41,525 nucleotides of DNA, from NCBI GenBank assembly GCA_964367315.1, contig CAYIWV010000002.1, positions 1-41,525 on the forward strand, in the 5' to 3' direction. Position 1 is the first letter of the stretch, and each line of letters opens with the position of its first letter. A model generated the notes under the pieces. It was not told the DNA's origin, searched no databases, and worked only from the letters and a program-made list of their open reading frames with translations. Origin of the DNA: an uncultured Candidatus Saccharibacteria bacterium. GTDB lineage: Bacteria; Patescibacteriota; Minisyncoccia; Phycocordibacterales; SBAW01. A program made the position numbers and the translations under genes. Positions 1 to 41,525 of the stretch are shown here, piece by piece.

Positions 1-1
1 G

Positions 2-949
2 AACCTCATCATCGCACATCAGTATGTCGATCAAATGGAGGAAGAGGTCCGCGACGCGGTCTTCGGCAACGTGGGGACGACCATCGCCTTTCGCGTGGGG
101 CCGTTCGATGCCGAGACATTGGAGAAGATATTCGAGCCGCAGTTTACCGCAACCGACCTGGTCAACCTGGGTTTTGCCCAGATATACCTCACCTTGATGA
201 TAGACGGCGTCGGCTCGCCGCCGTTTAGCGCGACGACGCTCCCGCCGTGGGATCCGCCGCCCGAGCGGTATGTCGACAAGGTACTCGAGAGCTCGCGCCA
301 GCAATTTGGCAAGCCGCGCGAGATAGTCCAAACGGCGATAGATACATGGATGCAATCCGACCCGTTTAATCCCGATCCGCCGAAGCCAAAATATCCGCGC
401 CCGGCACCCCACCCAGCACCTCAGAGAACTCCGGTGTCGCCAACAGTCCCCCCCCCCACAACCCCGCCCCCCCCCCGACCACATTCGGCCCCCCCCCCAG
501 AACGACGCGCGCCCCCCGGACGACCGCCCAAGCCCCCCCCCCACCCTCAGACACCGCGGGTGTCGAACGGTGGCCGCGCCCCCTCCCCCGTGGCCGGGCG
601 CGTCCAGCTTGCGACGCCTCCGCATGCAGGAGGCGAGCAGCCGTACGTCCGGCAAGAGCCCCCGCGCCCTCCTGCGCCGAAGAGTCCGCAGGAGTTAAGC
701 GAGCGCCTCGCACACCAACATGTAGTGGCGCAGAGTAAGGCTTTGCGGCAAGAGCCGCCTGCGCCGCGCCCGACACCCCCGCCGCCCCCAAAACCGCGGC
801 TCGAGGGCGCGACGAGCCTGCGTGATGCGCTCTCCGCCATAACCAAGCGTCCCGAGGAGCCCAAACCGCCAAAAAACGACCCTGCGGCACCCCCCTTGTC
901 TAAAGACGAGATGGCGTCTATGCTTGCCGTTGATGAAGGCAACAGGTAA
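2..949 (+). CDS. 3' portion of a TraD/VirD4-like coupling-type ATPase (T4SS DNA-binding / TraM-recognition family) ending in a ~200-aa proline-rich tail; 5' end lies outside the window
   Basis: The frame is open from the window edge (codons from nt 2: NLIIAHQYVDQMEEEVRDAVFGNVGTTIAFRVGPFDAE...DLVNL...IYLTLMIDG). I recognise this block from the C-terminal end of coupling-protein-like ATPases. The rest is low-complexity Pro-rich sequence (PPPTTPPPPRP, PPKPPPHP, two RQEPPxP repeats). Stop TAA at 947-949. Confidence 0.55.
   Translation, partial: NLIIAHQYVDQMEEEVRDAVFGNVGTTIAFRVGPFDAETLEKIFEPQFTATDLVNLGFAQIYLTLMIDGVGSPPFSATTLPPWDPPPERYVDKVLESSRQQFGKPREIVQTAIDTWMQSDPFNPDPPKPKYPRPAPHPAPQRTPVSPTVPPPTTPPPPRPHSAPPPERRAPPGRPPKPPPHPQTPRVSNGGRAPSPVAGRVQLATPPHAGGEQPYVRQEPPRPPAPKSPQELSERLAHQHVVAQSKALRQEPPAPRPTPPPPPKPRLEGATSLRDALSAITKRPEEPKPPKNDPAAPPLSKDEMASMLAVDEGNR
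448..542 (+). repeat. Cluster of four C10 homopolymer tracts (448-457, 467-476, 489-498, 533-542) plus a C6 tract (512-517) inside the Pro-rich coding tail
   Basis: Counted directly in the sequence; all tracts are read as CCC proline codons in the ORF frame. Confidence 0.9.
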
Positions 950-2048
950 TCTTTTTACACTCCTCTTCTTACTTTTTTTGTGGGCCCCCGCCGAGGCCCT
1001 GGCGCTTGTCAATATTAATACGGCAGGCAATGCCGAGCTCGAATCCCTGCCCGAAATAGGCCCCGCGAAAGCGCAGGCAATTATCGACTACCGCACGGGG
1101 CCGAGTGGCCCCTTCGAAACGAAGGAAGAGATCATGGATGTAAGCGGCATCGGACCCGCCACCTACGAGACAATCAAGGATCTTATTACGGTGGGCGAGG
1201 CGAGCACCCCGGGCGGCTCATCCGGCACCACCGGCACCGGTGGTGCCGGCGCCGGTGGAGGTGCCGCAGGGGGAGGAGGTTCTGGTTCATCGGGCGGGTC
1301 GGGTACAGAGGCCCCGCCGCTGAAGTCGGTGCAGATAGAGGCGCCGAGCACCGCCGTGGCGCAAGCGCCGTCGCGCCTCTTTGCCCGCGCAACGGATACG
1401 AAAGGCCAGAATCTTTCTTTTGGCGTGCGCGCGAGTTGGAATTTTGGCGATGGCTCGCTCGGGGACGAGCAGGAGGCTTTGCATACCTATGCATACGCCG
1501 GGGCCTACATCGTGACCGTCGCCGTGAGGTATAAGGGCGAGGAGATAAGCGCGCGCACGACCATGAAAATCGTTGCGCCCAATATTGCGCTTACTGTGCC
1601 GGGCGACGGCTCGCTTGAGGTCGTCAACGGCACGGAGGCAGAGGTCGACCTTGGCGGATGGATGATTATAGACCGCGGCGCAACCTTTGTTATCCCGCCG
1701 GGGACCGTACTTGCGGCGGGGGCTACACTGCGCTTTTCTCCTGCCGCCACCGGCCTCGCGGGGAGTCCTGCGGCAACACTTTACTTCCCGAGCGGCATTG
1801 CGGTGCCGGCGGCGCCTGTAGCAAAGGCCGCATATACGGCGAGCGTGCCAGTAGCGCGCGCTGCGCCGCCGCAAGATATCGTCTCGGCTCCGCTTGGAGC
1901 CGCTGCCGCGGCTGCAGCGCCCGCGACCGATTATTTACCGTGGGCCGGTCTTGCTACGGTGCTTGTGTTTGGCATAGCGGGCGCATGGTTTGCCCGCCGG
2001 TCGCCGAGCGAAACTAAGCCGGCCGCGGAGGAGTTTGATATTGAGTAG
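933..2048 (+). CDS. ComEA-like helix-hairpin-helix DNA-binding protein fused to PKD and lamin-tail (LTD) domains, with N-terminal signal/anchor and C-terminal TM helix
   Basis: ATG at 933 (in-frame TTG at 924). Hydrophobic N-terminus LFTLLFLLFLWAPAEA. ComEA block LVNINTAGNAELESLPEIGPAKAQAIIDYR...VSGIGPATYETIKDLI. Gly-rich linker. PKD signature WNFGDGS...HTYAYAGAYIVTVAV. LTD-like VVNGTEAEVDLGGWMI...IPPGTVLAAGATLRF. C-terminal TM LPWAGLATVLVFGIAGAWFA. Confidence 0.75.
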   Translation: MKATGNLFTLLFLLFLWAPAEALALVNINTAGNAELESLPEIGPAKAQAIIDYRTGPSGPFETKEEIMDVSGIGPATYETIKDLITVGEASTPGGSSGTTGTGGAGAGGGAAGGGGSGSSGGSGTEAPPLKSVQIEAPSTAVAQAPSRLFARATDTKGQNLSFGVRASWNFGDGSLGDEQEALHTYAYAGAYIVTVAVRYKGEEISARTTMKIVAPNIALTVPGDGSLEVVNGTEAEVDLGGWMIIDRGATFVIPPGTVLAAGATLRFSPAATGLAGSPAATLYFPSGIAVPAAPVAKAAYTASVPVARAAPPQDIVSAPLGAAAAAAAPATDYLPWAGLATVLVFGIAGAWFARRSPSETKPAAEEFDIE

Positions 2049-2086
2049 GGGGCTTTTTTGTGTTACAACAATGGCCCTTGCCAGAT

Positions 2087-3559
2087 ATGTCAAACGGGAC
2101 CAAAAAAACCAAGCTCATTCTTGTTACCGGCGGCGCCGGGTTTGTCGGGTCGCGGCTGATTGAGCGCTTGGTTAAAGACGGTCATCGCGTCGTCTCGCTG
2201 GACAACTACTTTACCGGCATCCGGGACAACCATGTGCCCGGGGCGGAGTATCGCGAGGGCCACACCCGCGATATCGAAAAACATGTACCCGAGCACCCCG
2301 ACCTGGTGTACCACTTTGGCGAATACGCCCGCGTGGAGAAAAGCTTTGAGGATCCGATCCACTTTATCTGGGACTTGAACATCGCCGGCACTTTTGCCGT
2401 GCTGGAGTTTTGCCGCAAGCGCGGCGCCAAGCTCGTGTATGCGGGTTCGTCGACCAAGTTTGCCGACGACGGCGCGGGGAAGTCGCAGAGCCCCTATGCG
2501 TGGAGCAAGTCCGCGAACACGGAGCTCGTGCGCAATTATGGCGAATGGTTCAAGCTCCCGTACGCAATCACGTACTTTTACAACGTGTACGGCGAGGGCG
2601 AGATAGCGGGCGGGCCGTATGCGACCGTCGTCGGCATCTTTAAGGAAAAATATAAGCGCGGGCATCCGCTGACGGTCGTTTCTCCGGGCACGCAGCTGCG
2701 CAACTTTACGCATATCGACGACACGGTCGACGGACTCCTTGTGGTAGGAGAGCGCGGGCAGGGAGATGAGTTTGGCATCGGCAACGAGCGCGCGTACTCG
2801 GTGCTTGAGCTGGCGCGGCTCTTCGGCGCCGAGGTGGTGATGCTGCCCGAGCGGCGCGGCAACCGCATGAGCGGCTCGGTCATCTCCGAAAAAACGCGCG
2901 CGCTCGGCTGGGAGCCTAAACGCTCGCTGGAGAGCCATATCCGCGAGTTCGTCGAGCTCCACAAGGGCGTGGTGCCGACCGAAAAGCGCGTGCTCGTGTT
3001 CTCGACCACGTTTGCGCCTATCGGCGGGGCGGCAGAGCATGCGCTCGGCGACGTCATCGAGGCCATGCCCGATGTGCATTTCGACGTGATTACGACGAAG
3101 TTCGCGCCCGGGCTTGCCGATGTCGAGCAGCTGCTCCCCAATGTTACAGTGTATCGGGTGGGGGTCGGCCGGCCGTCGGATAAATACCTCTTGCCGTACC
3201 GCGGCGCGCGCATCGCGCGCGAGCTTATACGGCAGCACCGGTACATCTTTATATGGTCGGTGCTCGCAAGCTATGGCGCGCTTGCGGCGGCGCTTGCGCG
3301 CCGCAGTCAGCACAAGCCGCTCCCGCTCCTTGTCACCTTGGCCGACCAGCAGATACCCGGCGTGCTGTCTCTCCGGTATGTGCCGTTGCGCTTTGCGCTG
3401 CGCCGCGCCGACCAGGTGTCGACCACCTCGGAGCGCCAGGAGCGCGACGTCTCCCGCGCGGCGCCCCGGTCGGCTGTCACGCTCTCGAACCGTTCTGGCG
3501 ACCCGTTTGCCAACCAGCTGCGATTTCTCTACAACGCGATACTCAAAAAGTATCAGTAA
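2087..3559 (+). CDS. NAD-dependent sugar epimerase/dehydratase (extended SDR) fused to an orphan N-terminal half of a GT4-type glycosyltransferase
   Basis: ATG at 2087 (GTG at 2060 also in frame). Rossmann motif LILVTGGAGFVGSRLIERL and YxxxK motif YAWSK. The C-terminal ~190 aa (RVLVFSTTFAPIGGAAEHAL..DVHFDVITTKFAPG) align by eye with the N-terminus of the GT4 at 4511 (KVLIFSLAYYPRVGGAEVAL..DIEFDIVTKRFSP). No donor-binding half follows. Confidence 0.8.
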   Translation: MSNGTKKTKLILVTGGAGFVGSRLIERLVKDGHRVVSLDNYFTGIRDNHVPGAEYREGHTRDIEKHVPEHPDLVYHFGEYARVEKSFEDPIHFIWDLNIAGTFAVLEFCRKRGAKLVYAGSSTKFADDGAGKSQSPYAWSKSANTELVRNYGEWFKLPYAITYFYNVYGEGEIAGGPYATVVGIFKEKYKRGHPLTVVSPGTQLRNFTHIDDTVDGLLVVGERGQGDEFGIGNERAYSVLELARLFGAEVVMLPERRGNRMSGSVISEKTRALGWEPKRSLESHIREFVELHKGVVPTEKRVLVFSTTFAPIGGAAEHALGDVIEAMPDVHFDVITTKFAPGLADVEQLLPNVTVYRVGVGRPSDKYLLPYRGARIARELIRQHRYIFIWSVLASYGALAAALARRSQHKPLPLLVTLADQQIPGVLSLRYVPLRFALRRADQVSTTSERQERDVSRAAPRSAVTLSNRSGDPFANQLRFLYNAILKKYQ

Positions 3560-3562
3560 TAG

Positions 3563-3593
3563 AAAAACCTCGACGCGCTGCGCCGAGGCTTTG
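3563..3593 (-). terminator. Hairpin terminator between convergent genes; the T-run is on the minus strand
   Basis: CCTCG-a-CGC GCT GCG-c-CGAGG hairpin at 3568-3588 (5 bp, one mismatch, 3 bp). It is flanked by AAAAA (3563-3567), which reads as TTTTT downstream on the minus strand. It lies downstream of the minus-strand ORF ending at 3640 and just after the plus-strand stop at 3559. Confidence 0.4.
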
Positions 3594-3639
3594 GAGAGGT
3601 TCTCCGAGGATCTCTCAATTTTTCTTGAAATTCAGCCCA

Positions 3640-3861
3640 TCAGCAACCCAGCAGATTGGAACTCTGCATGTTCCTGGCGTGTAGTTCCACATCGTCTTCG
3701 CTGCCCTCGCTTTTCGAAGAACGGTCCGCAGCAGTCTTCCTTCGGAAGAACTCTTCCTGCTCCCGCTGCATTTTTGAAAACCGTTTCCCAATGATTTCAG
3801 CAATCACTGGAAATAGCGATACGACCGCTACGCATAGGACGAAAATCCACTGATACGTCAT
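3640..3861 (-). CDS. Small single-pass membrane protein (73 aa), function unknown
   Basis: Internal ATG at 3861 of ORF 3640-3990, preceded by AGAGGAGAA with about 6 nt spacing. One N-terminal TM helix (WIFVLCVAVVSLFPVIAEII) followed by a highly charged tail. It lies 30 nt downstream of the 168-aa ORF on the same strand. Confidence 0.5.
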   Translation of the reverse strand: MTYQWIFVLCVAVVSLFPVIAEIIGKRFSKMQREQEEFFRRKTAADRSSKSEGSEDDVELHARNMQSSNLLGC

Positions 3862-3890
3862 CGAGTTCTCCTCTTGTTGCAACAGGAACT

Positions 3891-4397
3891 TTATTTTCTC
3901 GGCGTGAAGTCCGCCGAGAAGGTCATTCCATGCTTGGCGAAGGCTTTGAGCGCCGTACTGCCGGATGAGCCGATGCCGGTATATCGCCATCGAAGCCGAG
4001 GGGTGCCCGCCCGGTATTCTTCGTTTGGGCAGCCGTGCTCAGCCATGATATATCGTTCATCGGCGAACCAGACGGCGATACAGTCATCGTCAAGCTTGAG
4101 CTTGGGCAGAGCAGTAAGGTTGTCGAGTGCCCAAGAAAATTTGCTTGCCTCCGGCATCTCGAATTTACCGTCGGCGTACCCAAGCGCGAGATACGCCCCG
4201 TTTTCGAGTTGCACCGCGGCAAGCAAGATGGTGGCATCAGTCTGCGGCCACCACTCGATGTCGCCGACGTTGACGACCTTGACGCCGTCGACATGCGCCG
4301 CCTCAAACTCCTTGCGGAGTTTTGGCGTGTCGCGTTTTACGCGGACCCAAAATTCTTCGCTCTGCCGTCTGAGCGCCTCGGGGGAATAATCTCGCAT
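3891..4397 (-). CDS. Hypothetical soluble protein (168 aa), no family recognised
   Basis: Balanced amino-acid composition, unlike the Ser-rich overlapping plus-strand ORF 3874-4389. AAAGGG lies about 7 nt upstream of the ATG, and a near-consensus promoter lies upstream. Confidence 0.6.
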   Translation of the reverse strand: MRDYSPEALRRQSEEFWVRVKRDTPKLRKEFEAAHVDGVKVVNVGDIEWWPQTDATILLAAVQLENGAYLALGYADGKFEMPEASKFSWALDNLTALPKLKLDDDCIAVWFADERYIMAEHGCPNEEYRAGTPRLRWRYTGIGSSGSTALKAFAKHGMTFSADFTPRK

Positions 4398-4433
4398 TTT
4401 TCAGCCCTTTCTGTACGGTTAATCTCCACAAGC

Positions 4434-4462
4434 ATTTTACTATATTGTCAAACAAATGTCAA
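4434..4462 (-). promoter_or_regulatory. Near-consensus sigma70-type promoter for the minus-strand two-gene unit
   Basis: The minus strand reads TTGACA (4462-4457), a 17-nt spacer, then TAAAAT (4439-4434). This sits about 37 nt upstream of the ATG at 4397. Confidence 0.55.
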
Positions 4463-4510
4463 ATGAAGCACCTCCCGCTCTTTTCTTTTGTTATATAAGG
4501 CCGTACCCTT

Positions 4511-5602
4511 ATGCATGTGAAGAAAGTCCTTATATTCTCGCTCGCGTATTACCCGCGCGTGGGCGGGGCCGAGGTGGCTCTTAAAGAGATAACCGAGCGC
4601 ATCGGCGATATCGAGTTTGATATCGTGACCAAACGGTTCTCCCCCGCGGACGCCAAGGAGGAGCGTATCGGCTCCGTACAGGTGCACCGCGTCTCGGGGC
4701 CAAAGTTTTTGTACCCGCTTATGGCGGCGCGCAAGGCCTACTTCCTGCATCGGGCTCGTCCGTACCACGGCGCGTGGGCGATGATGAGCTACATGCTCTT
4801 CCCAATCGTGCTGTTGCGCATGGCGGGCGTCGCGCTGCCGTATGTGTTGACGCTCCAGGAAGGGGACCCCTTCCGCCATATGTTCGGGCGGCTGCATATT
4901 TTACCCTTTCGCCCCCTGCTCGGCTGGGGGTTTCGGCATGCGCGTATCGTGCAGGTTATATCAACATACCTCGCGGGGTGGGCGCGGCAGATGCGCTACC
5001 CAGGCATAATCGAGGTGATCCCCAACGGCGTCGATGTCGCGAAATTTAGCGGAGACAAAGTCCCACACGAAGGCGTCGTTCTGGTAACCTCCTCGCGCCT
5101 GGTGCGCAAAAACGGGGTCGACACGGTAATCCGCGCGCTCCCGATGCTCCCCGGGGTGCAGTTTGCGGTGCTCGGCTCCGGGCCGGATGAGGCGCCGCTT
5201 AAGGCGCTCGCCAAAGAGTTCAAGGTAGAGGACCGCGTACACTTTAGGGGTCATGTCGAGCATGCCGACTTGCCGCGGCACCTGCACCATGCCGACATCT
5301 TCGTGCGGCCGAGCCGCTCGGAGGGCATGGGGAACTCTTTCATCGAGGCGTTTGCCGCGGGGCTCCCGGTCATTGCCACGCAAGTCGGCGGGCTTAAGGA
5401 TTTTATAACGAGCGACGTTGCCTGGCCGGTGCGGCCCGACATCCCGAGCGATATCGCCACTGCGGTCAAAGATATTCTGCAGGACCCCGAGCGCGCGCGG
5501 CGGGCCGTCGAGCGGGCATCTGCGCTCGCGCGCGGCACATACGAATGGGACTTCATAGCGAAAGATATGCGGGAAAAAGTCTTCGCTCAACTTTTCGTAT
5601 GA
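4511..5602 (+). CDS. Glycosyltransferase, GT4 family (GT-B fold)
   Basis: C-terminal donor-binding motif PSRSEGMGNSFIEAFAAGLPVIATQVGGLKDFI (EX7E type) and typical length of 363 aa. Confidence 0.85.
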   Translation: MHVKKVLIFSLAYYPRVGGAEVALKEITERIGDIEFDIVTKRFSPADAKEERIGSVQVHRVSGPKFLYPLMAARKAYFLHRARPYHGAWAMMSYMLFPIVLLRMAGVALPYVLTLQEGDPFRHMFGRLHILPFRPLLGWGFRHARIVQVISTYLAGWARQMRYPGIIEVIPNGVDVAKFSGDKVPHEGVVLVTSSRLVRKNGVDTVIRALPMLPGVQFAVLGSGPDEAPLKALAKEFKVEDRVHFRGHVEHADLPRHLHHADIFVRPSRSEGMGNSFIEAFAAGLPVIATQVGGLKDFITSDVAWPVRPDIPSDIATAVKDILQDPERARRAVERASALARGTYEWDFIAKDMREKVFAQLFV

Positions 5603-6612
5603 ATATAGTACTCGCACTCGGCAACAGCGCGGACACGGGCGGGCCGACGGCCTATGCGAACAATATGCGCGAGCGGTTTATAACACGCGGCCACGCGGTG
5701 CGCTTTGTCACCTACGGGCCACTGCTGCGGCGCTTGCCGAGCGGCATTCGCCATCTTGGGTATGCGGGCAAATTGTATTGGCATCTATTGCGCTCCGATG
5801 CGGCGCTCGGCTTTGACACGATGACGGTCGGCGTACCGCTCATGCTGGCGTCGGCGCTCGCGCGGCGGCCCTACCTTATCCGCGTCGGTGGGGATTTTGT
5901 GTGGGAGCAATATGTCGAGCGGACGGGGGATTTGATAAAGCTCTCGCGGTTTTATGCCGAGGCAAAAAATAAGCTGTCTTTTAAGGCGCGCCTCGAGATG
6001 CGGCTGACTCGCGCGGTGGTGCGCCGCGCCGCGCGAGTACTGTTTAATTCGGCGTGGCTTAAAGATATCTGGCGCAAAGAGTACGGCTTTGACGATGCAA
6101 AAACGTTTATCTTGGAAAATGTTTACCCGCCTCGACGCGCAGGTATGCCGCCGGAGGGGAGGGTGTTCGTCGCGGCGGGGCGGCCGATAAAACTGAAGCA
6201 AGAGAATGTACTGCGGGAGATATTCGAAGAGTTACAAAAGAAGCACCCTGATATTTCGCTCGATACCAAAGTGCTCCCCGCCGCCGAGCATGCTGCGCGC
6301 GTCGCGCGCGCCTATGCGGTGGTGCTCCCGTCGATCGGCGACGTGTCGCCGAACGCCATCATCGACGCGGTTGTGGCAGGCAAACCTTTCGTGTGTACCG
6401 ACGACACGGGCATTAAAGAGCGTCTCGCGGGGACGGGGCTTTTTGTCGATACGCAAGACGAGGGTGCGCTCGCCGCGGCGGTCGAGTCGCTGCTCGATAA
6501 GGCTACGTATGATGAAGTCGCGGCGCGGGTGCGGGCCTTTGCCTTCGTGCGGACGTGGGATGATCTCGCCGAGGAGGCATTGCGTGAAATAAAGAAAGTA
6601 TGCGCGTACTAA
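5599..6612 (+). CDS. GT-B fold glycosyltransferase (GT4-like)
   Basis: ATG at 5599 overlaps the upstream stop (ATGA). The N-terminus MNIVLALGNSADTGGPTAY and the C-terminal block LPSIGDVSPNAIIDAVVAGKPFVCTDDTGIKE fit GT4-like architecture. Confidence 0.7.
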   Translation: MNIVLALGNSADTGGPTAYANNMRERFITRGHAVRFVTYGPLLRRLPSGIRHLGYAGKLYWHLLRSDAALGFDTMTVGVPLMLASALARRPYLIRVGGDFVWEQYVERTGDLIKLSRFYAEAKNKLSFKARLEMRLTRAVVRRAARVLFNSAWLKDIWRKEYGFDDAKTFILENVYPPRRAGMPPEGRVFVAAGRPIKLKQENVLREIFEELQKKHPDISLDTKVLPAAEHAARVARAYAVVLPSIGDVSPNAIIDAVVAGKPFVCTDDTGIKERLAGTGLFVDTQDEGALAAAVESLLDKATYDEVAARVRAFAFVRTWDDLAEEALREIKKVCAY

Positions 6613-7652
6613 CCATAGGATCGGACCGGTCGCTCTTTATACAAGGCAGCCCCGCGCGGCTGCGCATCGCCGGCTACGCCGACGTGCTCGGCGAGCTCCA
6701 TATCATCGTGTTCGCGCTCGGGTCGCTGGGGCTTAGCGAGGTACACGACGGCGCACTGCATCTGTACCCGACCAACTCGCGCTCTAAACTAAGGTGCGTT
6801 TTCGACGCGATACGCATGGGTAAAAAAATCCCCGCCGATGTCGTAACGACGCAAGACCCCTTCGAAGCAGGGTGGGTAGGGTACCGTATTGCGCAAAAAC
6901 AGCGCGTACCGCTCCAACTGCAGGTCCACACCGATATTTTTGCCCCGTCGTTTGCGGCGGGCGTAAACAGGGTGCGGCTCATGGTGGCTAGATTTTTGTT
7001 TGGAGAGGCGTCATGCGTGCGCACCACCTCGCAGAGTCTTAAAGAGAAGATCGAAGCGCGCTATCGTCTCCGGGGCGCGGTCTCGGTGCTGCCGGTGTTT
7101 ATCGACCCGCAGATGTTGCGTGTAGTGGCACCTGTGGGTCTGCGGCAAAAATACTTGCAGTTCGACAAAATAGTGGTGAGCGCGAGCCGGCTCGAGCCGG
7201 AGAAGAACGTCGCGGCGACATTGCGGGTGTTCGCCAAGGTGCTGGAGAAACACCCCAAGGTCGGACTCATCCTCCTTAACACCGGAGGGGAGCGGGGGAG
7301 GCTCGCGGCGCTCGCGGTAAAGCTCGATATCGCTCACCATGTCGTGTTCGAAGGGTTTAGCGACGTCCCGGTCGGTTACTTTAAAGAAGCAGATGCGCTT
7401 ATCCAGACCTCGAACTACGAAGGGTACGGCATGGCCGTAATCGAGGCGCTTGCGGTCGGCTGCCCGGTGGTGTCGACCGATGTCGGCATCGCGCGCGAGG
7501 CCGGTGCGCACGTGTGGGATACGCAGGGCCTTGCCGAGATACTCTCCGACGTCCTTGCCAAAGGAGAGCGGGGGTCGCTTACGATGCCGCTCCTTTCAAA
7601 AGAGCAGTATCTCGCCGAGTACAAACGCCTGCTTGAAACCTGCGGCGCATAG
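6600..7652 (+). CDS. Glycosyltransferase, GT4 family
   Basis: The start overlaps the upstream gene by 13 nt. Motif TSNYEGYGMAVIEALAVGCPVVSTDVGIAREAG. Confidence 0.85.
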   Translation: MRVLTIGSDRSLFIQGSPARLRIAGYADVLGELHIIVFALGSLGLSEVHDGALHLYPTNSRSKLRCVFDAIRMGKKIPADVVTTQDPFEAGWVGYRIAQKQRVPLQLQVHTDIFAPSFAAGVNRVRLMVARFLFGEASCVRTTSQSLKEKIEARYRLRGAVSVLPVFIDPQMLRVVAPVGLRQKYLQFDKIVVSASRLEPEKNVAATLRVFAKVLEKHPKVGLILLNTGGERGRLAALAVKLDIAHHVVFEGFSDVPVGYFKEADALIQTSNYEGYGMAVIEALAVGCPVVSTDVGIAREAGAHVWDTQGLAEILSDVLAKGERGSLTMPLLSKEQYLAEYKRLLETCGA

Positions 7653-7726
7653 AAGAGGTCGCGGGCGGGGGTTGCTATTGCAAAATTATTGAGGTATTTT
7701 GTCAATGCTTCATACGGAAGAAACCT

Positions 7727-7754
7727 ATTCAAATCAAGGGAGTTTTAGTATAGT
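7727..7754 (+). promoter_or_regulatory. Possible promoter with a very short leader for the gene at 7763
   Basis: ATTCAA, a 16-nt spacer, then TATAGT (7749-7754). The ATG lies only 8 nt after the -10 element. A similar GTATAGTA..GC-N6-8-ATG arrangement recurs at 41413-41429. Confidence 0.3.
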
Positions 7755-7762
7755 AAGCAACC

Positions 7763-8803
7763 ATGGATGAGAGCAAAAAGCCACGCATAGGCTTCATCGG
7801 ACAGGGCTGGATAGGCAAGAACTACGCCAACGATTTCGAGGCGCGGGGTTTTTTGCCCGTGCGCTATTCGCTTGAGGAGCCGTATATCCGCAACAAGGAT
7901 GCGATACGCGAGTGCGACATCGTGTTTATCGCCGTGCCGACGCCGACGACTCCCGAGGGTTTCGACCCGAGCATTGTCGAGCAGGCGCTCAAACTCGTGG
8001 GCAGCGGTAAGGTTGCGGTCCTTAAATCGACTATAGTTCCCGGCACGACCAAGCGTCTCCAAAAAGAAAACCCCGGCATCACGATACTCTATGCGCCGGA
8101 GTTCTTAAGCGAGGCGACCGCCGCGCAGGACGCCGCACACCCGTTTTCGAACATCATGGGGCTGCCGGTCGATGATGTCGCGCACCGCCTTGCCGCAGCG
8201 CAGGTGCTTGCGGTCTTGCCCGAGGCTCCTTTTACGCGCATCTGCTCGTCGACCGAGGCCGAGCTTATCAAGTACTCGCACAATATAAGCGGGTACGTGC
8301 AGATCGTGACGTTTAACCTCCTGTACGACTTTGCCAAGAAAAACGGCGCCGATTGGGAACCGATACAGAAAGCGATCGAGGCCGACCCCTACGTCCCCAA
8401 CCGCTACGCGCGCCCCATGCACAAAAGCGGCCGCGGCGCCGGCGGCGGCTGTTTTATCAAAGACTTCGCCGCGTTCCGCGCGCTCTACGAGCAGCATGCA
8501 CCGCGCGATGTTTGGGGTAAGGGCGTGCTTACCGCGCTCGAGCAGAAGAATATTGAGCTCTTGCGCGAGAGCGGCAAGGACCACCATTTGCTCACGGGCG
8601 TCTATGGTCCCGCTGCGCTCAGGAGCTCGGAGACCGCGCTGCCCGCGCCGCTGTTTTGGCACTCGCGTCCGGCGCGTTACGTACAGATGGGTATCTTGGT
8701 AGCGGGGCTCCTTATCGTGCTTATGGGGTCGCTCGATATCTCGATGCGTCTTGCCAAGTCCTTTGCCGGCGAGCAAGCATCTGCTACGCTGGTTGCACGA
8801 TGA
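7763..8803 (+). CDS. Short UDP-glucose/GDP-mannose dehydrogenase-family protein lacking the C-terminal UDP-binding domain and carrying a C-terminal TM helix
   Basis: Rossmann motif IGFIGQGWIGKNYA, central block STEAELIKYSHN, and catalytic-Cys-type motif GGGCFIKD. The last ~55 aa contain a hydrophobic helix, VQMGILVAGLLIVLMGSL. Confidence 0.7.
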   Translation: MDESKKPRIGFIGQGWIGKNYANDFEARGFLPVRYSLEEPYIRNKDAIRECDIVFIAVPTPTTPEGFDPSIVEQALKLVGSGKVAVLKSTIVPGTTKRLQKENPGITILYAPEFLSEATAAQDAAHPFSNIMGLPVDDVAHRLAAAQVLAVLPEAPFTRICSSTEAELIKYSHNISGYVQIVTFNLLYDFAKKNGADWEPIQKAIEADPYVPNRYARPMHKSGRGAGGGCFIKDFAAFRALYEQHAPRDVWGKGVLTALEQKNIELLRESGKDHHLLTGVYGPAALRSSETALPAPLFWHSRPARYVQMGILVAGLLIVLMGSLDISMRLAKSFAGEQASATLVAR

Positions 8804-9744
8804 CCATACTCGTTACCGGTTGCGCGGGTTTTATCGGGAGCAACTTCGTGCGCGCGTGCAAGACGCATCTCAAGGGCGTCTCCATCGTTGGTATCGACGA
8901 TTTTTCGACCGGGAGGCGCTCGGCGGTCGACCCGTCCATTACCTTTTACGAGGGGTCGGTCACCGATGCGGCGCTCCTGGAGCGGATCTTTAAAAAACAC
9001 AAACCCGCGTACGTCTTCCATTTTGCGGCGGTGCCGCGCGTCTCCTACTCGGTAGAGCATCCGCGCGAGACCACCGAGGCAAATATCGTCGGCATCGTAG
9101 CGCTCCTCGACGCCGCGGCGCGGCACAAGGTCAAGCGATTTATTTACTCCTCGTCCTCGTCCATATACGGCGGCGCAAAAAAGCTCCCGACCAAAGAGAG
9201 CGAGAATATGCCCGACCCAAAGTCCCCCTACGCGGCGCAAAAATACGCCGGCGAGGTGTTTTGCACAATATTCAGCGAGCTCTATGGGCTCGATACCGTT
9301 TCGTTGCGCTATTTTAACGTGTTCGGGCCCGGGCAATACGGCGACTCGCCGTACTCGACCGTAATTTCGGCCTGGCTCGAGGCGCTCTACTCCCGCGGTA
9401 CAAAGTCCTTTTTGGAGGGCGACGGCCTGCAATCGCGCGACTTTTGCTATGTCGACAATGTCGTTGAGGCGAACCTCGCCGCCATGCGTGCGCGCCGCGC
9501 CTGCAAGGGGGCCGCGGTCAATATCGCGCACGGCGAGCGCACCACGCTGCGCGAGGTCAAACGCCTTATCGAAAAAGAGAGCGGCAAGACAATAGCGCTC
9601 GAGCGCCGCGCGCCGCGGCGCGGCGATGTCCGCCATACGCACGCGGATATTGCCGCGGCGCGCCGCTTGCTCGGCTACCGGCCCAAGGTCTCCTTTAAAG
9701 AGGGCCTTGCCCGCACCGTTGCATGGTATAAAAAGCGCGCGTGA
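8800..9744 (+). CDS. NAD-dependent nucleotide-sugar 4-epimerase (GalE/WbpP-like SDR)
   Basis: ATG at 8800 overlaps the upstream stop (ATGA). Motifs ILVTGCAGFIGSNF, YAAQK (YxxxK) and GDGLQSRDFCYVDNVVEAN. Confidence 0.85.
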   Translation: MTILVTGCAGFIGSNFVRACKTHLKGVSIVGIDDFSTGRRSAVDPSITFYEGSVTDAALLERIFKKHKPAYVFHFAAVPRVSYSVEHPRETTEANIVGIVALLDAAARHKVKRFIYSSSSSIYGGAKKLPTKESENMPDPKSPYAAQKYAGEVFCTIFSELYGLDTVSLRYFNVFGPGQYGDSPYSTVISAWLEALYSRGTKSFLEGDGLQSRDFCYVDNVVEANLAAMRARRACKGAAVNIAHGERTTLREVKRLIEKESGKTIALERRAPRRGDVRHTHADIAAARRLLGYRPKVSFKEGLARTVAWYKKRA

Positions 9745-10622
9745 TGAAATTACTTGTCATTACCCAAGCGGTCGACCAAAACGACTCCGACCTCGGCTTC
9801 TTTTGCCGCTGGCTTACCGAGTTTGCGAGACATGCCGAGCGGGTCGAGGTGCTGACTCTGCGGGAGGGTACGCACAGCCTCCCGCAGAACGTCGTAGTGC
9901 ACCAACTTGGCAAAGGGAAGATACGCAGGGCCTTGCAGGTCATCCGCTTTGCGTGGGTACTTAAGTACGATGCCGTCTTCGTGCATATGAATCCGGAGTA
10001 CCTGGTCGTCGCCGGGTGGCTGTGGCGCGTGCTCGGCAAAAAAACAGCGCTTTGGTACACGCACAAGAGCGTCGACCTTAAACTGCGCATTGCCGTGCTG
10101 TTTGCCAGCATTATCTTTACCGCGTCGAAAGAGAGCTTCCGTCTCCGCAGTAAAAAAGTGCGGGTCATGGGCCATGGCATCGATACTGATTTCTTTACTC
10201 CGGACCAAAACGTTGCGCGCGGTTCTCATATCCTCTCGGTCGGCCGATTGATGCAAAGCAAGCGGCATGACCTTGCGATCGAGGCTGCCGCGCGCGAGGG
10301 CAGGGAGGTCCGCATCGCCGGCGAGGGCCCATTGCGCAAAGAACTGGAGTCGCTCGCGCATGCAAAAGAGGTCACCGCGCGCTTTTTAGGCGGCATTAAC
10401 CAAGAGAAATTACGCGACGAATATCGTAAGGCCGCATACCTCATCCACACAAGCGAGACGGGGAGCTTGGACAAGGTCGTGCTCGAGGCGCTCGCGTGCG
10501 GCTGCCCGGTGCGCACGAGCGACCCGGCGCTCAAACATCTCGAGAGCGCCGGCCCCGAGTATGTGCGCGAGCACCACTCGCTTGAGCGGCTTATCTCGCG
10601 TATCGTTAAGGAACTGGCATGA
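9744..10622 (+). CDS. Short GT-B glycosyltransferase (GT4-like)
   Basis: ATG at 9744 (GTG at 9741 also in frame) overlaps the upstream stop. The C-terminal block YLIHTSETGSLDKVVLEALACGCPV resembles the GT4 EX7E region. Confidence 0.7.
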   Translation: MKLLVITQAVDQNDSDLGFFCRWLTEFARHAERVEVLTLREGTHSLPQNVVVHQLGKGKIRRALQVIRFAWVLKYDAVFVHMNPEYLVVAGWLWRVLGKKTALWYTHKSVDLKLRIAVLFASIIFTASKESFRLRSKKVRVMGHGIDTDFFTPDQNVARGSHILSVGRLMQSKRHDLAIEAAAREGREVRIAGEGPLRKELESLAHAKEVTARFLGGINQEKLRDEYRKAAYLIHTSETGSLDKVVLEALACGCPVRTSDPALKHLESAGPEYVREHHSLERLISRIVKELA

Positions 10623-11263
10623 CCGCACCTCAAAAAAATAGCCCCCAGGTAGATAAGGCGCATTATGAGTTTGGCCGCTATGGGTTTGAGGGCCGGTTTG
10701 TAAGCTATTACTGGCAACTGCGCGAGGTGCTCTCCCGCAAACCGTCCTCGGTGCTCGAGGTCGGGGTGGGGGACAAAGTCTTCGGCAATTTTATTAAAAA
10801 CAACACCGACGTCGCCTACACCTCGATTGACGTTGCCGAGGACCTTGCGCCCGACAAAGTCGGGAGCATTCTCGCGCTCCCGTTTGCAGACAAGTCCTTC
10901 GACATCGCGTGCGCGTTCGAGGTGCTCGAGCATCTGCCGTTCGAACAATTTGACAAAGCGGTGAGCGAGCTTGCGCGCGTCGCGCGTAACGCGGTGGTAG
11001 TCAGCGTGCCGCACTTTGGCCCCATGCTCTCGTTTTCGCTTAAAGTCCCATTTATCCCACAGATCCGCATGGCCATTAAACTCCCGTTCCCCAAGAGTCA
11101 CATTTTTAACGGCCAGCACTATTGGGAGATAGGGAAGAAGGGGTCCCCCCTTTCGTTAATCCGCAAAAAACTCTCGGAGCATGGCGCCATCGCGCGCGAC
11201 TTCGTGCCGTGGGGCAGCGAGTACCACCATTTTTTTGTGATAGAGATTTCGGGGAGGTATTGA
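10619..11263 (+). CDS. Class I SAM-dependent methyltransferase
   Basis: ATGA overlap with the upstream gene. Motif I VLEVGVGDK and the post-motif block FDIACAFEVLEHLP are typical of the Methyltransf_11/23 type. Confidence 0.8.
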   Translation: MTAPQKNSPQVDKAHYEFGRYGFEGRFVSYYWQLREVLSRKPSSVLEVGVGDKVFGNFIKNNTDVAYTSIDVAEDLAPDKVGSILALPFADKSFDIACAFEVLEHLPFEQFDKAVSELARVARNAVVVSVPHFGPMLSFSLKVPFIPQIRMAIKLPFPKSHIFNGQHYWEIGKKGSPLSLIRKKLSEHGAIARDFVPWGSEYHHFFVIEISGRY

Positions 11264-11288
11264 CAAATACTATAACAATTGTTATAAC
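11260..11288 (+). promoter_or_regulatory. Sigma70-type promoter (TTGACA-17-TATAAC) with an embedded perfect 16-bp palindrome (operator-like)
   Basis: TTGACA at 11260-11265 (overlaps the TGA stop of the methyltransferase), a 17-nt spacer, and TATAAC at 11283-11288. The palindrome TATAACAATTGTTATA at 11271-11286 spans the spacer and the -10 element. Confidence 0.5.
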
Positions 11289-11334
11289 GACGGTTGAACA
11301 CTGCACCAACCAAAACTAGCCAAAGGAGAAATAG

Positions 11335-11925
11335 GTGGACGCCATCCTTTACGAACAGCCGCTTGCTGCCATCCGCGCAGCGTGGATATTATCGGACAAC
11401 GGAATCCTGTCGATGGAGACTCCTCGAGAAATCCCCACCGGGGTGACCAAAAGGGTTTCGTCGGAGGCTTATGGCTCATACCGGCGGGGCCGCGACAGTG
11501 CGTGCGTGGACTGCGTCCTCTGCTCGCGACTGCAGGATACCACTCCGGTAGTGCTGCTCTCGCTGCGCAAAGCCACGTCTTACTTCGGCGGTATGTGGTG
11601 GATATACGGCGGAGTGCTGCAGGCGTATCAGCCGGTCGGCGATTTTATCGCCGGCCGGCTGGAGGCGGAATGCGGCATCGACCTGAAGCCCGAAGTGCTT
11701 ATCGGCTTTTACCGCACGTGTGCGGGGGATGCCGTGGGCTCTACGCTCCAACCATGTTATGCGGCAGTGGTGCCGATAGAGGTCGTCCGTCGCAAGATGA
11801 CGGTTGACGAGGATCACACCAACGTGAGACTCTTTACGGCCGAGGATCTCGAGAGGATCCCGGAGCAGGAGCGTCATTGGTACCCGCTCCGGGTCGCCAA
11901 ACTCGCGCTCTCGGCCATGCCGTAG
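11335..11925 (+). CDS. Hypothetical protein, possibly a Nudix-fold hydrolase with a degenerate Nudix box
   Basis: GTG at 11335 with AAAGGAGAA 6 nt upstream. GGVLQAYQPVGDFIAGRLEAECGI loosely resembles GX5EX7REUXEEXGU. The functional call is weak. Confidence 0.5.
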   Translation: MDAILYEQPLAAIRAAWILSDNGILSMETPREIPTGVTKRVSSEAYGSYRRGRDSACVDCVLCSRLQDTTPVVLLSLRKATSYFGGMWWIYGGVLQAYQPVGDFIAGRLEAECGIDLKPEVLIGFYRTCAGDAVGSTLQPCYAAVVPIEVVRRKMTVDEDHTNVRLFTAEDLERIPEQERHWYPLRVAKLALSAMP

Positions 11926-11940
11926 AGACTTTAGACTCAG

Positions 11941-11975
11941 AAGCCGCCGAGGAAACTTTGCGGCTTTTCATTTTG
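11941..11975 (+). terminator. Intrinsic terminator
   Basis: AAGCCGC (11941-11947) pairs with GCGGCTT (11960-11966), and the stem can extend inward with G-U pairs. It is followed by TTCATTTTG. Confidence 0.5.
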
Positions 11976-12001
11976 TTCTAAAATTGATACCATTCCACAT
12001 C

Positions 12002-13045
12002 ATGACGAAACGCTTGCTTATTACCGGCGGAGCCGGTTTCATCGGTATAAACGCCGCCCGGCATTTCCTCAAAAAAGGCTGGCAAGTCACCCTGTTCGAT
12101 AACTTTTCCCGTAAGGGCACCGACCTTAACATCAAGCATCTGCGGCGCGAGCACACAAGCGGATGGCGTGTGGTCCGCGGCGATATCGTCAAAAACGTCG
12201 GCCTTTTGGAGCGCGAGGTGGCAAAAGCAGACGCGGTCATCCATCTTGCGGCACAAGTGGCGGTGACAACCTCTGTCGAGGCGCCGCATGACGATCTTTC
12301 GATAAACGTCATAGGCACGTTTAACGTTCTCGAGGCCGTGCGGCAGTCAAAACGCAAGCCGCCGCTTATCTACTCCTCGACCAACAAGGTCTATGGTGCA
12401 CTCCCGCACTACGGCGTCAAAGAGCAAAGCAGCCGCTATCATTTTAAGGACAAGCGGGCACAGAAACATGGTATCGACGAAAAAGAGTCGCTCGACTTTC
12501 ATACCCCGTACGGCTGCTCCAAGGGCGCGGCCGACCAATATGTAATCGACTACGGCCGTATCTACGGCCTTAAGACAGTCGTCTTTCGCCAGTCGTGCAT
12601 ATATGGCGAACACCAGTTTGGTGTAGAGGACCAGGGGTGGGTGGCGTGGTTTACTATCGCGGCCCTGCACAATAAGAACATCACGGTCTACGGTTCTGGC
12701 AAACAGGTGCGCGACGTGCTCTATGTCGGCGACCTTGTCGAGCTGTACGAAAAAGCCCTGGCAAATATGCGCAAGGTCGGCGGGCGCGCGTATAATATCG
12801 GCGGCGGTCCGCGTAATACCGTATCTTTGATCGAATGCCTTGAGTATCTGGGGCAGAAAATAAAAAAGCCGATTGCCTACTCTCGGGGAAAGGTACGTAC
12901 GGGCGACCAGCCCATTTTCGTCGCCGATACCCGGCGCATACAAAAAGACCTTGGCTGGGCTCCCACCACCAGTTTTACAAAGGGCTTCTCCCGCATGAGA
13001 GGATGGATGGAGGATAACAAACCTGCTTTTAAAAAATTTATCTAG
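12002..13045 (+). CDS. CDP-paratose 2-epimerase (RfbE/tyvelose epimerase)-like SDR
   Basis: ATG at 12002 (TTG at 11984 in frame). LLITGGAGFIG..FDNFSRKG, SSTNKVYG, DFHTPYGCSKGAADQYVIDY and GSGKQVRDVLYVGD closely track my memory of the Salmonella RfbE sequence. Confidence 0.8.
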   Translation: MTKRLLITGGAGFIGINAARHFLKKGWQVTLFDNFSRKGTDLNIKHLRREHTSGWRVVRGDIVKNVGLLEREVAKADAVIHLAAQVAVTTSVEAPHDDLSINVIGTFNVLEAVRQSKRKPPLIYSSTNKVYGALPHYGVKEQSSRYHFKDKRAQKHGIDEKESLDFHTPYGCSKGAADQYVIDYGRIYGLKTVVFRQSCIYGEHQFGVEDQGWVAWFTIAALHNKNITVYGSGKQVRDVLYVGDLVELYEKALANMRKVGGRAYNIGGGPRNTVSLIECLEYLGQKIKKPIAYSRGKVRTGDQPIFVADTRRIQKDLGWAPTTSFTKGFSRMRGWMEDNKPAFKKFI

Positions 13046-13052
13046 CCTATCT

Positions 13053-14147
13053 ATGAAGATTGGATTCGTGCTCGAGCCGTACGAGGAGCGCAATGCCTCC
13101 GGTATGGGGTTTGTGGTGGCGGAGCTCCTTAAAGAGATGCTTAAGCAGGGGCAGGGACACGAGTTTGTCGTATACTCGTCGCGACCGGTGAATAAGGATT
13201 TTATCCCCGGCAAGTACCGCGAAGTACGCTATCCGAAAGGATTTATAAAAAAACTGATATGGTTCGCCCGGATGCCGCGCGAGGTGGATGCGCTCCTTTT
13301 TATCACTCCCATGCTGCCGCTCGTGCTCCCGCGCGGCATACGCCCCATTATCATTTGCCAAGAACTCGCAAGCCAAAAAGTACGCCCCGGCGTGCGCGAT
13401 TGGCCCTTTGCCTTTGTGCGCGACTACATCCTTATGCCGCTGTGCCTGCGCCGCGCCGAAAAGGTATGTGCTGCCTCGCACGCGACAGAACTCGACTTAT
13501 TAAAGTATTACCGACTGCCGAAAAGCAAAGTCCAAGTGATCTACGATGGATATCAGGACCTAAGCCGCTATGCGGCAGAAGCGCCCCCCGTCGACCCGGC
13601 GCTTAAACCGTTTTTCTTTTTTGCGGGCAAAGTAAAATATCGCAAAAACGTGCACGGCATAGCCGCGGCGTTCGTGCAGTTTAAAAAGCGCACCAGTGCG
13701 CCGGTACAGCTCGTCATAGCGGGTGACTACGGAGGCGACTACTACGAAAAGATATTGGGCATTCTTCGCGCCGGCGGCGTCGAGCGAGAAGCCCATTTTG
13801 TCGGCTACATCAACAGCGGCGCACAGCTCTACAGCTATTATAAAAGCGCCCTTGCAGTGACCTTCCCCTCTATTAACGAAGGGTTTGGCATGCCGACAAT
13901 CGAGGCCATGAGCCTGGGTACGCCGGTTATAACGTCCAAGATTTCCTCCATGGTCGAGGCCGCGGGGGGAGCCGCGTCCTTGGTGGACCCGTTCGACGTC
14001 GAAGACATCAGCCGCGCCATGGAGAACATACACGCCGACAAGGATCTGCGTGAAAATCTCATTGCGAAGGGTTATATACGCGCTAAAGATTTTTCTTGGT
14101 CTAAGGCCGCACGGGAGTTCTTGGACGTCGTCGAGAGCCATGGATAA
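13053..14147 (+). CDS. Glycosyltransferase, GT4 family
   Basis: Motif FPSINEGFGMPTIEAMSLGTPVITSKISSMVEAAG. Confidence 0.85.
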   Translation: MKIGFVLEPYEERNASGMGFVVAELLKEMLKQGQGHEFVVYSSRPVNKDFIPGKYREVRYPKGFIKKLIWFARMPREVDALLFITPMLPLVLPRGIRPIIICQELASQKVRPGVRDWPFAFVRDYILMPLCLRRAEKVCAASHATELDLLKYYRLPKSKVQVIYDGYQDLSRYAAEAPPVDPALKPFFFFAGKVKYRKNVHGIAAAFVQFKKRTSAPVQLVIAGDYGGDYYEKILGILRAGGVEREAHFVGYINSGAQLYSYYKSALAVTFPSINEGFGMPTIEAMSLGTPVITSKISSMVEAAGGAASLVDPFDVEDISRAMENIHADKDLRENLIAKGYIRAKDFSWSKAAREFLDVVESHG

Positions 14148-15222
14148 GCTCGCGCTCTATGTAAACCCTGCGTGGCGGCGGGGAGGGGGGCACCTCTATA
14201 CCCCTCTCCTCTTTCCGTTTTGGGGCAACCCTACGACCAAAGCCTCGCTCTTTGCCAAAGAGATGTTCGATGCGCATCCGTTCGACACTTCTTACTATGG
14301 CGTCACAGAGAAAATCGAAGAGGCAGACATAGTACTCGCGCCCTACCGGCACAACTGGCTTTTGCGGCATGACCCGGCACTCCTTGCGGAGTGCGAGCGT
14401 ACCGCAAAGGATGCTGAGCTTCCGCTCCTTATTGATGGGATGGGGGATGTCGAGACCCCAATAGACAAAGAGGACGTGTATGTACTGCGTATCGGCGGGT
14501 ACCGGTTTATACAAGAGCCGGGGCGCATCCAAATACCTCCCGCATCCGACGACTTGCTCGAGAGGGTGTGCGGCGGGCGATTGCAAGTCCGCACCAAAAG
14601 CGGCGCTACACCCGTTGTCGGCTTTGCTGGGTGGGCGTGGCTCTCGCCTCTGCAGCGCCTGCGTACGTATATAAAGGAGGCACCGCTACGCGTGAGGGGA
14701 TTATTTGACAGCCGCTACCGCGCGATGCAAAAAGGCGTGCTGTGGCGGCGGCGTGCCTTGAATATCTTGAAGCGCTCGCCGCTTGTCTCCCTTAACCTTA
14801 AAGAGCGAGGCTCTTTTTCAGGCTCGTCAAAGACCGCCGAGGCGGACCTGCGCGCGCTGCGGCAAGACCTCGTCGATACGGTACTCGCGAGCGACTACGC
14901 GCTCGATGTGCGCGGCGACGCTAACGATGCGACCCGGCTTTTTGAAATCCTCTCCTTGGGCCGCATTCCTGTCGTCGTCGATACCGAACGCAACTTTCCC
15001 TTTGGCGACGTCGTCGACTATCGCGACTTCTGCCTTATTGTCGACTTTCGCGATATCGAAAAACTGTCGCAGATAATCGCCGACTTCCACGCCCAAATCT
15101 CGCCCGAGCGGTTCGAGGCGATGCAACGGGCGGCGCGCGACGCATTTGTAAACCATTTTCGCATTGATGCGCAAACAAAACATATTGTCTCGATGCTCCG
15201 GGAGCGCATCGCCAAACACTAA
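14140..15222 (+). CDS. Exostosin (GT47)-like glycosyltransferase
   Basis: ATG at 14140 overlaps the upstream gene by 8 nt. The C-terminal block DVRGDANDATRLFEILSLGRIPVVVDTERNFPFGDVVDYRDFCLIVDFRDIEKL matches the exostosin-family signature (R..E.L..G.IPV...D....PF...vDy..F.l.v). Confidence 0.6.
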   Translation: MDKLALYVNPAWRRGGGHLYTPLLFPFWGNPTTKASLFAKEMFDAHPFDTSYYGVTEKIEEADIVLAPYRHNWLLRHDPALLAECERTAKDAELPLLIDGMGDVETPIDKEDVYVLRIGGYRFIQEPGRIQIPPASDDLLERVCGGRLQVRTKSGATPVVGFAGWAWLSPLQRLRTYIKEAPLRVRGLFDSRYRAMQKGVLWRRRALNILKRSPLVSLNLKERGSFSGSSKTAEADLRALRQDLVDTVLASDYALDVRGDANDATRLFEILSLGRIPVVVDTERNFPFGDVVDYRDFCLIVDFRDIEKLSQIIADFHAQISPERFEAMQRAARDAFVNHFRIDAQTKHIVSMLRERIAKH

Positions 15223-15224
15223 CC

Positions 15225-16343
15225 ATGAAGACGAGACGACTATTTTTACTCTTCCACGGGCGGTTCCCAAGCGAGAAGGCCGCAGCCCGCTTTGTTATGG
15301 AGAGCGCCCGGGCCTATGCGGTGTACCTGCCGGTTGTCATTGTGGTGCCATGGCGCCGCAGCCGCACGCACGAGCCGCTGCCCAAGGATGTCGTGGTGCG
15401 CACTATGCCGAACATCGACCTCTTTGGCGTGCCGGTTCTCGGTGCGATCGCGTTCCCCCTCAGCTACCTTCTTTTCACCATTTTTTCTTTTGCGTATCTA
15501 TTGCTTACTATCCACGCGGACGATATCGTCGAGACGAACGAGGTACTACCGGCGCTTGCCGCAGCGATTATCTCGCGCCGCGTCATGTATGAGATGCATG
15601 ACTTTCCCGAGCATATGCGTTGGCTCTATGGCTTTATGATGCATTGCGTGCGCTTTGTGCTCGCCACCAATGAGTGGAAGGCGGGGGAGATAAAGAGGCG
15701 CTTCGGCATCCCTGAACGCAAGATAATCATGGAGCGCAATGGCGTCGATGTTGCGCAGTTTGCCCCGCGCGACAGGGCTGCCGCGCGCGCGGAGCTTAAC
15801 CTCCCGGCCAAGGCAAAAATCGTGCTCTACAGCGGGCATCTGTATGGATGGAAGGGGGTAGATACTTTGGCAAAGGCCGCCACCTCGGTCCCGGATGCCG
15901 TGTTTTACTTTATAGGCGGGACCGAGTACGATGTCGCTCGCTTTAAAGAACGTTTCGGCACGGTACCTAATATTGCAATTGTGGGACATCGGCCACATGT
16001 CGAGGTCCCATTATGGCTTTCGGCGGCGGACGTGCTCGTGCTCCCTAACACCGCAAAAGAAGAAATCTCGGCGCGCTATACTTCGCCGATGAAATTGTTC
16101 GAGTATATGGCGAGCGGCACTCCCGTTGTCGCATCGCGCATCCCATCCGTGCAAGAGATTTTGCCGGAGGATGCGGGCTACTTGGTAGAGCCCGACTCTC
16201 CCGAAGCGCTCGCCGCAGGGGTTCGGCGGGCTCTCGCAGGCACGGCGCAAAACAAGGCGCACGCCGCGCGGGAGGAAGCGTTACACTACTCATGGGACGC
16301 CCGCGCCGAGCGGCTCCTCAAACAATTATGGCAAAATCGCTAA
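15225..16343 (+). CDS. Glycosyltransferase, GT4 family
   Basis: Motif ARYTSPMKLFEYMASGTPVVASRIPSVQEIL; 372 aa. Confidence 0.85.
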   Translation: MKTRRLFLLFHGRFPSEKAAARFVMESARAYAVYLPVVIVVPWRRSRTHEPLPKDVVVRTMPNIDLFGVPVLGAIAFPLSYLLFTIFSFAYLLLTIHADDIVETNEVLPALAAAIISRRVMYEMHDFPEHMRWLYGFMMHCVRFVLATNEWKAGEIKRRFGIPERKIIMERNGVDVAQFAPRDRAAARAELNLPAKAKIVLYSGHLYGWKGVDTLAKAATSVPDAVFYFIGGTEYDVARFKERFGTVPNIAIVGHRPHVEVPLWLSAADVLVLPNTAKEEISARYTSPMKLFEYMASGTPVVASRIPSVQEILPEDAGYLVEPDSPEALAAGVRRALAGTAQNKAHAAREEALHYSWDARAERLLKQLWQNR

Positions 16344-17683
16344 AGTACATTGCAGCAGAGGGGACCTTTTGGATTTCCTCCTCTACGATTATCATCAAGA
16401 TAATTGGACTTTTTTCGGTCTTTTTCGTGCTCCACGCACTTGCGGTCGAGCAGTACGGCATGCTCGAGCTCGCACTCTCGATTCCGATGTTGCTGAGTAT
16501 CTTTTTGCTTCCTGGCCTCGATACGCTGGTTATTGCCGACATGGGGGCATTTTTGGGCCGGGGAGAAGAGAGGGAGGCACGGGCGACACTCTTTTCTTTT
16601 ATGCGTTTGCAGTATCTCCTTGCTGTCGCTGCCTGGGCCCTGGTATTTTTCGGGGCGTCCTTTTTTACCGAGATCTATCCAATATCGATACAGTATGTAC
16701 ACGCGGCGAGTTTCTTATTTTTACTGGGGCCGTTGCGCACTACTTATGCAGTGCTCTTTCGCGCCCAACTCAAATTTTTTTTACTCTCATTCATTTCTTT
16801 TTTAGAAGAACTTTTCAAGTTCACGATCGTGGCGTTCCTCTTTTTTACGGGCGATCTTGGTGTGCTTGATGTTATTACAGCAATTGCGGCGGCACAGTTC
16901 GTCACTATCGTGGTGCTCGCTATCCCTTTTGTTCGAAGCTGGAATCAGCTAGAGCGGGGAGGAGAGCCGCAACCTCACCCATGGCTCTCTCTCCTCCACG
17001 AGCGGGGTATTTGGAGCATACTCTCGGTCTATGCAGGGAACGTGGGTAAGGCGGCGCGGTTGTGGGTGATCCAACGGATATTGGGAGCAGAAGCAGTCGG
17101 TCTGTATGCGGTCGCGACAGGATTGATGGGGCACACTATGGCGCTAGCACCCCTTAGTACGGTGGTGGCGCCGATATTGCCCCAGTTTGTACATGACCTG
17201 CGGCGCTTTGCGACGATCTTCAGTAAAGCGATTAAATATCAACTTATTGCGTATGCGACGATCGGTGTCATCGGTGCGGTCGTATTCCCGCCAATATTGG
17301 TTCAACTCTTTCCCGACTATGCGCCTGCCATGCCGCTCTTCCAGATTATGCTCGTAGGGCTTCTGCCGATCGCTGTACTTTCAGTCGTTACTCCTGCCTT
17401 TTCTGCACTTAAACTGCAGAAAAACTTCTTTATTTCGGTCTTGATAAAGGATGTAGTCTCCATCGTTGCCGTATGGACCCTCATCACACTCTTCGGCATC
17501 TGGGGAGTTGCCTATGAATACGTGCTCTCGCAGACGTTTTACGTGTATGAGCGTCTTCGACGCCTGCGTGGGTTTGTGCCGCAGCTTCAGGGAATGAGTT
17601 CGCGCATATTTTCGTTCGATGAGGATGACCGTCTTATTCTGCGCAAAGTAGGAGAGTTTGTCGGCAAAATTATACGGATATGA
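16328..17683 (+). CDS. Wzx-like oligo/polysaccharide flippase (MOP superfamily)
   Basis: ATG at 16328 overlaps the upstream gene by 16 nt. It is a multi-pass hydrophobic protein of about 450 aa, with the typical polysaccharide-biosynthesis-protein N-terminus (SLKYIAAEGTFWISSSTIIIKIIGLFSVFFV). Confidence 0.7.
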   Translation: MAKSLKYIAAEGTFWISSSTIIIKIIGLFSVFFVLHALAVEQYGMLELALSIPMLLSIFLLPGLDTLVIADMGAFLGRGEEREARATLFSFMRLQYLLAVAAWALVFFGASFFTEIYPISIQYVHAASFLFLLGPLRTTYAVLFRAQLKFFLLSFISFLEELFKFTIVAFLFFTGDLGVLDVITAIAAAQFVTIVVLAIPFVRSWNQLERGGEPQPHPWLSLLHERGIWSILSVYAGNVGKAARLWVIQRILGAEAVGLYAVATGLMGHTMALAPLSTVVAPILPQFVHDLRRFATIFSKAIKYQLIAYATIGVIGAVVFPPILVQLFPDYAPAMPLFQIMLVGLLPIAVLSVVTPAFSALKLQKNFFISVLIKDVVSIVAVWTLITLFGIWGVAYEYVLSQTFYVYERLRRLRGFVPQLQGMSSRIFSFDEDDRLILRKVGEFVGKIIRI

Positions 17684-20025
17684 GCGAAGGAAAATGGATA
17701 GTCTTTGCAAGTGTGCTTTTTTCGGTGCTCGGAGCCGCAGCACTTTTCCCATTCTTATTTTTAGGAGAGATATTTTCCAACACGGATGCGGTGACGTATT
17801 ATTACCCGGCTTTTCATTTTTATAGCGAAGCACTCCACGGGGGAGAGTCGTTTTTATGGAACCCGTATCTCTTCTCTGGGTTTCCAATGTATCTCAGCCA
17901 ATCGGCGGGTTTTCTTGACCCTCTCAATATTTTTCTTTTTCGCATCTTCGATGCGTTTGATGCGTATCATGTGAGGCTCTTCATCGGGTTTTTCTTGACC
18001 ATGCTCTTTTCGTGCCTTGCCGCCCGCTCGCTCGGACTCTCACGCCACGCATCGCTTGTCGTCGGGCCAGCGTATCTTGTTGCCTTTAATTGGTGGTATA
18101 TCTCGAACCCAGTCATCGTGAACTCGCTATTTCTACTCCCATTTTTATTATGGGTGGGAATGTCCATGGCAGGTGGCGTTCATCGATGGCGTTTTACCGT
18201 ACTTGCGGGGTTGGGTATTGGCTGGTCACTCCTTGCTGGATACGCCCAGCTCACAATTTACACAATGTCGGCATGGGGGGTGTTTATACTTGCAGAGGTG
18301 TGGTGGGTGAGCCGCCGTTCGCCGCGCGAGCGTATCTCCACGATTCTGCTGCTCGGCGGCGCGGCGATTATTGGCGCACTTGTTGCACTTCCGCAACTGT
18401 TGCCAGCGCTCGATTTTACGCCCCTTACGGGGCGTGCGGAAGGTCTTGCATACGGGCTTTCGACCTTTAAGGTTATTAACCCAGGCGATCTTATCCTCTT
18501 TATCTTTCCGGATTACCTCTACTTTCCCTATCTCTCAGGCGGGCGCCGGCCGCTTTATGTTGGAGTACTTCTGTTCATTTTGGCGGTCATGGCAGCGGTC
18601 TCGCTTATACGCAGCATCCGCGCCGCACATATGGATAAGATGGAGCGGCGCATGAGTGTTGTCGTCGGCCTATTAGCATTTTGTTTTGTTGCGGCCCTTG
18701 CATATTCACCGGTGTATTATGTGCTCCAACATTTGCCGGTATTTTCATACTTCAGGTTCCCATATCGATGGATGTACGTGGGAGCGTGGTTTTTGGCGCT
18801 TCTTGGCGCATGGGGGATCGACCGTCTACGAGATGCGGTACCCGGACGATGGATGAACATAATTGCCGCCACTTTCACGGGTGTCGCCGCACTCTTTACC
18901 GCAGCGGCCACCTTACTCACATTTGCCGGTCAGACGTTTTGGAATGCTGTGGGTGAGTGGATATTCATCCTTTTGCGCGTGACTATGATTGGTTCCTCCG
19001 GCCTTACAAAGGACCCGGAGCATTACCACGACGCGATAGTGCGCGGTATCAACGCGTGGCAAGAAGCACTCTCACTCACCGAAATCTCTTTTGTAGTACC
19101 GTTCGCGCTTCTGGTAGGTGCGGTGGCGCTTGTGTGGCAGTATGTTGGGGGAAAAATTTCACGTGAACTTTTTTCCCGTACCGCAGTTGGCCTCTCGCTC
19201 GCGACTTTTATTCTTGTGTTCGCGGTGCAGTGGAGCACGTCGCTTCCACGCACAATCGCAGGGTCTCATGCCGAGCTCCTCTCGTTTATTCCCTTGGAAG
19301 AGCGCGCACTGTATCGGACCTTTCCTTTCATGCTTGGGGAGAGTCTTGAGCGTTATATACCGCCGCAATATTCATTAGATGAGGGAGAATTGCGCGCTGT
19401 GACGATGATGCAGTTTTATTCAGGTTGGTCAAATACCAACACGTTCGCCAAAATTGCGAGTGCGGACGGTTACGACCCATTCGTCCCCGTCCGCATGCGG
19501 GCGCTGCTTGAAGAGGCGGGGAGCACCCATAGCGGCGAAGACGTGACGAGGAGCCTTTCGAATGATGAAAAAATCGCTCGGCTTTATTCAAAACTCCCCT
19601 TGCTTGGCGAGATGTCGGTCAAGTACATCCTCTCGGGGATGCCGCTCTCGCATCGCAACCTTACCCTGGTGCGCACGGAACCCATCCCTCCTTATGGCGC
19701 CGAATTGTATATATATGAAAATACCCATGCCTTGCCGCGTGTACGCTTTATTTCGCCCGGTGCGGCTTCGGACACCCTTACGCTTATAGAGGTTAAAAGC
19801 GGCTCTTTTACAATCGAAACCCGTACGGTGCGCTCGCGCGCGCTCCTTGTTGCGGAGAGTAATCTCCCCGGCTGGGAGGCGACTATCGACGGAGCGCCGT
19901 CTGCAATACCTAAGGGGCTCTTTATCGAGCTTGAGGTACCGGCGGGGAAGCATACACTTGTACTTACTTACGTGGGAATGCGCGGCGAATTGCACGCGCT
20001 TAGGATGCTTGGTATCGTCCAGTGA
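17680..20025 (+). CDS. YfhO-family GT-C membrane glycosyltransferase, paralogue 1
   Basis: ATGA overlap. Large polytopic protein of 781 aa. TDAVTYYY follows the first TM helix. C-terminal signature LPGWEATIDGAPSAI...LEVPAGKHTLVLTY. Confidence 0.8.
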   Translation: MSEGKWIVFASVLFSVLGAAALFPFLFLGEIFSNTDAVTYYYPAFHFYSEALHGGESFLWNPYLFSGFPMYLSQSAGFLDPLNIFLFRIFDAFDAYHVRLFIGFFLTMLFSCLAARSLGLSRHASLVVGPAYLVAFNWWYISNPVIVNSLFLLPFLLWVGMSMAGGVHRWRFTVLAGLGIGWSLLAGYAQLTIYTMSAWGVFILAEVWWVSRRSPRERISTILLLGGAAIIGALVALPQLLPALDFTPLTGRAEGLAYGLSTFKVINPGDLILFIFPDYLYFPYLSGGRRPLYVGVLLFILAVMAAVSLIRSIRAAHMDKMERRMSVVVGLLAFCFVAALAYSPVYYVLQHLPVFSYFRFPYRWMYVGAWFLALLGAWGIDRLRDAVPGRWMNIIAATFTGVAALFTAAATLLTFAGQTFWNAVGEWIFILLRVTMIGSSGLTKDPEHYHDAIVRGINAWQEALSLTEISFVVPFALLVGAVALVWQYVGGKISRELFSRTAVGLSLATFILVFAVQWSTSLPRTIAGSHAELLSFIPLEERALYRTFPFMLGESLERYIPPQYSLDEGELRAVTMMQFYSGWSNTNTFAKIASADGYDPFVPVRMRALLEEAGSTHSGEDVTRSLSNDEKIARLYSKLPLLGEMSVKYILSGMPLSHRNLTLVRTEPIPPYGAELYIYENTHALPRVRFISPGAASDTLTLIEVKSGSFTIETRTVRSRALLVAESNLPGWEATIDGAPSAIPKGLFIELEVPAGKHTLVLTYVGMRGELHALRMLGIVQ

Positions 20026-21398
20026 TTATGAAAACTATTTTTATCACCGTATACGACGGCGACATCGAAAAAAATATTCTCCAATCTGACGTGCTCCGCA
20101 CGCTCAGGAGCGCCAATCTTAAGATTGTGCTTCTCGTCAAAAACGGCATCGTGCATAATTACCGGCATTACGCGGACGAACGCGTAGTCGTCGAGGAACT
20201 GCCGCCGGCGCTGTGTTTTTCAGAGAAGTTTTTTTATTGGATAGGATGGAATATACTCCCAACCCGCTCCGGATATCTCCGCCGCCGCCAGTCTTATAAA
20301 CTCCACCGCAGTTATGTACGTCTCATGTTGGGAGATTTTCTTGGCTGGTGCGGGAGGTCGCGCACATTTCGCCAGGCACTACGCGCAGTGTATGCCGTGA
20401 TCCCTGATGGGTATGGCGCGGATCTATTCGAGCGCTACAAACCCGACCTATTGTATGCACCGAGCATGTTCTCACCCGAGGACGGCCGACTCTTGCGTAT
20501 GGCAAAACGCAAAGGCGTGGGGACAGTGACTGCGTCAAAAAGCTGGGACGTACTTACCAACAAAGCATTTACGCGCATACGGGCCGACACCATCATTGTA
20601 CAAAATCCTCTTATTCGCGATGTGGCAATTACTTTAGGTGATTACGATCCCACACAGGTGGAGGTGGTAGGTTTCGTACAGTTTGATTTTACAGTCAGAC
20701 AGGATCTTATTATGCCGCGTGAGGAATATTTAAATAAGATTGGCGCAGATCCTGGGCGGAAGTTAATTCTCTACTCGACTTCTGGAGATTGGAAAAATCC
20801 GTACGACGATGAAGTGGTAGAGGGCATCCACGACGCCATTGTGACAGGGGTAATCCCCCATGCTCAAATTCTTGCTCGGTTTCATCCAAAATACTCGAGC
20901 AAGATCGAACGGCTCGATCTTCCTCATCTCATAACGCATCGGCCCTGCGAAGGAGAGGAGCAGGTTGAGTCCTATGACAGCTCGGCATCGCGTGTATACC
21001 CTTTTACCTTTCGAGAGGATGATTATGTGGATCTTGCAAACGCGCTCTACCATAGCGATGTCACCATTAATACCATGTCCTCGATAACACTTGACGCGAT
21101 CGCCTATGATAAGCCAGTCGTTCTTATTTGCCACGATGGGCTTGATCGGTCTTTGCCGTACCTGGAGTCGTTACGCCGCATGTATGACGAAGACCACTAT
21201 CGTGTCATTATGGAAAGTGCGTGCGTCGCCGCCTCGTACTCAATGAAGGATACTGTGGAGGCAATTCGAGCATATCTTGCCGACCCTTCGCGCGATGCGG
21301 AGGGACGTGCCTTCATCCGCGAACAGGTGCTGTATAAACTTGATGGAAAGTCAGGCGAACGCATCGCGCAGACTCTCCTGCGCCGCTTGAACCTCTAA
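20022..21398 (+). CDS. GT-B-fold protein of uncertain family (TagB/TagF CDP-glycerol glycerophosphotransferase-like or capsule-polymerase-like)
   Basis: GTG at 20022 overlaps the upstream stop (ATG at 20028 is the alternative). The C-terminal block LYHSDVTINTMSSITLDAIAYDKPVVLI resembles the TagF-type (a)DxLITDYSSvxFD..kPi motif. The call is tentative. Confidence 0.45.
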   Translation: MIMKTIFITVYDGDIEKNILQSDVLRTLRSANLKIVLLVKNGIVHNYRHYADERVVVEELPPALCFSEKFFYWIGWNILPTRSGYLRRRQSYKLHRSYVRLMLGDFLGWCGRSRTFRQALRAVYAVIPDGYGADLFERYKPDLLYAPSMFSPEDGRLLRMAKRKGVGTVTASKSWDVLTNKAFTRIRADTIIVQNPLIRDVAITLGDYDPTQVEVVGFVQFDFTVRQDLIMPREEYLNKIGADPGRKLILYSTSGDWKNPYDDEVVEGIHDAIVTGVIPHAQILARFHPKYSSKIERLDLPHLITHRPCEGEEQVESYDSSASRVYPFTFREDDYVDLANALYHSDVTINTMSSITLDAIAYDKPVVLICHDGLDRSLPYLESLRRMYDEDHYRVIMESACVAASYSMKDTVEAIRAYLADPSRDAEGRAFIREQVLYKLDGKSGERIAQTLLRRLNL

Positions 21399-21443
21399 AC
21401 GCCGTGAGCATACGTTCATTGCTCTTGGCGTACTTCTGTGCGA

Positions 21444-21460
21444 TACTCCGGACCGGAGTA
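21444..21460. promoter_or_regulatory. 17-bp palindrome (hairpin or operator-like) upstream of the first radical SAM gene
   Basis: TACTCCGG-A-CCGGAGTA at 21444-21460, followed by the -10-like TATAAC (21463-21468) and the AAGGAG SD (21475-21480) before the ATG at 21487. Confidence 0.3.
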
Positions 21461-21486
21461 CCTATAACGTAGCCAAGGAGACGAGC

Positions 21487-23019
21487 ATGAAAGTCCTCTT
21501 GTTGTATCCCAACATACGGCACGAGAGCCTCGTGCCGCCTTCGATCGCCTTGCTCTCCCGTATTCTCAAAAACGAGGGACACACGGTAGATATTTTCGAC
21601 TCGACCGACTACGACATCGACCTTGGAATGATCGACGCCGACAAGGTCAAGAAAGAAAACTTGTTGGTCATCCCGACCGAGAGTATCGAGCGCAGCAGTA
21701 AGGGCGATGTGTTTGCGGGCTTTCGCAAAAAGGTTCAGACGTTTAGCCCGGATCTGATTGCGGTAACCGCAACGGAAAGCACCTTTCTGCTCGCCACGGC
21801 GCTTTTGCGGGCGATTCGCGACCGCTCCCACCCCGTTCCGACGGTCTTGGGCGGCGTCTTTGCCACTTTTGCACCGGCTCTGGCTTTGCGCTACCCTGAG
21901 ATCGACATGTGCGTCGTCGGCGAGGGGGAGCGAGCATTGCCGGCACTTTGCCGGGCGCTCGAGCGCGGGGAAGACCACACCACCGTACGAGGGCTCTGGG
22001 TAAAGGGAGGGGATGGGGAGGTTATAAAAAACCCACCCGCCCTTCCGGTCGACATCAACGAGAATCCGTCCGACTTGGACATCTCGCTCTTTGACGACCA
22101 TCGGCTCTACCGCCCTATGGGCGGTAAGGTGTACCGGATGCTCTCGATCGAGACGCATCGCGGGTGCCCATATACGTGCGGGTTCTGCAACTCGCCTGGG
22201 CAAAACGAGTTGTTCGGCGCGAAACACTTTTTCCGCAAGCGAAAGCCGGAGAAGGTGCGGGAGGAAATTCTGCACTACATCGAGAAGTATAAGATTGAGT
22301 ACGCTTTCTTCTGGGCGGATACGTTCTTTGCGTATTCGCCCGCGGAGTTCGATGCTTTCATCGAGATGTACAAGGACATCCGGCTGCCGTTTTGGTGCCA
22401 GACACGGCCCGAGACGGTGATGATCAAAAAGGACCGGATCAAGCAGCTCCGCGACATCGGACTACATCGGATCTCGTTCGGACTCGAGCATGGCAACGAG
22501 AAGTTCCGGCGGGATGTGGTAGGCCGCAACATGTCCAACCAGCTCCTTATCGATGCCTTCGTATTGGGGGCGGACTCGGGCCTTCCGTTCTCCGTCAACA
22601 ACATCATCGGCTTCCCCGGCGAGACGCGCGACTTGGTCTTTGACACGATTGAGCTCAACCGTCATACGAAGGCTCAGTCGATGTCGTGCAGCATCTTCAT
22701 GCCCTACCAGGGCACCGCGCTGCATCGGCTTGCGGTCAGCAAAGGCTATATTGCCGACGACACCATCTGTCCCTCCAATAACGACGAGGCGATTATGAAT
22801 ATGTCGTCTCTATCCAAGGGGGAGATTATGGGGCTCCGGAGCACGTTCCCGCTTTATGTCCGGTTCCCCAAGGATCGGTGGCCTGAGATCCGCCTGGCGG
22901 AGTCTCCGACGGAGGAGGGCAAAAAAAGGCTCGCCGACCTCCGGCAGGAGTTCCAGCGCACCTACATGCCTGGTGCTCCCGAACTCTACCAATCGCCCGG
23001 CGTACACGCGGCCGGGTAA
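21487..23019 (+). CDS. Cobalamin-binding-domain (class B type) radical SAM enzyme 1
   Basis: N-terminal B12-type Rossmann domain (KVLLLYPN...LIAVTATES...VLGGVFAT) and radical SAM cluster motif ETHRGCPYTCGFCNS (CxxxCxxC). AAGGAG SD upstream. Confidence 0.85.
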   Translation: MKVLLLYPNIRHESLVPPSIALLSRILKNEGHTVDIFDSTDYDIDLGMIDADKVKKENLLVIPTESIERSSKGDVFAGFRKKVQTFSPDLIAVTATESTFLLATALLRAIRDRSHPVPTVLGGVFATFAPALALRYPEIDMCVVGEGERALPALCRALERGEDHTTVRGLWVKGGDGEVIKNPPALPVDINENPSDLDISLFDDHRLYRPMGGKVYRMLSIETHRGCPYTCGFCNSPGQNELFGAKHFFRKRKPEKVREEILHYIEKYKIEYAFFWADTFFAYSPAEFDAFIEMYKDIRLPFWCQTRPETVMIKKDRIKQLRDIGLHRISFGLEHGNEKFRRDVVGRNMSNQLLIDAFVLGADSGLPFSVNNIIGFPGETRDLVFDTIELNRHTKAQSMSCSIFMPYQGTALHRLAVSKGYIADDTICPSNNDEAIMNMSSLSKGEIMGLRSTFPLYVRFPKDRWPEIRLAESPTEEGKKRLADLRQEFQRTYMPGAPELYQSPGVHAAG

Positions 23020-23031
23020 GATAAGGCGTAG

Positions 23032-23060
23032 GGGTCCCCGTTCGCGGGGGCCCTTTTTCT
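23032..23060 (+). terminator. Intrinsic terminator
   Basis: GGGTCCCCG (23032-23040), TTCG loop, CGGGGGCCC (23045-23053), then TTTTTCTTT. This is a 9-bp stem with one G-U pair, 13 nt after the stop. Confidence 0.7.
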
Positions 23061-23077
23061 TTGCTATAGTACTCACG

Positions 23078-23803
23078 ATGAGAGGGGCTATCGCACGGTT
23101 TGCGGCGACATATCTGGAAAATAGAGCAAAACAAATAATACAAAGCCACGAAATGTGGCGTTTTGTCGGTCCCTATCTCGAGCGGTCAGTATCTACCGGC
23201 TGCAATTATGTCGACTACTTGGCGCTCTACAACCACATACGGCAGTATAAGCCGCGCCACGTGCTCGAGCTTGGGACGGGTGTCTCCACCACCATCATCG
23301 CTTATGCGCTCAAGGAAAACGGAGGCGGGGAAGTGGTGTCGATGGAAGATCATCAGTACTACCTCGAGGAAACGATGAAGATATTTCCTAACGAGCTTCG
23401 CGACATGGTCACGTTCCATTTGAGCCCCGCGGTTGAAAAAACCAAGGACTTTTTCCGGGGGAGTGGCTATAAGGACATCCCAGTGCGCGACTACGAGTTC
23501 GTATTTGTCGATGGCCCCAATCTCCTGGTAAGCACCGATCGCGGTGTGGAGGCTGAGTTTGGTTTTAATTTTGATTTTATTGAGGCGGTGCAGATGTCCA
23601 ACAAACCCGTCTCCGGCCTTATCGACACGCGGACGACGACTTGCTTCGTTTACAGTAATATCCTCGGCGATAAGTTCCGCTACAACTATCTCCAGCGCCA
23701 GGGAGTGATGATGCCTTGTACCAAAAAAGACCTCCTCAACGCCAAACAAATAACTGCTCGCGCGATGAAACGGCGCGCGTTTAAGCGGACATTTAAGACC
23801 TAG
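23078..23803 (+). CDS. Putative class I SAM-dependent methyltransferase (241 aa)
   Basis: ATG at 23078; the ORF-track start at 22856 lies inside the rSAM gene and the terminator. Motif I-like HVLELGTGVSTTIIAYAL, then an acidic residue in VVSMEDHQ, and FVFVDGP. Confidence 0.6.
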   Translation: MRGAIARFAATYLENRAKQIIQSHEMWRFVGPYLERSVSTGCNYVDYLALYNHIRQYKPRHVLELGTGVSTTIIAYALKENGGGEVVSMEDHQYYLEETMKIFPNELRDMVTFHLSPAVEKTKDFFRGSGYKDIPVRDYEFVFVDGPNLLVSTDRGVEAEFGFNFDFIEAVQMSNKPVSGLIDTRTTTCFVYSNILGDKFRYNYLQRQGVMMPCTKKDLLNAKQITARAMKRRAFKRTFKT

Positions 23804-23877
23804 TCGTTGCTAGTAACCTTTTTGCGTGGTACAAGGTTATTGTAATAAGCCGCGCCAGGCGGCGTTTCCTATTGCGC

Positions 23878-24306
23878 ATGATTACCAAAATCCATTACAC
23901 CAAGGGCGCGCGGTTTGATTTCGGCACGCATATCAACGAATTTTTGGTTCCCCGCGAAAAAGCCCTCTCGTCCGAGACATTTTTGGTCATTATCCGTCCC
24001 GGCAAGGCAACGCATCTCCATATGCATCCGGATATGGAGCAGATCTTTTATGTCATCAAAGGCCGGGGCTCACTCTTTACTTGCACAAATGCGCGTGTGA
24101 AGCTCCGCAAGGTCCACGAGATAAAGTCGGGCGATGTAGTGCATATCCCGCTTAAGACGTGGCATACGGTCTCGTGCGCGGGCAAAAGGCCGCTCGAATA
24201 TTTGTGCGTCGACGCGTTCCCTAAAGGACATTTGCACGGCGAGAAGACCGCGCTCGCGCATGCAAGAAATGTTGTCGCTGCAGAAAAGAAGAAAAAAAAC
24301 CGATGA
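23878..24306 (+). CDS. Cupin-domain protein
   Basis: ATG at 23878. Cupin motifs GKATHLHMHPDMEQIFYVIKGRG and GDVVHIPLKTWH. Confidence 0.75.
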   Translation: MITKIHYTKGARFDFGTHINEFLVPREKALSSETFLVIIRPGKATHLHMHPDMEQIFYVIKGRGSLFTCTNARVKLRKVHEIKSGDVVHIPLKTWHTVSCAGKRPLEYLCVDAFPKGHLHGEKTALAHARNVVAAEKKKKNR

Positions 24307-25490
24307 CAAAACCCCGATATATCCTACTCAATTTTCTTCATGGCAATGGTCCGTATCTGCGGACTCTTGAGCTTGCTCTTGCTGTTAATGACGAGCTCGA
24401 AGCACGCGGTAAGGAGCGCATGCATATCATCGTGCCGCTGATCTACGGCAGCCACCAACAGGCGATCATGGAAGAAAATTTTAAAGGAACGATTGAAAAG
24501 AGTCCAAATGAAATTCTTCTTAGTGAAGAGCTCGGGCGTCTTCTTAAGCCGATTTTCTACACCGGCGAGAAAAGTTATGAAGAATCGCTTCGTTATTTTG
24601 CAAAAGAATCTCGCGCAACAGAACGGGTATTGCGCGAATGTATCGAGTGCGGGTTTAGTGCCCTGACCTTTGGCGGAGAAACCCGCATGATTTCAAAAAA
24701 AGATATTGCCATGGAAATCAATCGGTGCCCGCAGGTTTCTACCGGCATATCACCGTCGTATTACACCGGGTTCGATTACATATCAAAAGTGCTCGAACAT
24801 ACCCTCAAGGAGGATTCATTGCATGGGTTTGACCAAGAACTTCTTAAGACCTGTATCCCTTTATATAAGGAAATTGAGAGGAATCAGACACTCCATTTTA
24901 TCGCGGAACCCTCAATTTTTTCATATTTGGGAGAGCGGCAGAAAAAATATCCAACCGAAATAACCACGCCACCTAATACTAACCAACCACACTTTTTCCA
25001 TCACTCGCCAGACCGCAAAGATGTTGAGGAGGGAGTCTATGTAACGGTGACCGGCATCCCTGGCCTTGAACACCTCTTTGAGGATGTACAGAAGATGGGC
25101 CTGCGGGTGTATACTCATCGGCCGGAACTTATCCCGGGGAGTTTGCTGGCATCACCCCATATTGTTGCGGACGAGAAAATAAAATTTCACTTTGCACGGA
25201 GCGGCTGGGGGTCGCTGTGGCTTTCGTTTTTGACCGACACACCTTTTGTCACGCGCCCGTATCATCCCCATGACGACGTGGAGATCTATTTTAACAACAA
25301 ATGCATCGAAAACCTTGGCATCGGGATGGTGTTCGACAAAAACTCCACTGTTGAGGACTTGTTCGATTATGCGGTGCGTTACAAAAAATCCTCTGACGCG
25401 CTTAAAGAAAAACTCATCGCAAAATACGGCACGCTCGATGGCGTACATTACACGGCACAAAAAATCGTCGACCACTTTGTCGCGCAATAA
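24303..25490 (+). CDS. Orphan GT-B-like protein (MurG/PseG/GT28 C-terminal-like); either a glycosyltransferase or a nucleotide-sugar hydrolase
   Basis: ATGA overlap with the cupin gene. The C-terminal block FHFARSGWGSLWLSFLTDTPFVTRPY...NNKCIENLGIGMVF resembles the GT28/GT1 donor-binding half. The N-terminal half is not recognisable. GC content is markedly lower than in neighbouring genes. Confidence 0.45.
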   Translation: MTKPRYILLNFLHGNGPYLRTLELALAVNDELEARGKERMHIIVPLIYGSHQQAIMEENFKGTIEKSPNEILLSEELGRLLKPIFYTGEKSYEESLRYFAKESRATERVLRECIECGFSALTFGGETRMISKKDIAMEINRCPQVSTGISPSYYTGFDYISKVLEHTLKEDSLHGFDQELLKTCIPLYKEIERNQTLHFIAEPSIFSYLGERQKKYPTEITTPPNTNQPHFFHHSPDRKDVEEGVYVTVTGIPGLEHLFEDVQKMGLRVYTHRPELIPGSLLASPHIVADEKIKFHFARSGWGSLWLSFLTDTPFVTRPYHPHDDVEIYFNNKCIENLGIGMVFDKNSTVEDLFDYAVRYKKSSDALKEKLIAKYGTLDGVHYTAQKIVDHFVAQ

Positions 25491-25498
25491 TACAGCTA

Positions 25499-25527
25499 TT
25501 GACTAGGTTGTGTCTTGGTGTTATTTT
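25499..25527 (+). promoter_or_regulatory. Possible promoter for the NeuB-like gene
   Basis: TTGACT (25499-25504), a 17-nt spacer, then TATTTT (25522-25527). GAAAGGA SD precedes the ATG at 25568. Confidence 0.35.
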
Positions 25528-25567
25528 CTCTTATAGACGCTGAACCAACTTCAGGAAAGGATGTTCC

Positions 25568-26530
25568 ATGACGATGCTTATCGTCGAAGTATGTCAAAAC
25601 CACAACGGCTCGCGAGAGACCTTGCGAGAGATGATCAGGGTTGCCGCGAAGAGCGGTGCCGATATTGTCAAAATGCAGTCGATCTGGGCTGCCGACCTCA
25701 CAAACCGTCCATGGTTTGAGGAGGGCGAGGTGCATGAGCGCACTGGGATTCGCACGGCAGTCCGTCGACCCTACGCTGTCGAGTTTGAGCGACTTTCCAA
25801 GCTCGACCTCACACTCGACGACCACCAGTTCTTCAACGAGACGTGTCTGGAGAGTGGCGTCATTCCGATGACAACCATCTTTGCGCGGCATCGGATCGAA
25901 GAAGTGGCGGGGGGGTATGTGCCGGGGAGATGGACCAAGGTGGCAAGCTATGATTGTGCGAGCTACCCGATGCTCATCGAGCTGGCCGAGCACTACGACA
26001 ACTTCGTCATCTCGACGGGGGCGACGTATGATGAGGAGGTAGGGCAAACCGCCGACCTCATGAAGAGGCTCGGCAAGCGCTTCGTCTTCCTCCATTGCGT
26101 GACGAGTTACCCCAATGCGCTCCAGGAGTGCCATCTCTCCCGCATGCAGTGGCTCCGGCAGTTTACCCCCGAGGTGGGGTGGTCGGACCACACCAAAGTG
26201 AGCGAGAACGGCACCGTTGCTGCCAAGGCTGCGCTTGCGCTTGGAGCAAGCTATATCGAGCGGCACTTCACCGTCCTTGAGGAAGACAGGACCAAGGACG
26301 GCCCCGTCTCAATCACACCAGCAATGCTTGAAGATCTCTCGGCGTTCCGGGACTACTCCCCTGAGAAGCAGGCCCAAGTGCTCGACGCGACGTATCCGTT
26401 CTGGCGCGTCACGATCGGCAAGCCGGAGCGGGAGATGGGACACATCGAGCTGCTTAACCGCGACTACTATCGAGGGCGCTTCGCAAGCCCCAAAGAGGGC
26501 GGCGGTTGGCGTTACAATTGGGAGCGATAG
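25568..26530 (+). CDS. NeuB-family (N-acylneuraminate / nonulosonate synthase-like) TIM-barrel enzyme without a recognisable SAF domain
   Basis: LIVEVCQNHNGSRETLREMIRVAAKSGADIVKMQS matches the NeuB N-terminal signature (iAEiG.NHnG....A..lI..A...GAd.vKfQ). GWSDHT matches the G.SDHT motif. Confidence 0.75.
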   Translation: MTMLIVEVCQNHNGSRETLREMIRVAAKSGADIVKMQSIWAADLTNRPWFEEGEVHERTGIRTAVRRPYAVEFERLSKLDLTLDDHQFFNETCLESGVIPMTTIFARHRIEEVAGGYVPGRWTKVASYDCASYPMLIELAEHYDNFVISTGATYDEEVGQTADLMKRLGKRFVFLHCVTSYPNALQECHLSRMQWLRQFTPEVGWSDHTKVSENGTVAAKAALALGASYIERHFTVLEEDRTKDGPVSITPAMLEDLSAFRDYSPEKQAQVLDATYPFWRVTIGKPEREMGHIELLNRDYYRGRFASPKEGGGWRYNWER

Positions 26531-26540
26531 ACGCACCATG

Positions 26541-26571
26541 CGGCCTGGGAAACTTCCCGGGCCGCTTTTTT
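26541..26571 (+). terminator. Intrinsic terminator
   Basis: CGGCCTGGGAA..TTCCCGGGCCG hairpin at 26541-26564 (about 10 bp with one G-U pair) followed by CTTTTTT. Confidence 0.6.
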
Positions 26572-26588
26572 GTTGTAGGATGTACCTC

Positions 26589-27314
26589 ATGCATGTCCTT
26601 GCACTCATTCCTGCCCGCGGCGGTTCTAAGGGTGTCCCGCGGAAAAACATAAAGCCATTCTGCGGCAAACCGCTCATCGCGTGGACGATCGAAGAGGCGA
26701 AAAAATCTAAGCATATAACCCGCGTTATCGTCTCAACCGACGATGAGGAGATTGCGGGTATTGCTCGGCGCTATGGCGCTGAGGTGCCGTTTATGCGCCC
26801 CGCAGAGATTGCGGGGGACACTACACTGGATCAACCGGTTTTTGAGCATGCGTTGCGGTGGCTCAAAGAGCACGAAGGATATATACCGGATATTGTTGTG
26901 CATTTACGCGCAAATAGTCCGCTCCGGATTGTGAGCGACATCGACCAGGGTATTGAACTCATGCAGAGTAACCCGCATGCCGATTCGGTGCGAGCAGTAG
27001 TGAAGGCGTCGCTCCATCCGCTGAAGACCTATACGTTGCGCGAAGACCATACACTTGCGCCATTTATACCCGAGGAGGTGTATGGCATCAAAGAACCATA
27101 CAATCTCCCATGGCAGTCGCTCCCCACCGCGTATGCGACAGGAGGATATCTCTCGGTTATACGGCCGGAGACCATATTGGAGAAGCGCTCTATTTGCGGT
27201 GATGTAATGCTTGGGTTTGAAGTAGATGCGGCACATGTGGTCGATATCGACACGCCGCTGCAATTCGCGGTAGCTGAAACTCTTATGCAGAAACGGCTTG
27301 ACGGAACACTATAA
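26589..27314 (+). CDS. Acylneuraminate cytidylyltransferase (NeuA / CMP-sugar synthetase)-like, paralogue 1
   Basis: ATG at 26589 with AGGA 8 nt upstream (ATG at 26580 also in frame). Signature ALIPARGGSKGVPRKNIKPFCGKPLIAWTI. Confidence 0.85.
   Translation: MHVLALIPARGGSKGVPRKNIKPFCGKPLIAWTIEEAKKSKHITRVIVSTDDEEIAGIARRYGAEVPFMRPAEIAGDTTLDQPVFEHALRWLKEHEGYIPDIVVHLRANSPLRIVSDIDQGIELMQSNPHADSVRAVVKASLHPLKTYTLREDHTLAPFIPEEVYGIKEPYNLPWQSLPTAYATGGYLSVIRPETILEKRSICGDVMLGFEVDAAHVVDIDTPLQFAVAETLMQKRLDGTL
26727..26787 (+). repeat. 61-nt patch that is 59/61 identical to 27539-27599 (within the tandem NeuA-like paralogues)
   Basis: Direct comparison by eye. The only differences are gagatTgcGggt versus gagatCgcAggt. 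Confidence 0.85.
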
Positions 27315-27382
27315 CACTCTCTTTTCTTAGGGCAAAAATATGATATGCTCCGAACGGATCCTAGTATCACAAGGAGGAGCGC

Positions 27383-28144
27383 ATGGCTGCGCCGTACTGT
27401 CATGAGGGCCTCGCGCTTATACCAGCTCGAGGGGGTTCGAAAGGGATTCCGCGGAAGAACATAAAGCTGTTCTGCGGCAAGCCCTTGATCGCCTGGACGA
27501 TCGAGGAAGCCAAAAAGTCGAAACATATTACCCGTATCATCGTCTCAACCGACGATGAGGAGATCGCAGGTATTGCTCGGCGCTATGGCGCTGAGGTGCT
27601 CCGACGACCTTCCGAAATTTCGGGGGATTCTACGCCGGATTTGCCGGTATTCGAACATGCTATTCGCACGCTTGAGGCAGATAACTATCTCCCTGAGTTT
27701 GTGGTGCATCTTCGGGCAACTGGGCCGCTGCGAGTCGCCCTTGATATCAACCGGGGCATCGAGCTCTTGCTCGAGAACCCGCAGGCCGATTCAGTACGAG
27801 CGGTGATGAAGGCGCCGCTCCACCCGCTCAAGACCTATGCGCTTGGGGAAGGGGGAGTGTTGGGGCCGTTTGTCCCGGCAGGGGTTTTTTCTATCGAGGA
27901 GCCCTTCAATCTGCCTTGGCAGAATTTGCCGCGGGCATACACGACCGGCGGATATCTCTCGGTCATACGGCCCGCGACTATCCTTGCCGGGTCTATGAGC
28001 GGAAGCACGATGCTCGGGTTTGAAGTCGACCCCGCTCATGTGGTAGACATCGATACCCAAGCGCAATTCTTGCTTGCCGAGATGCTCATGCGCGAGCGTC
28101 TTAGTGAAACACTTGAGCCTGGGGGAGCATCCCGCTCCTTTTAG
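27383..28144 (+). CDS. Acylneuraminate cytidylyltransferase (NeuA)-like, paralogue 2
   Basis: AAGGAGGAG SD 5 nt upstream. ALIPARGGSKGIPRKNIKLFCGKPLIAWTIEEAKKSKHITRIIVSTDDEEIAGIARRYGAEV is nearly identical to paralogue 1. Confidence 0.85.
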   Translation: MAAPYCHEGLALIPARGGSKGIPRKNIKLFCGKPLIAWTIEEAKKSKHITRIIVSTDDEEIAGIARRYGAEVLRRPSEISGDSTPDLPVFEHAIRTLEADNYLPEFVVHLRATGPLRVALDINRGIELLLENPQADSVRAVMKAPLHPLKTYALGEGGVLGPFVPAGVFSIEEPFNLPWQNLPRAYTTGGYLSVIRPATILAGSMSGSTMLGFEVDPAHVVDIDTQAQFLLAEMLMRERLSETLEPGGASRSF

Positions 28145-28193
28145 GCGGAAATGCGGTATACTCCGCATCGGAGTTCTTTAACAGGAGGAGCGC

Positions 28194-29705
28194 ATGAAGG
28201 CGCCAAAAGTCTGCTTTATTTCGACGCCCTCGCCGTTCCTCTTGGACGAGCGCGGGTTTCCCTTCTTGGGGGTGCTTAAGTTGCCGCCGATCTTGGCGCG
28301 CAATGACATCGCCTCCGAGGTCATGGACCTCTCGGGGCTCACCAACTACCTCGAGGTGCTGGCTGCTCATGCGGCCCGCACCGAGGCGACGCACTTCGGG
28401 ATCACGGCGACGACGCCGCAGTTCCCTGCGGCGGTCAAAATCGCCAAGAAGCTCCGCGAAGTGCGTCCCGACGCGTGTCTCATTCTTGGTGGCACGCATT
28501 CCACGCTTACGGTTGCGGGTACCAAGTACGAGAAGGCCCAGGGGCGCGACGGGAGAGCCCACCGCGCCTACCGGCAGCTCGAAGAGCATTTCGACGTCAT
28601 CGTAAGCGGCGACGGGGAGCGGACTATCCTCCTCGCGCTCAAGCCCGATGCGCCGAAGCTCATCGACGCGGACGACCGCAAGTCCCCGCTGTTCCTTCGG
28701 GATAGCGATGTGGAGCTCGAGTCGGTATTCCCGGCGCGAGAGCTCATCGACCTCGGGAGCTACCGGTACTTCATCGACGGGGAGAAGGCCACGTCGATCA
28801 TTGCCCAACTGGGGTGCCCCTATAAGTGCGGGTTTTGCGCGGGGCGCGCGTCGCCCATGTTGCGCAACATCCGCACCCGAAGCGCCGAGAGCATCATCGA
28901 GGAGATGATGCTCATCTATCGGCAGTGGGGCATCCGCGGCATCATGTTCTACGACGACGAGCTCAATGTCTCGCCGGACATGATTACGCTCATGGAGCGG
29001 ATCGCGAAAGCGGGCCGTGACCATGGCATCGAGTGGAAGCTGCGCGGGTTCATCAAATCCGAGCGGTTTACCAGGGAGCAGGCCGAGGCCATGCTCGAGG
29101 CGGGGTTCCGCCAGATCCTCATCGGGTTCGAGTCCGGCTCGCCGCGGATTTTGGAGAACATCCAAAAGATCGCGACGCAGGAGGACAACACCCGCTGTAT
29201 GGATATCGCGCGCGACACGGGGCTTAAAGTCAAAGCCCTTATGTCGCTCGGGCATCCGGGCGAGTCCGAGGGTACCATCGAGGACACCCGCAAGTGGCTC
29301 GTGGACGTGCGGCCGTCGGATTTCGACGAGACGGTCATCACGCCCTACCCGGGCTCCCCGTACTTCGACCAAGCTATCCCGGTCGAGGGGAGCGGCTCCA
29401 AGTACGTCTACACGTGCAAAAATGGGGACCGCCTCTTCCAAGAGGAGGTCAACTACACGCTCGATGCGGACTACTACAAAGGCGACCCGGAGGACGGCTA
29501 TATCAGCCACGTCTGGACGCCGGACTTAAGCCAGGATGACCTGGTGCGGCTGCGCAACGAGTTGGAGACGAACGTCAGGCGCATGCTCGATATCCCCTTC
29601 AATCCGAGCCGAGCCTCGCAATCCTACGAGCACTCCATGGGGCAGACGCAACTGCCCGATTGGATACTCCGCAGGAGCAATCCTGCACCCCTCGCCGCCC
29701 CGTAG
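28194..29705 (+). CDS. Cobalamin-binding-domain (class B type) radical SAM enzyme 2
   Basis: AGGAGGAG SD upstream. N-terminal B12-type domain (VCFISTPSP...HFGITATTPQF...ILGGTHST) and cluster motif QLGCPYKCGFCAG. Confidence 0.85.
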   Translation: MKAPKVCFISTPSPFLLDERGFPFLGVLKLPPILARNDIASEVMDLSGLTNYLEVLAAHAARTEATHFGITATTPQFPAAVKIAKKLREVRPDACLILGGTHSTLTVAGTKYEKAQGRDGRAHRAYRQLEEHFDVIVSGDGERTILLALKPDAPKLIDADDRKSPLFLRDSDVELESVFPARELIDLGSYRYFIDGEKATSIIAQLGCPYKCGFCAGRASPMLRNIRTRSAESIIEEMMLIYRQWGIRGIMFYDDELNVSPDMITLMERIAKAGRDHGIEWKLRGFIKSERFTREQAEAMLEAGFRQILIGFESGSPRILENIQKIATQEDNTRCMDIARDTGLKVKALMSLGHPGESEGTIEDTRKWLVDVRPSDFDETVITPYPGSPYFDQAIPVEGSGSKYVYTCKNGDRLFQEEVNYTLDADYYKGDPEDGYISHVWTPDLSQDDLVRLRNELETNVRRMLDIPFNPSRASQSYEHSMGQTQLPDWILRRSNPAPLAAP

Positions 29706-29723
29706 CGGCGAGGTTTTCTTTTT
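29691..29723 (+). terminator. Intrinsic terminator overlapping the stop codon
   Basis: CTCGCCGC (29691-29698), a 6-nt loop, GCGGCGAG (29705-29712), then GTTTTCTTTTT. Confidence 0.65.
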
Positions 29724-29750
29724 GCCTCCTTGGCGCTATCATGAGCTCGC

Positions 29751-32255
29751 ATGGATATATCATGGCGCAGACTCGCTCCTGCGGCCCTTTTAGTCGGATT
29801 CGCTTTTTTTGTATTTGCGCCGGTACTCTTTTTCGGCCGGGCTTTTTTCGGCGAGGAGCAATTTGGTTTTTATTATGCGATATCCTATTTTGTCGACCAG
29901 TGGGTACAGGTAGGCGTGCCGCATTGGCAAGGGGCCTACTTTGGCGGCGTACCGACGAGCCTCGATCAGTTTTACGGCGCTTTTTACCCGCCTAATCTCG
30001 CCCTCTTCTCGCTCTTCGATTTCTTTTTTGCGCACCACCTTTCAATAACGCTCGCAACCGCGGCAGGGCTCCTTTTTGCACATTGGTTCGGGAGGCTCCA
30101 GGGATGGGGGAATGCGGCGTCGATTACATTTGCACTCGGTTATTTTTCAGCGACAACCTATGCCTGGCTCCAAATCGGCACGCTGGCCGCTCATTCGTTT
30201 GCAGTGCTCCCTGCGATGCTCGTCGCGGTGCACTACGCGGCGCATTCGCGCCGATGGCGTGTCGCCATCCTTGGCGGGGGAGTCGCGCTTGGTATCGGCT
30301 TTTTGGCAGGGTTCATGCAAATTGTTTTTTACAATTATGTTATTGCCGGCCTCTATGCGTTGTTCCTAGATTGGGAGCGAGTAAAAAGTTCTCGAGAAAA
30401 TAGTCTGGTTGAGCCGATGGAGACGGCGACCCGAGGACTTTTTCGAGGGAACTTTTTACGCAGCTCTCTATCGTACGTAGGGATGACGCTCCTCGGGCTC
30501 CTCATTGGCCTCAATCAATTTTTGCCTTCGGCCGCGCTTATCGACTCGACCATACGCACCTCGACTTATGCAGTGCAAAACGCGACGTACCCGAACGTTA
30601 CCGAGTTCATCGCATTCGTACTGCCTCCCTATTTTTCCGTCCCATTCTTCGGCGGGGGCGGTGCGGCCGGGTTTTACGTAGGCGCACTGGGACTTGTGTG
30701 CGCGGTACTCGCGCTCACGCACTTTCGTACCAGGGCAGTGCTGTTCTTTGCAGGAATCTATATGTTCGTCATGGCGCTCGCGTTCCGTCTGCCGCTCTTC
30801 GGCTGGCTTAACGAGCATGTCCCGCCCTTCTCGCATATGGGGGGTAATTTCCGCTGGAGCATTGCTGCTGCCTTCCCGCTGGCGTACCTTGCCGCCGCGG
30901 GGGTAGAGGGTTTATTGCGCTCGGGGCTCTCTCACCGCGCACTCAATTGGATAATTGGTATATGCGCGAGTATTGTAGCGGCGCTTGTCGGGGGGAGCCT
31001 TGCGCTTCAGGCTGCTGTCTCGTGGATCGCCGCATCGCCCGAAATGCCTACGCGGCTTGTGGCATGGTACACCGGTGGCCGCGCACTCGTCTACCCACCG
31101 GAGCATTACCTGGCAATCTTCTCCAAAACACTTGGTGATGTCTCGGCACAGTTCGCGCTCTTTTCGCCGCGCTTCGCGTTTGGCGTACTCTTATGGGTTT
31201 TAGTGCTCGGATTTTTTGTATGGTATCGCCGCGGTGCCACCCGCTATGCGCTACATGCGGTGGTCGCGATCTTCCTTGTCACGGCGAGCGGCACCGCAGT
31301 GCTGCAGTGGAGCGACTTTGTCCCGCAGTCGCTTTATGCCGAGGAACCCCAGCTCTCGAAGCTTTTACATAAGGAGGAGCTTGACCAGCACGCATATCGT
31401 GTGCTCGGATATGTCGTCGGGGACGGCATGTTCGCGCAACTCGCCGACACATCCACGCTGACGCCTGCGCAAAACACTGTATTCCAGCGCGAGTCCCTGG
31501 CGAACAACTCGAATCTTTTTTGGGACATCGATCGCATGGACGGCATGGAGCCGTACCGCACCCTGCGCGCCAATCGCTTGCTTAATACCGTCGTTGCGCA
31601 CGACAGCGCCGCGTACGTATTTGATGATGCGAGCCCGAGGCTTAAGGATAGTGCTCTCGACCAGCTCTACAACCGCGACGTGCAAAAACAAGTGCCGATC
31701 GGGGAGAAGCTCGCCGATTTTAAAAAGCGCCTTCCGCTCATTTCGATGATGAATGTCAAATACGTCTATTCGCCTTACGCCCTTTCTGCGCCGGGGCTCC
31801 TGCCGCTTGCGGTGCTACGGATCGGAGAGAGGGTGCCGGTCGATCTCCATGTCTATGAAAATACTCGGGTCTTGCCGCGCGCGTATTTCTCGACCGGGCA
31901 GCACTTTGCGGCGGGGGAGCGTGAAGCGCTTATAGCAACGGTCGGGGCAAAAGACTTCGCGCGCGAAACGATCATTGAGTGCGTCGCGTGCGCTGCGCAC
32001 GCCGGGGGTACGGGCGAAATTGAAGTTGCCGGGTATAAGAGCGGCCGCGTTGAACTCGCAACGGAAGCCCTGGGAGCCCGCTGGCTTGTCCTCTCGGAGT
32101 CGCACTTCCCCGGCTGGCGAGCGTACATTGACGGCAAAGAGACGCCGATCCATACTGCAAACTACTTATTCCAGGCAATCGAGGTGCCGGAAGGGCAGCA
32201 TCAGATCGTATTTGAGTATAAAGACCGTTTTACGTTTGCGGATTTGTTGAGATGA
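29751..32255 (+). CDS. YfhO-family GT-C membrane glycosyltransferase, paralogue 2
   Basis: 834-aa polytopic protein. GEEQFGFYY follows TM1. C-terminal signature FPGWRAYIDGKETPIHTANYLFQAIEVPEGQHQIVFEY. Confidence 0.8.
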   Translation: MDISWRRLAPAALLVGFAFFVFAPVLFFGRAFFGEEQFGFYYAISYFVDQWVQVGVPHWQGAYFGGVPTSLDQFYGAFYPPNLALFSLFDFFFAHHLSITLATAAGLLFAHWFGRLQGWGNAASITFALGYFSATTYAWLQIGTLAAHSFAVLPAMLVAVHYAAHSRRWRVAILGGGVALGIGFLAGFMQIVFYNYVIAGLYALFLDWERVKSSRENSLVEPMETATRGLFRGNFLRSSLSYVGMTLLGLLIGLNQFLPSAALIDSTIRTSTYAVQNATYPNVTEFIAFVLPPYFSVPFFGGGGAAGFYVGALGLVCAVLALTHFRTRAVLFFAGIYMFVMALAFRLPLFGWLNEHVPPFSHMGGNFRWSIAAAFPLAYLAAAGVEGLLRSGLSHRALNWIIGICASIVAALVGGSLALQAAVSWIAASPEMPTRLVAWYTGGRALVYPPEHYLAIFSKTLGDVSAQFALFSPRFAFGVLLWVLVLGFFVWYRRGATRYALHAVVAIFLVTASGTAVLQWSDFVPQSLYAEEPQLSKLLHKEELDQHAYRVLGYVVGDGMFAQLADTSTLTPAQNTVFQRESLANNSNLFWDIDRMDGMEPYRTLRANRLLNTVVAHDSAAYVFDDASPRLKDSALDQLYNRDVQKQVPIGEKLADFKKRLPLISMMNVKYVYSPYALSAPGLLPLAVLRIGERVPVDLHVYENTRVLPRAYFSTGQHFAAGEREALIATVGAKDFARETIIECVACAAHAGGTGEIEVAGYKSGRVELATEALGARWLVLSESHFPGWRAYIDGKETPIHTANYLFQAIEVPEGQHQIVFEYKDRFTFADLLR

Positions 32256-34351
32256 AAAAATTATTTATCGCCGCAGCGCTTCTGCTCGTCACTCTTGGTA
32301 TCGCGTTCGCGCCGCTTTTTTCAGGACGGATCGTCGCAGAGGATGACGTTGCGCATTACTATATCCCCGCATTTAAATTTTATGATGACGCGCGAGCAGC
32401 GGGAGAAGACCCGACGCTTGCACCCGGTATTTTTTCCGGCTTTCCGCTCGGGCTTACGCAAGTAGGAGGATATCTCGACCCGCTTAACGCGCTTCTCTTC
32501 GATCTCTTCCCTTTTTTAACCGCGTATCACCTTCGGATTCTACTCAATTATTTCCTTGCCGGAATATTCACGTACCTCTTTGCCCGCTCGATAGGACTCA
32601 GTTTTCTTGCATCGGTCGTGGCTATGTTTGCCTATGTGACGGCGCAAAGCATTATCCCCGGTGCCAATATCCTGCGCAGCAACAGCTTCTTTCTCATGCC
32701 GGCGCTCTTTTATCTCCTACATGAGCTTCATTGGGTGGCGCATGAGCGGCGCGTATGGAGCTCTCTCTCCTTGGCGGCATTCGGCGCTTTGGCAGTCTGG
32801 CTCGCATTTATGGGCGGCTATACCCAACTTGTACTCTATAGCCTTATCGCCGCGGGCGCGTTCGCAACATTCCTGCTTTGGCAAAAATTTTCGTGGCGTT
32901 TCGTGGCGTTTTCAGGGGCGCTTTTTGCGGGAGGTGCCCTGCTTGCTGCGCCTTATATCCTTTCCGTTCTCGATCTCGTAGCTCTTTCAGAGAGAGCTGG
33001 GGGGCTCTCGTGGGAGGCTGCTTCGGCGAGCACCAACCTCGGAGCTTTTCTGCAAAATGTGACGGTTAATCTTTTTGTACCGCCATGGCACGGAGAAACG
33101 CTCCAGTCACTCTATATCGGTACCTTAAACATTTTCTTCTTTTTTGTATCATATTGCGCGACCAAAAAAAACTCGCTCGCACTTTTCTTTTGGAGTTTGT
33201 TTGGCTTCTCCTTACTTGCCGCTTTGCCGTACCCGCTTTTTTATCTCATGCACCTCTTTCCCATATTCGAGCTGTTCCGTTTTCCTCCCCATTGGCTCCT
33301 CGTCACCTCCTTTGCCATGAGCATTCTGGCTGCTGTTGGATACGACTATGCTCGCTCGTTTATGACTTGGCAGGATAGTTCCGCCTTTAAAGCATTAAAC
33401 CCTGCCGTGCTTATTGGTGTCCTTATGCTCAACCTGATTCTTCCCACAGGCCTTATGCTCGCACAGCATACCTTCCCCGCCAATGTAGTCATTGAAGAGC
33501 CGTGGATCGTGAAGACCATTCATGCGCACGACTCCGCTTTGGAGCCATTTAGGGCGTATCAGCTGTACCCTTCCGTGTTCTCATGGTTTCTTTTTGTAAG
33601 AGACTTTAACCCGACGGCGCAAGAGAAGGAGAAGTTTAACGCCGAATATACGCAGACGCATCTCACTTCCTTTGTGTGGGGGATAGAATCAGTGCGCGGG
33701 TTCGACAATCTTGCCCCGAGACGCTATGCACAAGTGCTCGCTTTTTTAGAGCAAAAGCAATATGAAAACGCAATTGTAGATGGTTATGCCTCTTTGCCTG
33801 ACGGCGCGCTTTCTTTGCTCGGCATGATGAACGTTAAATATCTGTGGAGCATCCTGTCGCTTGAGGCGCGGCACGAAGTTGACGCAGAGCTTCTTGAGAT
33901 TGGAAAGGTTACGTTTGGTAAAATTACGTTTCCGTTTCATCTGTATGAGAACAAAAAGTTTCTTCCGCGCGTGTATGTGCCGGGAGAGGTTGAGATATTG
34001 CCGCAGAGCGATGAGAACTTTGCCACGATCATCGGGCGGCCGAACAATTTCAATGAGCGCTCGTTTATCGAGTGCGACTCGTGCGAGGCAGGGGTGGTAA
34101 ATCAATCGTCCTCGAGTGTCGAGGATGTCACTGTCCGCAACGGCGAGGTGTCGTTCTCTACCGAGTTTGCACGGGACCGCTGGATAATTGTTTCCAACAG
34201 CTTCATCCCGGGCTGGCATGCCTCTATCGACGGGAAGGGGGCGCCAATCCACTATGCAAATTATATCTATCAAGGCATACTGGTCCCTGCGGGGGAACAT
34301 GCAGTCACCATCCGCTACCGTGGTCCTTATGATTTTTTATATGGCCGATAA
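32252..34351 (+). CDS. YfhO-family GT-C membrane glycosyltransferase, paralogue 3
   Basis: ATGA overlap with paralogue 2. AEDDVAHYY follows TM1. C-terminal signature IPGWHASIDGKGAPIHYANYIYQGILVPAGEHAVTIRY. Confidence 0.8.
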   Translation: MKKLFIAAALLLVTLGIAFAPLFSGRIVAEDDVAHYYIPAFKFYDDARAAGEDPTLAPGIFSGFPLGLTQVGGYLDPLNALLFDLFPFLTAYHLRILLNYFLAGIFTYLFARSIGLSFLASVVAMFAYVTAQSIIPGANILRSNSFFLMPALFYLLHELHWVAHERRVWSSLSLAAFGALAVWLAFMGGYTQLVLYSLIAAGAFATFLLWQKFSWRFVAFSGALFAGGALLAAPYILSVLDLVALSERAGGLSWEAASASTNLGAFLQNVTVNLFVPPWHGETLQSLYIGTLNIFFFFVSYCATKKNSLALFFWSLFGFSLLAALPYPLFYLMHLFPIFELFRFPPHWLLVTSFAMSILAAVGYDYARSFMTWQDSSAFKALNPAVLIGVLMLNLILPTGLMLAQHTFPANVVIEEPWIVKTIHAHDSALEPFRAYQLYPSVFSWFLFVRDFNPTAQEKEKFNAEYTQTHLTSFVWGIESVRGFDNLAPRRYAQVLAFLEQKQYENAIVDGYASLPDGALSLLGMMNVKYLWSILSLEARHEVDAELLEIGKVTFGKITFPFHLYENKKFLPRVYVPGEVEILPQSDENFATIIGRPNNFNERSFIECDSCEAGVVNQSSSSVEDVTVRNGEVSFSTEFARDRWIIVSNSFIPGWHASIDGKGAPIHYANYIYQGILVPAGEHAVTIRYRGPYDFLYGR

Positions 34352-35849
34352 AACCGTATCGCTCGTCATACCTTGCTATAACGAGCAAGCTACTATCGAG
34401 GAGCTTTTGCGCCGCGTCGAGGAGGCCGATTTTGGCTCGTGGCGCAAAGAGATTGTGGTGGTCGACGACGGCAGTCGCGATCGCACTCGAGAGATACTCT
34501 CGCGCTATAAGGACCGTCCCCAGTACAAGGTCATTTTCCAGCCGAAAAACAGTGGCAAGGGCGTCGCCGAGCGTGCCGGAATCGCGGCCGCAGGCGGAGA
34601 CTACGTCGTCCTACAAGATGCTGACCTCGAGTACGACCCACAAGAGATCCGCGCCATGCTCGAGGTGGTTGATGCGACCGGGGCGCCCATCGTCTTCGGA
34701 TCGCGCAACCTTAAGACTCATTGGCACCGTGCCCGAAATTTTTTTGTAATCAGCCTTGGGGTGTGGCTCTCGACGCAGTGGGTCAACCTGCTCTACGGCA
34801 CGCGCCTTACCGATGCGTGGACCTGCTACAAGCTCTTCTCCCGCGAGGTCGCGCAAAAGGCGCGCTTTATCGGCAATGGGTTCGAGGCGGACTATCTCTT
34901 CATCGGCGACGCGTCCGTAAAGGGTTATCCGATAGTCGAGGTAGCAATCAGCCATGCGCCGCGCACGGTCGAGGAGGGTAAAAAGATCCGCTATGGTGAC
35001 GGTTTTTACTCGATGTGGCATTTACTCTTGCATCGCTTGGCGCATCTGCGCTCGCCTGCAAAACAGGACTCGCATGCAGATGCTCGCCGTCGTATCGTGG
35101 AGTCCCTCATTGGCTTACAAAAAGAATCGTCCGTGAGCGAGGAAGCCGAGGTACACCTCCACGGCGTCAATTGGCTCAAATCCTTCCTCAAGCAGTTCCC
35201 CGCCCTCTATTATTTCGTGTGGGGAGTGTTTTGTCCGGCGCTCATGGTGCAAAACGGACCCAAACGTATCTACCATTATACCAAGGGCCTGGTTGCCGAT
35301 ATCGGTTCTGGCCCCGACCGGATCGCCCCAGAGATCATTAATGTCGACATGTTCCCGTTCCCCGGGGTCGATGTGGTTGCAAGCGCAAACGCGCTGCCGT
35401 TTGCCGATGGTACTTTCGACGGCGCGGTCAACGAGTCCTTGCTCGAGCACGTCCCGAACCCCCGCGCGGTCGCGGCAGAGATCATGCGCGTGGTAAAGCC
35501 GGGTGGCTATATCTACACCAGCGCGCCGTTCATCCACCCCTTCCACGCCTCGCCGGATGACTTTAACCGCTTTACGCGCAGCGGGCTTAAGGAATTGTTT
35601 CCCGAGTGCGAAGTGATAGAGCAGGGGATACGCTCCGGGCCGTGGAGTGCTCTCCTCCTTTTTGTAGCCTACTGGCTCGGTGCTATAGTCACGCTCGGCA
35701 GCCGCCGTTTTGCGCCATTCGCCGCCCATGTGTGTATGCTCATCCTCGGTCCTTTTAAGATTTTTGATCTTCTTTTTACCTGGATGCCGGATGCGGATGC
35801 GGTCTCGGCGCACCTCTTTATAATCGTCCGTAAAAAGAACCGGCCGTGA
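34341..35849 (+). CDS. Fusion protein: GT2 (Dpm1/GtrB-like) glycosyltransferase plus class I SAM methyltransferase plus C-terminal hydrophobic segments
   Basis: ATG at 34341 overlaps the upstream gene by 11 nt. GT2 motifs VSLVIPCYNE, VVVDDGSRD and LQDADLEYDP. Methyltransferase motifs VADIGSGPD, FDGAVNESLLEHVPNP and VKPGGYIY. Hydrophobic tail WSALLLFVAYWLGAIV...VCMLILGPF. Confidence 0.8.
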   Translation: MADKTVSLVIPCYNEQATIEELLRRVEEADFGSWRKEIVVVDDGSRDRTREILSRYKDRPQYKVIFQPKNSGKGVAERAGIAAAGGDYVVLQDADLEYDPQEIRAMLEVVDATGAPIVFGSRNLKTHWHRARNFFVISLGVWLSTQWVNLLYGTRLTDAWTCYKLFSREVAQKARFIGNGFEADYLFIGDASVKGYPIVEVAISHAPRTVEEGKKIRYGDGFYSMWHLLLHRLAHLRSPAKQDSHADARRRIVESLIGLQKESSVSEEAEVHLHGVNWLKSFLKQFPALYYFVWGVFCPALMVQNGPKRIYHYTKGLVADIGSGPDRIAPEIINVDMFPFPGVDVVASANALPFADGTFDGAVNESLLEHVPNPRAVAAEIMRVVKPGGYIYTSAPFIHPFHASPDDFNRFTRSGLKELFPECEVIEQGIRSGPWSALLLFVAYWLGAIVTLGSRRFAPFAAHVCMLILGPFKIFDLLFTWMPDADAVSAHLFIIVRKKNRP

Positions 35850-35929
35850 GTGCCACCCTAGACTTAGGTAAAAGTATGTGATATATTATTATCAGTACCA
35901 GCACCTTCGACAACTCTTGAGAGGAAGCC

Positions 35930-36502
35930 ATGGCAGACTTGCTGTTGCCCGAACACTTCGTTATCTTCGACACCGAGTACACTACGTGGGATGGCGCACA
36001 AAAGCGGGCCTGGAAGGGGCCCGGAGAATATCGTGAGATCGTCCAGATTGGCGCGATAAAGGTCCAAGGCATCACATTGGAGGAGGAGGGCGCTTTTACG
36101 TGTCTTGTGCGGCCGGTCAAAAACCCGCAGCTCTCCCAGTACTTCACTGGCCTTACCGGCGTCACGCAGGAGATGGTTGAACGCCAGGGCACTTCCTACG
36201 GCGATGCACTCGGACAGTTCGCCGCCTGGTCGCAGGGCCTGTCACTCTACTGTTGGGGCATGGATCTCGAGATCATGAACTTTAACGCCAAGCTCCTCGG
36301 CATCTGCTTCCCCATCTCGCAGGCGCAAAAGCGCGATGTACGGTCGATCTTCGAGCTCGAGGGTGTTGTGACAATGGCATATATGTCGAGCACGATCCCC
36401 CGAGCATTCGGCGAGGAGCCGCCTCCGAGTGCACATGACGCGCTCAACGATGCACGCTCAATACTCCAAGGTCTCCGAGCGCTTCGACGCCGCGTATCTT
36501 AA
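35930..36502 (+). CDS. DEDDh-type 3'-5' exonuclease (DnaQ/KapD-like), stand-alone
   Basis: Exo I FVIFDTEYT, Exo II LYCWGMDLEIM, Exo III AHDALNDARSI (H-x4-D). GAGAGGAAG SD upstream. Confidence 0.8.
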   Translation: MADLLLPEHFVIFDTEYTTWDGAQKRAWKGPGEYREIVQIGAIKVQGITLEEEGAFTCLVRPVKNPQLSQYFTGLTGVTQEMVERQGTSYGDALGQFAAWSQGLSLYCWGMDLEIMNFNAKLLGICFPISQAQKRDVRSIFELEGVVTMAYMSSTIPRAFGEEPPPSAHDALNDARSILQGLRALRRRVS

Positions 36503-36516
36503 TAGCCAAGCGCGCC

Positions 36517-36550
36517 AAATCGGCCCCGTAAAACGGGGCCGATTTTATTT
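36517..36550. terminator. Bidirectional intrinsic terminator between convergent genes
   Basis: AAAT-CGGCCCCG (36521-36528), TAAAA loop, CGGGGCCG-ATTT (36534-36545), flanked by an A-run and a T-run. It overlaps the stop of the minus-strand gene. Confidence 0.7.
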
Positions 36551-38089
36551 CGTCTCGTGATACTCCTGCTCGGTGTTGATGGACCAGAGGTTCGACTTGT
36601 CGGTACGGCCCTCGATAATGTTGTCGACCGCGACCATGGCCGCGAGCATCGAGTGGTCCTGGTTGTTGTAGCGGTGCATCCCGTTGCGGCCGATGGGGTA
36701 GAGATTTTCGATCTGGTCGAGCTCACGGCGGAGGCTGGCAAAGTCGGGGTAGGTGCCGCTGTATGCCGGGTACGCTTTTTTCTCCCGCAAGACATAGCCG
36801 CCCAAAACATCAATTCCTTGGCGCAAGCCCACCGCCTCGAGCTCCTCGGTTGCGCGCGCGATGAGGTCGGCGTCTTTCGCGCACCACAGCGCGTCGCCCT
36901 CCTCGCAAAAGTATTCGAGCCCGACCCAGCCGTGCGCGGGGTCTTTGACCAAGTACGGGCTCCAGTTGTGGAAGAATTGTACGCGCCCGACCAAGACCCC
37001 CGGCTCGTGGATATACATCCAGGTGTCGCTAAGCGGCGCCCCGCCCTCTTCGGGGCGGTGCGCAAGCAAGAGCCCCACGCTGATAAAGTCGCGGTACTGC
37101 AACCCCGATGCGACCTCGAGCGCCTCGGGGGAGAGGAGCGGTGCAATCATGTGTCCGAGCGCGCGGATATCCGTACTGGAGAAAACATAGTCGGCGGGTA
37201 TGACCTCCTTGCCCGCGCTACTTTTTATCTGTACGCCGGTAATGTGCGGACCGTTCGTCTCCACCCCGACCACCTCGGTACCCATGCGCACCTCGCCGCC
37301 AAGCTCCCTTATTTTATGTACGACAGCCTCCCACATCTGTCCCGGGCCGAGCGCCGGGTAGAGGTACTGCTCGATGAGCGAGGTCTCGACATCTTTTCCC
37401 GAGAGCGGGCCGCCGACTATTTTACGGGCCGCGTGCATAATCGCCTTCCAGATGGAGAGTCCTTTAACCCGCTGGGCGCCCCACTCGGCCGACATCTGCC
37501 GGCACGGCGTACCCCAGACTTTTTCGGTATAGGATTTAAAAAAGGTTTCGTAGAGCTCTGTGCCGAACCGGTTGATGAAAAAATCTTCGAGCGTCGCCTC
37601 GGGTTTGCGCGGGAAAATCGCGGCGTACAAGTAGGTGACGCCGATCTTGAACATTTTGACGAGCCCGAGCTTCATCACGGTATCAAACGAGAGCTCGATC
37701 GGGTAGGCAAAAAACTGCCCGCCGTAGACAATGCGCGTTTTGCGCGGCCGCACGAGCATAACATTGCGCCCGTCGGATTCGGCAGCGACACGCAGACCCT
37801 CTGTGAGCGCGCGGCGCGAGTTTTGGTAGGCAATTGTCGCGAGGGTGCCCTCGGGTGAGACGGGGAGCATGTCCGCCCACCAGCGCATGACGCGGTCTGA
37901 CTTGGAGAAAAAGCGGTGCCCGCCGATATCGATCCGGTTGCCAAGGTAACTTTCGGTGCGCGAGATGCCGCCGACGTAGGTAGGGTTGCGCTCGATGACG
38001 ATGGGCACGATATCGGTGCGCACTAGGAGCTCGTAGGCGGCGGTAAGTCCGGCCGGCCCTGCACCGATAATGACCGCCCGCTTTTGCAT
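36545..38089 (-). CDS. FAD-dependent oxidoreductase (amine-oxidase / UDP-galactopyranose-mutase-like fold)
   Basis: Start taken at [21 protein letters not shown] (ATG at 38089; the ORF is open to 38134). Dinucleotide-binding GxGxxG motif, then GGISRT...[11 protein letters not shown], which resembles the UGM/HemY-type motif. Confidence 0.7.
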
Positions 38090-38159
38090 GTGCGCCCATG
38101 ATAGCAGATAGGCGGCAGTCGCGGTAACTGGCAAGAGAGGGTAGTATTATGGACATTGC

Positions 38160-38900
38160 ATGGCAGACCCGTATCTTTCGGTAGTTATACCCGCCTATAA
38201 CGAAGAGCGCCGGCTCCCGCCGACGCTCCGTAAGCTCTGCGCCGCCCTCCCCGCGCTCGGCAAACCGTACGAAATTATCGTTGTCGATGACGGCTCGAAG
38301 GACGCTACCGTGCAAAAGGTCCAAGAGCTTGCGCGGGGGTGCCCCGAAATCAAGCTCGTCTCCGACGGGGTTAATCGCGGCCGCACGCTTGCCATGCGGC
38401 GCGGGTTTGCCGAAGCGCGCGGCGAGCTTATCCTCGAAACCGACTCGGACGGCTCGGTCGCCGAAGAGGCGGTCATCCGCTTTGCCCGCGCGTTCGAGGC
38501 GGACCCAAAACTCGATGCCATTTTCGGCAGCCGCGAGCTCCCCGAGTCGAAGATCGTGGTATGGCAGCCGCCGCACCGCGTCTTCTTGGGGTACGGCTTC
38601 CTTTATCTGGCGCGGTTCATGTTGTGGATGTGGGACATTACCGACTTTGCGCTCGGATTTAAGATGTTCCGGCGCGAGGCGGCGCGAGACATTTTTGCGC
38701 ACCAATACGAGCGGCACATCGTTGCCGAGGCCGAGATCCTCTATATATCGCGCGCGCGCGGGCACCGCTTTAAGGAGCTCCCGGTCGTTTGGACCGACGA
38801 TGCCGACTCGCGCATACGCCCACTGCGCGAGGTCTTTCGCTCGCTTGCAGGGCTCGTGCGGATACGGGCGCGAGCCCTGGCCGGTACATATCGAGACTAG
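38160..38900 (+). CDS. GT2 polyprenyl-phosphate glycosyltransferase (GtrB/CsbB/Dpm1-like)
   Basis: LSVVIPAYNEERRLPPTL, IIVVDDGSKDAT and ETDSDGS motifs. The short length (246 aa) is typical of lipid-phosphate sugar synthases. Confidence 0.8.
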   Translation: MADPYLSVVIPAYNEERRLPPTLRKLCAALPALGKPYEIIVVDDGSKDATVQKVQELARGCPEIKLVSDGVNRGRTLAMRRGFAEARGELILETDSDGSVAEEAVIRFARAFEADPKLDAIFGSRELPESKIVVWQPPHRVFLGYGFLYLARFMLWMWDITDFALGFKMFRREAARDIFAHQYERHIVAEAEILYISRARGHRFKELPVVWTDDADSRIRPLREVFRSLAGLVRIRARALAGTYRD

Positions 38901-38902
38901 CT

Positions 38903-39631
38903 ATGGAGACGCGCCTCTATACTGAGATGGCAGCGCTCGAGGGGGCGCATTGGTGGTTTCGCGGCCGGCGCGCCGTCTTTTTGGATGTACTGCGGCGATA
39001 CGCGCCCACGGGGGCCCTGCTCGATGTCGGACTCGGGACGGGGGCCAATGCGGCAGAATTTACGCGCCGCGGGTACGCGGTCACGGGGCTCGAGCCGTCG
39101 ACAGAGGCCATTGCATTTGCAAAAGAAAAAGTGCCGGATCTCCGCGTCATTGCATCGCCGTTCCCTGCGCGTGAGATTGAAGCGGGTACCTTTGATATCG
39201 TCGTACTGCTCGACGTCATCGAGCATCTCGAGGATGACGCACACGCGCTTAAAGAGGTGTTTCGCATCCTGCGTCCGGGCGGCATCGTGCTTGTGACGAC
39301 ACCGGCTTTTATGTTTTTGTGGAGCGATCATGACGCGCTCGCGCATCATTATCGCCGCTATCGCAAAGGAGAGCTTATGCGCAAGCTCCATGGCGCCGGC
39401 TTGGTGCCGGCGATGGTGAGCTACTACAACTTTTTCCTTTTCCCCGCGATAGCGGCGGTGCGGGTCGCACAGAACCTGCTTGGCGTCAAAAAGACCGAGA
39501 GCGACTTTTCCTCGACGCCGGGGTTCTTAAACGGCATGCTCGCCACGCTCTTTGGCGCTGAGCGGTTTTTGCTGCGTCTCGGCCCTCTTCCTTGGGGCGT
39601 GTCGCTCATCGCGGTAGCAAAAAAACCATGA
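38903..39631 (+). CDS. Class I SAM-dependent methyltransferase
   Basis: ATG at 38903, 2 nt after the upstream stop. N-terminal HWWFRGRR motif, LLDVGLGTGANA, and FDIVVLLDVIEHLEDD. Confidence 0.8.
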   Translation: METRLYTEMAALEGAHWWFRGRRAVFLDVLRRYAPTGALLDVGLGTGANAAEFTRRGYAVTGLEPSTEAIAFAKEKVPDLRVIASPFPAREIEAGTFDIVVLLDVIEHLEDDAHALKEVFRILRPGGIVLVTTPAFMFLWSDHDALAHHYRRYRKGELMRKLHGAGLVPAMVSYYNFFLFPAIAAVRVAQNLLGVKKTESDFSSTPGFLNGMLATLFGAERFLLRLGPLPWGVSLIAVAKKP

Positions 39632-40962
39632 GGAGAGTATGGGCAGATAAACCGCTGCGCTCGCTCGCCATTATCTCGCTTTTGGCGAGTGTGCTCGCGT
39701 GCGCGACGATCGCCGCGGTAGCCACCTCGCAGGGCAAAGACTCCGCGGTGTTGACCGGCGATGCCAAAGGATATGTGCTTTTGGCGCGCAATCTCATCGA
39801 ACAGGGCGTTTTGTCGTTTTCATTATCCGAGCCATATGTTCCGGATAGTTTCCGTGCGCCGGGGTATCCGCTCTTTTTAGCGGGGCTCTTCGTTGTGCTC
39901 CAGGATTGGCTCCTTGTGGCGTTGGTGCAGGCGGCGCTCGCGAGCGTTGCCGCGGTCCTGCTCTACCTTTTGTTGCGCCCATACCATGAGCGTGCCGCAT
40001 GGTGGGGCTCGCTTGTCTTTGCGCTCGAGCCGGTACGCCTCGTTACCGCATCGACGCTCCTCTCCGACTCGCTCTTTGTCGTCCTGTTCTTATCATCGCT
40101 CCTTTTGCTTTCGCGGTGTATCACAGAGCAGAGCTGGCGCGCCGCCGCCCTTGCGGGGGCGGTGCTCGGGCTTGCGATATTGGTGCGGCCGATAGCGCAG
40201 TTTCTCCCACTTTTTTTTGCAGGCTATCTTTTTTGGAAGCTTGGTACCCGCCGCGCCGCGAAACTCTCGGCAATACTAGTGTTCGCCTGCGCGGTGGTGC
40301 TCGGCCCCTGGGCGGTGCGCAACCACGCCCTTTTTGATTCGTGGAACATTTCCTCCGTCGGGCCGTACAATCTGGCAGCGTACAATGCGCCCGAGTTCGT
40401 CAAATACCGCCCGAGTCCCGAAGGGGAGGCGACGCTGCGCGCGTTTAAGGAGCGGCAAGAGTCATTGCCGCCCGCAGAGCGGCTCTCGCTTGCGCGCGCA
40501 GGAGAGTTTAGCGGCGTCTTTTTCGACGTCATCCGCGGCAGAGAGCTCGACTATGCGTTCTTCCACGTCATTAAGACCACGCCGTTCTTTTTGACCGATG
40601 GCTTGCGCGACAATGTACGGCTCTTAGTCGATATAGGTACGATGCCTAATATCTCGAGCGCGCTCCTTAAGGGTCGTCTCGGCGATGTTGCGGCTTATCT
40701 TATAAGCGGCGGGGTGGGGGTGTGGCTCTTTATTGCGGGGAGCGTGTTTTGGGCGGCGGTGTGTACGCTTGCACTCTGGTGGCTTTGGCATAAGCGGCGG
40801 GAGAAATTCTGGATTTTTTTGGCGGTGCTCGCGCTCTACTTCGCGCTCCTTACCGGGCCGGTCTCCAATGCCCGCTACCGCCTGCCGATTGAAGGATTTT
40901 TACTGGTCGCCGCTGTGGCAGCGATGTTTGATATAAAATACCGTTTATATGGAGCCCATTAA
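39628..40962 (+). CDS. GT-C membrane glycosyltransferase, ArnT/PMT (GT39/GT83)-like
   Basis: ATGA overlap. Polytopic protein. First-loop motif GDAKGYVLLARNL...FRAPGYPLFL is typical of PMT_2/ArnT-like enzymes. Confidence 0.7.
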   Translation: MRRVWADKPLRSLAIISLLASVLACATIAAVATSQGKDSAVLTGDAKGYVLLARNLIEQGVLSFSLSEPYVPDSFRAPGYPLFLAGLFVVLQDWLLVALVQAALASVAAVLLYLLLRPYHERAAWWGSLVFALEPVRLVTASTLLSDSLFVVLFLSSLLLLSRCITEQSWRAAALAGAVLGLAILVRPIAQFLPLFFAGYLFWKLGTRRAAKLSAILVFACAVVLGPWAVRNHALFDSWNISSVGPYNLAAYNAPEFVKYRPSPEGEATLRAFKERQESLPPAERLSLARAGEFSGVFFDVIRGRELDYAFFHVIKTTPFFLTDGLRDNVRLLVDIGTMPNISSALLKGRLGDVAAYLISGGVGVWLFIAGSVFWAAVCTLALWWLWHKRREKFWIFLAVLALYFALLTGPVSNARYRLPIEGFLLVAAVAAMFDIKYRLYGAH

Positions 40963-41386
40963 AAAAACAATCGGTTATTTGTGGCATACGCGCTTCGCGC
41001 ATTTTTTTGCGGTCGGCTCGAGCGGCGTGCTTATTAACCTCGCGTTGACCGCATTCTTCGCGGAGCTTGTCTTCGGCCGCGAGCAGTACTTTTCCGCCTA
41101 CCTTATCGGGCTCTCCGCCAACCTGCTCTACAATTTTATACTCCACACCATCGTTACGTTTAAAACCAAAGACAAGCATTTCCGGCGCCTCGTCATCTTC
41201 GTCGCATATTCGCTCACGCTGGCCTATGTGCAGGCGCGCGTGGTCAAAACCCTGACCGAGCTCATCGGCATCGACTGGTACTTGGTTGTCATCGCCGGTG
41301 TAATCATGGTCTTCTCTATCCTCACCTTCATACTCTTCAAGCTCGTGCTCTTTAGGGCCGAGAAAGAGTCCGAGTCCATGCATTAA
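40949..41386 (+). CDS. GtrA-family small membrane protein (putative lipid-linked sugar translocase component)
   Basis: Overlaps the upstream gene by 14 nt. 145 aa with four hydrophobic segments. FAHFFAVGSSGVLINLALTAFF...NLLYNFILHTIVTFK matches the GtrA signature. Confidence 0.8.
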   Translation: MEPIKKTIGYLWHTRFAHFFAVGSSGVLINLALTAFFAELVFGREQYFSAYLIGLSANLLYNFILHTIVTFKTKDKHFRRLVIFVAYSLTLAYVQARVVKTLTELIGIDWYLVVIAGVIMVFSILTFILFKLVLFRAEKESESMH

Positions 41387-41426
41387 TGGCTTTCCTCCCT
41401 CACGTCGCTGGGGTATAGTAGCTCGT

Positions 41427-41525
41427 ATGCGATATACCGATTATCTGCGCTGGGGCGTCCTTATCGCGCTCTTTGCGGTCCTGTTCGTGCCGTTTGTCGT
41501 CAGCGACGGCGGGGCCTCCTGGGCG
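41427..41525 (+). CDS. 5' end of a membrane protein (truncated by the window); possibly O-antigen-ligase/polymerase-like
   Basis: The ATG at 41427 is preceded by TATAGT (41414-41419). MRYTDYLRWGVLIALFAVLFVPFVVSDG resembles N-termini of CPR O-antigen-ligase-family proteins. Only 33 codons are visible. Confidence 0.3.
   Translation, partial: MRYTDYLRWGVLIALFAVLFVPFVVSDGGASWA

Follow-up and report, generated by a model that had tools for sequence, protein, structure and literature searches.

A putative ulosonic-acid island abutting a radical SAM gene in a cell-surface glycan locus of an uncultured Candidatus Saccharibacteria bacterium

In the 41,525 nucleotides of a Candidatus Saccharibacteria contig analyzed here (the window), which are almost entirely one cell-surface glycan locus, two radical SAM (rSAM) genes bracket a NeuB-like synthase and two cytidylyltransferases. 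This raises the question of whether the 8.2 kb from the first rSAM gene to the second encode one pathway. The original prediction proposed that they may, with both rSAM enzymes helping to make a CMP-activated ulosonic acid of a non-canonical kind. The eight open reading frames on which it was built were all recovered in place on the plus strand (Table 1), and the products of the last four are identical in an independent gene call on the ENA contig ERZ1292629.

Table 1. Features of the glycan locus, with window coordinates and the evidence for each assignment.
Feature	Coordinates	Strand	Evidence
Exostosin_GT47-like glycosyltransferase	14050..15222	+	Pfam E 9e-10
TagB/BFO_1060-like GT-B protein	20022..21398	+	weak Glyphos_transf and NF046086 matches
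rSAM-1, class-B radical SAM enzyme	21487..23019	+	Pfam B12-binding and Radical_SAM, CPYTCGFC
Hairpin after rSAM-1	23030..23055	+	11-bp stem, 8 GC pairs, then T run
Methyltransf_24 class-I SAM methyltransferase	23078..23803	+	Pfam 28.7 bits, cut-off 26.3
Small metal-type cupin	23878..24306	+	Cupin_2 E 2.3e-13
GT1-like GT-B protein	24303..25490	+	AlphaFold2 model
SAF-less NeuB-family synthase	25568..26530	+	Pfam NeuB 149.7 bits, SAF absent
Hairpin after NeuB-like gene	26540..26565	+	11-bp stem, 9 GC pairs, then TTTTTT
CT1, CTP_transf_3 cytidylyltransferase (NeuA/PseF-like)	26589..27314	+	Pfam 89.1 bits
CT2, tandem duplicate of CT1	27383..28144	+	CTP_transf_3
rSAM-2, class-B-architecture radical SAM enzyme	28194..29705	+	Radical_SAM, CPYKCGFC
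Hairpin overlapping rSAM-2 end	29690..29713	+	9-bp stem, 8 GC pairs, then T run

The synthase scores under the NeuB and PseI equivalog cut-offs. Its residues aligned to NmNeuB E25, K53, Q55, K129, S132, S154, Y186, S213, H215, E234, H236, and D247 are all kept, without variation across 20 members of the family; with the metal and PEP ligands thus conserved, the objection foreseen in the original prediction, that they might have been lost, falls away. The same protein carries the substitutions E134D, N184T, and G133Y and, where SAF would be, an invariant new C-terminal motif (NRDYYRGRFA...NWE), and could on these grounds use a different acceptor or even perform a different chemistry. The reaction we favor is condensation of PEP with an aldose, which would yield a 2-keto-3-deoxy acid. 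To our knowledge the product is known for no member of this SAF-less family, whose relatives occur in at least 185 species genomes, in groups as far apart as CPR, Bacteroidota, and Prochlorococcus; the protein is also encoded on groundwater contigs of the Hainich 0.1-um filter fraction. As predicted, aminotransferase and N-acetyltransferase domains were found in none of the 37 open reading frames scanned across the window, nor was a NeuC-type epimerase found in it. With the NeuB ligands kept and SAF absent, a non-canonical CMP-activated ulosonic acid is plausible.

Neighbors were counted in the 63 genome loci, each 8 kb or longer, that a SAF-less NeuB profile retrieved. CTP_transf_3 is encoded in 59 of these, a TagB-like protein in 28, rSAM-1 in 5, and rSAM-2 in 2. 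In 39 loci the gene immediately upstream of the NeuB-like one encodes the GT-B protein, and 13 further loci have in this position a 351-aa protein that is weakly, below cut-off, GT28_C/PseG-like. The GT-B protein is the most constant neighbor of the SAF-less NeuB, and these two together with a cytidylyltransferase form the core that recurs across these genomes. The island in the window differs from most of these loci in lacking a CBS-NDP-sugar dehydrogenase (present in 55/63), as well as a 2-hydroxyacid dehydrogenase (33/63).

Pfam, NCBIfam, and PDB sequence searches with the GT-B protein, a profile search included, returned no match. In the PDB, its AlphaFold2 model (pLDDT 93.4) resembles glycosyltransferases of family GT1 (E 4e-10, TM 0.5-0.6), the top 50 Foldseek matches all being UDP- and TDP-glycosyltransferases of this family, and the 395-aa protein therefore has the GT-B fold originally proposed for it. 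A part in the supply or handling of a sugar precursor is our guess. It could be a precursor-supplying hydrolase or an ordinary glycosyltransferase. A comparison of its profile with that of a weakly GT28_C/PseG-like neighbor gave only 63% probability over 49 columns. The cupin has only generic PDB matches, such as the C-terminal domain of oxalate decarboxylase; the same cupin-GT-B pair is also found in loci L141 (cupin 60% identical) and L142, and the cupin is a partner of the GT-B protein within this sub-lineage. In closer relatives, a CBS-NDP-sugar dehydrogenase takes the position of the cupin.

The functional unit starts one gene before the stretch originally delimited and spans 20022-28144, the additional gene being that for the TagB/BFO_1060-like transferase. 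This protein matches Glyphos_transf weakly (E 3.8e-4) and NF046086, the BFO_1060 family, at E 5.7e-6 along almost the entire profile; for a 28% identical homologue in L060, the E-values against these two families are 3e-15 and 7.6e-24. Tanf_01245, a genetically proven transferase of a Pse derivative, has BFO_1060 as its orthologue (PMC5420450). The TagB-like protein thus bears a distant resemblance to the family that contains the proven Pse/Leg transferase of T. forsythia, and would be the transferase for the CMP-activated acid. In L088-L090 a copy 72-73% identical lies immediately upstream of rSAM-1.

Both rSAM proteins contain the cysteine motifs ascribed to them, and they share only 21% identity and therefore belong to unrelated subfamilies. 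For rSAM-1, both B12-binding (53.6 bits, cut-off 32.1) and Radical_SAM are above the Pfam cut-offs, while no NCBIfam model reached its cut-off and no characterized rSAM family fitted. The family counts 1152 clusters at 50% identity (E<=1e-30), and among 28 related loci 5 kb or longer, CTP_transf_3 and/or NeuB were encoded in 20 and Methyltransf_24 in 10, so that the link of rSAM-1 to NeuA and NeuB is upheld. Relatives 80-88% identical share the order rSAM-1, Methyltransf_24, X, GT-B, NeuB-like, cytidylyltransferase. A methyltransferase copy 76-79% identical directly follows rSAM-1 in L086, L087, L089, L090, and L092, and members of its family also stand beside distant rSAM-1 relatives (L096, L097, L100, L101); the enzyme often pairs with rSAM-1 and is its conserved partner, and rSAM-1 would be a tailoring enzyme of the island. 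It may be something other than a methylase, as the best PDB sequence match of both rSAM-1 and rSAM-2 is AprD4, a diol dehydratase that does not methylate.

The same link was also claimed for rSAM-2, and here it did not hold. The protein has a Radical_SAM score of 92 bits with B12-binding just below the cut-off (28.8 against 32.1), and its AlphaFold2 model matches TsrM, AprD4, MgmA, TokK, and OxsB. Its orthologues (59-88% identity), of which every named one is from CPR, were found in nine other contexts, and within +/-10 kb, the span that these counts cover and beyond which those genomes may have NulO genes, neither NeuB nor CTP_transf_3 was found in seven, NulO genes being nearby in just two; in 6/9 the gene lies directly beside an Exostosin_GT47-like gene. 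The CPR origin of the named homologues and the Hainich contigs that bear the synthase point to a groundwater CPR bacterium, probably of the Parcubacteria, as the source of the window. L135-L140 are syntenic, with GT4 genes, a methyltransferase, an epimerase, GT47, and rSAM-2, and NulO genes were not found nearby. The GT47-like gene of the window is 56-63% identical to those abutting rSAM-2 orthologues in L135 and L136, and GT47-family genes likewise abut them in L137-L140. In the window this gene is 13 kb from rSAM-2, whereas elsewhere it is usually its immediate neighbor. The closest relative, L134 (88% identity), carries another cassette, of NeuC type (TagB-like gene, Epimerase_2, cytidylyltransferase, 370-aa NeuB), in the equivalent position between its YfhO gene and rSAM-2, so the bracketing marks where a variable island meets a backbone gene. 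In the lineage of the window, the island and the upstream GT4, Wzx, and YfhO genes sit between the GT47 gene and rSAM-2, and only because of this separation would rSAM-2 abut the island. Gene order thus places rSAM-2 outside the island, in the backbone of a glycan locus conserved in Parcubacteria.

A part for rSAM-2 in ulosonic-acid chemistry retains some plausibility, for it directly follows a NulO gene in the window and in L134, as does a 51% identical paralogue in L086 and L092. The two predicted NeuA-like cytidylyltransferases, of which CT1 scores 163 bits against the PseF model (cut-off 205.7), are 72% identical and share a 191-nt direct repeat at 26597 and 27409; CT2 is a recent tandem duplicate. 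The RBS-start junction AGGAGGAGCGCATG occurs at 27372 and again at 28183, hence a cytidylyltransferase and rSAM-2 adjoined before the duplication, which likewise leaves room for such a part. Terminator-like sites in the region number 22, with 10.7 expected, and the three at predicted terminator positions (Table 1) are strong hairpins with the longest and most G+C-rich stems of all 22. G+C content is 0.47-0.51 over 23-25 kb, against about 0.58-0.61 in most of the window.

Of the proposed bracketing of a NeuB pathway by two rSAM enzymes, the part concerning rSAM-1 therefore stands, and the 8.2-kb stretch is, in our moderately confident judgment, a composite of the ulosonic-acid island and rSAM-2 as locus backbone rather than a single pathway. 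Domains and folds, the NeuB catalytic residues, the neighborhood counts, and the duplication footprint are shown directly. The pathway that we infer, in its enzymatic activities, order of steps, cobalamin use, and sugar alike, would begin with the GT1-like GT-B protein, here with the small cupin, supplying or handling a sugar precursor. The SAF-less synthase would then join PEP to the aldose, giving an ulosonic acid of unspecified chain length and substitution, the CTP_transf_3 enzyme, duplicated here, would activate it with CMP, and the TagB/BFO_1060-like GT-B transferase would place it on the glycan. rSAM-1 and the Methyltransf_24 enzyme would form an accessory pair that modifies the acid, either free or as its CMP ester. 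Fom3 acts on a cytidylylated substrate, and because of this precedent radical C-methylation followed by O-methylation would be the likeliest chemistry. The island is plausibly a swappable unit of the glycan locus, with a CMP-activated keto-sugar acid as its putative product.

Nearly the entire window is one plus-strand surface-glycan locus according to a Pfam scan, and an island of genes that appears to be devoted to a CMP-activated ulosonic acid lies within it (see the table). The eight plus-strand open reading frames from rSAM-1 to rSAM-2 were recovered exactly where the original prediction had placed them, and an independent gene call on an ENA contig that encodes an identical NeuB-like protein, from a Hainich groundwater well (0.1-µm filter fraction), agrees on the last four products. 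The window itself, a complete contig of 41,525 bp, stems from this filter fraction as well. The motifs CPYTCGFC (rSAM-1) and CPYKCGFC (rSAM-2) are both found in the sequence, and the three predicted terminators correspond to strong terminator-like hairpins. The enzymes reported as missing are indeed missing: none of the 37 window ORFs scanned has an aminotransferase or N-acetyltransferase domain, nor does any contain an Epimerase_2 (NeuC-type), DegT or Hexapep/GNAT domain. The backbone of the locus does contain SDR epimerase/dehydratase genes, none of which reaches the cut-off of LegB or PseB. The rest of the glycan locus encodes an HHH_3-PKD protein, six GT4 glycosyltransferases, SDR epimerases and dehydratases, a GT47-like glycosyltransferase, a Wzx-type flippase, three YfhO-like membrane proteins, and GT2, PMT_2 and GtrA proteins.

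Features of the glycan locus (window coordinates)
Feature	Position	Strand	Basis
Syntenic backbone	924-16343		Gene order shared with other Parcubacteria
SDR-Glyco_trans_4_4 fusion	2060-3559		
Short NDP-sugar dehydrogenase homologue	7763-8803		
GT47-like gene	14050-15222		
YfhO-like protein 1	17680-20025		Pfam YfhO, C-terminal end
TagB-like transferase candidate	20022-21398	+	Pfam Glyphos_transf, below cut-off
rSAM-1	21487-23019	+	Pfam B12-binding and Radical_SAM
Terminator-like hairpin 1	23030-23055		
Methyltransferase	23078-23803	+	Pfam Methyltransf_24
Cupin	23878-24306	+	Pfam Cupin_2
GT-B protein, 395 aa	24303-25490	+	No sequence family; AlphaFold2 fold
NeuB-like synthase, 320 aa	25568-26530	+	Pfam NeuB, no SAF
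Terminator-like hairpin 2	26540-26565		
Cytidylyltransferase CT1	26589-27314	+	Pfam CTP_transf_3
Cytidylyltransferase CT2	27383-28144	+	Pfam CTP_transf_3
Direct repeat	26597-26787 and 27409-27599		5' parts of CT1 and CT2
Repeated RBS-start junction	27372-27393 and 28183-28204		Before CT2 and before rSAM-2
rSAM-2	28194-29705	+	Pfam Radical_SAM; B12-binding below cut-off
Terminator-like hairpin 3	29690-29713		
YfhO-like protein 2	29751-32255		Pfam YfhO, C-terminal end
YfhO-like protein 3	32252-34351		Pfam YfhO, C-terminal end
FAD amine-oxidase-like oxidoreductase	36545-38134	-	
Overlapping ORF, 433 aa	36557-37858	+	No Pfam match

The base composition of the locus is uneven. G+C falls to 0.47-0.51 at 17001-18000, 20001-21000, 23001-25000 and 33001-34000, against about 0.58-0.61 across most of the window, and these stretches match YfhO-like genes, the TagB-like gene and three successive island genes (Methyltransf_24, cupin and GT-B), a pattern that fits mosaic acquisition. 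A mobile element was considered and rejected, as the window has no tRNA genes and no long flanking direct repeats, only an internal cytidylyltransferase duplication. Two of the three large polytopic YfhO-like proteins (699-834 aa) flank the island; the Pfam YfhO model matches their C-terminal ends only, and they could be glycan polymerases or transferases working outside the membrane. The FAD oxidoreductase (529 aa) is the sole convincing minus-strand gene product of the window, and the plus-strand ORF overlapping its gene is probably spurious.

The NeuB-like protein matches PF03102 with 149.7 bits (cut-off 22.1) over residues 22-257 and, as had been claimed from the sequence, lacks a SAF domain (no PF08666 match); its C-terminal ~60 residues carry an unrelated invariant motif, NRDYYRGRFA...NWE, in the place of SAF. 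The SAF (antifreeze-like) domain of NeuB provides R314 to the active site of the partner subunit. The roles of the NmNeuB residues reportedly go back to the work of Gunawan et al. from 2005. They are also summarized in passages of PMC8208679. In a phmmer alignment to 1XUU/2WQP, the NmNeuB residues E25, K53, Q55, K129, S132, S154, Y186, S213, H215, E234, H236 and D247 correspond to E7, K35, Q37, K124, S127, S149, Y181, S206, H208, E231, H233 and D244, respectively, and the equivalents of the metal ligands (NmNeuB H215 and H236) and of the PEP-binding and catalytic residues are all invariant among 20 family members. The metal and PEP ligands are retained, and therefore the objection that the protein might lack them, which the original prediction had allowed for, fails. 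Three substitutions relative to NmNeuB, each equally invariant in the 20 members, are E134 to D129, N184 to T179 and G133 to Y128. Against the characterized equivalogs the protein remains below cut-off, with 139.0 bits for NeuB (TIGR03569, cut-off 399.65) and 110.3 bits for PseI (TIGR03586, cut-off 340.25). According to passages of PMC8208679, 30% of 13,941 NulO synthase sequences have no SAF domain, cluster in environmental organisms and often have D at E134, a description that the window protein fits, including E134D. Those passages assign to the SAF-less clades neither a product nor partner genes, nor a connection with radical SAM enzymes; the gene module and the C-terminal motif were recognized as conserved in the present analysis.

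A scan with one genome per species found the SAF-less subfamily in at least 185 genomes, from CPR, Bacteroidota, Prochlorococcus, Chloroflexota, Nitrospina, Scalindua and a Woesearchaeote. Neighbors were counted in 63 loci of at least 8 kb. A CTP_transf_3 cytidylyltransferase is present in 59 of the 63, a CBS-fused NDP-sugar dehydrogenase, which among named families comes nearest to UDP-ManNAc dehydrogenase (with a sub-cut-off score), in 55, and a D-2-hydroxyacid dehydrogenase in 33. A GT-B-like protein is encoded in 39 loci, usually immediately upstream, and is replaced in 13 others by a 351-aa protein with a weak, sub-cut-off likeness to GT28_C/PseG. Homologues of the TagB-like gene occur in 28 loci, rSAM-1 homologues in five and an rSAM-2-like gene in two. 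Many of the comparison loci, which stem from other genomes and metagenomes and are designated by L numbers, encode two NeuB-family synthases in adjacent or nearby genes (L014, L018, L024, L025, L028, L141); there the SAF-less NeuB has the GT-B partner, and the other NeuB has a NeuC-type Epimerase_2 and its own cytidylyltransferase. Because a second, NeuC-linked NeuB is often found in the same locus, the SAF-less enzyme probably does not just stand in for canonical NeuB.

This raises the question whether the module makes a nine-carbon nonulosonic sugar at all, or a different PEP-derived keto acid that is then CMP-activated and transferred, one possibility being an ulosaric (dicarboxylic) or shorter-chain acid derived from a uronic-acid-type or oxidized aldose. 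Such a product would suit the two frequent dehydrogenases, the coexistence with a NeuC-associated NeuB, the altered sugar-contacting positions (E134D, N184T, G133Y) and the replacement of the SAF arginine by the NRDYYRGRFA tail. However, the dehydrogenase and the GT-B protein could instead make and add the acceptor sugar, as ManNAcA is the NulO acceptor in Tannerella forsythia (PMC5420450), the window island contains neither dehydrogenase, and the cytidylyltransferases score best against PseF. We therefore consider a different keto acid to be rather unlikely, although it is the strongest of the alternatives.

For the 395-aa GT-B protein, no sequence match was found in Pfam, NCBIfam or the PDB, even with a profile of 22 sequences. 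Its AlphaFold2 model, built from 54 homologues (pLDDT 93.4, pTM 0.92), has a clear GT-B fold with two Rossmann domains, and a Foldseek search against the PDB gave 326 matches at E<=0.001, the top 50 of which are all GT1-type (UDP-/TDP-glycosyltransferases) with TM-scores of 0.5-0.6, so that the GT-B-like character proposed for this orphan protein is upheld. Homology to NeuC or PseG was tried and rejected, as there is no sequence match and the top structural matches are to GT1 enzymes, not to NeuC; an hhalign comparison with the weakly GT28_C/PseG-like neighbor of the Bacteroidota version reached 63% probability over only 49 C-terminal columns. By analogy with the position of NeuC and PseG genes, the GT-B protein may nonetheless be a precursor-supplying hydrolase. 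In the PDB, the cupin has only generic metal-cupin matches. A cupin-GT-B pair also precedes the SAF-less NeuB in L141 (cupin 60%, GT-B 63% identical) and L142 (GT-B 61%), and looks like an alternative to the pair of CBS-fused dehydrogenase and GT-B protein found elsewhere.

As the island lacks two components that are frequent in related loci, the CBS-fused and the 2-hydroxyacid dehydrogenase, it might be a decaying or incomplete remnant without a product. The low G+C at 23-25 kb and the divergence of the GT-B protein, which is only 43% identical to its counterpart in L086 where its neighbors are 71-85% identical, would agree with this; the latter difference points to replacement of a segment. 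Yet none of the eight ORFs is broken or truncated, RBS-like sequences and terminators are in place, the catalytic residues are preserved, and the arrangement of cupin, GT-B and NeuB-like genes is conserved in the two other genomes, L141 and L142, and therefore represents a maintained variant, not decay. A remnant thus seems very improbable.

The gene at 20022-21398 directly upstream of rSAM-1 bears a distant resemblance to the TagB and BFO_1060 families: it scores below cut-off for both PF04464 (Glyphos_transf; 20.0 bits, cut-off 22.1) and NF046086 (BFO_1060; 25.7 bits, cut-off 200), the latter match being weak and nearly full-length. Its homologue in L060 passes the Pfam cut-off (56.5 bits) and stays below that of NF046086 (84.5 bits). 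Tanf_01245, to which BFO_1060 is orthologous, has been proven genetically to transfer a pseudaminic acid derivative in T. forsythia (PMC5420450). The window protein and its homologues share with these TagB-like GT-B transferases of pseudaminic and legionaminic acid derivatives the family matches and the adjacent NulO-type biosynthesis genes, but the match of the window protein, a candidate transferase, is far weaker than the family requires. In view of these matches and of the homologues beside SAF-less NeuB genes, the unit should therefore start at 20022.

The two cytidylyltransferases, predicted to be duplicates, are 72% identical. Both are clear members of CTP_transf_3 (89.1 and 88.8 bits for CT1 and CT2, cut-off 22.6), and their best equivalog is PseF with 163 and 142.7 bits, below the cut-off of 205.7. 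The 5' parts of the genes contain a 191-nt direct repeat of 83% identity, with the copies 812 nt apart, and the ribosome-binding site and start junction AGGAGGAGCGCATG occurs before CT2 and again before rSAM-2. Direct repeat and repeated junction together are the trace left when a unit of approximately 811 nt was recently duplicated in tandem. The occurrence of the junction before both CT2 and rSAM-2 indicates that a cytidylyltransferase gene already abutted rSAM-2 at the time of the duplication, and the N-terminal extension of CT2 seems to derive from this old junction.

The two radical SAM enzymes are not duplicates of each other, as they are only 21% identical. In rSAM-1, the Radical_SAM domain scores 74.9 bits (cut-off 29.5) and the N-terminal B12-binding domain 53.6 bits (cut-off 32.1). 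The protein exceeds the cut-off of no characterized class-B equivalog (BchE, HpnJ, HpnR, PhpK, AprD4, Mmp10/MgmA, BzaD, TsrM-type and others); the best NCBIfam score is for BchE (110.6 bits, cut-off 481), followed by HpnJ and TIGR04013. A metagenome scan yielded 48 relatives. Those with 80-88% identity keep the order rSAM-1, Methyltransf_24, CBS-fused NDP-sugar dehydrogenase (in the position of the window's cupin), GT-B, NeuB-like and cytidylyltransferase, some with a TagB-like gene directly upstream. More distant relatives (43-50% identity) are found in other cassettes with a cytidylyltransferase, one consisting of an rSAM-1-like enzyme, a 286-aa NeuB, PhyH, cytidylyltransferase and DegT, and another of a SPASM rSAM, cytidylyltransferase, AP_endonuc_2, an rSAM-1-like enzyme, SDR, Methyltransf_24 and 2-hydroxyacid dehydrogenase. 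Among the rSAM-1 loci of at least 5 kb, 20 of 28 contain CTP_transf_3 and/or NeuB and 10 contain Methyltransf_24, in a family that comprises 1152 clusters of 50% identity at E<=1e-30. No relative of the Methyltransf_24 protein was found in the PDB. A second, unrelated type of rSAM (Radical_SAM plus SPASM, 330-389 aa) also occurs beside CTP_transf_3 genes (L096 at 7413-8405, L100, L102, L131, and L142 at 6046-7215), and in L142 both it and a GFO_IDH_MocA oxidoreductase are encoded between the genes of the GT-B protein and the cytidylyltransferase. The rSAM-1 family may not be alone in bringing radical chemistry close to cytidylyltransferases.

Most characterized class-B enzymes are methylases. 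With Fom3, GenK, TokK, TsrM and MgmA, rSAM-1 shares the N-terminal B12-binding domain and the CxxxCxxC core, and like Fom3, whose substrate is a cytidylylated hydroxyethylphosphonate, it may act on a cytidylylated compound, as it is encoded beside a cytidylyltransferase. Its putative substrate would differ from theirs in being a sugar acid, not a phosphonate, aminoglycoside, carbapenem or peptide. Alternatively, rSAM-1 could be a non-methylating enzyme that catalyzes an AprD4-type dehydration or deoxygenation, an epimerization or a rearrangement, leaving Methyltransf_24 responsible for the only methylation. AprD4 (PDB 6FD2), a radical SAM 1,2-diol dehydratase of apramycin biosynthesis that acts on a sugar and has the same type of B12-binding domain without using cobalamin, is the best PDB sequence match of both window rSAMs, and for rSAM-1 (E 2.7e-12) it ranks ahead of MgmA (9CCB) and TokK. 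The highest sub-cut-off scores are likewise to BchE and HpnJ, which are non-methylating class-B enzymes, HpnJ working on a sugar moiety. The neighbors of rSAM-1 in distant relatives, an SDR and an AP_endonuc_2 TIM barrel of the sugar-epimerase type, are what a dehydratase-reductase pair like AprD4/AprD3 would look like. The identity of the window rSAMs to AprD4 is only about 20%, their AprD4-family scores (78 and 53.6 bits) are far below the cut-off of 500, and no AprD3-type reductase is adjacent to them in the window. Against a non-methylating rSAM-1 speak the lack of an SDR in the window island, the score of its B12-binding domain well above the Pfam cut-off, and its alignment with the cobalamin domain of TokK. 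We consider a non-methylating rSAM-1 unlikely and retain a putative tailoring methylase as the working assignment.

The second radical SAM enzyme has a different history. In rSAM-2, Radical_SAM scores 92 bits (cut-off 29.5) and the B12-binding domain, with 28.8 bits, falls just below its cut-off of 32.1; again no characterized class-B equivalog cut-off is exceeded, the best score being 110.3 bits for HpnJ (cut-off 577.6), and for both rSAMs the remaining models are still further from theirs. An AF2 model (pLDDT 91) aligns over its length about equally well with TsrM, AprD4, MgmA, TokK, OxsB and CysS in Foldseek, with the best TM-score for AprD4 (0.63/0.69), and with ranks this close the fold does not tell a methylase and an AprD4-like enzyme apart. 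Across Parcubacteria the orthologues share 59-88% identity, and every named close homologue is from Patescibacteria/Parcubacteria. We compared nine other rSAM-2 contexts (L003, L005 and L134-L140) and searched for NulO genes within 10 kb. In seven of them (L135-L140 and L005) neither NeuB nor CTP_transf_3 is present within this distance. The rSAM-2 gene directly follows a GT47-like gene in L135, L136, L137, L139 and L140 and directly precedes one in L138, and in all six loci the pair is embedded among GT4, methyltransferase and epimerase genes in synteny with the upstream half of the window. In L134, which has the closest orthologue (88% identity), the slot between YfhO and rSAM-2 is occupied by genes for a TagB-like protein, Epimerase_2, a cytidylyltransferase and a NeuB of 370 aa with 26% identity to the window protein. 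From the synteny beside GT47 and the different cassette in L134 it follows that rSAM-2 is a backbone gene and the neighboring NulO cassette is exchangeable.

The original prediction had assigned both class-B rSAMs to one NeuB pathway, each modifying a CMP-ulosonic acid, and several observations agree with it. In the window, rSAM-2 starts 50 bp past CT2 on the same strand, an adjacency that, according to the duplicated junction, predates the duplication; the orthologue in L134 directly follows the NeuB gene; in L086 and L092 a class-B rSAM with 51% identity directly follows a cytidylyltransferase; and in L003 NeuB, NeuC and DegT genes are located 4-10 kb upstream of the rSAM-2 orthologue. Nevertheless, most rSAM-2 contexts lack NeuB and CTP_transf_3 within 10 kb, six of the nine abut a GT47-like gene within the GT4-rich syntenic backbone, the gene is rare among SAF-less NeuB loci, and the rSAM-2 family is far more uniform than the variable NulO cassettes beside it. 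A single pathway with two rSAMs is thus decidedly unlikely, and the picture is largely an accident of island placement; for rSAM-1, the frequency of CTP_transf_3 and/or NeuB in its loci means that the proposed link with a sugar pathway therefore survives.

The distinction between island and backbone can be seen directly in the gene order. The long backbone in the first part of the window is common to the Parcubacteria loci L135, L136, L137, L139 and L140, in the order HHH_3-PKD(-LTD) ComEA-like protein, epimerase, several GT4, methyltransferase, GT47-like protein and class-B rSAM, preceded in the relatives by a gene for a TraG/TrwB-type coupling protein, and it looks like a lineage-wide surface-glycan locus. 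One of its genes encodes an SDR epimerase/dehydratase domain fused to only the N-terminal half of a GT4 domain (Glyco_trans_4_4; 481-499 aa), a fusion that is kept across Parcubacteria loci (L005 at 752-2200, L137 at 1-1165, L140 at 1296-2741). Another encodes a homologue of NDP-sugar dehydrogenases that, with about 290-346 aa, is short and has the N-terminal and central domains but no C-terminal UDP-binding domain; because the short form is conserved in several genomes (L135 at 4573-6365, in two tandem copies, and L140 at 6261-7127), it is probably not a pseudogene.

The likely logic of the island is precursor handling, followed by PEP condensation, CMP activation and transfer. In such a pathway, the GT-B protein and the cupin would supply or process an aldose, which the NeuB-like enzyme would condense with PEP; the cytidylyltransferases would make the CMP ester of the resulting acid, and the TagB-like protein would transfer it to the glycan. 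The acid may be tailored by rSAM-1 and Methyltransf_24, possibly as the CMP ester by analogy with Fom3, and rSAM-2 would cooperate with the GT47-like enzyme in another part of glycan synthesis. Compared to the NeuC/NeuB/NeuA route of sialic acid with its CMP-NulO transferase, the island has a TIM barrel of the PEP-condensing NeuB family in which the metal and PEP ligands are identical, an adjacent CTP_transf_3, a candidate transferase and an upstream GT-B-fold protein in the NeuC/PseG position. It differs in the tail that replaces SAF, in the three substituted positions, in a GT1-like upstream protein that is neither Epimerase_2 (NeuC) nor a recognizable PseG, in the absence of an aminotransferase, and in scores that reach none of the equivalog cut-offs for NeuB, PseI and PseF; the genes that commonly accompany the SAF-less module, a CBS-fused dehydrogenase or cupin and a 2-hydroxyacid dehydrogenase, are a further difference. 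Our literature search found no paper on nonulosonic acids in connection with radical SAM enzymes or cobalamin, and none on NulO sugars in Patescibacteria/CPR.

The ulosonic acids, among them sialic, pseudaminic and legionaminic acid and Kdo, act as key determinants of the surface, and we know of no characterized route to them that includes a radical SAM step. The most novel results are the recurrent linkage of rSAM-1 with cytidylyltransferases and the widespread SAF-less NeuB module. Folds and domains, the conserved active site of the NeuB-like protein, the neighborhood counts, the division into island and backbone and the duplication are shown here; the enzyme activities and the rSAM chemistry we infer from them. 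In a joint reading, the rSAM-1 family would be the first cobalamin-dependent rSAMs to tailor CMP-ulosonic acids, for example with a C-methyl branch. The module of SAF-less NeuB, GT1-like GT-B protein, CBS-fused NDP-sugar dehydrogenase or cupin, cytidylyltransferase, 2-hydroxyacid dehydrogenase and TagB-like transferase would make a previously undescribed surface keto-sugar acid displayed on CPR, Bacteroidota, marine cyanobacteria and others, and rSAM-2 with its GT47-like neighbor would be a near-universal second rSAM step in the synthesis of Parcubacteria surface glycans. That all these parts hold at once is a tentative proposal, and we would call it unlikely as a whole. For genome mining, the two rSAMs are a caution that adjacency at the edge of a variable island may mimic pathway membership. 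The SAF-less subfamily combines fixed partner genes with a distribution over at least 185 species, including at least one isolate genome, Pseudotenacibaculum sp. MALMAid0570 (L060), so that the sugar could be identified by direct chemistry. The recurrence of a class-B rSAM family beside cytidylyltransferases points to radical tailoring at the level of the CMP-sugar. To our knowledge, Parcubacteria are unable to make cobalamin themselves. The almost universal presence of a second class-B rSAM in their glycan loci bears both on how these ultra-small, host-dependent bacteria build their surface and on whether they depend on scavenged cobalamin.
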